Assembly (NCBI GenBank): GCA_044892525.1 | Contig: CM097885.1 | Span: forward strand, 28,522,001 to 28,586,000 | Length of the DNA stretch: 64,000 nucleotides | Reading direction: 5' to 3' | DNA from: Schmidtea polychroa | Taxonomy: Eukaryota | Shown here: piece after piece, positions 1 to 64,000 of the stretch | How the letters are laid out: every line of letters begins with the position of its first letter | Numbering within the stretch: position 1 is the first letter of the stretch | The notes under the pieces: generated by a model | Databases searched by the model: none | What the model was told of the DNA's origin: nothing | What the model saw: only the letters and a program-made list of their open reading frames with translations | Made by a program: the position numbers and the translations under genes

Positions 1-185
1 GCAAGTTCATCTTGCTCTGAAATTGTCAAATTTTGTACTTCGATATTTTTGCAACAAAATGGATCTCGAACCCATTCATGGTCTGATGTGGTAGAAGGAA
101 AATAATTTCTAAAAGATTCTTAACATTTTTATATATTCAATTAAAATCTGAATTTCTTCGACAGACAGTTTGTTATCAGAATTTT

Positions 186-554
186 CTAAAAATTATCCAC
201 AAATCCATTTTTTTCATTATTGCTGGTGGGTTCGACGTTTCGTCGTCTGGCGATCTCCGCCATCTCGATCGCCACTAGTCTGACTTGATCGATCACGGCT
301 CGATCGATGGCTGCCTGATTCCCCTGGGTTTCTAGTTGTCGGATTCGCAGTCGTAGTGCCTTTATTTTCACCTGGTCTTGAGTAGCCTGGAGTTGCAACT
401 GTTGGATCAACCGCATACTCTTCTTCATTTCTGTAGGGTTGAACCAGGTATTCTCCAGTTCTCGACATCGACCCTTGAGTCTGTCGATCCACCTGCGCAA
501 TTCCTCATTCTGTTTTGCCGCTGTCTCCTTATCTGCCCACAGGTTTTCCATCAA
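186..554 (-). pseudogene. Unknown coiled-coil protein family B, copy 1 (probable spliced exon)
   Basis: Aligns by eye with 2112-2504 and ~48380-48706 (RCRELENTWFNP..IQQLQLQ..KIKALRL vs RCRNMEQTWCRP..IEQLQLQ..GIRALKL). Preceded by a tttag acceptor at the same phase as copy 2, with an in-frame TAA just after it. Confidence 0.5.
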
Positions 555-843
555 TTAGATCACTAAATAATAATTAGGGTGAGAGGTGATTCCATACCGT
601 TCGAACTAAATTAATCAATGATCCGCATAGTTCACTCATGTCATTAACTTAACCGATCTATAGAACGTGTTTGGCGACTATTGTAGTTAATTTTCGATAT
701 TTACGATCTTAGTTAGGACATAGCATCTTAGGAATTAATAATTATGAACAAACACAACTTATTTCCAATATATTGTCACTGAAAAATCGATGAAATGAAG
801 TACATATTATAATTGTAAATTTATTTTTATACCATATATTCAG

Positions 844-847
<4 letters not shown>

Positions 848-937
<90 letters not shown>
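848..937. repeat. (TA)n microsatellite
   Basis: Uninterrupted TA run visible directly. Confidence 0.95.
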
Positions 938-941
<4 letters not shown>

Positions 942-2111
942 ATAAGCCACAATAATACTATTCATAATTCAATATTCAATAATACTATTATGCTGGTTAT
1001 AATTATAATTTTTTTTCCTCGACTCCTTACGAATTGATTGTCAATTGATTTAAGTCCGACTATTATATAATTCCGGTTTGCGTTTGCTATAAAATTAATA
1101 ATTGAAGAATTTGTAACTTGAAATTACGGAAACTGAACCTGGCATAAATGTTGACATCTTAATTTCATTAATTTTTAATATTAATTAACCTAAATACTAT
1201 GAATAAAGTAAGGGAATTAGTCAAATCAAGAAGCAGGAGAAATTCATATAGAATTTTATTTCATTATAAACAAATAATAAATTCGATCCAGACTACTCAT
1301 TCTGAGTCGGCCGATTGGTTACGGTGGGACTTCGACTTCGAGGGGGCTGCATTTCCTAAAATACAATAATACGTCATCAAATCCAACACCCTAGGCTTAC
1401 CTTTGGTGCCAATAGCTTGTGACGAACAACAATAATCATCTTACCACAAATATTGGGAACCGAAACCGGGTTTTGTACAAATAAGCCATGACCAAAGCAC
1501 CACCAACGATCTGGGGTTTCCAATTGGGCTGGGAGCGAAATAAGAATGCTATTATCATAATACAATGAAATTTGAACCATGACTATTACTAAAAACAAAA
1601 ATTAGCACAATAAAACAAAGGTTACCATGGTTAAGTTGATTAATTTCATGCCATAAATGCCTAATATGCTCTACCACTTAAGTACAACTCGATTTTTAAC
1701 CTAGAAATGATTTTGATAAATTTATGGATTGATTCTTACCATAGCGTATGATTTTGATAAAATTGGTGGGTTACAGGTGGTCAGACATCTCACCCTTTCG
1801 TGCTGTTTCCAGTGTAACCCAGAATACAAGGTTGATTCTACCAATGGACACCCGATGAGCGATCATCGTTGGTAATGTGTCAACTGGGTGAGTACTCGTA
1901 AAAAGTGAGCGCACTACTTGCACTATAATTGTCGGGTACTCTTTGGGTCCACGGACTATCGATAGAAGATTTGTGTCCGATTTCATTGGTCCTTTGCCTC
2001 TATTGTTTTCCCAAAATCGCACACCTCATCACTCAACTTCATCATTCAACACGCGTGATTTCAACATCAAAAGTTTACAATTTTATTTATACATCGATCC
2101 GGTTTTGTCCA

Positions 2112-2504
2112 TCAACCATCAAGCGGTTTTAACTTTGCTGATTCTGGTTCCAGTCCTTGCTCGGCTAGCCGCAGTCGTTTAATCTGCTCCCGACCATCTC
2201 GGCCTAACCGCTTTCGTTTGGCTTTGGGCTTGGCTGGGTGAATTTCGGCCAATTCTATAGCCATTGGTCGGATGGCTGCCGTGACGTGTAGTTTCAGGGC
2301 ACGTATCCCGGTTTTGTGTTGGACGCTCTGGAGCTGCAGCTGCTCAATCTGCTTCAAGTACTTATGTACCACTTCGGGACGACACCAAGTTTGTTCCATG
2401 TTCCGACAACGTTCTTTAAACTTGTTGATACTGGATTGGAGTCGCTCGACCTGCTGCTGAGCCTGCTCCCTATCTTTCCGGAGGCCTTCGAATAACGTGT
2501 ACAC
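2112..2504 (-). CDS. Unknown coiled-coil protein family B, copy 2 (probable spliced exon)
   Basis: GC-richer ORF with heptad-like Q/E/K/L composition, a ttttag acceptor at its 5' end, and two paralogues in the window. Confidence 0.5.
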   Translation of the reverse strand: MYTLFEGLRKDREQAQQQVERLQSSINKFKERCRNMEQTWCRPEVVHKYLKQIEQLQLQSVQHKTGIRALKLHVTAAIRPMAIELAEIHPAKPKAKRKRLGRDGREQIKRLRLAEQGLEPESAKLKPLDG

Positions 2505-2774
2505 TAAAACGAAGCTAACATCAAATGACTTTTAACATGTATTATTTCGCTATCGCTTGTAGGCGTTCTCCGAGATAAAAATTTTTATATCCATATACGA
2601 GATACTAAGCTCCATATGGGAGCGGCTTAACCTTAGGGCCCAACTGTAAGAATATATTTTTAAAACAAATTCATTTATTTAATAAAACGGAAGTCAGAGT
2701 TTATCAAAAATCACTATAATCAAAAGAGTATAATCATAAATGTCCAATGAGATAGTCGGGGGGTTTCGTTGGTT

Positions 2775-3161
2775 TTAACTTCGGGGGACCTTCTTGCGGG
2801 GTTGGCCCCGTTTTTTCCCGGGCATCGGCTCAACTTCAGCCTCTTTAATGGGTCGGCCGGCTTCGACGGCACGGATCTGAGCCTCAATCAAGCGCAGCTC
2901 ATATTGCACTCTGGCGATGGCACCCATGGTGCGGTCTTGAGCCTCTACGAGCCAATTGTTATCCGGTTCCGTCTTCACCGACGCCGGGGCACTAGCCTCC
3001 AAGCCTTCCAGGATTACTCGATCCGAACAGTCCAGATCCCGACCCTGGCTCCATCGATGGATGTGGTGCCAGATATGTCTGGAGTGGAGGCGCGTAGTCG
3101 TCGCGTCGCATTGGTCTTCCTCACTCTGCTCACTGGAATTCGACATTCTGAAATTTTTCAT
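2775..3161 (-). CDS. Unknown protein family A (TRLxSRxIWxxIHxW motif), copy 1
   Basis: 128-aa GC-richer ORF sharing TRLHSRHIWHHIHRW with TRLRSRWIWYCIHDW in 49886-50233. Confidence 0.45.
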   Translation of the reverse strand: MKNFRMSNSSEQSEEDQCDATTTRLHSRHIWHHIHRWSQGRDLDCSDRVILEGLEASAPASVKTEPDNNWLVEAQDRTMGAIARVQYELRLIEAQIRAVEAGRPIKEAEVEPMPGKKRGQPRKKVPRS

Positions 3162-4390
3162 TATAGATTACTACCATTTTCATTTAAAATATCACGTTGA
3201 TCACCATTTTCGATTATTATATTCTCATTATTAATTTTCTTTTTCTGTTTGTTTAAAATTATTCATTTATGATAAACCTTTAAATTGAGAGAATGTTTTA
3301 ACTTTAAAAAATTTTGGTTTATGTGTCCTTGGCTAATGAAAATTTGCTACCATGAAGATTTCAGGTAATTGAACCGATTTCTTATTATTTACTTTTGTTT
3401 GTTTTCAGCCGATTGTAGTTCAATATCCGGACAAACCGTCGTAGAAGATATGCACATATCAACCTTTGGAATATGTTACTTCGATACCGATGGTTAGAAG
3501 GGAATCTAAACTTACCGGACAAATATAAACTGGATCTTCTGTGTCATTCAATCAACTATAACTTGGGAGATTGGACTTTAGAGAGAAATTATTGAGTGTA
3601 AAGTGCTCCGGTAAATTTGTATTCCGAATAAATGAAGTTGAAAATTGATATTTTCTTTTTCGTCCTTACTTTGTAATTGTACTGCTATCGTAATTTATAC
3701 ATGTCAAGTTAAAATGATTCGTATATTATAATGTTATTGATATTGTAACTTATACGTGCAAATTTAAAATGATTCGACAACTTGTATTCTGAGTAAAGGA
3801 AATCGGAAAATAATTTTTACCTTTTCAGTTGAATATCCCTGCTGTATACCATGGCTTAAGCGAAGTTTTAGCGGAACATAGGTTAGAATTAGAAATACAA
3901 GCAGATCACAGCTCAAAATTTTTGAAGAATGATTTAAATATTATGAAAAGTACGGAGCAATATTTTTTAACTTGAAAATAACGGTGGATTTTTTTGAAGG
4001 ATAATTTACATATTCACAAATATTACAGAAAACACAGAGCAACATTTACTAACAGAAAAATAAGGGCGGATACCTGCGTAAAACTTTTGAATTAACATTA
4101 GAAAACATCCAGAATGAGGACCACAGGTAAATTAAGGCAACGATAATGTAACACTAGAATAGATAATGACGTAAGACTTTCTAGAACTCGAAAATGTAAA
4201 TATCATGAGTAGTTTTAGTAATAGAGCTCACTTACCAAAGGATTTTCAGCCATTGTGTACAGTGCCAACATGGTCGTTGCCATGGGTACACAGATGGTAT
4301 AAGCACAATAATCATGAAGGTGTTTAGAAAGAAGTCGATTCAACATCTATAAGAACCCTTAACACCATTAAAAATAAAATGGCACACCCT

Positions 4391-4627
4391 TAAGGGTCAA
4401 CTTGTTTAATTGTCCTTTTAAGCTTGGTTCGTAGTATAATCGTCCGCGTTTCTCGACGGAGCAACTCGTACAATTCATCGGTCACCTCATAATCTGACAG
4501 ACAACTGAAACCTGTATCATTAGCTGCGGTGATTTTCTTGACTTGTAATCTCTCAATATCTGCCTCATTTGCTAGTGGAGGACCACTTTGTTCAAATTGA
4601 TTCTTAATACTCGTTACACACTTTGAT
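4391..4627 (-). pseudogene. Fragment of an RNF115/RNF126-like RING-H2 E3 ligase
   Basis: After a ttttcag acceptor reads SKCVTSIKNQFEQSGPPLANEADIERLQVKKIT..SCLSDYEVTDELYEL, resembling the pre-RING NQFENTGPPPAD..I..LP..V motif. The RING is broken off. Confidence 0.45.
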
Positions 4628-6518
4628 CTGAAAACATGAAATCTGACGAATTGGATCTAAAATCCTGCGGCAGCAATACACCAAATAAATTTTATATTAG
4701 TTGGCCAAAAACACTATTAAAGTTATCAGGATCTCTTGGAATCATAAAAAATTGAACCATCAGTTTCGTTTGTAGTATTTCCAACAGGAACATGACGAAT
4801 AATATGAGAAACATTCAAGGCATCATCCTTATTTTCCATTGAGTTATAGCGACTAATATGAAAAGCATTCCAGGCATCATCATTATTTTCCATTGAGTTA
4901 TAACGAGTAATATGAAAAATCATATATTTTCCCAACAGGATAGGAATTCAAACAATTCCAACAAATCAAAAGCAAATTCAAATCGAACCAAAAAATCCAA
5001 CTTGAAAACAAAACTCACAATTCAAAAACATCCAACCAAAACTCTGAGTCGAAATCGATCCAAACTCTGACAATATTCACAATTGTCCGCGTCTGTGTGC
5101 GCACACAAAAACCTCCAAAAACCAGTACAACGCACACAGACGCGAGCATCGAAATTAAATCACAATTGTAATAACAAAAATTACGCTATTGGCGACATTA
5201 CTGCATTCATCTTTCCTATTATTAATCTGTCTATGTATTATCGTAATTATCTATATTAATCGTAAGTACTCCCAATTTTTATCCTTAAGATTTATGTTTT
5301 GAATAAATGGATCTGAAATTAATTAGTGAAAGTCCATTACTGTAAAAGTCCATATTTGTTTTGGAAAGAATAGTTAATTTTATTTTACATTACCATAATC
5401 AATCACCTTCATTTTTTGTTTTTGGACGAAACAGTGGGACCCACTTTCATAGGCTCTGTTAAACAATGTCACTGATCTGACCATTCCAAAAGCACATAAT
5501 TCTGGATTTAACTATCAAACTGGGGACTAACTTATCCAATTGGGTCTGCAACCGCTGTTTTCGAACAACTACAAATAAGTGTACCTCCATTATGTGACAA
5601 AAATAGAGGAAACTTAAAAAATGAATGGTCACAAGAGAATCAATAAGTGCTGATGAGGAAAAGATGTCAACTGACGACCCTTATCCAATTTCCAGCCTTT
5701 GGAATACACCACAAATAAGTTAACGAATCCCTATAGCACGCGTATTAATAACATGACCATTGTTTCAGTTAATTATCATTCTGAACACCTTCATTAACTG
5801 CGGTTAATATTTAACCATTTGAGTGCTGACTGGTTTTCCTAAATACTATTCAATTTTTGCTGAACAAAAACATTGAAAAATTATTTTTTTAAATATTTAA
5901 TATCTTTCATAATTTTTAACATATTTTAATAAAAATTTCACACACAAATACATTTTTAATGTATTGATTAAGTCTAATTAAAATTTATAAAATATTTTTT
6001 GCAAATAATGTCAAAGTTTGTACCATCACATGGCATACGAAAAGCCAATCAGTATAAGATTAAATAAATTTATTTCTTCAATACATCCATTTTGTATAAT
6101 TCAAAAACTGCGATAATAACTTCACCGTAAAAAAGCTTCATAATCTATATCGCAACTAATAAATACTGCATAGAAAATGAAAATGATCCTCTTTATCAGA
6201 AATGATTCGAGTAAATTTCATGTCATTATTAAACAGTTTCAACAATGAGAAAATATTTTTAAAAAAACCCAAAAAAAAACAATTATTAATTATTTAGTCA
6301 TAATTAATATAAAAAATTATATTATTATTCACATTTAATGAAAATAAGTCTACACAAAAAAACGAAATTCATATATATAAAAGTCTACACATTTATTGAT
6401 CCAACTGTACTGCATGATTATATACAATTTATATTTTATGTAACACTATACAGTTTAACGCTGGCCTCAACTGATGTGCACGCGCGTCTACTCACTCACT
6501 CACTCACTCATAGTTTTG

Positions 6519-9500
6519 TCAGATAGCTTGTGACATCGATGTGAATCCGTAATCCTGAAAGGTAATAACGCAATAATAATGATAATAATAATAATAATAG
6601 CAGTAATAATAATAATAATAATAACATCTGCTCAACATAGCTAGCAAATAAATACACTTACAGATATAGAAAATATTGATATAAATCTCGATTGTTACAT
6701 TTTCGTGCTGTGGATAAAAATTAATTTAAAGTAAATTACTACATTATTTATCTTAAATATGTTTGTTTAGAGCCTAAATTGAATATTTATCAATAAACTT
6801 TTTGTGAATTAAAAAAAATCCCTATTATGCGTATTTAAGCGGTAGATAGGTTCCAGGAAAACTCCAGGAAATGGATAAGCTTCAAAAATAAAAGTCATTG
6901 TAAAATCAAAAAATTATACTTCAATATACACGCAAAAAATTTAAAACAATAATAATTTTATTATTCCGCCTCCCCTCTCTGATACAGTCGAGCCCGCCTT
7001 ATTGATTTTTTTGTACACATTCACAGCCAGTTGTAATGGTATTATTAATTGTAATTATTAATTTGATAATTAGTTTGTTTTAATAAATAAACAGAAGATA
7101 GCAATAGGAATGAATTGGAAGACGAAATTGATCAATTGCCGGTACCTGCGATATTGGAAGTTAACCATTCACCTAAAACAATCTTTTCTTTTGTCCTCAT
7201 TCGTAGATGAAGTGAGTAAATTTAATCAATTATGGACTTTGTTGTTTTTTTATATTCCTTTTTTATATTCCAGTATTGTTTAAGTTCCAGTATTGATATA
7301 AACTCATATCATAGCAATGAAATGAAAAGTTCTATATTAAATCAACGATCAACAAATAATACGGCAAAAACAATCGATTTTTATACGATTTTTATAAGTC
7401 GTATGAATTGTGACATTCCTATCAAATCCGATTTAAGCGGGCACGACTGTATATACAGCAGTGTTTCCCAACCTGTGTGCCGCGACAAATTATCAAAATT
7501 GATAGGGTTTATCAACTGTGAAACTACACGGCTAGCTCTAGTGAATTTTTTTATAACTTATCAATTACTTCAAAATTGCGCTATATCAATTCTGGCAACG
7601 TATTGTGCTTTTTAATAACTGCTCGTATTTTTTGCAGTTGTTTCAAGTGGCATTATATATGAATGCCTCTCTCATTTAAATTCGTTTCCAAGCTTAATAT
7701 ATATTCTGAAAATATTCCTTCTTCATAATTTCCTGGAAATATTTGGACAAATAATAGCAGTGGAAATTAATTATTGAATCGCAACAATAGGTGCAAACTT
7801 CTTAAAGTTTCTTTAAAATAATGCAGTAAACACAGGCACTGAGCACTGGGTAAATAATTCCACTGAAGGCATTCGATTGGTTGAAACAGGAAATGTTCGA
7901 AATGCATATCAATAATACACCACAGATTAAAATATCGATATTAATAAATAAAAATGATAAAAACACGATTTAATAGCATAAATTTTATTTTATAGATACT
8001 AATGATAAACAATCATTAGAATAAGTTTTACCAATGATGCTAGATTGACAATTAGAAATTAACAGGAAATTTATAGTGAAAACTTACTGGGAATTGAGGA
8101 CTAGCGTTAACAGAACCTCCTTGTTGAGGACTGGCATTAACAGAACCTCCTTGTTGAGATATAAACTGTGCAGAATTGGACGGTCCTCTTGGCATGGATT
8201 GCATATTCAGCGATGCATGATGTGAACCGATTCCTTGATGCATCATATGGAGCTGTGAAATAGGCTGAACACCCATTGATACTGATGACTGACTAACTCT
8301 CATTGCATGCTCTGAAAATGAAGGACCGTTTGGAGGCATCGGGTTGCAATAATCGGCGATATTATTTCCCATAGTTGCAATGGCTTCCATATTTGGATTA
8401 TGTAACTGGGGTGAATGCTTCATTGAGACTGGCGGCTCGAAATTCATTCCTGAAGACGGCATATATTCCATAGTATGAGACTGATGTTGTGAGAACTGAG
8501 GCATTTGTGGTCCACCGTTTCGACCATTCAACATACCAGATAGATTTTGTTGATCTGAATTGCTCTGTGAAGCTGGTGGTGGAGGAAATGCTGGAGCAGG
8601 TTGAGAAATTACATGAGATGGGCTCCTAGATGAACCATTGGGTCCAAATGGATCTTGACCAGGATTGTTTTGCTGTAACTCATTTTGTAAACTATCTTTG
8701 GGACTAGCCATTATCTGAGGACCTGCTTGGGGAGTTCCAGAAGGACCTGGACTATGAACTATTCCAAGTGAAGAAGCTGGATTTCCCATAAACCTATGTC
8801 TAGGCATTGCCCCCACAGGATGATAATTAGGCATTAACGGACCTTGTGAAAATGGATTTGAATAAGGAACACTTGTGTTCCTCATTAGATCTATAGGCTG
8901 TCCACTGATGTTAGGCATAGGATAACCAGGCTATAAATTTATTGTTTCAAATTTTTGTTTAACAATCAAATTAAACGTCGCATTGCAGTACCACCAAAAG
9001 ATAAGATCATGACGAGAAAGGATTCATTAGAATATGTTCAGAAAGGATCGAAAAACAAAAAGAAAACGTTTATACCAGTTTTCATTGAAAACCAAATTTT
9101 ATAAATAAAAACATAAGTATATGAATATCAACAAAAACTTTAATTGATTATAAATTAAAACAAAAGTTCGCTAAATTCATAAAAATTATAATTTTTACAT
9201 TTGATAATTTTTTAAATCATTTAATTCATTTTAAACTTAAAGACATTGTTGCGTGATTAATCTTTTTTTTGGTCAAAATAAATTTTATTTGCGGTCCCTG
9301 AAAATTGTACATCTTAAAAATTTAACAATGCAAATTAAAACAATAAACGAAATTAAAAACGTGAAAATGTGAATTGGGCGGGTATTCGGACTAGTAGCTG
9401 ATAAGATTATGAAATTTACAATTATTTTATACGTGAACAAATTAAGAGAAAATTTTCAAATAACCTTTTAATAGCATATGTTTTATATCTTAAGCATTCA

Positions 9501-11510
9501 GACTTTTGACCGGACAAAAATGTTCAGTAATTTCAATAGTAAATTTGATCCAATTATACATCCTTTTTATCAGAGTTTGCATTTTTAAGTTTGTTATGAA
9601 TAAAAATGATTTTAAATTAAAGATTTATTATTTCACTATTTATACTTCTTAATTGTATTTCAGTTTATCCCTCTAGGTATCCGAAAATCATATTTAGCGC
9701 TGAGATATGATATCTAGGCCTCATATTTCAAACTGTACACCAGATATACATTATGACCTAAATGTAGCAGAGCAAATAATGTTAAAGCGCCTCTAACAAT
9801 GAATTTGTCATATATAATTGCTAATTTCCTGATTTGTCTATAATTGCAAATAATTTCCTTTGGATAAATTTAGAATGATATTGATTCATAATGAATTCGT
9901 GATTATAGTTTGATTGTATATTGTGATTATAAATATCAAAAACACTAACAGGGAAAAATGAGCTTCCTGGAACTAGCATCGGACCACCTTGGATAGATAC
10001 TGGAGTATGAATATTATTATCTGGTGGTATTATACCTTGTGATGACGGAGGCCTTCCGCCAGTAGGCGGCATTCCACAGCTCATTGGAATGGGTATTGAT
10101 GGATTCTACAAATAAATTAGTTTAGAAACTCGTGTAGAATTTATAATCTTTAAAATTTGTGTTATAAATCGATATTATCGTCAACTTCCTGTTACATATT
10201 TTTTTGAAAACATAAAAATAAAGTTTAATCAAATTATTATACAAGCGGACAAAATATTTTATCTTCTCTTTCATATAGGTTCCGCATTCGGTGTATGAAA
10301 CCCGCCTATCTGGTCAATAGAGTTCTTTAAAATATCCTTCGATTTAGATTTTGGAGGCAATTGTGAAAGAGATCAATTTGAATGCCTTATAATCTCCTAT
10401 GGCGAATTAATTTACAACAAATGTAAGAAATAACCAAATCTTATTGGCACTGTCACACAAGTTTCGCATTCGGTGTATGAAAAAATATTTCAATAAAAAT
10501 AATTTCTAACTGCGAGCAAAAAAATCGGTTATAATTAATCACCAGCTGTCGATGGAATTTTATTATAGAAAATAACCCGAAAGAGAGAAAATAAAAACCA
10601 AATTACAATTTTATCCAATTAAATCCACTGGATAGATATAAATGATTTATATGGGGAAAATAACAAGTGAGATCCACTGACAGCTAAAAAATTTAAATTC
10701 AAAATTTAAAACAAACAAGTTAAGGAAATTATAATCGTTTCAGTGTTTTCAATTAAAAAAACAACACTACAATGATGCGCATGCATTCAATGAGGAAAAG
10801 CCGTTAATTTAAAGTCAGTTGCTGATGACACACGCGTTTTAGAGTAATAGGATACAAATAACAATTTAGTTGACTTGCGTTAAAGCAATACACTAATAAT
10901 TATCATATATAGTAACAATTTATTTGACAATTATAATTGTATAAATTCCAATGTTTAGAAAAATCGTATAAAAATTAACATTCAACTCACTCTTGGTGAT
11001 CCATTTGGATATCCAGAATTACCAAATCCCTGTTTATCAAAAATCGAATCAATAATATCCCTTATAATCAAATTCTACATACATAATCATGAAATGCTTT
11101 AGATTCACTTGAATGCTCAAAGGGTGGCTCTAAGTTTAGTCTTTCTTCGGGCGCGGTGTATAAATCATAAAAGACACTAAAATGTAATCATTTAAAATTA
11201 TTGATTGAAATAAAATGATGCTCACCACCACCATTCATTTAAAAATCCTGGAGATTCACCAATTTGCCGTGGTTTTTCCCAACGCATCTAAAATTAATTT
11301 TGAATTTAAAACTATTTTTTTATGAACGAATAATAACTTCTTGTAAAAATGTTTGTGCAGATTTAGTTGCACCAATATGTATTAGATATTCATAAACATG
11401 ACATGCTAATCTGTTGCAATAATAAAAATCAATGTCAATGGATAAATTTTTTACTCTTCTTTAGCTTCTGAATCGGATGGCACTGATGTGCCTTTACTTT
11501 TCGGTAACAT
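6519..11510 (-). CDS. SSBP3: Single-stranded DNA-binding protein SSBP2/3/4 (SSDP) family, LisH/LUFS domain, copy 1. Exons 11455-11510, 11338-11410, 11226-11287, 11083-11176, 10991-11029, 9950-10105, 8088-8930, 6519-6554 (~452 aa)
   Basis: Spliced translation [78 protein letters not shown] matches the SSDP N-terminus, followed by a P/G/M-rich region. All introns are GT-AG with consistent phases. Last exon (DYGFTSMSQAI*) is less certain, and the paralogue number is not resolvable. Confidence 0.9.
6985..7449. mobile_element. Tc1/mariner-pogo-type non-autonomous element in last SSBP intron
   Basis: TIRs CAGTCGAGCCCGCCTTA / TAAGCGGGCACGACTG flanked by TA on both sides. Confidence 0.75.
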
Positions 11511-13439
11511 AGTACGTTTGAATAATATTTTTAAAAAACTTATAGAAATAAATGTTGATAATTCAAAATATTAAAACACAATATTTGGAATAATTTAAAC
11601 AAAGTAATTTAGCTATTAATTGTAAAAATTGAAATTACAATTTGTTGATTTTTTTTTACAATTGCATGGGTTCATTTTAAAAATTTTTTTAAATTATAAC
11701 ATGGATTTAAATCTATTAATAAAATGTTGTAAATCACAGGACAATTAGTGTTTGGTTCAAGAGCTATATTATAAAAATTTTGTATCATTTGTTAATTATG
11801 AGTTACAATCAACGTATCCTTTGAGTTGCGAGCGTGCATTAGCACGCAGTAAACGTGAATAATAATCGATTAAAATTTGTTCAATTTTTTAATCAATTGC
11901 GCAAAACTTTATCAAACGCAATTGAAAAATAATTATTCTGATGATAAGAATTATTCTAATAATAATGTTAATAAATAAAAATTTAAAACAAAATCTTATT
12001 CGGATAATTCAAATGTATATATAAAAATAATTAATTATAAATTTATAAAAACAATTTCACTGATTATTTCCGACATTTAAAATCTTGCAGTAAAATAAAT
12101 ATTGATTAAAATTTTAAATAGAAATTTACTAACAAAATGCAATTAATTACCATCTAATTTCAAATGTTGTAAGCAGAATAGCATTTGGATGTTTTCGAAG
12201 AAAAAAAAGCCACGGTAATAAAAAAAACTTTCAAAAACTAAATACGATTTATTTTCATAAAGTATCACAAAAATTTTCCTACCTGATTTATCAAATAGAC
12301 AATCTTACGCGATAATAAGATCTAAATTATTGATTGAAAACAAATTTTCGTGAAATAAATTCCCCCATGAAATAGGAAATATTTTATATTGGTTGATATT
12401 ATTTCTTATACAATTTTCACTTCGTCATTTAAGTCTGTGAGATACACTATAGGTGCATTTAATTTAGAGCACAATATTCCACTAAGTCCTGTTCCAGAAC
12501 CTAACTATTTTTTTATAATTTAGGAAAATCATGATAATCAATATACTTCTAATATAGTTTTGTTTTTAATTAAATTGTAATTTTTAATTAAATAAGTGGC
12601 TAATACTTCATTGCATTATGGCATCCGTGTTTATTTAAGTTAGTCTAAAGAAAATAAGAGCATCAAATTAAGCAAAAAAAATTAATACATCCTCAATGTG
12701 AATATCTAAACTTTCATCGTGTATGGTAAATTGAAACTTACGTAAAACCATAATGATAATTAGTAATATTGAAAACTGTAAAATCAAGCCTTGATATAAA
12801 CAAAGCATTTATATAACAAATTTCATATAAATTCTATTCATTTCATATAATTTTTTAAAAATACAATTTAATGTTTTTCAAAAAAACTAATTAATATATA
12901 TATTTTTTGTTCATAGATTCATTCCAAATTAATCATTTGAACTTTAGTCTGACTTTAAATTCTTAACCGTTATTTAAAAATGTTTAGATATGTTTATTTG
13001 CTTGTTGAATAAAAGTTCAGTATAATAGATGGCTACAATATATTAAATACGTTAGAAGATAAACTTGAAAGTAACATATCATGTATTACATTTCAGTTTA
13101 TATTTTTGGTTAGTTTTAATGAATTGTCGTACTTCTATGGTGTTTAGTTGATCATTCATTTTTAAAAAACTAAACCATTTATATCTTTTCAAGGCTTCTT
13201 CATGTGGTTAATGGTTAGCATAAATTTTGAGGTTTGTCAGACCCCAACCCTCTCTAAAGTCCTACTGTGCTTGTAAGAACAGTTTCACAAAGCTGAAACT
13301 TTATAACTTTTCATGTTTTCTGTCATTTATCGGATGATACTAATGTGAAAGCTTATATCACAAAATTTCGATGTCAATTTGTATTTTGATGGTGGCATAT
13401 TTTATGAGGACTCACAGACCCCATAGAAAATATTTAATA

Positions 13440-13795
13440 CAGTGTTTCTCAGACTTTTCTCGCTCGCGGCACATCTGCCCAAAATTTAAAATTTTTTACA
13501 AATTTTTTGATTTTCCAATGATATATAAAAAAGCTAATTTTTAGTCTATACTAATTAAATATGATTACGAGAGATTTTTAATTTTAATAAAAGTACAAAA
13601 TTAAAAAAAATTAATAGTTCTTTGTAAATAAATTTTTATTTTTGTGTATTCTTTGGGAAATTCCACATCAGAGACTTTTTCATAGTAAAAAGCTTGATAT
13701 AGTTTTTGTAAATTTATTTTATTACTAACTTTTTTGGGAAAAACAATTCGCGGCACACTTGACTCAATTGGCGGCACACTGTTTGAGAAACACTG
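13440..13795. mobile_element. hAT-type MITE
   Basis: TIRs CAGTGTTTCTCA / TGAGAAACACTG with subterminal GCGGCACA motifs; TSD decayed. Confidence 0.7.
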
Positions 13796-14989
13796 GTCTA
13801 ACAGCTACATTAAATTTAACAGGCAAGTACGATACAAAATTGCAAAGCGGAAGTGCAAGAGATTGCCTTATGGTGTTTTCATGGATTTATGGGACATTGC
13901 TAGTATTAACGCTTCCGTTATAATCAAACCAGAGGAAACTGTCATCATGTTGGGTTTTAGTTCATTTAATTCGGTAACCTCTAACTCCTCGAGTCCTTTT
14001 AATCAAAACAATAAACTACCCAACGTACATTTCAATCACAAAAATATATTCTTTTCTCAACAATAAACAATCAATAATCAAAGTTAAGTTTGACCGATTA
14101 TCCTCTCGGCATTGATGCTTTGACAAAAGATAATATTCACCTTTTAATTTCTTAGGTTCTCTTGATCAGTGTGCGAGCTTCGTTTCGTTTGGTTTTATTT
14201 TTTGTTATTATCGTTTCCACGCTGTAAAGTTATCAGGTTTTGTAACCTATTTCACTAATGTTATCTCGATTTTTTTCATTAATATTCTATTTAATATAAA
14301 TGTTTTGTATTAATTCAAACAATTAATTTATTGCGTCACCAAATGGTGGTACCAGAAAACATGATAAACTTTTACCAATCTCTTTCATATCATGGTATAA
14401 TGTGGTAAGCTATGGCGCTCGGGAATGGATGGTAAGTGAGGACGACCATTTGTTCAAGCAAATTTTTCCAATATTGTTTCTTAAGCGAGTTGTTCCGCAT
14501 GCTGAATCCCGATTGAATTGTCGAGTGCTCACTATGCAAGTAGAATGAAAGAGGGAAGCCACGATTGCTATTCTTATCGGTGCCCTGGCAAAGAATTTAT
14601 TCCGTTTTCGCGATTACAATTTTGATGATGAATAGATCCCGGAATGTTTCAAACCATAATTGAAAAGGCGAGTTTTTCTTTAACATTATATACTCATTTC
14701 TTTAAATCTTAAAGATTTTATGTTTTCTCCTCTTATTATTTGTTTTATAATATAGAAAGTTTTTAATGAAATAGTGTAATAAAGTATTTGTAGTTTTTGT
14801 TTAACTGTTCAAAGAAGTCGTAAAGATATCGGTGTGTAGATAGGAGCAGATAGTTAACGGTTAGCTTACTTAGAACAAATTATCGCTACCGTATTATATA
14901 AGGTCTGGCAGACCCAACTATTATTATTCGCACGATGAAAAGGGCTTCAGAGTGCCGACCCCATTTTTCACAAACACAACATAGTCTGA

Positions 14990-15518
14990 AGTAGTAGGAT
15001 GTGTCACCACTGGCACACTACCGCCCGGGGGGGTAAAAGAAAAAAAATTTCAATGTCAAATTTTAAACAAAGACATATGACTCATCAAGGTCATTGAAAC
15101 AAAGCCCATGACTCATCCGATGGCTCATCAAGGTCATTAGAACAAAGACCATGACTCATTCAAGGTCATTGGGTGACTCACAAAGGTCATATTTTTAAGG
15201 TCAAGGACATATTTTTAAGGCAAGGTCATATTTTAAAGGCCAAGGTCATATTTATAAGGTCAAGGTCATATTTTAAGGTCAAACCTTCACCAAAGGGTAT
15301 CATTCGAAAGGTATTTGAGAGGTACGTATGATGGTCATACCCTCGAAGGTATATGGTGGGTCAATATCCTTCAAAGGGTATTCAAAATTAAATATAGGAC
15401 TTTTGATGGTGAGTTCGAAGGTCCAAGGGTCCAAGGTTCAAAAATTTTAAAACCTTATAATATACATATCAAACAAAAGGTATTTGAGATGTAAGTATCA
15501 TGGTCATACTTTCAAAGG
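14990..15518 (+). repeat. Left terminal inverted repeat of Polinton 1
   Basis: Imperfect reverse complement of 33362-33975. Confidence 0.85.
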
Positions 15519-16053
15519 TTTATGAATGGTCCTGAACCTTCAAACCTTCAAAGGGTCCAAAACCTTCAAAAATTATACATATAGATATATACATGTCAAA
15601 TAAAAGGTAATACAAAGGTGAGTATGATGGTCATACCCTTGAAGGTCATACCCTCGAACGGGTCCAAGATTCAAATTTTTTAAAATCTTATAATATACAT
15701 ATCAAACAAACGGTAATAAAAAAGTACTCATCGATGACTCATTTATTTTTTGAACAAATAAAATGACTCATCATTATCAGAACAAAGACAATGACTCGCA
15801 CATGGGATTTATTATTTATTACTATCAAATGAATTATTATTATTTATTATTATCAATAGTATTATTATTATTTTCGAAGATATTTTCAAAATTTATTATT
15901 AATATTATTAATATTATTATGATTATCATCAAGTTTTAATTATCAAGGTAATTTAAACAAAGACAATGACTCAGTCGCTGAGTCATCAAGGTCGTTCTAT
16001 TTTTAGTAACAAAGACATCTATTTTTTGTTCCAGTGGTTTATTTTTGTATATA

Positions 16054-16740
16054 CTGAAAAGGTCTGATTCTGCATTATCTCTTACTAGTGCAACTGGTGC
16101 ACCAATATGTCAATTAGTTGATGCAAAATTATTGGTGAGAAGAGTTCGAGTAGACCCCTCAGTATTAGCTGGTCATCAATTAGGTCTTAATTCAAAACAT
16201 GCAATTTATCCATTAAAAACAAAGGAAATTGTACAATTTGCTATTGCTAAATGTGCTTCATCATTCTATAAAGAACAAATATTTGGTGACAGAAGAATGC
16301 CAAATTTTATTCTGATAACATTTCAAAGTGAAACACAATATAATGAATCATATATTTTGTCCAGCTCAATTTTCAAAAATTTTGGTGTTACATCATTGAC
16401 TTTGTCGAAAAATACTGATTATAGAGAAACATATATTCAAGATTTCGAAAATGACAATTACTGTGCAACATATATGCAGAGTATTGTTAGAAATCTGGGT
16501 TATTTAGATAAAAATTTGAATTGTGGAATAACTCTTGAAGATTTTAAAAGCAAATATCCATTTTTTACATTTGTTTTAGCCCCCGATTTTGATTTAAATC
16601 AGAGTCAATTACCTCAAAATGGAAATTTAAGACTGGATATAAAGTTTGCAAAAGCCATTACTGAACCGGTACATGTTATAAAAAATGGAGTATTTGAAAA
16701 TGAAGTTCAAATTACTTCAAATAGAACAGTGTTGGTATAA
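16054..16740 (+). pseudogene. Polinton major capsid protein (double jelly-roll), 5'-truncated
   Basis: About 10 differences over ~193 aa versus the MCP at 58205-59322. Homology starts abruptly at LKRSDSAL; intact C-terminus. Confidence 0.88.
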
Positions 16741-17139
16741 ATGTATACAGAAACATGGAGTAAGTTGTTTTTATACTGTTTAATTTATTAAAGTAGTTCT
16801 GTTCAGGTTAATCGAATTGGAAAACAAATATTGGGAAATGAATTTGTAGGAGTTTTTCCTCTTGATAAAATTCCATATTTGAGTAATAATCAAGCAATAA
16901 TCGTCAATACTCAATCGTCTCATCTTGGTGGAGAACATTGGATAGCTATATATGTGAAACCTGTTAATATATTCGTGTTCGATCCTATGGGTTTTTATTA
17001 CCCGGCTTTGTTGATATCAAAACTACAAACAATGAGGAAACCTATCGTGTATAATAAAACTATGTTTCAAAATCCATTGACCCAAACATGGGGTCAACAT
17101 TGTTTAACATGGTTGTTGTATAAAAAATTTGATGTTTAA
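16741..17139 (+). pseudogene. Adenain-like cysteine maturation protease
   Basis: FVGVFPLD..IVNT..GEHWIAIY..FDPMG..Q....QTWGQHC; the expected catalytic Cys (CG) reads Trp. Probable short 5' intron 16760-16806 (gtaagt..ttcag), but the phase is off by one. Confidence 0.8.
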
Positions 17140-17196
17140 TAAATATATCCTTTCCTTTGTTGTTGTGATTATTAATATTATTAATATTATTATTAA

Positions 17197-17230
<34 letters not shown>

Positions 17231-17244
17231 TTTATTAAAATTAA

Positions 17245-17283
<39 letters not shown>

Positions 17284-18493
17284 TATTATTATAATTATTA
17301 TAATTACTATTATTATTAATAATAATAATATTATTATTATTATTTTTATTTGTAATAATATTATTATCATTTTATTATTAATATTATTATTTTAATTAAT
17401 ATTATTATTATTTATAAAATATTATTATTTAAATTAACATTCATGATTACAGTTAGCAAACATGAATGCTAACAAAGATATCATGTGACAAATGCGTGAT
17501 AAAGAAAATGATTAATAACAAAGACAATGCATGATCAGTGCATGTAACATAAAGAAATATAATCACTCGTGCATATATGCAAATTTTTACTCACCTTTTG
17601 GTATGTATAGTCAAAAGTTGTTGTGTCCAGCTCGACTGTGATTGGCTGAGACCGACGAGTATAATGTTTCTTTATAAACATTTCAAAATTTTTCATTTTT
17701 AAAAATTATTTTTGCAATGGAAGGAAAACAAAATAACATTTTACGAGCTCTACTTATGGGCAACAATGGTATATTTTTGTTTTTACTATTTTTTAATAAT
17801 TATTATTTTATTTGATAGTTTCAGACAATTTAGACTGGTTTGCCGTTACGGAAGATGAATCCCTTCTCAATTTGGATCATATTTTCGGTAAATTTATTAC
17901 TATTTATTAGTATTATTATTATTAATAATTTAGAAAATAGTGCGCAAATAAATGAGGATTCAGACTGTCAAATAATTAATGATATTGCTGATGATATTTT
18001 TATGGATTCACCATCGAGTAAATTTATTTTATTAAAATAATAAATTAATAAAAACTGTAAGTGATTGTCAAATAATTGAAGATTATCAAAATAATAATGC
18101 CATCGTTAGTATCGAGAATGGCCGCAATGATGATATTTTTATGGATTCAACATCGAGTAAATTTATTTTATTAAAATAATAAATTAATAAAAACTTTAGG
18201 TTATTGTCAAATAATTGAAGATAATCAAAATAATAATGACATCATTTCTTTCGAGAATGGCCGCAATGATAATGAAATTGTTAATGCCCTCGATTATGCC
18301 AAGGATACCCCCACTGAGGATGAACTAGACTCTGATTCAGAGTCACAATGTAAGTAATTTTAATAATGATTTAATAAATTTTGATTTAAAAATATAATAG
18401 AATTATTATTATTTTTTTTTAAATAATGATTTTATAAATTTTAATTTAAAATGACTTTAAAAAAAATAAAAAACAATGTTTTAATAATAATAA

Positions 18494-18534
<41 letters not shown>

Positions 18535-18536
18535 TA

Positions 18537-18670
<134 letters not shown>

Positions 18671-18836
18671 AATAATTATAATAATAATAATGTTAGGGAT
18701 AGGCCTGGGGCCTTGATTGTAAAATAAATAAAGAATTACTATATTTAGAAATGGTATAAATAAAATAATAAAGAATTACCGAAAATAAAATATTAGAGTT
18801 AAATAATTACTATAATTAGAATTAAGTAGTATATAG

Positions 18837-21382
18837 CAGGGGTGGCAAAACTTTCAAGTCTTGCGGGCGACTTTTAACTAAATTAAATCTGGCGGTCTAC
18901 CAGAAAAACTATTTTCAATTGTTACCTGTAGTTATTCTATTTATTCTATTTAAATACAAAACGAATTAGAAAAAAACTTATAATACTTTACTAGAACGTA
19001 AACATATCTTAATATAATATTATTTACTGCTACTACTTGCACCTGATACGTGGCACTGCATCTTATCAGCAAGTTCTTCGTATTTCGGGCAATAGGAGCT
19101 TATGGCGATCCGCAAGCATGATTCCAAATGATCATCTGTCAAACAAGATCGATGTTTTGTTTTAATGACATTCATTGAAGAAAAGGCTGATTCACAAAGA
19201 TAGGTGGATCCAAACAATGCGGACATATATCCAACTACTCTCCGCAAAATTGGATATTTTTCATCTGAAATAAGATTCCAAAAATTATCTTCGGTTGTAG
19301 CTCTTGATTTTAAGTAAATGTCGCTTTTCAACGCTATTATCTCATCTTCTAAGCAAGCTGAATCTGAATCCAGAAATTCATTAATCTGAGTAGCGATCTC
19401 CTCTGTATCAATAACATCATTAAACGGGAATGACATGAACATAGCAATATTTGCAATTTTAGATAAATTTGCGAAACGTGTGTTAAATTCATTTAAAAGG
19501 GTAGTAATTTGATTTGTATATTTATCGTAAAGAATTCCTGGCGCATTTTTGGATTCTTCTTCCATGTTTTTAAAATGTTTCAAATCACCCCGTTCCAGTT
19601 GATTCACAAACAAGGACAGTTTCTCTTTAAACGTCTTTACTGCCGTTATCATTTCAAGAATTGATTTGTGTCTCCCCTGAAGCTGTAAATTTAATTTATT
19701 CAGGTGCTCTGTAATGTCGCAAAGAAAAGTAAGATTTATCAGCCAACTTTTATCCTCCAGTTCGGGATATAATTCTTCTCTTCCAGTCAAAAACTGTTTT
19801 ATTCCGGGCAAAAGATCTCTAAATCGTTTTAAAAATGCTGCACGGCTAAGCCATCTTACATCCGTGTGTAACAATAATTCAGTATTTTCAATTTCACATT
19901 GTTCAAGCAAAGTTCGAAATTGACGTCATTGTAGACTTCTTGCACGTATCGAATTTACTATTTTAAACGCAATATTCATTACATAGTTAGAGTTCAACAC
20001 TTTGGAGCATAAGGTTTGCTGGTGGATAATGCAATGATACGAATGAAAACTGGGAATTTCTTCATCATTTTTGCAAAGTGTTACAAATCCGACATGTTTT
20101 CCGATGATAGACGGAGCTCCATCCGTGGTAATTGATACCAACTTGTGAATCGGGAAATGGGTGCGACTTATAAAAGACTTGAATAAATTGTAAATATCTT
20201 GACCCCTTGTTTGTCCTTTCATTGGAAGAATAGTCAATAATTCTTCTCTGGTTGACATATCATCAAAAACCATTCGAATGAAGATGCATAGTTGCGCAGT
20301 ATCAGTGAAATCTGTAGATTCATCAAATTGCAAAGAGAAAAAGCGGCATTTTCGAATATCTTGCCGCAAAATATCTTCCAAGTTTTTGCTAATGTCCACC
20401 ATTCTTTGCGTGCTAGTATTGCGCGTCAATGACATATTGTTGATACAATCCATTATTTCGGATTTATTTTTAAAATCTTTGAATAACACCTCACCAGCTT
20501 CAACAAACGCCTGTTTCCATATTTCGCCATCTCCAAAAGGTTTTTTATGTTTCATCAAAATATTAACTACCTTGAATGATGCTAGGGTAGCTGTTTTTGA
20601 TTTTGAGTTAAATTTCGTAAAAAAAGTTTGTTGTGCACCTAATTGAGACTTTAACTGCTTTACTTTGTCTTTTCGTACCTCGGAATGTAATGGAAAGTCA
20701 ATTTCATACTGTTTGTGCACTGTTCGAAAATGTCGTTCAACGTTAGCTCTTTTAGGTAGTGCTACGTTTGAATTACAAATGAGACAAACACACTTATCTT
20801 TCATCATTATGAAAAAAAATTCCTGTTCCCATTCAGTATTATAATGGTACGTTTTAGTTTTTTTGGCCGGTTGTGTCATTGGGGCTAAAACAAGAAAATA
20901 ATAAAAGCTAAAATAAATTAAATATGAAAATTAATGTTAAACACACTTACATACTCAAAAATTAAAAATGTTAACTTTTATAAAGAATTTTTTTTAATAA
21001 AAAAATTTTGAAATTAATATTATAAGCAGGTATTATTCAATACTGAATACTTCAAGCTTTCAAATTTTTCTAACGAAAACAATTTGATTTCAAAATTGAA
21101 ATAGACCAGGGCTGGCAAAAGCGTCGAATCAAATTTATTCTGATTATTAGCTAACTGTATATATTTGAATTTCAAACTAAAAATTTACTACACTCTGAGT
21201 GTTATCTGACTAATATTATGTTTCTTATTGGAATTTTTTTGTCATATGAATCGAAACTTATTTTAAATATGTTTATAAAGTTAGAAATTCAATAAATAAA
21301 AAACTGATTTTTATATGCAATTTTCCATAGTGCTAGCGGGCTACTTTCGATAGCTACGCGGTCGACGCTTTTGCCAGCCCTG
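18837..21382 (-). mobile_element. hAT DNA transposon (Buster/SPIN/Charlie-like)
   Basis: TIRs CAGGGGTGGCAAAA / TTTTGCCAGCCCTG; perfect 8-bp TSD GTATATAG at 18829-18836 and 21383-21390. Confidence 0.95.
19020..20879 (-). pseudogene. hAT transposase (GTF2IRD2/SPIN-like) with one nonsense codon at 19926
   Basis: CVCLIC..RHF zinc finger, FSLQFDESTD, TTDGAP, HCIIHQ, VRWLS, FGSTYLCESAFS. The two ORFs are in the same frame, separated by a single TGA. Confidence 0.92.
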
Positions 21383-22354
21383 GTATATAGTAATATTTGA
21401 TATTACTGTTACTATATATAGTAATTATAAAATTGCTATTAATATAATAAATAATTAAAAGGTATAATAAATACTGGTTCAAAATGAGAACCAGGGGGAC
21501 AAAATTGACGATAACTTGCGGACAAGGAAACTGATAAGAAAGTTTGAAAAGCAATTGAAATAATAATTTAGAAAATTATTACCATTTTTAAAAACAAAAA
21601 GAAAAACGTGATTAGAGAATCACCGTGTTGATTATAACTAAGAAGTTCAACATTTGTCTACAACAAAACAAACGTGATTAAAGAATCACGGTGTCTCATC
21701 AATCAACCAGACGACAGTTCAACTCAAATTCCAGATCGTTTTTCCAAATTAGAAAAGTGACTATAAATTGTCAAACAGAACAAACCAGAATCAGAGAGAA
21801 TATTTCTGGAGAAAAATTTGAACAGAATCGTGAAACAAAGGAAGACAGAAAAGGAGTCATCAATCTAGAAGGTAAAAGAAGTTTAGTATTCGAGTTGTGT
21901 AAGGATAAACTATTATCCTTGTGAAGTGAGATAGTTAAAATAAAGCGAACACAAAGCACAGATAGCGGCTTTCGTGTTACCTGGTAGCCCCAAAATCAGC
22001 CCTCTTACTTTACCATTATCTTTTCAATTTATTCAGCGATCGTTGTGCTACACAGGAGCCATCGATTTCTTGCAGGCTGTGGTAAACAGTAAGGATTAAT
22101 AAATCCGTTTTCTTGTACTCTTTGTACATATATTATAAAGTTCATTTGTAAATTATAAAATACATTTTTATAAAAAGAGAAAGGAGTTTTCGTTTTTAAT
22201 TCAGTGATTTAAACATTAAACGCGCAACCACATTAAATATAACTTATTTATATTTATTTTTATTTATTTATCTTAATTAAATTATTGGAGTCGTTTGTGT
22301 TAAGATCTGTAGTCCCCGTTTTTCGATCTTAACAATAATAATTATAATAATAAT

Positions 22355-22410
<56 letters not shown>

Positions 22411-22426
22411 TTATAATTATATGTTA

Positions 22427-22850
<424 letters not shown>

Positions 22851-23024
22851 CAGTGCTCGAAGTGAGGCGGGATAGCCGAGATATTATCCCGGCATTGATT
22901 ATGTAGGCGGAATCGCATCCCGGCACTTCATTTCATATAATCTATAGGTTTATCCCGGTACTTATTTCATTTTATAGGCACACAAATACTGCAATTAAGG
23001 TCACACATAGTACATCCATATATG

Positions 23025-23085
<61 letters not shown>

Positions 23086-23316
23086 TTTATTCTCTATTCA
23101 ATTAAGAATTTCCCAAGCAGCAGTAATGGATAGGTAGGTATATTCTGAAACTTATGATTAAATGGGCGGGCACCCCCCCCCCCCAAAAAAAAATTTGTTG
23201 GACACCCCCCAAAGTTTTGCAACACCCCCAACTGAAAATTTCTGCATAAAAGCCTGGAATCCCGGTTGCCACAGCATGCCTATCCCGGCACATATTTTGT
23301 TCCACTTCGAGCACTG
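22851..23316. mobile_element. hAT-type MITE
   Basis: 14-bp perfect TIR CAGTGCTCGAAGTG, 8-bp TSD AATATTAA, repeated ATCCCGG subterminal motifs. Confidence 0.9.
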
Positions 23317-23665
23317 AATATTAATAATAATAATATTAATAATAATTATTGTGAGGAGTTAAAATTAAAATACTAAATTAAATTAGTTCATGATTAAAAT
23401 TTGTAAAATTTTAATTGAAACTTAAATTATTTTAAGATATTAAAATTGAAATGATAATTGAAATTTTAAAATAAAATAATTTTTAATAAAATTGAAATTC
23501 AAGTATGAATGCGATGGTATGTTGATATTTGGTTGAAATTAAAATTTAGAAAATGTCCCAAGAATATTTGTTTATATAATCAGATTTAATGAAATATAAT
23601 TTTGGATTTAATAGTCTTAGTAATTTATTTTAATGACAGAAGAATTAAATGTTATAGCTTCTAAC

Positions 23666-24751
23666 ATGGCGACCATTCCAACGGATCTGCTTATTGGAAG
23701 ATTACTTCCAGAAAAATTCCACAGAGGAGAGGACCTCGAATTATTTATCAAAGAATGTCAGAGGTTCTTTGAAATAACGAAGACACCAGTGAAGACCCAA
23801 ATGGTACTAGTTATTACACTTCTGGACAGGACTTTGATTGAAGAATATGAAACCGCAGAAGGTAAAACCGTTGAACAGAAATTAAGAGCAGCTTTTCATC
23901 AACCAACGTCATTGATTGATGACTTAAGAGAAGCCTTGAACTACAAGCAAGGTAACGAATCAGCGGAAATATTTATAGAGAAAATATCAAAAATGACTAA
24001 AAAATTGGCCTCACACACTTGGAATAAGGAAGAAATTCAGAAATGTTTATTGACACATTGTGTAAAAGATAAAGAAGTCAGGAAAGAAATCGAAATGAAA
24101 GATCTCAAAACGGCGGAACAAATTAAAGAAACTATAAAGAAGATAGAAAAAGTTAAAAAGGTTATTGAACAAGTAAACACGGTGAGATCAATACGACCTA
24201 CAACTGGGGGGAGAACTTATAGAGATGTAGTACAAGTTGGAGCCACGAAGAGAAAAATCAACGAATGGAAACCAGAGACAAGAATTAAAGTGATAGAATG
24301 CTGGACGTGTCAAAAACCGGGACACAGTAGCAGAGAATGTAATATAAAAAGAAGATTTCAATGTTATGCATGTGGTGTTGAAGGTCACATACGAAGAGAA
24401 TGCCCAACAATCAAATGTCATAGATGCAATGCACGAGGACACAAAGAAAGAGAGTGCTACACAAATATGGAAAGACGAAATCAAGGAAGAGATCGAGACC
24501 AAAGGAAGATGTCAGGAGGAAGAATTCAAAGAAATACCTATCAACAAAGGGAAGATATGTATCAATCAAGGAACGTACATCAAAGACAATGGGGAAACCA
24601 ACAATATAACAGAAAAGATATTGCAGCTATCGAGTCTGATGATGAGATGATGAATACAAAACAGTCAAGCCAGCCAGGCGAGTATAACAGGGAGAATGAC
24701 CCAAACGAGCACGCTCCGTCAAACGGGACATTGATCGGAGCAATTTACTAA
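23666..24751 (+). CDS. gag: Gag with three CCHC zinc knuckles
   Basis: CWTCQKPGHSSREC, CYACGVEGHIRREC, CHRCNARGHKEREC. Start taken at MATIP at the LTR/PBS junction. Confidence 0.88.
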   Translation: MATIPTDLLIGRLLPEKFHRGEDLELFIKECQRFFEITKTPVKTQMVLVITLLDRTLIEEYETAEGKTVEQKLRAAFHQPTSLIDDLREALNYKQGNESAEIFIEKISKMTKKLASHTWNKEEIQKCLLTHCVKDKEVRKEIEMKDLKTAEQIKETIKKIEKVKKVIEQVNTVRSIRPTTGGRTYRDVVQVGATKRKINEWKPETRIKVIECWTCQKPGHSSRECNIKRRFQCYACGVEGHIRRECPTIKCHRCNARGHKERECYTNMERRNQGRDRDQRKMSGGRIQRNTYQQREDMYQSRNVHQRQWGNQQYNRKDIAAIESDDEMMNTKQSSQPGEYNRENDPNEHAPSNGTLIGAIY

Positions 24752-27700
24752 GTAATATTGATTTCAACCAAAGAATGAATGCTAACGGTATGTGTAATTT
24801 AAGTATGTATGATGATTGTATGATTGATAAAGATTGTAGTGTTTTTGAACGTGATATTAATAATAATAGTAGTGTAGAAATCAAAAAGTCGAATGATAAG
24901 GAAATTCAGAAAAAATTTAAAGAGGAGTGTAAAGTAAATGAATTAGTAAAACACGAGGAAAGAACTATAGAGAAAATTTACAAATTCCTCAAGAAAAATG
25001 GAGACGTGTGTATTAATGAAATTGTAGAAGATACTAGAGAGCAGAATATTTTGTCAGTAGAAGAACAAAAAAGTCCAGTAATAACATATAATATAATGCA
25101 AGGTAGACCGAGTACAACACTGGATATCCAAGGGCGGAAAGTAGATTGTTTATTGGATACAGGAGCGCGAATTAATGTGATGGCTAAATCTGTAATTGAT
25201 CGATTAGAAAATATCGAAATATTAGAAACAAGGGAGTCGCTAAGATGTGCAAACAACAGTAGATTAGAAACTATGGGTAAAATAAACATCAATGTTAAAA
25301 TGGGCAGTATTGAAAGAAATGTAACATTCATTATAGTAAAGAATTTAATACCAGAAATTATTGGAGGAGTAGAACTACAAAGGTTATTTGGTATAGAATT
25401 GAAATGTATAATAGAAGAACATGAAAAACGTAGTGATTTCATTTGCGAAATAGAAGCTAGATTTGGGCGGATTATAACAGATGAAGAAAGATTACGTCAT
25501 GCCATCGACGTTTTAAGGGTTACCGGAAATAAGAGACTGTTAGAAATATTTCAGGCAAACAAGAATGTTTTTATGGCAGATAAATGGGACATTGGGTGTA
25601 CCAATCTGATAAAACATAAGATCATCACGAAAGGAGAGCCAATAATGATTAAACCGAGACGTCAGCCAATAAATTTGGAAGACAAGATTGAGGAAGCAAT
25701 AAAAAATCTAGAAAACAACGGAATAATTAGGAAGTGTAATTCACCGTGGAACACACCTTTAGTTTGTGTATGGAAGAAAGAGAAAAAAGACATCAGGCTT
25801 TGTCTAGACTTCAGACAATTAAACAAGATAACAGAAAGACAAGCATTTCCAATGCCAAATGTAGATGAAATTTTAGACATCCTACACGGATCCAGATATT
25901 TTAGCTCAATCGACTTGGGAAATGCTTATTACCAAGTGAAGTTAGATAAAGAATCTCAAGAGAAAACAGCATTCTCAACAAAAAAAGGACAGTTCTGTTT
26001 TAACAGGATGCCGTTCGGTATTGCAGCGGCACCAGGAACATTTCAAGAATTAATGACGAAAGTATTGAAAGATTTGTGGAAAGATGGAGTGATGGTATAT
26101 TTAGACGACATCCTAATATTCACAAAGACAGAAGAAGACCATTATAACATATTTGAAAAAGTCCTAGGGAAGATCGCAACAGCAGGACTAAGATTGAACC
26201 CCGAAAAATGTCAAATATTTAGAAAAGAAGTGAAGTTTCTGGGACACATAATAAATAAAGACGGCATACAAACAGATAATACTAAGATAGAAGCAATACA
26301 ATCATTTCAAAAGCCAAAATGTGTAAAGAATCTGAGGAGCTTTCTAGGTATCTGTAACTATTATTGACGGTTCATAAAAGACTATGCAAAGAAGGCAAGA
26401 GCACTAGAAAGCATATGCGGAAAAAACAATGAGAAAATAAGATGGACAGAGATGTGTGAAAAGGCTTTCGGGAAAATGAAAGAAGCATTGATAACCGCCC
26501 CAGTATTGGTATTTCCAGATTTCAGAAAAGAATTTATATTAGACACAGACGCGAGCTTCGATACTATTGGAGCAGTTCTTTCGCAAAAGGATGAAAAAGG
26601 ACATGAACATGTCATTGCATATGGTTCACATGCGATGAGCAGCCACGAAAAAGGATACTGCATTACCAGAAAAGAATTATTGGCAATATACTATTTTTGT
26701 AAACATTTCAACCATTACTTATATGGTAAGAGATTCGTACTGAGAACGGACCATAAAGCTATTACGTTTATGGTAACAACGAAGAAACCAATAACTGCTC
26801 AATTCCAGACATGGATCAACTATTTAAGCAGCCTGGATATTAAAATGGAATACAGGAAAGGAACAAGCCATACAAACGCGGATATGCTATCCAGGAAAAC
26901 ATGCGGAACATGTGTACAGTGTATGATGGAACACGAAGACCCAAAAACCGGCAAAATTAAAACCAGAATATTAACAGTAACAGCAGAAGGCGGATATAAC
27001 AAGTGGCAAAATGACAATATGGAGGTCCAAGAAATAAAGAATAAGTTAGAAAATAAAGATTGTAAGTTCATAATGGAAAACAACACGGTACTAACTAAGC
27101 AAGGTAAAATATGGATACCGTCAGATAATAGACAGAGGATGATAAAAGAAGTACACGTATTGCTGTGCCATGCAGGTGCACAGAAAGTAACGAAATATAT
27201 CCAGAATAACTGCGACATGGAAAATTTAGCAACGGAAGTAAAAAAGGTAATTGAGAACTGCGAAAGATGTCAGAAAATGAAAACGATAACAACCAAGACA
27301 AAGGAGGAAACTCAAACAATAAAGAGTACAGAACCATTCGAGAAGATATATATGGATATATGTGGGCCATTGAAAGAAACGTTCAACAAAAAGAAATATA
27401 TTTGCGGAATCATTGACCACTATAGTAAATACATCTCATTAACGGCCATAAACAAGCAAGACGAAAAAACAATTAGTGAGACGTTATTAAATAAATGGAT
27501 ATTAAAGTTTGGAGCTCCAAAAGAACTTCATGTAAATTGTGGGAAGAACTTTGAAGCAAGAAGTATAAAAGAACTAGCAAAGGCAGCTGGCATTGAATTA
27601 ATTTTCTCAAGCCCATATCACCATAACACGAATGGTATTATTGAAAGACAATTCAGAACAATCAGAGAGTATATTAACGCGTCATTGAATGAAGGAGGAA

Positions 27701-28119
27701 GGAAAAACTGGGCTGATATAGTGCCAGAAATAGAATATACCTTGAATGCAACAGTTCAAAAAACAACGGGAGTAAGCCCAGCAGAGATTATATTTGGGAG
27801 GAAAATCGACAGAATGAAATGGTACTCGAATAAAGAAATAAATAGAGAAGATATGGAAAAGAGAATAGAGGATAAAACACTAAAACCAAAAATAAGCAAA
27901 ACAGTGAGAGATTTTGAAATGGAAGATTTGGTTTTGATCAAACAAGAAATTCGAAATAAAGACGATGCAAGGTGGGAAGGGCTGTACAAAGTGATAAAGA
28001 AAATACATGAACGGAGCTACTTACTTAAAGATCAAAATGGGAAGATGGTAGTCAGAAATGTTGAGAAGATCAAACATTTTAAAAAAGGGGGATGTGAGGA
28101 GTTAAAATTAAAATACTAA
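24706..28119 (+). pseudogene. pol: Pol (protease, RT, RNase H, integrase) with one nonsense codon at 26365
   Basis: LLDTGA, YLDDILIF, TDAS, HHCC, IIDHYSK, GIIERQFRT. ORFs 24775-26367 and 26452-28119 share a frame (YY*RFI). Confidence 0.92.
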
Positions 28120-28408
28120 ATCAAATTAGTTCATGATTAAAATTTGTAAAATTTTAATTGAAACTTAAATTATTTTAAGATATTAAAATTGAAATGATAA
28201 TTGAAATTTTAAAATAAAATAATTTTTAATAAAATTGAAATTCAAGTATGAATGCGATGGTATGTTGATATTTGGTTGAAATTAAAATTTAGAAAATGTC
28301 CCAAGAATATTTGTTTATATAATCAGATTTAATGAAATATAATTTTGGATTTAATAGCCTTAGTAATTTATTTTGATGACAGAAGAATTAAATGTTATAG
28401 CTTCTAAC

Positions 28409-28500
<92 letters not shown>

Positions 28501-31500
28501 AAATGCAGTGTTCATCCAATACACGTGCAAGTTATAACAAAGACATGACCTTAAATAGTTAAGTATTAACGTTTATTATTATACAAGTTTTCATTACAAA
28601 GAATTGTATAATAATGAATGATAATAATATCAAAATATCGACATTGCGATATTTGATTTATTATTATTTTTTATATGTTAATGAATTAATTTTTAAAAAT
28701 TAATTTATAATTTTTTTTTATCAGGTTCTTTTTTCCCAAGATATTGCATGTCGTCAATCGGTCATGGTATTTCATGCTATAAAAACATGAAAAAATATTA
28801 CATGCATAAATTTAATGGCATCAACTTTTTTATATGCCCCATATGCAAAACCTCCCAGAGCGTTAGATATAAAGAATTTTTTAAAGAACATTCAAATCAT
28901 TTAAAATCTTTTAAAGTAAATATAAAAGACCTATTTAGGGAAATTAATAAAAATAACTGTGATATTTTAAATATTATACAAAATAAAACATCAAAAAATA
29001 AAAGACCTGCTGAAAATAAAGAAAATAATATACCTAATAAAATTATTAAAAAGGAAGTCATCGAAATCAGTGATGATGATGACTCTATAAATATTGTAAA
29101 TAATGAAATTATACCTATTATAAATAATGAAATTATATCTATTATAAATAACGAAAATAATGAAATTATACCTATTATAAATAATGTAGATATTATAAAT
29201 AATGATTTGATTCAATTTGGAGGTTCTTCCTTAGAGAATGAACCCTTAATCACAATAAATTTAAATGGCGCTATCAAGACTTTACGTTTTGATGTATCAG
29301 ATGCGCAATTAATTAAAATAATTTTAACAGATAAAATCAAAACTATATTAATAAAAGAAATTTATAAAATGGGGAGCGTCAAAATTCAATTTGCGATATT
29401 AATTAGATTTGAAAAAGATGGTGAAATCCGTGACAATTACTTTTCTAATAATGCAACGACATTTTCTGATGACTTTTTAAAGGAAGGGGTTCATAAGCTA
29501 AATGAAAAAATAGAACAATTTACCTATTTTGGCAGTGGATGGCGCGTTATCAACATTCTTGAGATACATTTATTATCACTAAATATGAAACAATTAGTCG
29601 CTTGGCAGGACATCAATATATTAAAACCCCTTCTGAATTGAAAAATAAGAAAGCTATACTAAACATCAAAAATAGCGACGATAAATGCTTTCTGTATTCC
29701 ATTCTTTACTTATTAAAGAAAGATCAAATAGGTGAAAATCCTCAAAGAGTATCTAAATATACTGAATTTTTGAGTGAATTAAAATATGACGAAGTCACGG
29801 ATTGTCCCATGAAATTAATCAACATTCCTAAATTTGAAAAGAAAAACATAAATTTAAAATTAGCCATTAATGTGCTTTCATACACTCCAACTATAATAAT
29901 TGATGACGATGAAACCCCTGATAATTATGTCTTTCACCATCCTCATTTAAGTCTTATCCATCGATCTAAGGTCACTGACGGAAACCCAATTTATTTGTTA
30001 TTATTAGAAAATAAGGATCGATATCATTATACTGCTGTGACCAATATCAATAGACTAATGAACTGTCATCGGAACCCGGACTGTAACGTTCAAATAAGAT
30101 GTCAATGGTACCCACACTGTCTTAACAGGTTCCGATTAGATAACGCGTTTAATATTCATGTCGCATTATGTGCCAAAAATCAGACAGGTACAACCCTTTA
30201 CACTTTGCCCTCAAATAAAAATCTCGAATTTCAAAATTTTTCAAAAACAATAACACCACCATTTGTAATTTATGCCGATTTTGAGTCGGTTTTACCCCCT
30301 GATGTTCGTCATCATCAAATTCATATGCCTAGTTCAGCAGGCCTTTTATTAATAAATAATTATAAAAATACTAAACAATATTTTGAATTTTATGGCCTTG
30401 ACTGTATTACTGATTTTCTTAAAAAAGTTGAGGAAATTGCTACTACTGTTGTGATACCGTATTATGATATGGAAGGTAATAAGTTGATAGGACCGATGTC
30501 TTTCATTGAGGAACGTCAGTTTAAATCTTGTCGAAATTGCTACTTATGTAAAAAACCTATAGTAAATCCGGTAAGAGACCACTGTCATTTCTCTGGTAAA
30601 TATCTAGGGGCATCTTGCCGAAAATGTAATGTTGCTCGTCGAATTTATCATCTACTACCTATTGTCTTTTATAATTTACGAGGTTATGACCTCCACCATA
30701 TTTTAAAACACGGTCTCAATGGCTTTCCATCTTGGGACTTGAACATAATTCCTACCTCAACCGAAAAATTTATTTCGTTAATTGTACATATTAATAAATT
30801 GGCTGTGAGATTTATAGATTCTATGCAATTTGTTAATTGCTCTTTAGCTAAGGCTGTGAAAACACTAACTTCTCTTCCTTTAACTTCGTCTGTCTTTCAA
30901 GGTACTATAGTTGACTGTAAAGGTATTTTTCCGTATGATTTTGCTACCTCGTTTGATGTTCCTGAGACTACATATGAACTACCTCTTATTTGGTCTGGTG
31001 TTAGCGAAGATGAGTACGCTAAGGCACAACTAATCTGGACGCAGCAAAACTTTATAAATTTGCGTGACTATATGTTAACCTACCTCAAACTCGATGTATT
31101 CCTACTCGCTGATTACTTTCAACAATTCCGGGCCAATGCCATTGCATATAATGGATTGGAACCTTTAAATTTCTATGGAATTCCCGGTATGTCATGGTCC
31201 TCAGCGCTTATGACATTAACGGAACCCATAGAACTTTTACAGAACATGGAAATGTTCAATTTTTACGAGGGAGGAATACGGGGTGGGTTAACATTTGTTA
31301 ACAAACATTACACGGCTGCTTCAGATGATACAGAATTATTGTATATTGATATAAATAATCTGTATGGTTGGGCTCTTAGCCAAAGTCTTCCCTATGGTGA
31401 TTTTACTTGGGTGTATGATGGCTTGAATGAAGTTTTGGATGAGTGTGTGAATGTTGCAAATATCGAAACACTTCCATATGGATATACTATGGAAGTTGAT

Positions 31501-32878
31501 ATCGAGATTCCGATTGATTTCCATGATTTTTCAAATGACTTTCCGATTGGACCTGAAAAGATGTGCCCACCTAACTCAAAAGTTGAGAAGCTAATGCTCA
31601 CGCATTATCCAAAGAAGAACTATGTTCTTCATTGGAGGCTTCTCAGGCTTTATCTTTCACTTGGGGCTAAGGTTGTAAATATACACAGAGCTATAAAATA
31701 TAAACAAAATCATATCTTTAAACATTATATCGATAAAAACACTAACTTGCGTGCTAATGCAGTTAGTGAAATATATAGAGATTTATTTAAATTATATAAT
31801 AATAGCCTGTACGGTAAATCCGTAGAGAACCTTAAAAAGAGGATGAATTTGCGACTATGTAATTCATCTGAAAAATTAATTACATATTCGTCAAAACCGG
31901 CATTCAGAAAAACAATTGAAATAGTAGATGATATGTTTGCCGCGCATCTCAATAAGGACTCTATATGTTTGGATAGACCCAGCTACATCGGACAATCAGT
32001 AGTGGATCTATCCAAACTACGGATGTATCAGTTACAGAATATAGAGCTACAACGATATCGGGATATTTATAATTGTGAAATTAATTTAGTAGCGGGTGAT
32101 ATCGACTCTTTCTTTTTAGAGGTTAAAAATTTAAAATTAGATATATTATTACAAGCGATGATTTCGGATGACCTTTTAGATACTTCAAATTACGATCCCT
32201 CTCATCCTTTATATTCCAGGCGACTTGACTCAGTTATAGGCAAGTTTAAGGATGAGAGTAAAGGGTTAGGATATAGTGAATGGGTTTTCTTACGTCCTAA
32301 ATGTTACAGCCTATTAGGAAATAAGTCAACAATGAGGGCTAAGGGCGTAAAATTACCGGGGACCGACATCAAACATCAATCTTATTTAGACTGCTATAAC
32401 AACAACACAGTCATGTCGGTTCCTCAAACTAGAATAGGAACCCGGAATCATCAGCTGTTTACTTTTAAAAACTCAAAAATAGCTTTAAATAATCACGACT
32501 ATAAGAGAGCTTGGGTAGGGAAAAACTCAAGTTTTGCATATGGACATTATAGAGGGGTCGATGTCTTAGATGGTAGTGGTAATATCATTATGCCTGAAAC
32601 GGATCCTGTCATTCGAGATCAACAATTCAATCAAATATTCAACTCAATAATTTAAAGTTATAATTTGGGCCAATTATTTAACATTGTGATTATGTATATA
32701 TTTGTGTAAATACGATGTTGAATAAAAATTTGTAAATATGATGGCGAATAAAAAATTTGTAAATATTTAGTTATTTTTGTTTGTAAACTTTTTATGGTAT
32801 AACTTTTGTGTTATAAATTTTATAATAATCGACTATGTTTTTAGTTAACAATGATTTGTGATAGAAAGTTGAAATTAT

Positions 32879-32931
<53 letters not shown>

Positions 32932-33104
32932 TATTATTATTATTATTATTATTATTATAGTAATAATAATAGTAATAATACCATTGTGAGTTGTTAAGCG
33001 TGAGCAGTACCCTTGTGACCATTACCCATAGGGGGACAGAATATTTTGTCGGATAAACTCGGAGTATATATATTAATACTAATAATAATGATAATAATAA
33101 TAAT

Positions 33105-33171
<67 letters not shown>

Positions 33172-33361
33172 TTTTTACTTTATTAAAACAAATTAAGACA
33201 GCATTTGCGCGCACGGATTCCCCTTTGAATTACCTTTAAAATGACCCCTTGATCAATAAAATCCAAGCAAAGGTACTCTCAAAATAGTAATTTTAAGAAA
33301 ATACACACAAGTAATCTTTAATTAAACTATATAGCCGCCATCTTGAAAAACATGACCTTGT

Positions 33362-33492
33362 CCTTTGAAAGTATGACCATGATACTTACATCTCAAATAC
33401 CTTTTCTTTGATATATATATATTATAAGGTTTTAAAATTCTTGAACCTCAGACCCTTGGACCTTCGAAATCACCATCAAAAGTCCTTTCGAA

Positions 33493-33531
<39 letters not shown>

Positions 33532-33975
33532 GGTTTAAAAAATATTAAATTTTGGACACCCTTAGAAGGTTATTGACCAACCATACACCTTCGAGGGTAT
33601 AGCCATTAGATAGAACTCTCAAATACCTTTCGAATGATATATATATTATAAAGTTTGAAAAAATTCGAAGGTTTTTTACCCTTTGAAAGCCGAGGACCCA
33701 CCATTCACCTTCGAGGGTATGACCATTAGATAGACCTCTCAAATACCTTTCGAATGATATCCTTTGGTGAAGGTTTGACCTTAAAAATATGACCTTGCCT
33801 TAAAAATATGACTTGACGAGTCATCCAATGACCTTGAATGAGCCATGGTCTTTGTTTCAATGGCCTTGAATGAGTCATGGTCTTTGTTTCAATGACCTAG
33901 ATGAGTCATCCTATGACCATGAAAAAAAAATTTTACCTCGGGGGGGGGGTGCCAGTGGTGACACATCCTACTACT
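33362..33975 (-). repeat. Right terminal inverted repeat of Polinton 1
   Basis: Imperfect reverse complement of 14990-15518. Confidence 0.85.
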
Positions 33976-35445
33976 GTCTGAGTACATATAAATCTCCTAA
34001 ACTAAACTGCATTATTACAAATCTATTTGGCCACAACATGTGCAAACCATAGCTTGATTATTAAAGCACATGTGAAATTTGCATTCGGGACATCGAAATT
34101 TTACTTCATTTTCATTGTCCGAGGGCAGATTGTGCAACGTTTATGTGTGGTAACTTGTACTACTTGCGTTTCATAATGAATTGACAACTTGTAATGGCAC
34201 TGACGAAGTGCTTAAATCGTTGGAACTTTCATACATCTACGATAATTGATAATTTGATGCAATGTGTGGTTATGTACTAATTGGTAACCAAGATTCTTTA
34301 GAAATTCTCTTCTCCAATTAGATGATTGTTGAGGTTTGTAAATTAAAATAAATTTAAATGAAATTTAAGTTGAAAATTTAAATAGAAAGTAAGTGAAGTG
34401 AAAAGACAAATAAAAGCGTGATCATGCACAGAATTGATAGTAAAGGAAAATATGATGGAAGCAGTATTAGAAAATGGCAAAAGCAATTGCGAAAGGCAAG
34501 AATCCGGAAATCCGAGAAAAATCAATAAATTGTAAAATTATCGAAATCGAATTGGGAAAACGGGACAGGTATTGATTAGCTAATAGTCAACAACGTGATG
34601 ATTAGGGATTTATCAGAAAATGGTTAGAAAGAGTCGAAAAGCATTCAAATGTGTTAAAACAGAAGACGTTAATTAATTAATTAATTGGCTAATAGAAAAC
34701 TCGAGCTGATGGGAAACCCGAGCAAACGGAGAACCAGAGAGATGAAGGAAACATGAGCTGGGTAAACAAAGAGAAAAGTAAATAGGAGGAAGATTTGGGC
34801 CCATTAGCGTGACACAATGATTAATCGGAAAAGAACAAGGAAAAGATAGTGCGTGCAGAAAGGCCGGACGGGCCATTAAATATCTTTGTTCGTTGGACCA
34901 TTATGGGTGACAGCCGAAGCAGATATGTGGAGTCGAATGTCAAGTGAGATATTGGCTCGGCAATAACCATTTGTCATCCCAATTTCGAAGAGTACATAAG
35001 AAATGTGAAAATCAGAGCAAATCAGCATTTTGCCTCAGTTAGGGTAAGAAGAAACGAGAATAGGCGAAAGGCAAAAAAAAAGCCTATTTTATCTATGTTT
35101 TATTGGTTGTAAATAATTGGGTTTTTATTTGTTTTAATCTATTTATTATTTGTTTTTCGTGTTTTTGTTTCACATAAAACTTTAATCATATAATCAGGGG
35201 ATGGGATTAAAAAAAAATTTAATTATTAACGTTTATTAATTAAGAGAATATTAATTTAATAAAAACACTTAGAACATTTTAAAAACAAAATATTTCCTTA
35301 AAGTTATAAGTACTCTTAAAGAAAAATAAAATGTTTCTTAATTTGTAAAGACTTGAAAATAATAATTAATTTATAAGTGTTCTTAAAAATATTTTTGAAA
35401 TGAAATATAAGACTTAAAAATAATAATTATGAAGATGAAGATACA

Positions 35446-35823
35446 ATGAGTGTCGATGAATCGGAAGAAGAACTGGGGCCTGAACCAGATATAAACATAG
35501 AAGAGCCTCATTTTATAATAGAAAAAGAAAAGCAACAGATCACAGAAAAGGAATTGACTCGTCATTTCGGGAGACGAATAAACGAGGGCGATATCCTAAA
35601 TATAGCATTGGGCAAAGGATTCAATCGAACAAAAATGCTCATTCAGGATTGCGAGATAGAAATAGTAAAAAGTATTAGAGATAATGCGGACATTATCTTA
35701 ACGGCCCAGGGAGGAATGTTGGATGATGAAGGTAGGCACATCACCACATTTAATCTCAACAGGTACTATAGAACAGGGCCCAAGAGATACAGAATCAATG
35801 TATACGCCGAAGAGCGCAGATAA
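35446..35823 (+). CDS. Unknown 125-aa protein (family C)
   Basis: Coding-like composition; C-terminus LDDEGRHITTFNLNRYYRTGPKRYRINVY has a paralogue at 63294-63398. Confidence 0.5.
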   Translation: MSVDESEEELGPEPDINIEEPHFIIEKEKQQITEKELTRHFGRRINEGDILNIALGKGFNRTKMLIQDCEIEIVKSIRDNADIILTAQGGMLDDEGRHITTFNLNRYYRTGPKRYRINVYAEERR

Positions 35824-36106
35824 ATAGACAGTCTAATTTCCCAACAATCAACAATCCAAGTCCATGCAACCCAATTCAATCCAAAAACAATCCAGAAAAA
35901 TCTTTCAATTGACAATTTGTGTAAATATTATTGATCAAACATTATCCTCGAACTAGCTAACAATCTGTGCATATTTTATCCTTTATTATTATTCTGGTTA
36001 ATTTCTGTCTGATTATTTATGTATGCAGCACCAGCGCTAGAGTTTCAGATGATGTATTGCAATTTTGTATCGTACTTGCCTGTTAAATTTAATGTAGCTG
36101 TTAGAC

Positions 36107-36462
36107 CAGTGTTTCTCAAACAGTGTGCCGCCAATTGAGTCAAGTGTGCCGCGAATTGTTTTTCCCAAAAAAGTTAGTAATAAAATAAATTTACAAAAAC
36201 TATATCAAGCTTTTTACTATGAAAAAGTCTCTGATGTGGAATTTCCCAAAGAATACACAAAAATAAAAATTTATTTACAAAGAACTATTAATTTTTTTTA
36301 ATTTTGTACTTTTATTAAAATTAAAAATCTCTCGTAATCATATTTAATTAGTATAGACTAAAAATTAGCTTTTTTATATATCATTGGAAAATCAAAAAAT
36401 TTGTAAAAAATTTTAAATTTTGGGCAGATGTGCCGCGAGCGAGAAAAGTCTGAGAAACACTG
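36107..36462. mobile_element. hAT-type MITE (duplicate of 13440-13795)
   Basis: Same TIRs; mirror copy within the right arm. Confidence 0.7.
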
Positions 36463-38391
36463 TATTAAATATTTTCTATGGGGTCTGTGAGTCCTCATAA
36501 AATATGCCACCATCAAAATACAAATTGACATCGAAATTTTGTGATATAAGCTTTCACATTAGTATCATCCGATAAATGACAGAAAACATGAAAAGTTATA
36601 AAGTTTCAGCTTTGTGAAACTGTTCTTACAAGCACAGTAGGACTTTAGAGAGGGTTGGGGTCTGACAAACCTCAAAATTTATGCTAACCATTAACCACAT
36701 GAAGAAGCCTTGAAAAGATATAAATGGTTTAGTTTTTTAAAAATGAATGATCAACTAAACACCATAGAAGTACGACAATTCATTAAAACTAACCAAAAAT
36801 ATAAACTGAAATGTAATACATGATATGTTACTTTCAAGTTTATCTTCTAACGTATTTAATATATTGTAGCCATCTATTATACTGAACTTTTATTCAACAA
36901 GCAAATAAACATATCTAAACATTTTTAAATAACGGTTAAGAATTTAAAGTCAGACTAAAGTTCAAATGATTAATTTGGAATGAATCTATGAACAAAAAAT
37001 ATATATATTAATTAGTTTTTTTGAAAAACATTAAATTGTATTTTTAAAAAATTATATGAAATGAATAGAATTTATATGAAATTTGTTATATAAATGCTTT
37101 GTTTATATCAAGGCTTGATTTTACAGTTTTCAATATTACTAATTATCATTATGGTTTTACGTAAGTTTCAATTTACCATACACGATGAAAGTTTAGATAT
37201 TCACATTGAGGATGTATTAATTTTTTTTGCTTAATTTGATGCTCTTATTTTCTTTAGACTAACTTAAATAAACACGGATGCCATAATGCAATGAAGTATT
37301 AGCCACTTATTTAATTAAAAATTACAATTTAATTAAAAACAAAACTATATTAGAAGTATATTGATTATCATGATTTTCCTAAATTATAAAAAAATAGTTA
37401 GGTTCTGGAACAGGACTTAGTGGAATATTGTGCTCTAAATTAAATGCACCTATAGTGTATCTCACAGACTTAAATGACGAAGTGAAAATTGTATAAGAAA
37501 TAATATCAACCAATATAAAATATTTCCTATTTCATGGGGGAATTTATTTCACGAAAATTTGTTTTCAATCAATAATTTAGATCTTATTATCGCGTAAGAT
37601 TGTCTATTTGATAAATCAGGTAGGAAAATTTTTGTGATACTTTATGAAAATAAATCGTATTTAGTTTTTGAAAGTTTTTTTTATTACCGTGGCTTTTTTT
37701 TCTTCGAAAACATCCAAATGCTATTCTGCTTACAACATTTGAAATTAGATGGTAATTAATTGCATTTTGTTAGTAAATTTCTATTTAAAATTTTAATCAA
37801 TATTTATTTTACTGCAAGATTTTAAATGTCCGAAATAATCAGTGAAATTGTTTTTATAAATTTATAATTAATTATTTTTATATATACATTTGAATTATCC
37901 GAATAAGATTTTGTTTTAAATTTTTATTTATTAACATTATTATTAGAATAATTCTTATCATCAGAATAATTATTTTTCAATTGCGTTTGATAAAGTTTTG
38001 CGCAATTGATTAAAAAATTGAACAAATTTTAATCGATTATTATTCACGTTTACTGCGTGCTAATGCACGCTCGCAACTCAAAGGATACGTTGATTGTAAC
38101 TCATAATTAACAAATGATACAAAATTTTTATAATATAGCACTTGAACCAAACACTAATTGTCCTGTGATTTACAACATTTTATTAATAGATTTAAATCCA
38201 TGTTATAATTTAAAAAAATTTTTAAAATGAACCCATGCAATTGTAAAAAAAAATCAACAAATTGTAATTTCAATTTTTACAATTAATAGCTAAATTACTT
38301 TGTTTAAATTATTCCAAATATTGTGTTTTAATATTTTGAATTATCAACATTTATTTCTATAAGTTTTTTAAAAATATTATTCAAACGTACT

Positions 38392-41300
38392 ATGTTACCG
38401 AAAAGTAAAGGCACATCAGTGCCATCCGATTCAGAAGCTAAAGAAGAGTAAAAAATTTATCCATTGACATTGATTTTTATTATTGCAACAGATTAGCATG
38501 TCATGTTTATGAATATCTAATACATATTGGTGCAACTAAATCTGCACAAACATTTTTACAAGAAGTTATTATTCGTTCATAAAAAAATAGTTTTAAATTC
38601 AAAATTAATTTTAGATGCGTTGGGAAAAACCACGGCAAATTGGTGAATCTCCAGGATTTTTAAATGAATGGTGGTGGTGAGCATCATTTTATTTCAATCA
38701 ATAATTTTAAATGATTACATTTTAGTGTCTTTTATGATTTATACACCGCGCCCGAAGAAAGACTAAACTTAGAGCCACCCTTTGAGCATTCAAGTGAATC
38801 TAAAGCATTTCATGATTATGTATGTAGAATTTGATTATAAGGGATATTATTGATTCGATTTTTGATAAACAGGGATTTGGTAATTCTGGATATCCAAATG
38901 GATCACCAAGAGTGAGTTGAATGTTAATTTTTATACGATTTTTCTAAACATTGGAATTTATACAATTATAATTGTCAAATAAATTGTTACTATATATGAT
39001 AATTATTAGTGTATTGCTTTAACGCAAGTCAACTAAATTGTTATTTGTATCCTATTACTCTAAAACGCGTGTGTCATCAGCAACTGACTTTAAATTAACG
39101 GCTTTTCCTCATTGAATGCATGCGCATCATTGTAGTGTTGTTTTTTTAATTGAAAACACTGAAACGATTATAATTTCCTTAACTTGTTTGTTTTAAATTT
39201 TGAATTTAAATTTTTTAGCTGTCAGTGGATCTCACTTGTTATTTTCCCCATATAAATCATTTATATCTATCCAGTGGATTTAATTGGATAAAATTGTAAT
39301 TTGGTTTTTATTTTCTCTCTTTCGGGTTATTTTCTATAATAAAATTCCATCGACAGCTGGTGATTAATTATAACCGATTTTTTTGCTCGCAGTTAGAAAT
39401 TATTTTTATTGAAATATTTTTTCATACACCGAATGCGAAACTTGTGTGACAGTGCCAATAAGATTTGGTTATTTCTTACATTTGTTGTAAATTAATTCGC
39501 CATAGGAGATTATAAGGCATTCAAATTGATCTCTTTCACAATTGCCTCCAAAATCTAAATCGAAGGATATTTTAAAGAACTCTATTGACCAGATAGGCGG
39601 GTTTCATACACCGAATGCGGAACCTATATGAAAGAGAAGATAAAATATTTTGTCCGCTTGTATAATAATTTGATTAAACTTTATTTTTATGTTTTCAAAA
39701 AAATATGTAACAGGAAGTTGACGATAATATCGATTTATAACACAAATTTTAAAGATTATAAATTCTACACGAGTTTCTAAACTAATTTATTTGTAGAATC
39801 CATCAATACCCATTCCAATGAGCTGTGGAATGCCGCCTACTGGCGGAAGGCCTCCGTCATCACAAGGTATAATACCACCAGATAATAATATTCATACTCC
39901 AGTATCTATCCAAGGTGGTCCGATGCTAGTTCCAGGAAGCTCATTTTTCCCTGTTAGTGTTTTTGATATTTATAATCACAATATACAATCAAACTATAAT
40001 CACGAATTCATTATGAATCAATATCATTCTAAATTTATCCAAAGGAAATTATTTGCAATTATAGACAAATCAGGAAATTAGCAATTATATATGACAAATT
40101 CATTGTTAGAGGCGCTTTAACATTATTTGCTCTGCTACATTTAGGTCATAATGTATATCTGGTGTACAGTTTGAAATATGAGGCCTAGATATCATATCTC
40201 AGCGCTAAATATGATTTTCGGATACCTAGAGGGATAAACTGAAATACAATTAAGAAGTATAAATAGTGAAATAATAAATCTTTAATTTAAAATCATTTTT
40301 ATTCATAACAAACTTAAAAATGCAAAAGATCTTCAACAAAAAGCAATTTACAAATGCTTATTATCTAATCTCTTGATTCATGATATGAGAATTAAGGAAT
40401 TATATTAAACTAAAATATTTTCTTTCTTGCCTTTGCTTGTGCAAAGTCACTGAGGACATTCTCGAATGAGACTGAGGGAACATAATTTATCTTAAGTCTT
40501 TGTTCTAAATTCAGAAGCTGTCGAAATTTATCAGTAACCTCGGTTGTCATAGTTATAGCTAAACAAACCCTATGCGCTTTGTTCTTCGAATTGAGTCGAT
40601 ATTACAATTTCTCATTGGGACACTTTTTGGGGCCCTAGGCTATAGCCTGTGTAACCTATACATAAATCCTGCACTGTTGATGTATTATAATGTATAATTG
40701 GATCAAATTTACTATTGAAATTACTGAACATTTTTGTCCGGTCAAAAGTCTGAATGCTTAAGATATAAAACATATGCTATTAAAAGGTTATTTGAAAATT
40801 TTCTCTTAATTTGTTCACGTATAAAATAATTGTAAATTTCATAATCTTATCAGCTACTAGTCCGAATACCCGCCCAATTCACATTTTCACGTTTTTAATT
40901 TCGTTTATTGTTTTAATTTGCATTGTTAAATTTTTAAGATGTACAATTTTCAGGGACCGCAAATAAAATTTATTTTGACCAAAAAAAAGATTAATCACGC
41001 AACAATGTCTTTAAGTTTAAAATGAATTAAATGATTTAAAAAATAATCAAATGTAAAAATTATAATTTTTATGAATTTAGCGAACTTTTGTTTTAATTTA
41101 TAATCAATTAAAGTTTTTGTTGATATTCATATACTTATGTTTTTATTTATAAAATTTGGTTTTCAATGAAAACTGGTATAAACGTTTTCTTTTTGTTTTT
41201 CGATCCTTTCTGAACATATTCTAATGAATCCTTTCTCGTCATGATCTTATCTTTTGGTGGTACTGCAATGCGACGTTTAATTTGATTGTTAAACAAAAAT

Positions 41301-43741
41301 TTGAAACAATAAATTTATAGCCTGGTTATCCTATGCCTAACATCAGTGGACAGCCTATAGATCTAATGAGGAACACAAGTGTTCCTTATTCAAATCCATT
41401 TTCACAAGGTCCGTTAATGCCTAATTATCATCCTGCGGGGGCAATGCCTAGACATAGGTTTATGGGAAATCCAGCTTCTTCACTTGGAATAGTTCATAGT
41501 CCAGGTCCTTCTGGAACTCCCCAAGCAGGTCCTCAGATAATGGCTAGTCCCAAAGATAGTTTACAAAATGAGTTACAGCAAAACAATCCTGGTCAAGATC
41601 CATTTGGACCCAATGGTTCATCTAGGAGCCCATCTCATGTAATTTCTCAACCTGCTCCAGCATTTCCTCCACCACCAGCTTCACAGAGCAATTCAGATCA
41701 ACAAAATCTATCTGGTATGTTGAATGGTCGAAACGGTGGACCACAAATGCCTCAGTTCTCACAACATCAGTCTCATACTATGGAATATATGCCGTCTTCA
41801 GGAATGAATTTCGAGCCGCCAGTCTCAATGAAGCATTCACCCCAGTTACATAATCCAAATATGGAAGCCATTGCAACTATGGGAAATAATATCGCCGATT
41901 ATTGCAACCCGATGCCTCCAAACGGTCCTTCATTTTCAGAGCATGCAATGAGAGTTAGTCAGTCATCAGTATCAATGGGTGTTCAGCCTATTTCACAGCT
42001 CCATATGATGCATCAAGGAATCGGTTCACATCATGCATCGCTGAATATGCAATCCATGCCAAGAGGACCGTCCAATTCTGCACAGTTTATATCTCAACAA
42101 GGAGGTTCTGTTAATGCCAGTCCTCAACAAGGAGGTTCTGTTAACGCTAGTCCTCAATTCCCAGTAAGTTTTCACTATAAATTTCCTGTTAATTTCTAAT
42201 TGTCAATCTAGCATCATTGGTAAAACTTATTCTAATGATTGTTTATCATTAGTATCTATAAAATAAAATTTATGCTATTAAATCGTGTTTTTATAGGTGT
42301 TTTTATCATTTTTATTTATTAATATCGATATTTTAATCTGTGGTGTATTATTGATATGCATTTCGAACATTTCCTGTTTCAACCAATCGAATGCCTTCAG
42401 TGGAATTATTTACCCAGTGCTCAGTGCCTGTGTTTACTGCATTATTTTAAAGAAACTTTAAGAAGTTTGCACCTATTGTTGCGATTCAATAATTATTTTC
42501 CACTGCTATTATTTGTCCAAATATTTCCAGGAAATTATGAAGAAGGAATATTTTCAGAATATATATTAAGCTTGGAAACGAATTTAAATGAGAGAGGCAT
42601 TCATATATAATGCCACTTGAAACAACTGCAAAAAATACGAGCAGTTATTAAAAAGCACAATACGTTGCCAGAATTGATATAGCGCAATTTTGAAGTAATT
42701 GATAAGTTATAAAAAAATTCACTAGAGCTAGCTGTGTAGTTTCACAGTTGATAAACCCTATCAATTTTGATAATTTGTCGCGGCACACAGGTTGGGAAAC
42801 ACTGCTGTATATACAGTCGTGCCCGCTTAAATCGGATTTGATAGGAATGTCACAATTCATACGACTTATAAAAATCGTATAAAAATCGATTGTTTTTGCC
42901 GTATTATTTGTTGATCGTTGATTTAATATAGAACTTTTCATTTCATTGCTATGATAATAGTTTATATCAATACTGGAACTTAAACAATACTGGAATATAA
43001 AAAAGGAATATAAAAAAACAACAAAGTCCATAATTGATTAAATTTACTCACTTCATCTACGAATGAGGACAAAAGAAAAGATTGTTTTAGGTGAATGGTT
43101 AACTTCCAATATCGCAGGTACCGGCAATTGATCAATTTCGTCTTCCAATTCATTCCTATTGTTATCTTCTGTTTATTTATTAAAACAAACTAATTATCAA
43201 ATTAATAATTACAATTAATAATACCATTACAACTGGCTGTGAATGTGTACAAAAAAATCAATAAGGCGGGCTCGACTGTATCAGAGAGGGGAGGCGGAAT
43301 AATAAAATTATTATTGTTTTAAATTTTTTGCGTGTATATTGAAGTATAATTTTTTGATTTTACAATGACTTTTATTTTTGAAGCTTATCCATTTCCTGGA
43401 GTTTTCCTGGAACCTATCTACCGCTTAAATACGCATAATAGGGATTTTTTTTAATTCACAAAAAGTTTATTGATAAATATTCAATTTAGGCTCTAAACAA
43501 ACATATTTAAGATAAATAATGTAGTAATTTACTTTAAATTAATTTTTATCCACAGCACGAAAATGTAACAATCGAGATTTATATCAATATTTTCTATATC
43601 TGTAAGTGTATTTATTTGCTAGCTATGTTGAGCAGATGTTATTATTATTATTATTATTACTGCTATTATTATTATTATCATTATTATTGCGTTATTACCT
43701 TTCAGGATTACGGATTCACATCGATGTCACAAGCTATCTGA
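38392..43741 (+). CDS. SSBP3: SSBP2/3/4 (SSDP) family gene, copy 2. Exons 38392-38447, 38492-38564, 38615-38676, 38726-38819, 38873-38911, 39797-39952, 41321-42163, 43706-43741
   Basis: Mirror of copy 1 with intact splice sites and frame; one visible amino-acid difference (HPVG vs HPAG in exon 7). Confidence 0.9.
42814..43278. mobile_element. Tc1/mariner-pogo-type non-autonomous element (duplicate of 6985-7449)
   Basis: TA-CAGTCGTGCCCGC...GCGGGCTCGACTG-TA. Confidence 0.75.
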
Positions 43742-46700
43742 CAAAACTATGAGTGAGTGAGTGAGTGAGTAGACGCGCGTGCACATCAGTTGAGGCCAGC
43801 GTTAAACTGTATAGTGTTACATAAAATATAAATTGTATATAATCATGCAGTACAGTTGGATCAATAAATGTGTAGACTTTTATATATATGAATTTCGTTT
43901 TTTTGTGTAGACTTATTTTCATTAAATGTGAATAATAATATAATTTTTTATATTAATTATGACTAAATAATTAATAATTGTTTTTTTTTGGGTTTTTTTA
44001 AAAATATTTTCTCATTGTTGAAACTGTTTAATAATGACATGAAATTTACTCGAATCATTTCTGATAGAGGATCATTTTCATTTTCTATGCAGTATTTATT
44101 AGTTGCGATATAGATTATGAAGCTTTTTTACGGTGAAGTTATTATCGCAGTTTTTGAATTATACAAAATGGATGTATTGAAGAAATAAATTTATTTAATC
44201 TTATACTGATTGGCTTTTCGTATGCCATGTGATGGTACAAACTTTGACATTATTTGCAAAAAATATTTTATAAATTTTAATTAGACTTAATCAATACATT
44301 AAAAATGTATTTGTGTGTGAAATTTTTATTAAAATATGTTAAAAATTATAAAAGATATTAAATATTTAAAAAAATAATTTTTCAATGTTTTTGTTTAGCA
44401 AAAATTGAATAGTATTTAGGAAAACCAGTCAGCACTCAAATGGTTAAATATTCACCGCAGTTAATGAAGGTGTTAAGAATGATAATTAACTGAAACAATG
44501 GTCATGTTATTAATACGCGTGCTATAGGGATTCGTTAACTTATTTGTGGTGTATTCCAAAGGCTCCAAATTGAATCTCCAAATTCTTATAGTGGTCGTCA
44601 GTTGACATCTTTTCCCTATCAGCACTTATTGATTCTCTTGTGACCATTCATTTTTTAAGTTTCCTCTATTTTTGTAACATAAGGGAGGTACACTTATTTG
44701 TAGTTGTTCGAAAACAGAGGTAAGCAGCGGTTGCAGACCGATTTGGATAAGTTAGTCCCCAGTTTGATAGTTAAATCCAGAATTATATACTTTTGGAATG
44801 GTCAGATCAGTGACATTGTTCAACAGAGCCTATGAAAGTGGTTCCCCCTGTTTCACCTAAAAACAAAAATGAAGGTGATTGATTATGGTTATGTAAGTCT
44901 GCCAGCTTTAGTGAAATCAGACTCTTCAGTAGATATAAAATAAAATTAACTATTCTTTTCAATATTCTTTCCAAAACAAATATGGACTTTTACAATAATG
45001 GACTTTCACTAATTAATTTCAGATCCATTTATTCACATAGATCAAAATTGGGAGTACATACGATTTCTGTCTCAAGTTCGAACAAAACTAGAGCTCATTC
45101 CCTTAACATAGACAGATTCATAATACTAATAGGAAAGATGAATGCAGTAATGTCGCCAATAGCGTAATTTTTGTTATTACAGTTGACCTTAGGGGTGTGC
45201 CATTTTATTTTTAAAGGTGTTCGGGGTACTTATAGATGTTGAATCGACTCCTTCCTAAACACCTTCATGATTATTGTGCTTATACCATCTGTGTACCCAT
45301 GAAAGTTTCTAGAAAGTCTTACGTCATTATCTATTCTAGTGTTACATTATCGTTGTCTTAATTTACCTGTGGTCCTCATTCTGGATGTTTTCTAATGTTA
45401 ATTCAAATGTTTTACGCAGGGATCCGCTCTTATTTTTCTGTTAGTAGATGTTGCTCTGTGTTTTCTGTAATATTTGTGAATATGTAAATTATCCTTAAAA
45501 AAATTTTAAAAACCATTAGCTAACAAATCACAATCATTTTTGTTGTTAAAAAATGTTGCTCCATACTTTCCATAATATTAAAATTATTCTGAAATTTCAA
45601 TCAGTATTTATACTGATTTTGACTGTGCATCCATGCATTTTCTGCCATTAGATACAATCAGAATGCAATAACATTTGAATTACTTTTGTATGCATGCATG
45701 ATTGTGTGTAATTATTTATTTTTAATTTAATTGGTTTAATTATTTAATTTAATTTTTATTAATTTCAACAATTTAATTTTGTTCATTTTATAATTTAAAT
45801 AATGTTAACTAATTTTATTTTAATTATTAGTATTTTTAACAATTTAATTTTATAATCTACTTAATTCCAACTAATTTTATTTTAATTTTCATTATTCCAT
45901 CAGTTCTACTGAAGTTTCTTTTGTTTCAATTTTTAAATGTATTTATTTCTTTATTTTATTTCATTTACTTTTTAAATAAATTTTTCCTGCTCCTTTTCAT
46001 AAAGTAAGCACTCATTGTCATAGCTCCTTCTTATGTAAATCCGAGCCATAACATCCCTAATTATTTCAATTATGGTCCTTTGTATGTCAATATGACCATT
46101 AATCCTTCTTAAAATTTCTTTTCATATTATTAATTAATTTATTATCAATTATTTTATTTATTATTTTTTTATTTTCTAGTTGCGATATTTCTCTTAACTG
46201 TGTTGGTGATTGTAACTTTTTGCGTTTCTTGATTTTATTATACATGTTTTATTTATTCTAAATGTGTTTTGTACTTTATTTTGTATTATTTGGTGTATAA
46301 TCATGAATTTTAATGCAACTTGGTTTGGTTTTTATGTTATGTATTTTCGATTCATGAAAACAAACTCTCAATCGGTTCTAGCCCAACATTATCATTAGCT
46401 AACAAATCACAATCATTTTTGTTATTAATTGTATTTTTACCATTTTATTTAACGATAATATATTTAAATTTGTATTTAACTGCTATTATTATTTCATTAT
46501 TATCTTTATTATTCTGATGAGGTATCAGTGAAATGTGACATTTACAATTATTGATGACTCCATATCGTACCTGGTATACAATAATGAAAAATTCCAGACA
46601 ATATGAACTTTTATTGGCTAGTACAATTAATTAACAATTTACGACAAAACATGATTCAGTATTGCAACCGAAGTAATTGAGTGCTTATTACAACTCTTCT

Positions 46701-47554
46701 AAATTTAGAAATCGATCTAATTGCTTTCCTTATTTTATAAATTAAAGTTAATAATTCACACTTTTGTTGGGTTATTGAGTTGGTGATAAATTTAAATGTT
46801 ACAATAACTCCAAACGTCTCTTTATACGATCCACAAATAACACTTGACAACAGAAATCTTTATTGATAATCACAAATAAACTTTCACTTTACACTGATAA
46901 TCAATTCAACACTCTGCTTGGTAACTATACCATGCTTATTACAACACTCAGTGAGGAATTGAACTTGCGTATAACACCGGATTTAAAGATCACAAATTAC
47001 TGATTGGTTTATCAACTGGGACTTTGAGCTGGTTGTTTTCTTTGACTTTCTTCACAAATTTATTCAAATACTCAAATAACTTCTTTTCGTTTAATTTTCA
47101 ACAAATTCTTTTCTTCAAATCTTCTCCAATAATTAATCTTCACAATTATTTTCTTTACAATTCTATTCCACAAATTGTTTCTCCAATAACGTTTCGTTCG
47201 ACGTTGTCTAATTTTTCTCTAATAATTTTATCTCTCAAATTGTCTCTGAAATTTTTTCTCAAATTGTCTCACGAATTGACTCACAAACTGTCTCTCAAAT
47301 CCTAATTAAAATAAATGTCTATTTTGACTGACAATTATTTCTTTTCTTTTCTTTCCCTTCTTTTTGGTTATGTTTCAATACTCAACTTAGAAATAATAAC
47401 ATTGAATAACTACTATTTATTATATTTTTTAATGATTAAATATATTAAAAAGCTTGTATATGAATTACTAAATATATCGATGTTTTTGATATTCACGACT
47501 TTTGGGTATTGAGCATTTTCTGTCTAGCGTGAAAAGTGATGATGAATATGATAG

Positions 47555-48378
47555 ATGGATTGTGAAATTGAAGAACTAGGTAGTGAAGAAGAGAATGCAG
47601 AAGGATTATCTGATAGTCTCAGACTTTGGGGATACAATCCTAATTGGGTCCCTAATTATCATGATTTTACTGAAATTAATAACAGTGGGATAACAAATGC
47701 AAATATTAATATAAATTCTACGCATTTAGTAGTTTTTGAAGAGCTGTTTAATCATAACGATTTTATTAGAGAAGTTAGAGGAAGAATCGAACAAATATTT
47801 TCAATTTTTGAAAAATAATAAGCAATTCTCAAAAGCCACAAATGAATAAAAAATAAGTTTAAGTGCTTTATTGGGTTACCTTTACTGATGGCTAGAAAAA
47901 AAACCTTAAAGAGGGAGAGTATTTGTCAACTCATCAATTGCTGAAAACACCAATATTAAGCACAATAATGAAAAGACAGGTGGTTTTTTATTATGAAAAT
48001 TTTGTATTTTTGTAAAATGACGAAAAAAGTGAAAATTACCTGTCGGCGCACTGAAGAGCTCATTCCAGAATAATTTTGTTCCATATCAAAATCTTTGTAT
48101 CGATAAGAGTGTTTTGCATTTTAAAGGTAGGGTTACATTTAAACAATATATATCTTCGAAATGTAATCGATTCGATGTAAAATTATTTCTGTTATGTGAC
48201 TGAATACATTTTAAATGTTATTATATATACTGGTTCAACAACTGAAATCGTTAAAAATAAACCGGAACTTGGAAAATTTGGTCAAATTGTAATAACATTG
48301 ACGGACAATTGTTTGGAAAAAGGACATTCGTTATTTGTAGATAATTGGTACACGAGTCCTTTATTATTTACATATTTG
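47555..48378 (+). pseudogene. Decayed piggyBac (PGBD4-like) transposase
   Basis: LCIDKSVLHFKGRVTFKQYISSK..RF, IIYTG, GHSLFVDNWYTSPLLF; multiple stops and frameshifts; truncated at ~48380. Confidence 0.85.
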
Positions 48379-48379
48379 C

Positions 48380-48706
48380 ATAAGATAGAGAGCAGGCTCT
48401 GCAACAGGTCGAGCGACTTCAATCCAGCATCAACAAGTTTAAAGAACGCTTCCGGAACATGGAGCAAACTTGGTTTCGTCCCGAAGTGGTGCACAAACAT
48501 TTAAAGCAGATCGAGCAGTTGCAGCTCCAGAGCGCTCAGGAAAAACTGAAATACGCGCCCTGAAATTACAGATGCGGGCCATGGAAACGAGGTTAAATCA
48601 GATGTCTATCGACGAATACGTCACGGCAGCCATCCGACCAATGACTACGGAACTGGCTGAAATCCACCCACCCAAGCCCAATTTGCAGGAATTAATTTAT
48701 AAATAA
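48380..48706 (+). pseudogene. Unknown coiled-coil protein family B, copy 3
   Basis: DREQALQQVERLQSSINKFKERFRNMEQTWFRPEVVHKHLKQIEQLQLQS..IRALKL..VTAAIRPM.ELAEIHP closely matches 2112-2504; one frameshift. Downstream 48700-48805 also matches 1985-2090. Confidence 0.6.
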
Positions 48707-49807
48707 AAATGTAAAATTTTAATGTTAAAGTCATACATGACGGATGTTGAGGTTGAGCGATAGGTTCTGCGATTTTGGAAAACAATAGAGTCAAGGGACC
48801 AATGACGAGAAATAATCAGTAGCCTCACTGCACAATACCTTATCGAAATAGTTACTCAGTCAAATTGGAACGCAAGGGCTAGAAAATTAAAAAGAAAATT
48901 TAACAAAATCATAGACTTTATTGCAAAATCATTTCAGTCACTGTAAAAGTCTTACCGATAATGTGGAAAGGTAAATGAAAAACGGGGCCTTTTTAAATTC
49001 CCCCTCGGGTCCAATTTGTTATCCTAAATTCCCACTGCACGTACATGCATAGATCCAAAATTTTGACGAACAAAAATTTCCAACTAGACGCCTCAAAAAT
49101 TGGGTAAATCGACATATTTTAGACTACCATTATGCAACAAACGTTTCGTAAAATTATCCAACCAAACTTCACGCTTAGGCTGGAGTTATTGAAGATAAAA
49201 TTTTTAAAATTAAACGAATTAGAAATTTAAAATATTAATTACCCGTCCCATTAAGATGACGATGAAGCTACTTACAACCTCTACGGCTAGGAATTGCTAG
49301 GAACCGAATATAACCAGCGGTACGTGGCAATATCCCTCCCCGTAGTGGATCCTAGCAGCACAGTTCAACCGAATTTAAAAGAGATTTTTTTAAAATAATT
49401 TTTTAACATTAAATTAACAAATTAAATTTTTTGACTAAGTTAAACAACAGTAGTTTGAAACTTAAGATTAGAAATTTTTGTAGTTTTATTTACTAGTTTT
49501 AATTTATTAACTCTTAACTTATTAAATCTGAACTTATTAGTACTTAGTTTATATATATTAGTTTATATATTTTTTAATTTCTAATTTTCGAATCCCCTTG
49601 AGTTCAGTTGAAAAGTCAAAATCTGGAAACTAATTCGCTACTTAAACACATCTTAATCACAAAATTCATTGTCTGTAAGTTTGATGCGTGTTACACTTGA
49701 GGTTGGAATGTAAAATTATGTTTAAACGTCCCTGGTTAATACGAACCCAAATGGCTGAACGGAGGTCCGTTATGAAATGCTTTAATATCTCTCTTATCGT
49801 TACAGAT

Positions 49808-50233
49808 ATGCCCAACACTAGACAAAGAAATGCACAGGCCGGTCCCTCACCAACCGACCCGAGCCATGGAACAACCTAAGAGGAGGTGGAAGACACTACC
49901 AGTCTGGACCGAGATGAAGAGATAACCCGGCTAAGGTCCCGGTGGATATGGTATTGTATCCACGATTGGACCTACCAGAATGTGATCCCTGTGACTCCGA
50001 AGGTGGAACCATTTATCAACTCCACCTCCATAGCCCTGACAGAAGCGTTCGAGAGTATCAAAACAGCCTTGAACCGACTACAAAGGTTAGAAAACGATAC
50101 TGTGGCCGGTGAACTGGAGGACATAGATGGGTATGCCAGGCTGCCGTGCTACCCAAAACGAACCGCCGCTATTCGCCGCGGCGTGGAACGCTCGAGGAGC
50201 CAATCACGTAGCCGGTGCTTAACGGAAACGTAA
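49808..50233 (+). pseudogene. Unknown protein family A, copy 2
   Basis: Shares the TRLxSRxIWxxIHxW motif with 2775-3161; in-frame stop at 49877. Confidence 0.4.
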
Positions 50234-52395
50234 ATCATAAAATCAAAACACATCTGAATTTCAGAAGTTCCCTTTTTTGGCACACATACTATTGGTGAAT
50301 TCCAAGGTGATTCGCATTTCTCTATGATTTTATTTTCTTCTAGGTTTTTAATAATTTCCTCTAGTTTTTCCTCATAATGCATTAGTTGTCGCCGCGTCTT
50401 AATTGGTATTGGATTGCAATTAGTTTCTATTCTGTGCTTTAAAATATCTGTTTTGCCTATATCCATTTTATTATATATAAAAATATCTGAGAATTCAACA
50501 ACTATTTCATATATCAGATTGCATTTTTTTATTTTCAATATTTCATTCATAAATTTTTTTTTATATTTACTTTTAAATTATTACCAAATTTTGCTTGCAA
50601 ACTGAGGACATTTTCATTACAAAATTCAACTAACTTAATATTTAAAGAATTCGATATATCTATTCCTACAATTACTTCTGGGTATATTTCCTTAGCAACG
50701 AAAAATTCTCCAGTTATTTCTTTATTGTTAAACTCTAAACTTAGAGAAACTTTCCCTAAAATCCCTAACATACTACCGTTTGCGCATGATTTCTTTCTAT
50801 TTCCTTCATTAAAAAATTTTAAATTCAATTTTTCAGCAATCGATTGGGATAAAACACCTATTTTTGCTCCTGTGTCAAATAATGAAAATTCACATTATTT
50901 AATCAACCATTATTAAATGGTCTACCATCTACATTACAATATCCTATATCATATATATCTTTAATAACATTAACACTCGGTAATTTTAATTTTTCATTAG
51001 ATATATTTGAAAAACAATCATTTTTATCACAATCACTCACAAATATACAGTCATTCGCATGTTGTTCAGTATTACAATTATTAATTAAATAAAAATCAGA
51101 ATCAAGTTTTTGATTGGGGAAAAAATCAACATTTAGATTATCAAACAAACGATCAACCAAACAATCATTACATTCAGCATTTAGGGTCCTCAAAAAATTA
51201 TCATTGCTTACATGTGATTTATCGCTCCTAACATATCCCCTCTGTTTGGAGCTTTGTCATTTCCCGATATTTCTGATTGTCTATCATAGTCGTTCGGTTC
51301 GTCATCATATACTGCAGCTACGTTTTCTCCATTGTTTATATCATTTTCTTGATTAGAATGTCTATTGTATCGATTGAAATCCCCATGGTTTTGATTCGAA
51401 GTTCTTTGCAATCTCATTTCGTACTGATTCTGTTTTTGAAAACACTGAAAACTTAAATGACCTGCTTTACCACAACACGAACATCGAATATTTGGGCATT
51501 CCCGGCGAATATGACCAATTTCATGGCATGCGTAACATTGCACTTTTGAATATTGATCTGAACTTTGATTTTGATAGCAGTTTCTATTTTGAGGTCATTC
51601 ACTGAAATTTCTGTTGAAATTTCTTTGATAATCTCGTCTTTGATGAGCTCGTCCTTCTTAGAATTGATTTCTTTGTAATTTTGAATATTCATTTTTGTTA
51701 CCACTTTGATTTCGCTGATTTCCATAATTATTTCTTTTCTCATTATTATTGTATCGAGCGTTTTTCACAATTGACGCGTATGGGGTATTTCCAACGGCTG
51801 AAACTTGTTGTATCTTGGATTTATCTTCATCCATTTTCTGTAAAATTCTTTTAATATATTTATTTGCCATTGGACATTTTTGTACTGGCTCTCCATCATG
51901 TCTTAAATCTTCTTTCGATAATTTTACTTTCAGTAAATCTTCCGTAATCTCATATCTTTTTATTTCACGTTTTTCTTCTTCATTATCAAGGCAATGTTTT
52001 AAGAAGAACGTTGTCGAATTTGACATTGTTAGCTTCTGCTTCAAGATTTTCTGAACACCTTTCTCAATCTTACTGATGTAAGTTTCTGCATCATCTTCTT
52101 TTTTTCGATAATTTAGCAGCTTTTCCAAATCCTTAGCTAAATCCAAGTTGTCTTCGAATGCTAATCTGAGCCTATTCGCATAATCTTCTTCATCTGGAAT
52201 TTTGTCATATTTGTTGCGGCAATTTTTATCCAAATAAGCTCGAACAATTACTTTTCTTTGACTATTGTCTAGCTGAATAATTGAAAAGTATGATTCAATC
52301 TTCTCAATAAATTTTTCCAAATCATCTCCGATTGAATAGATTTTCGGTTGTGGGAGAATCCGTAATAATTCCTGGGTTGAAAGCGTGGTCGCCAT
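50232..52395 (-). mobile_element. Degenerate 3'-truncated Ty3/gypsy element (gag, protease, start of RT); LTR extends rightwards from 52395, far end not located
   Basis: Gag MATTLST with CYACHEIGHIRREC and CSCCGKAGHLSFQC, protease FDTGA, RT start PWNSPIVCVPKK..MCFDF; several frameshifts. Confidence 0.88.
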
Positions 52396-55341
52396 GTAAA
52401 GAATAAGAATAATTGATAAATTACAAAAACTTTATTTAAGAAATTGTGGTACTATTTATAATATCCGTGTGTCGAAACCAACACAATCAGAAATAGCTTT
52501 TTGTGAAATAGTAATCAGTGACATAATTTGAGGACCCAGACAATCAAAAATAATAAATCACCCATGTAGGCATTACATAATATAGGGTAAAGTTTAGGGA
52601 AATCAAATATCCCATTATAATTACATCACACATACCATACGTTAGTCACTCTATTCGTTCTGTGTATCTTTGGGTGTACTATTATTCAAATTCTTTTCAG
52701 TAGACTACCGCTGCGCTTGGAATAATATTCTGTCGGTAATTTATATCTCAACCCCAATTTAGGACAAACGATATATCTGTATTAGTTCGCAGTTCGTGGT
52801 CTATAATCCCACGCCTTCGGTTTCAATACCTCTCACCCTATACGGTTGCCAGTACTCATTCATAGTCCCGCATGCTTCACACACTCTATGCTCTACAAAC
52901 CTTTGAAAATTGGCCTAATAATTTCACCACAATTGATATTTCATTTAAAATACTAAATTTAGTCATCAACGATCAAAGAATAAATTCAACCACACATAAT
53001 ATTTTATATATAATACAAACTTTCGTCCCTAAAGAAGAATACAAGGATACAAGAAGAATACAACAACTAATATTTTATTTAAAATACCAAATTTCATTAC
53101 TAAAAATCCAAAATCACAATGTAACAACCACTAATTAATTTATTTAAAATACTAAATTTCACTACTGAAGATCGAAAAAACACAATTTATCAATCACTAA
53201 TATTTTATTTAATATTTTATTCATCTTCTATCTTCCTTGGTCTCTGTTTCAAATCATTGCGTCTTGGCATTGATGTGAACTAAATAAGAATTCAAGTTGA
53301 TGGTATGTGTGGGTATGTGTGCGTCGATTTGCATATACCGATTTATGATATGATCGATAATGGCGCCTGACAACCATACGCCATGATTGTGTGTACCTAT
53401 CAGCCATACATCCGATTTTGTTCACGTGTCATCACATATCCACATACTATCTCATACCTACACACCATCTCATACCTGCAAATATCCTCTATTTTCATAC
53501 ATGTCCAAAACTTCCCCGGCTCTGATTTTAGTTCTATAGAATTTAAGGGAAAATCTTTGCACAACCAAAAAATAATTTTAAATTCCCCTCATTCTAATTT
53601 AATAAATTGCAAATTTCATTTCATTTTATTTTTACACAATGTGACGTACAGTTTTATATTGGGTTTTATATTACCTCATGGTATAAGCTGTCAATATTTA
53701 ATGTTATTTCTTGTCATATAGATCTTATTATCACACTAATCGTCCATGTTAGATCTGGACTTAATAAAGACTTAATTGGATTTACTTAAAATTGTTAGAC
53801 AGAATTCCGTATAATTTTAATGATAGAGATTAAATTAGATTTAAAAAAAATTATTCCTACCCAGACGAGTTAATTTTAGTTAATTTGAATTTAGTTTAAG
53901 TATTTTACCTCAATTTAATTCCAGGATTAATATGACTTGTCTGGTGTTTAATTACATCATGGCGTAAATTAAAATACATTATTATGGTTTATAATTTAAA
54001 AGCCTTTTTAATTTGTTATTCGAGCAATGTTATGCGACTCTGATGGAAAAATTCAATTTTGCTGGTGATTTTCGAGCTGTTAGTACCCCGTTATACGCGT
54101 ATGTTGTCACCTCGCTTTCACTAAGCAAGATTGCATGCTTCAGCTTATTCATCGGCCATTAAAAATAATGTAAGTGTTGTTCATATTTCAATTACATTAG
54201 TACAAATGATATTTCGATACTTTCATGAAATAGTCATTAAGATCTTTCTTTTGCTTAGGGGTTTCTCGATAAGGTGGAAAGTTAGAATTATTCACTGACT
54301 TCAAGTTATTTTACCTAATTCTCTAGTACAGATGTTACGAGTTTCCGATTATTTGCCTGACTGTTTACGAATATGGCCTCTAGATTTGTTGAATCCATTT
54401 ATTACTTTTTCAATGATTAGCTTTTATTTCGGGATAGATGATTTTATGTGGTTTTTAGTCAATTTCTATATCCTTAGTTGGTTTATTTTTGTCATAAAAA
54501 TTTATAACATTTTTTTGTGTCTTTGAGTTATAGTCACCGCTTTTATTCAATCAACTTTTATTACTATAATTCAATTATATTGACGTAAATTTTAAACAAT
54601 CCTTTCCGCTTCATTTTAGTGTAGATGATTTTAGTTTGCTTCAACTTATTTCTGAAACTCTAATTTGCTTTACCCTAACGTAAACATTGATAAATCTCGT
54701 TGTTAGATAAATTTTGACCCTTCATTTGGTGTAGATGATCTGTTATTTCAGTTAATTGAGACTCATCTTAATTGTACTTGGAAAATGTCATGCTTTTATA
54801 GAGAGGACCTATTTTGTATAAATTTTCAAGACCAAGGATCTTTATTTACTTGGAAATTTTCATGCTTTTTAGTAATAATTAGTAGGGTATTGTGTGGGAA
54901 CAAAGACATATGACGTCATACCCCCCGGGGGAGGGGGTACTTTTTTTTTAATTAAAAAAAAATTTTTTTTTAATATATTACGTTGCGGTATTTTAAAATT
55001 TATATTACGTTGCGGTATTTTAAAAACTTATTTTGACGAAAAAGTTGACAAAATTATTATTACACACAATATAGTCTATCAGACAAGATATTCTGTCACA
55101 CACACAAGGTATAAAAAATATTATTAGTGTCCACACACGCAACAAGTTAGTGTTCTCATCGATAGCTATTGATACATTATTATTAATCTATATACTCCGA
55201 GTCTATCCGACAAAATATTCTGTCCCCTTATGGGTACTGCTCACAAGGGTACTGGTCACGCTCAACAACTCGCAAGGGTACAATGATATTATTAAACAAT
55301 GTAATAAAACACATATTTTCTAAATTTATTATTATTATTAA

Positions 55342-55407
<66 letters not shown>

Positions 55408-55672
55408 GGGTACTGCTCACAAAAGTAAAGGTCACAAAGGTAAAGGTCACAAATGTACTGCTAAAAATATTCAAGACAAAACATTAACAAAGAAATTATA
55501 CTTTAAATATATACTAAAATTTATTAACACACTGGGTAAAGGTCATAAAGGTAACTAACAAAACTTTAACATATTATTATTACACACAATGTATAAAAAT
55601 TGTTCACAAAGTTACTTTTAAAAAATATTCAAGACAATATGACTAATACATTTATTAAATAATTTAAACACA

Positions 55673-58198
55673 TCATCGAAAATAATCATGTCCAAAATAA
55701 TTATCATCTGCTGGATCATGGAAATCATCTGTATCATCTGCTGAGATAGCTTCCGTTGAATCTATAAATATATCGGTGTCACCGCCCCTATAATGGCCAT
55801 ATGCCAAACTTTGATTTTTATCCACCCAATTTCGCTTATCATCTCTACATGTCAAGGCTCTTTTATTATTTTTAATACTAAAAAGTTGGTGATTTTTTGA
55901 CGTTATTCTAAACTGAGGGACTGTGTATATTTTATCATTTAAATAACAATCTAGATACGACTGATGTGTTAGTCCAGTATCTTTCATACTTATCCCCTTA
56001 GCCTACATACTTTTCTCAACACCCATCAAACTGTAACATTTAGGTCTCAAGAACACCCAATCTTTATATAATAACCCTTTATTCTCGTCTTTGAATTTAC
56101 CAATGACAGAATCAAGGTTCCTACTATATAAAGGATGATTTGGGTCATAATTCGAAGTATCTAATAATTGATCTCTAATCATCGCAGGTAAAAGAATGTC
56201 AAGACTACAATGTTTAATTTCCAAGAAGAAGGAATCTGTGTCTCCAGCAACGATATTAATTTCGCAGTTGAATTCGTCGCGATATTTTTGCAACTCTTCA
56301 TACTGCAGCTGGTACATCCTGAGTTTGGATAAATCAAGTACGGTTTGACCAATGTAACTAGGTCTATTCAAACACACTATGTCCTTCCTCAATAAAACCG
56401 AAATCAAGTCATCATCGATTTTCGTGGATTTACGAAAAGTCGGTTTCGAACAGAATGTTAATAATCTCTGTGAAGAATTACACAGACGTAAATTAATACG
56501 TTTTTTAAGATTTTCAACAGTCTTGCCGTAAAGACTGTTGTTTAATAATTTATAGAAATTTTTATCGAGTTTATTTGTCGACGCTGCTCGTAACGCCGTA
56601 TTTGTGTTAATATAATTTTTGAAAATTTTATCTTGTTTAAATTTAATTGCTCTATGTGTTTTTGATATTTTAACACCTAATTTAATAAATATTTGTAGAA
56701 GCCTCCAATGAAGAACATAGTTCCTCTTAGGGCTGTGTGTAAGCAACAGCTTCTCTATTTTCGAACCCGGTACACACATCTTTTCAGCGGCAACGGGAAG
56801 ATCGTCCAGTTTGTCGTGAATTGACGTCGATATTTCTAAATCCACTTCTATGGTATAACCATAATCAAGCAGATCTAAATCTACCGTTGTGCATTCAACA
56901 ATTATATTATTTAATAAATTATCATCAGTAACCCATTCAAAGTCACTGCAAGGTAATGGTTGACTTAAAGCCCAACCGTATAAATTATTTATATCTATGT
57001 AAAGCAAAGCGGTATCCGGGTCTGTTTTTACATAATGTTTATTTACAAAAGTTAGTCCGCCACGGATACCGCCCTCGAAAAAGTTATACATCTCCATATC
57101 GGTGAGGAGCTCAATTGGAGAGTTTAAAGTTAATAAGGCTGAATTCCAAGACATACCTGGAATCCCTAAGAAATTTAATGGCTCTAGTCGGTTATGAGCA
57201 ATGGACTTAGCTCTAAATTGCTGGAAAAAATCGGCTAAAAGGAAAACATCAAGTTTTAAATAAACCATCATGTAATCGAAAAGTGAAGTACATGAAGTTT
57301 CAACCCAAATTCGCTGAGCTGTCTCATATTCAGCGGGAGTCACATCTTTCCAAATAGGAGGTAACTGACGAGTGTTATGTAAAAACTCTAATGAAGTTGC
57401 GGCATCATAAGGAAAAATCCCCTTTGCAGTTATTATGGTACCCTGAAATTCTGATTCGGTCAAGGGTAAAGATGATAAAGTTTTGACAGCATTATTTAAA
57501 GACTCGCTGACAAATTGATAAGAGTCTATAAATTTAACAGTTAATGAGTCAATCCTAGCAAAAAGACTAAGGAATTTCTCGCTGGTTAAAGGAATACAAC
57601 TAATATTCCATGAATGATATTTTGAAAGGCCAAATTTCAAGATATGATGCAGATCATAACCCTTTAAATTATGAAATACTACAGGAAGGGTATGTCTAAT
57701 TTGCCTCGACAGATTACAAGTTGTACAAGCGGCACCGAGATATAGACCGGTAAAATGATCATGGTCCTTAACTGGACTAACTAAAGGCTTATTGCACAAA
57801 TAGCATGATGTGCTGTTTTCAAACATTAATTGTTGCTCATCTGTAATTATCATTTTCTTTTGATAATTTTTATAATAATAAGGAGTTACAATATATTTCC
57901 CTATCATTTCAATTTCAGTAAGAAATTGATCGACACAATCTAAACCGGTGAACGACTTATAAATTTTTACGCCCGTAAAATTATTAATAAAAAGCATACC
58001 GGCAGAAATAGGCAGATGACGTTGAAAGTAGCGAGTGTCATTAGGTAAGATAGCCTCAAAGTCAGCGTAAATAACAAAGGGAGGAGTGACTGTTTTACTC
58101 CAATCAGTAAATTCTAAATATTTATTTTTAGGCAATGTGTACAAGGTAGTACCAAGCTGATTTTTATCGCAAAGACCCTTATGTCTATTAAAAGACAA
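55673..58198 (-). pseudogene. pPolB, 5'-truncated, nonsense codon at 56003
   Basis: YADFE, DHDH, FIDS, YIDINNLYGWA, KLLNNSLYGK, GDTDS, LRPKCY. ORFs 56003-58198 and 55673-55987 are in frame across a TAG. Confidence 0.92.
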
Positions 58199-58204
58199 TT
58201 AAAT

Positions 58205-59322
58205 TTCCGTAAATTTCCGTTTTGTGGTAGTTGACTCTGATTTAAATCAAAATCGGGAGCTAAAACAAATGTGAAAAATGGATATTTGCTTTTAAATTCT
58301 TCTAGAGTTATTCCACAATTCAAGTTTTTATCTAAGTAACCCAGATTTCTAACAATACTCTGCATATATGTCGCACAGTAATTATCGCTTTGGAAATCTT
58401 GAGTATATGTTTCTCTATAATCAGTATTTTTCGACAAAGTCAATGAAGTAACACCAAAACTTTTGAAAATTGAGCTGGAAGCAGTATAAGATCCATTATA
58501 TTGCGTTTCACTTTGAAATGTTACCAGAATAAAATTAGGCATTCTTCTGTCACCAAATATTTGTTCTTTATAGAATGATGAAGCACCTTTAGCAATAGCA
58601 AATTGTACAATTTCCTTTGTTTTTAAAGGATAAATTGCATGTTTTGAATTAAGACCCAATTGATGACCAGCTAATACTGACGGGTCTACTCGAACTCTTC
58701 TCACCAATAATTTTGCATCAACTAATTGACATATTGGTGCACCAGTTGCACTAGTAAGAGATAATGCAGAATCGGACCTTTTCAATCTAATGTGTACATT
58801 AACACCTGGTAGCAAATATTTCGGTTGATCCATAAAATCAAGTTGTAATGATGAGCACATAGTGAATGATTTTGAGCCTTTAACCCACTTTTTTCTTTCA
58901 TCATCTGTTGCTGCATAACCCATAGGTGTAAGACAGGTATTTTTAGTATCGGAATTGTAATTTAAAATAGTTTCTATCAAAGCCTTGTGAATGAATGTAT
59001 TATTTCCGCCCTCAATCTTGATATTATTAAATCCCAACACTGCATCTTTAAACAGAGTATGAAACATGAAATTGTTTGGTAATACATCCGCATTGGCATC
59101 TAAAACTTTTCTATCTTTATCTACAACCTTGATCTGAACAGTCAATGAAGTATCGTTCAAATCTAAATATTCAGTTTGCGAACCATTAATATAAAACTCA
59201 ATATCATTTCTACTATCAGTAATCGAATTCATAGGAAAAACTTCCTCAAAGGCCCCAAATTCTATTACAGCCTGGGGCGATGGTCTATCAAATATACATA
59301 ATTCGGATTTACCACAAATCAT
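58205..59322 (-). pseudogene. Polinton major capsid protein, 3'-truncated by a deletion joining it to pPolB
   Basis: KSELCIF..IEFYING..EYLDLNDT..Q.KYLLPGV.V.I.L.R typical of Polinton MCP; departs from the 16054-16740 copy after QNGNLR. Confidence 0.9.
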
Positions 59323-59681
59323 TTTGCAAATATAGTTCCATGTCCTTTCATTCGTTTGTTTATACGTGATATTCCATGTCCTTTACGTTTTGCAGCTGGG
59401 ACTGGGGGCTCATCTTTTTGAAACATACCAGCAACTCCAGGCAGAACCTTACCTAACTCAGTTAAAGCATTTGTTTTTAGGGATGGTAATATTTTCTGTT
59501 CATTCATAATCACATCTTTTGCAGTTTTCATACCAAAACTACCAATACGTTTAAGAATAGGAAGTGCAAATCTCCCAATTGTTCTCTACCAACCTGATCC
59601 GTACTGTTTACCAATAAAATATGGTAATTCACCGCCAGATTGGCTATCACTATACATACTAATAATATCGGAATTAGCCAT
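59319..59681 (-). pseudogene. Small Polinton virion protein (Gly-rich protease sites plus amphipathic helix), internal stop at 59586
   Basis: SQSGGELPYFIGKQYGSGW*RTIGRFALPILKRIG; lies between minor and major capsid genes. Confidence 0.7.
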
Positions 59682-60732
59682 CTACTTTACGAAAATGTAG
59701 TGTCAAATGAGTTTTTGATTCTTTTGGGAAGTTTATAAGTTTTCCACTATCGTCACGAATATTTATTTCTATATTGTTTATACATGAGCTTGAAATTGGT
59801 AAATTATCTATATTTATATTGACAACTTCATCATGTTCATATTTTCCAATCCACACCGATTTCAATTGAGGAACACTGGAATCACCAACAATTATAGGCT
59901 CAATAATATTAGTATATATGAACATTTGTTGATGATGTTCAAGTATTCTTGGTTTACGTATACCAGCCGATTTTTCCCGATATTGCTGCTTCTCTAATCC
60001 AAGTGTATTTGTCAAATTTTTATCAAATGTAACTTCGCAAATATCATCATTCAAACTGAATGTAAATAACAAATCTTTCACAATGTCCAAACTTTTAAAT
60101 ATGTGTGAACAATTGTACTTTAAATATTTAAGTAACACATCAAGTTTATCAATATATAATTCATCAGCAAAGGTGAATGATTCTTCAACTTCATTATTAT
60201 ACGACACTGATATTTTGATTTCTTCTCTCATTACAGTGTTTGCTTCAAATAGATTAAAGCGTAATAAATATTCTGTTTCCATAATTTCATTTTTCAACTT
60301 ATTGCAACCCAATCGTTTGGCATCTTCAATATATTGGAATGTTATTGTAAATGGTTTAAAATCACAACTGATATTTAATCCATCCTTGTAAAACATAGAG
60401 CAATGCGGATCTAATATTTGATTCGGAATATGATATGTTTTATCATAATTACTGATAATAAAGATACCACTACATGTTTTCATAGCATTCCTTTTGAAAT
60501 CAATCTTACATTGACCATAAAATGGGAATGTATTGTACACGAATGTAAAATCTTGCAGTGCAACTTCCCAGTCACCATTTAAAGAAATCGGATTCTGGAG
60601 ATTGACCATGAATTTACTGGCTTGATTATCTGGATGAATAAGCGGGCAACTATTGCTTGGTAAAATAGTATAAAAATTCACTTTACTAGATCCTTTTCTG
60701 ATATCCATGATGGGTTTTGATAACCATGCCAT
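59674..60732 (-). CDS. Polinton minor capsid protein (penton, single jelly-roll)
   Basis: FYTILPSNS..PDN..S.F.V.L..PI.L.GDWEVAL N-terminus; FIYTNIIEP.IVGD..VP.L..IEINIRD..G..LTLHFRK C-terminus. True start may be near 60681. Confidence 0.85.
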   Translation of the reverse strand: MAWLSKPIMDIRKGSSKVNFYTILPSNSCPLIHPDNQASKFMVNLQNPISLNGDWEVALQDFTFVYNTFPFYGQCKIDFKRNAMKTCSGIFIISNYDKTYHIPNQILDPHCSMFYKDGLNISCDFKPFTITFQYIEDAKRLGCNKLKNEIMETEYLLRFNLFEANTVMREEIKISVSYNNEVEESFTFADELYIDKLDVLLKYLKYNCSHIFKSLDIVKDLLFTFSLNDDICEVTFDKNLTNTLGLEKQQYREKSAGIRKPRILEHHQQMFIYTNIIEPIIVGDSSVPQLKSVWIGKYEHDEVVNINIDNLPISSSCINNIEINIRDDSGKLINFPKESKTHLTLHFRKVDG

Positions 60733-61307
60733 TTGACATAGTATTGTTTATCCTTGCCGACCTTTTTAGTTTTCAATATCTTTTGAATTCTAAATACTTT
60801 TGGAGGAGGAATAACTTGTAATTCTTGCTCATAAAATTTTCCTTGTACAATATTGTTATCATTGTCTTTGATGACATACATTACAGGATTCTGTTTAGTA
60901 TTTATTTTTGAAATTACAAAGACTTCATCACTCCAATTCGTATCGAAATTTTTAATAAATGGTGATGCACTAATTTTACTAATTCTAACATGGTCACCTA
61001 CTTTATATTTCGGTTTTGTAATTTTTACAGGTTTTTTAGAATAGATTGTTTTTGAAGTGATATCAATCGGTCTTAATCCATTCAGTCCTCGATGTGATGA
61101 ATTATTATAACTGGTTATTATTTTTGGTAAAACCAGTACCCATTTTTTATTACTTTGATGCACGAATAATTTCTTTAATCTATCTCTCAATGTTCGGTTA
61201 AATCTTTCAACATGAGCAGCTTTGTATTGAGAATGTACTGAGTAATGGTCTATTTTCAATTTATTGAGGATTTGCTTGACTTTACTGTTGTAGAATTCTT
61301 TACCTAA

Positions 61308-61369
<62 letters not shown>

Positions 61370-61757
61370 CTAAATCCGTTTGCAAGTTATTAGGATGTCC
61401 ATCTTTAAATAAATCATTAACAGCTTTAGACATTTCATCTGCAGATTTTGCCTTGACGGGTATTGCTCGGGCAAACCGACTGAATACATCAATACATGTT
61501 AAAATATATTTATACCCATTGTTAATTTTCGAATAGGGTATCATCTCCATCAAATCCATTTGCCATAAATCATTTATTCCATATGTTTTATATACTCTTG
61601 TTGGGAATCGTTTCTGCATTGGTTTGTTCAAACTGTATGCAAGCTGGTCTGATAACCACTTCTGGGTTTCTTTTTTCGAATTCGGAACTCTTTTGTTTAA
61701 TTTTGCCACTCCACCGAAACCGGCTTCGTCTTCGGGGTTCGTCCAAATCTTCTCCAT
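60678..61757 (-). CDS. Retroviral-type (rve) integrase with C-terminal chromodomain-like segment; intron 61304-61369
   Basis: WQMDL, CIDVFSRFA, QTDLG^KEF, VERFNRTL, YVKWHGY..SWI. Confidence 0.92.
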
Positions 61758-61818
61758 TACAACAAGAAGATTTAATATTAAATTTAATGTCTGGTAATGA
61801 AGGATTAGCACTCATTTT

Positions 61819-62313
61819 TTATGATCGACTTCCTATTATTCCACCTAATAATGATATTGCTAAAGGTATCAATGCACCGATAAATCCCCCTTGTTGTTTA
61901 TATATAATTTTTCTCATTTGTTGACGATTTTTATTATTTACTAATGATAGCAAAGTTTTCCTATGTTTACTCAATAATTGCTTTTTAGATTTACTGATTT
62001 TAATCTTGCCTTTGACTACTTTAAGTATAATATCGAGTAAATCATCGACAACATAATTTGGAAAAGATTGCAAAATACTGTTTCTTTTCATACTTGGTGC
62101 CTTTAACAATGTATTGAAAAACGGGAAACTCCGATGATTTTTAACAACTTTTACTTTCTTAGTGGTTTTACTTTTAGGTTTAGGTTTAGGATTTTTCGAA
62201 ATAAGATTCATTGCAGGAAAATTTTCTGTAATAAGTTCTTTAGATGGAGTATAACTAGTTGTTGGTGGAACTTTTGGTTGTTTTTTACTCGATATCCTTG
62301 TTTTTGAAAACAT
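61819..62313 (-). CDS. Basic Polinton core-like protein with C-terminal GG|F hydrophobic tail
   Basis: Lys-rich; ends QQGGFIGALIPLAISLLGGII, resembling an adenain cleavage site. Confidence 0.7.
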   Translation of the reverse strand: MFSKTRISSKKQPKVPPTTSYTPSKELITENFPAMNLISKNPKPKPKSKTTKKVKVVKNHRSFPFFNTLLKAPSMKRNSILQSFPNYVVDDLLDIILKVVKGKIKISKSKKQLLSKHRKTLLSLVNNKNRQQMRKIIYKQQGGFIGALIPLAISLLGGIIGSRS

Positions 62314-62326
62314 TATTTATGTGTTT

Positions 62327-62957
62327 TCAAATTTGTTTTGAACTTTGTTTATAAACCATGGCACCTTTTGGGTTGAAAATATCTGTTTTTACCCGTATAT
62401 CATCAGGACATTGTTGTGTGAAATCGAGAAATATATACCCATGAGGTACTTTCGTAGCATCTTGAAATGGATTGATAAGAAAATTACGGTTATTACGGTC
62501 GTCCAAGAAAATCAATGACAGTTGCATCTCTAGGATTCTTGAAAATAACTAGATATTGTACATTTAAATTACGTGTTCGATGTGCCCCACCTTGATGAAA
62601 TAGATTTTGTGTTATGAAAATAACTGTTACACCAACATGTTTGCTGATTGTTGTGAATAAATTATTAAAATCCTTTTATTTATTGGCTTCTTGATACAAA
62701 TCATCGATAATGATGACATCATCTTTCTTCAAACGACTTGACCAGTTTTTATCAAAACCCTTTACTATTTTCATGTTTTTCAATTGACAGAAACTTGATT
62801 GTGTCAATCCATGTTCTTCATCGGCGCCCCTATGCCAATAAATATTGTTGAATTTTGTTTTGAACAAATTAGATTTTAGTAATTTACAAACAAATAATGT
62901 TTTTCCACTACCACTCGGACCAACGATTTGGTATACTGCATCATTTCGTAATTCCAT
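62327..62957 (-). pseudogene. A32/FtsK-like packaging ATPase, two frameshifts
   Basis: Walker A GPSGSGKT, Walker B IIIDDL, then ITQNLF..RT..LN..Y.VIFKNPRD and PHGYIFLDF. Confidence 0.9.
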
Positions 62958-63060
62958 TTTTTAAATTTAAACTATATAATTATTGTTTATATTGATAATT
63001 TAAATGAACTCCTTTTAAAATAACTATATATAACAGAGTTTTTATAATTATTTCATTAAA

Positions 63061-63293
63061 ATGCTTTCAAATATAAATTACAGGGCAAAAGCTGATGTAT
63101 CAAAAATGATATTTCCAATGAGGAAACCACAACAACTCATCAATAGAAGTAAAAAATATCCAATAATATATTTCAAAACTGGTAAATGTAGAATTATGGG
63201 GTGTAAGGAAATAATCAAAGCTAGTGAATATAATGTTTATGATTTAGAAATACAATCGATAACCGTAACTTCCGATATAGGTTTTTCTTGTAA
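63061..63293 (+). CDS. TATA-binding-protein-like ORF, truncated after the first repeat
   Basis: LSNINYRA..IIYFKTGKCRIMGCK..EIQSITVTSDIGF resembles TBP motifs LQNIVST..LIFxSGKxVxTGAK..KIQNMVGSCDVKF. Confidence 0.6.
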
Positions 63294-63398
63294 TTGTTGG
63301 ATGACAGAGGAAGAAGAATCGAAGAGTTTGAATTAACACATTACTATAGAACGGGCAGCAACAAGTTCAGAATCAATATATACGTGGAGCCCAGATAA
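63294..63398 (+). pseudogene. C-terminal fragment of family C protein
   Basis: LLDDRGRRIEEFELTHYYRTGSNKFRINIYVEPR* aligns with the end of 35446-35823. Confidence 0.6.
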
Positions 63399-63641
63399 CT
63401 CAAGCCGGACAAATCAAAACAATTATCATTACAATTTGACTACTGACTTATGTACATTAGTGATTTATCGGACTATTATTTTATGACAATTATTATTTAC
63501 GGTGTTTTATATTATTTTATCAATGTATCTTATTTATTTTATGGAGTTATATGTATTTTATGTTGATATTTCATATAAATAAAACATAGTATGGGGATTA
63601 ATTAAATAATTAATATCAGTATAATTACAAAATACATAATA

Positions 63642-63790
63642 TTGAAAATAATAAGTGGACATTTTAAATAATTGAAAAACATATGTTGAAAATAATGAAA
63701 ATAATAAGTGGACATTTTAAATTGAAAAACATATGTTGAAAATAATGAAAATAATAAGTGGACATTTTAAATAATTGAAAAACATATGTT
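63642..63790. repeat. ~50-53-bp minisatellite, about 3 copies
   Basis: Unit ATAATAAGTGGACATTTTAAATAATTGAAAAACATATGTTGAAAATAATGAAA. Confidence 0.85.
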
Positions 63791-64000
63791 AGGAGCATGA
63801 GTGGTTCTCGAGTCGTGGGAACATAATTTTAACAATAATTAACAGCAATAATAATAATTTTAGCAATAATAATAATTTTAATTTTTATCACAAATTTTTA
63901 GCAATCATAAATAATTTTAATATTTTAACAATAATCAATTTTGTAGCAGTTATTTAACACTTTAAGAAGCATGTATATAAAAATATATTAATTTCTTAAT

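Follow-up and report, generated by a model that had tools for sequence, protein, structure and literature searches.

The window analysed here, i.e. the whole 64-kb stretch of DNA, contains toward its end an element that, judged by its gene content, is a Polinton/Maverick, because it combines a retroviral-type integrase, a family B polymerase, a gene with a Walker A motif and other syntenic genes. The gene order around the integrase is conserved with relatives, and the element extends to the window's end. The integrase gene is divided by a short interruption, which is the subject of this work. The genes are as follows:

55790..58198, minus strand: protein-primed family B DNA polymerase (DNA_pol_B_2, 102 bits)
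58165..59322, minus strand: conserved neighbour gene whose end is missing
59674..60684, minus strand: conserved neighbour gene, an open frame conserved in relatives, with no Pfam match
60678..61303, minus strand: integrase, part after the interruption, with the Glu codon at 61206-61208 and a C-terminal chromodomain
61370..61757, minus strand: integrase, part before the interruption, with the ATG at 61755-61757, the first Asp codon at 61554-61556 and the second Asp codon at 61374-61376
62336..62957, minus strand: putative packaging-type ATPase with the Walker A motif GPSGSGKT
63040..63300, plus strand: start of a small divergent gene, matching only the first 84-96 of the relatives' 145-149 residues

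None of the capsid-like frames matched a Pfam family, and the ATPase and capsid names are provisional ones drawn from syntenic conservation and the Walker A motif. From its place in the gene order, the gene at 59674..60684 is presumably the minor capsid protein, and the gene at 58165..59322 is probably the major capsid protein.

The window copy is decaying: its ATPase is disrupted twice, by a stop codon in frame at 62676-62678 and by a change of frame near 62495, its capsid-like gene at 58165..59322 is cut, and its small divergent gene is only partial. In nine full-length relatives of 403-419 residues, the matches to the cut gene end at residue 368-401, and a second capsid-like fragment at 15982-16740 retains the end that is missing here. 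At 58114-58210 the capsid-like gene, its end lost, runs into the middle of the polymerase, which could reflect a deletion within the element or the joining of two elements. The polymerase itself is without the N-terminal part that the copy at 29563-32655 has. The family is present in very large numbers: one sequencing run alone contributed 39,216 contig records aligned over 3.75 kb, and at least 98% of its depth disagrees with the window sequence at 9 of the 40 positions listed. None of the 24 sequencing runs listed is on record as RNA; in the four that were aligned, all made up of contigs and with the ATT repeat skipped, no listed joint concerns the interruption.

The integrase frame matches the Pfam rve family with an E-value of 1.4e-7 (32.2 bits, slightly below the cut-off of 32.6), and its C-terminal part matches Chromo with an E-value of 2.6e-4, below the curated cut-off. 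A family profile built from 25 members matches 24 solved integrase sequences, and the QTD motif, whose Asp is encoded at 61374-61376, aligns to the TD of "LQTDNG" in 4pa1, a solved retroviral integrase core. We take this residue to be the second Asp of the DDE triad. The window integrase departs from the family at 2 of 121 conserved columns (median 3 in 55 whole relatives). The 64-kb window contains no second integrase of the same family, and the protein collection searched does not hold the window's own integrase protein.

The interruption and its direct repeat

Four features describe the interruption:

61304..61369, minus strand: candidate phase-1 GT..AG spliceosomal intron of 66 nt with no in-frame stop (from the sequence, a branch-point scan and a count of registers)
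61308..61367, minus strand: pure (ATT)20 microsatellite filling the candidate intron (sequence and TRF)
61367..61374, minus strand: 8-bp direct repeat, upstream copy, consisting of the exon end TTTAG and the donor GTA
61301..61308, minus strand: 8-bp direct repeat, downstream copy, consisting of the acceptor TTTAG and the exon start GTA

An earlier note on this DNA, made by reading the letters, had described a GT-(ATT)n-AG stretch of 66 nt flanked by a direct repeat, and both the sequence and TRF confirm it at 61304-61369. On the minus strand the stretch consists of GT, 20 perfect ATT units and TTAG; TRF calls the array at 61308-61368 with period 3, 20.3 copies and 100% matches. The repeat that bounds it reads TACCTAAA on the plus strand and TTTAGGTA on the minus strand. 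An open frame (60678-61811, minus strand) spans the stretch and, when translated through, gives G-I20-L-G, which is the unspliced poly-isoleucine reading that the note had described. The note had also placed the interruption at the second Asp of the triad. It does lie beside that Asp, but within the Gly codon two residues past the Asp codon at 61374-61376, in phase 1, in the motif D-x-G-K-E-F.

Because of the direct repeat, the 66-nt stretch can be placed in nine equivalent registers, of which one has GT at its 5' end and AG, with a T-rich tract, at its 3' end. The GT..AG ends and the direct repeat are therefore a single piece of evidence rather than two. The donor TAG|GTATTA fits five of the nine positions of the consensus and is weak. 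Neither YTRAY nor YTNAY occurs within the 66 nt as a branch-point word; these are generic words that may differ from the consensus of the host.

Of the 13 AAT/ATT arrays in the window, the one at 61304-61369 alone is bounded by a direct repeat that does not itself look like repeat sequence; the other 12 have neither a comparable duplication nor comparable ends. The purity of the repeat may be an artefact of assembly. When the obligatory AG|GT is subtracted from the 8-bp repeat, what remains is TTT and A. A is common at donor position +3, and TTT precedes 48 of the 434 pyrimidine-rich AG sites in the window. Because AG|GT is obligatory and the other four letters are common, the repeat is only mild evidence for a duplication, and the origin by duplication that the note had proposed for it gains little from these letters.

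Relatives with and without the interruption

The comparison with related integrases that the note had recommended gave a divided answer: most relatives are uninterrupted, and a few near ones are broken at the same codon. The best 120 of 1,575 full-length protein matches all read D-x-G-x-E-F without an insert, in a search that by its nature cannot return split genes. At the DNA level, where the seeds were placed downstream of the interruption site, a metagenome scan yielded 38 loci, none of them with a split integrase; 33 cover the motif and are uninterrupted, and five stop short of it. Both loci from a genome collection cover the motif and are uninterrupted as well, giving 35 of 35. Among the viral contigs, no relative was found using the C-half or P0128 as the query, the family alignment as query gave one weak chromodomain match, and a search with the motif for the interrupted site gave no matches. 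Two integrase genes of Polinton type, L040 and L041, lie in two bacterial metagenome-assembled genomes, probably through binning contamination.

In 10 of the 35 uninterrupted loci, several of which are near-duplicates, AG|GT is already spelled at the same codon, in five of them with letters identical to those of the window. The site is therefore a natural proto-splice site, as the note had supposed, and the interruption is derived. Uninterrupted relatives include some at the same distance as the split ones described below, namely P0075 (78%) and P0242, P0003 and P0006 (76%).

The split relatives come from searches for short proteins, which returned 119 and 36 matches that were then clustered, and which favoured fragments of 30-226 residues. 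The closest one, P0248, is 91% identical to the N-terminal half of the window integrase; it leaves the family sequence at the same codon and continues INIIIFIIELKGFTMIL. This tail is rich in isoleucine but impure (INIIIFII...), and it has the same final IL as the window's read-through. The break in P0248 might be a contig edge or a mis-join at a repeat. P0128 (77% identical to the window) and P0247 (74% to the window and 94% to P0128) both terminate in G-K-I-I-I, and P0129 (76% to the window) terminates in G-N, an end that could be made by a point variant and a nonsense codon. In all three, a stop follows one to four codons past the interruption codon. Whole C-terminal halves, P0125 and P0126, are found on contigs of length 3759 and 1550, the same as for the contigs of P0128 and P0129, so that P0128 with P0125 and P0129 with P0126 are presumably halves on the same contigs.

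These ends are concentrated at the interruption site. The N-half is matched at 65% identity or more by 62 proteins, of which 44 extend to the C-terminus. The other 18 stop early, six of them at residues 129-131, where the interruption lies. When independent clusters are counted, the share is 4 of 16 (rough Poisson p 7e-5), or 3 of 15 with P0131 omitted (p 1e-3); the uniform null is approximate, since the searches are biased towards certain lengths. For 298 proteins below 65% identity, the bin of residues 130-139 (18 ends) lies within the range of nearby bins (11-20 ends). P0131, which ends in QTDL, was rejected as a split relative: it is sister to the whole protein P0008 and departs from the family at 5 of 43 conserved columns, so that its early end is probably explained by decay or the end of a contig. 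It was left out of the split group before the one-clade test described below. P0155 (51%) ends at QTDLGK and is ambiguous.

Distant proteins that diverge from the family at the motif were not counted as support for an intron, because eight of the ten looked up are spider gene models, most of which connect other Polinton genes to this donor-like site. In Trichonephila models (P0307, P0309, P0317, P0320, P0322, P0338 and P0376), the N-half of the integrase is joined at QTDA to parts of other genes, most of which resemble other Polinton genes. Probably these joins reflect the use of the same donor-like site by a gene predictor, and they pollute the databases. Another anomalous protein, P0124, has an N-half identical to that of P0248, but in it the same Gly is followed at once by the integrase's final 14 residues. 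A deletion in the DNA from one GGT triplet to another may have produced it, as may a join made in assembly or the splicing of a copy without most of its second exon.

The halves of the split relatives were also compared with each other. P0128 and P0129 are sisters in the tree of N-halves (99/95), and P0125 and P0126 are sisters in the tree of C-halves (100/96). P0128 and P0129 differ at 1 of 43 conserved columns versus 24 of 85 variable ones (p 2.6e-4), and P0125 and P0126 at 1 of 53 versus 33 of 109 (p 7e-6). By this measure of sequence change, both halves of the split relatives have diverged under purifying selection. Two genes that are split at one codon, with both halves constrained, are most simply explained by an inherited intron that is spliced out. 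At the protein level, the position of the interruption is common to relatives whose flanking coding sequence is constrained. The window and P0248 differ at 2 of 43 conserved versus 9 of 85 variable columns (p 0.33), which gives no signal of constraint.

The trees place the window clade and the P0128/P0129 clade together in 21% of bootstrap replicates. A single origin of the split forms, evaluated on 30 selected rows, costs 0.01 log units (AU p 0.43) and is neither shown nor rejected.

Interpretation of the interruption

On balance, we favour as the probable explanation an inherited, lineage-specific phase-1 spliceosomal intron at AG|GT, the interior of which slippage has purified to (ATT)20 in a decayed copy, leaving a stop-free poly-isoleucine reading that is accidental. 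The intron would have been gained at the ready-made proto-splice site once this lineage had separated from most relatives, and inherited thereafter; that it is specific to a lineage follows from the uninterrupted state of most relatives. A sub-lineage of Polinton/Maverick elements would accordingly carry a short GT-AG intron in the Gly codon of the integrase, which the host spliceosome would remove in working copies. In the decaying window copy, replication slippage would have turned an AT-rich, ATT-seeded interior into the pure repeat and, by chance, would have left a stop-free length divisible by three. We infer the introns of the relatives from the ends of their proteins; splicing and the direction of the repeat change are also inferred. 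The genome is rich in AAT arrays, and two related stretches that follow the window's polymerase genes differ sharply in them. Most likely, the pure repeat is a feature of one decaying copy. Since its donor is weak and a branch-point word is absent, splicing of the window copy is doubtful and may have been lost.

The element's integrase intron is thus probably neither newborn nor a switch, the two proposals by which the earlier note had explained it. The stretch is probably an intron, and one confined to a lineage. Its reading as a snapshot of gain is not supported, since relatives at 91% and at 74-77% identity break at the same codon; the note itself had held that a non-repetitive intron at this position in distant relatives would mark an old intron, and near relatives with impure tails approach this situation at the protein level.

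Parallel recent gains at a hot spot, a widened form of the note's model, are the best of the alternatives, and we regard them as unlikely. Here, a staggered break would have duplicated the 8-mer containing AG|GT and been filled with ATT units, while the P0128/P0129 clade gained a separate intron; the pure repeat would be ancestral, and P0248 would be an eroded form. The start of the P0248 tail does resemble a worn ATT repeat, the trees leave the two split clades unjoined, and the site is donor-like enough for spider gene models to join other Polinton genes there. A model for such gains is provided by the new introns of Daphnia pulex: the perfect 8-bp repeat falls within their range of 4-12 bp, and 43 of 90 gains there were parallel (PMC4202315). 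However, four of the 8 bp are the obligatory AG|GT, and the repeat adds just four common letters to them. A new intron of the Daphnia type should also be absent from the closest relatives, whereas P0248, the closest relative (91%) that reaches the site, is interrupted there. Assuming a single origin leaves the likelihood essentially unchanged (0.01 log units), and a 60-nt repeat that is 100% pure is unlikely to be as old as a protein divergence of 9%, unless slippage purifies it again. It is possible that the duplication model of the note holds for an older event or for one of two parallel gains.

A bolder form of this idea, which we consider doubtful, makes the AG|GT in the D-x-G-K codons a hot spot where introns have been born repeatedly, each time by a duplication of the site that microsatellite units then fill. 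The window copy would be near the original state and its 91% sibling worn, and active elements would depend on host splicing of an intron in an active-site loop, so that weak splicing would limit integration. If this were true, the many copies in one genome would make the birth and ageing of introns readable as a time series.

It is also rather doubtful that the stretch is a one-off insertion, never spliced, in a dead copy. The source would be either a truncated retroelement ending in (TAA)n or the repair of a break with repeat fill, the 8 bp would be a target duplication, and the breaks in relatives would be due to coincidence, decay or assembly error. An exact duplication around a pure repeat would be expected, the copy is decayed and differs from nearly all of the family's depth at 9 of 40 listed positions, the donor is weak with no branch-point word, and all 120 full-length proteins and all 35 DNA loci compared are uninterrupted. 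However, AGGT lies inside 10 of 1000 8-mers of the gene flanks, which is the chance that a random 8-bp duplication would contain it and which counts against a blind insertion: such an event would need a 1-in-100 landing. It would further need a chance pile-up of breaks at one codon, with two relatives under purifying selection among them. Such a duplication is missing from the other 12 arrays. The window also yielded no parent element, and its reverse-transcriptase match (18 frames scanned) belongs to an LTR element.

Regulated intron retention, through which the note had suggested that splicing could act as a switch of integrase activity, is very improbable. A spliced, active integrase and a retained, inactive product would set the time of integration. 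The site lies beside a catalytic Asp, so that retention should inactivate the enzyme, the donor appears weak, and the intron of the window copy is divisible by three and stop-free, so that a retained transcript would presumably escape nonsense decay. However, a retained intron in any coding domain inactivates the product, and P0128, P0247 and P0129 run into a stop rather than a poly-isoleucine tract. Relatives do not share the stop-free state divisible by three, so poly-isoleucine is not conserved as a product, and a switch is left without support. The window copy is also decayed, with its broken ATPase and cut capsid-like gene. Finally, an 8-bp footprint of a hAT-type transposon was considered for the repeat and rejected: no terminal repeat is left, and the breaks in the relatives would be unexplained.

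Comparison with known systems and other features of the window

The core genes of intact vertebrate Mavericks and of a Caenorhabditis Maverick are described as intronless (PMC8097293; bioRxiv 10.1101/2022.07.12.499685), and adintoviruses have an rve integrase with a predicted chromodomain (PMC8502044). The window element resembles the Polintons of vertebrates and Caenorhabditis and the adintoviruses in its rve integrase with a chromodomain, its protein-primed PolB, its putative ATPase with a Walker A motif and a gene order conserved with relatives. Unlike the vertebrate and Caenorhabditis Polintons, it has an integrase interrupted by a GT..AG stretch at a position common to near relatives. The absence of introns from core genes, which is a descriptive trait of vertebrate and nematode Polintons, thus does not extend to this element, and its membership is unaffected.

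The new introns of Daphnia pulex (PMC4202315) are likewise short, AT-rich and GT..AG, with a direct repeat of 4-12 bp shared with the adjacent exon, and parallel gains are common there. They are confirmed by cDNA, lie in host genes and contain in-frame stops in about 93% of cases. In contrast, the 66-nt stretch has a pure microsatellite for its interior, belongs to a viral gene and occupies a site common to relatives at 74-91% protein identity. In dinoflagellates, introners occur within maverick-polinton-like elements (PMC11957031), so that introns within Polinton-like elements have a parallel. Introners are multi-copy transposons, whereas the 66-nt stretch is a simple repeat alone and the other 12 arrays are without such ends. 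Ginger1 offers a further likeness: its Gypsy-like integrase/transposase genes have one to four introns, mostly GT-AG and at conserved positions (PMC2836005). Ginger1 elements are cut-and-paste transposons with neither polymerase nor capsid, unlike the window element. Neither an intron at this motif nor a Polinton intron filled by a microsatellite came to light in the literature searched, which included few subscription papers.

Since animal Polinton core genes are described as intronless, gene callers that are blind to introns cut such integrases in two, and a spliced lineage would thereby be easily missed or dismissed as dead. A real intron would mean that integrase production in these elements depends on transcription in the nucleus and on the spliceosome of the host. 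A family with very many copies would also be a practical site for measuring how short introns change by slippage, and for distinguishing one origin from two.

Several other features of the window were observed. A Gypsy-type LTR element at 23350-28409, with LTRs of 317 bp that are 99% identical, is bordered immediately at either end by AAT repeats, as though it had gone into (AAT)n. At 5163-13845 and 36057-45185 the window carries two copies, inverted relative to each other, of an 8.7-kb stretch that includes a Pro/Gln-rich frame; its two parts are 96% and 99.95% identical between the copies. At 28711-28724, where the frame upstream of the second polymerase begins, a T-tract ends in AG and is followed by GT; it is possibly an acceptor. 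A hAT-type transposase at 19020-20930 is split by one stop and adjoined by a 61-unit AAT array at 18494-18676.
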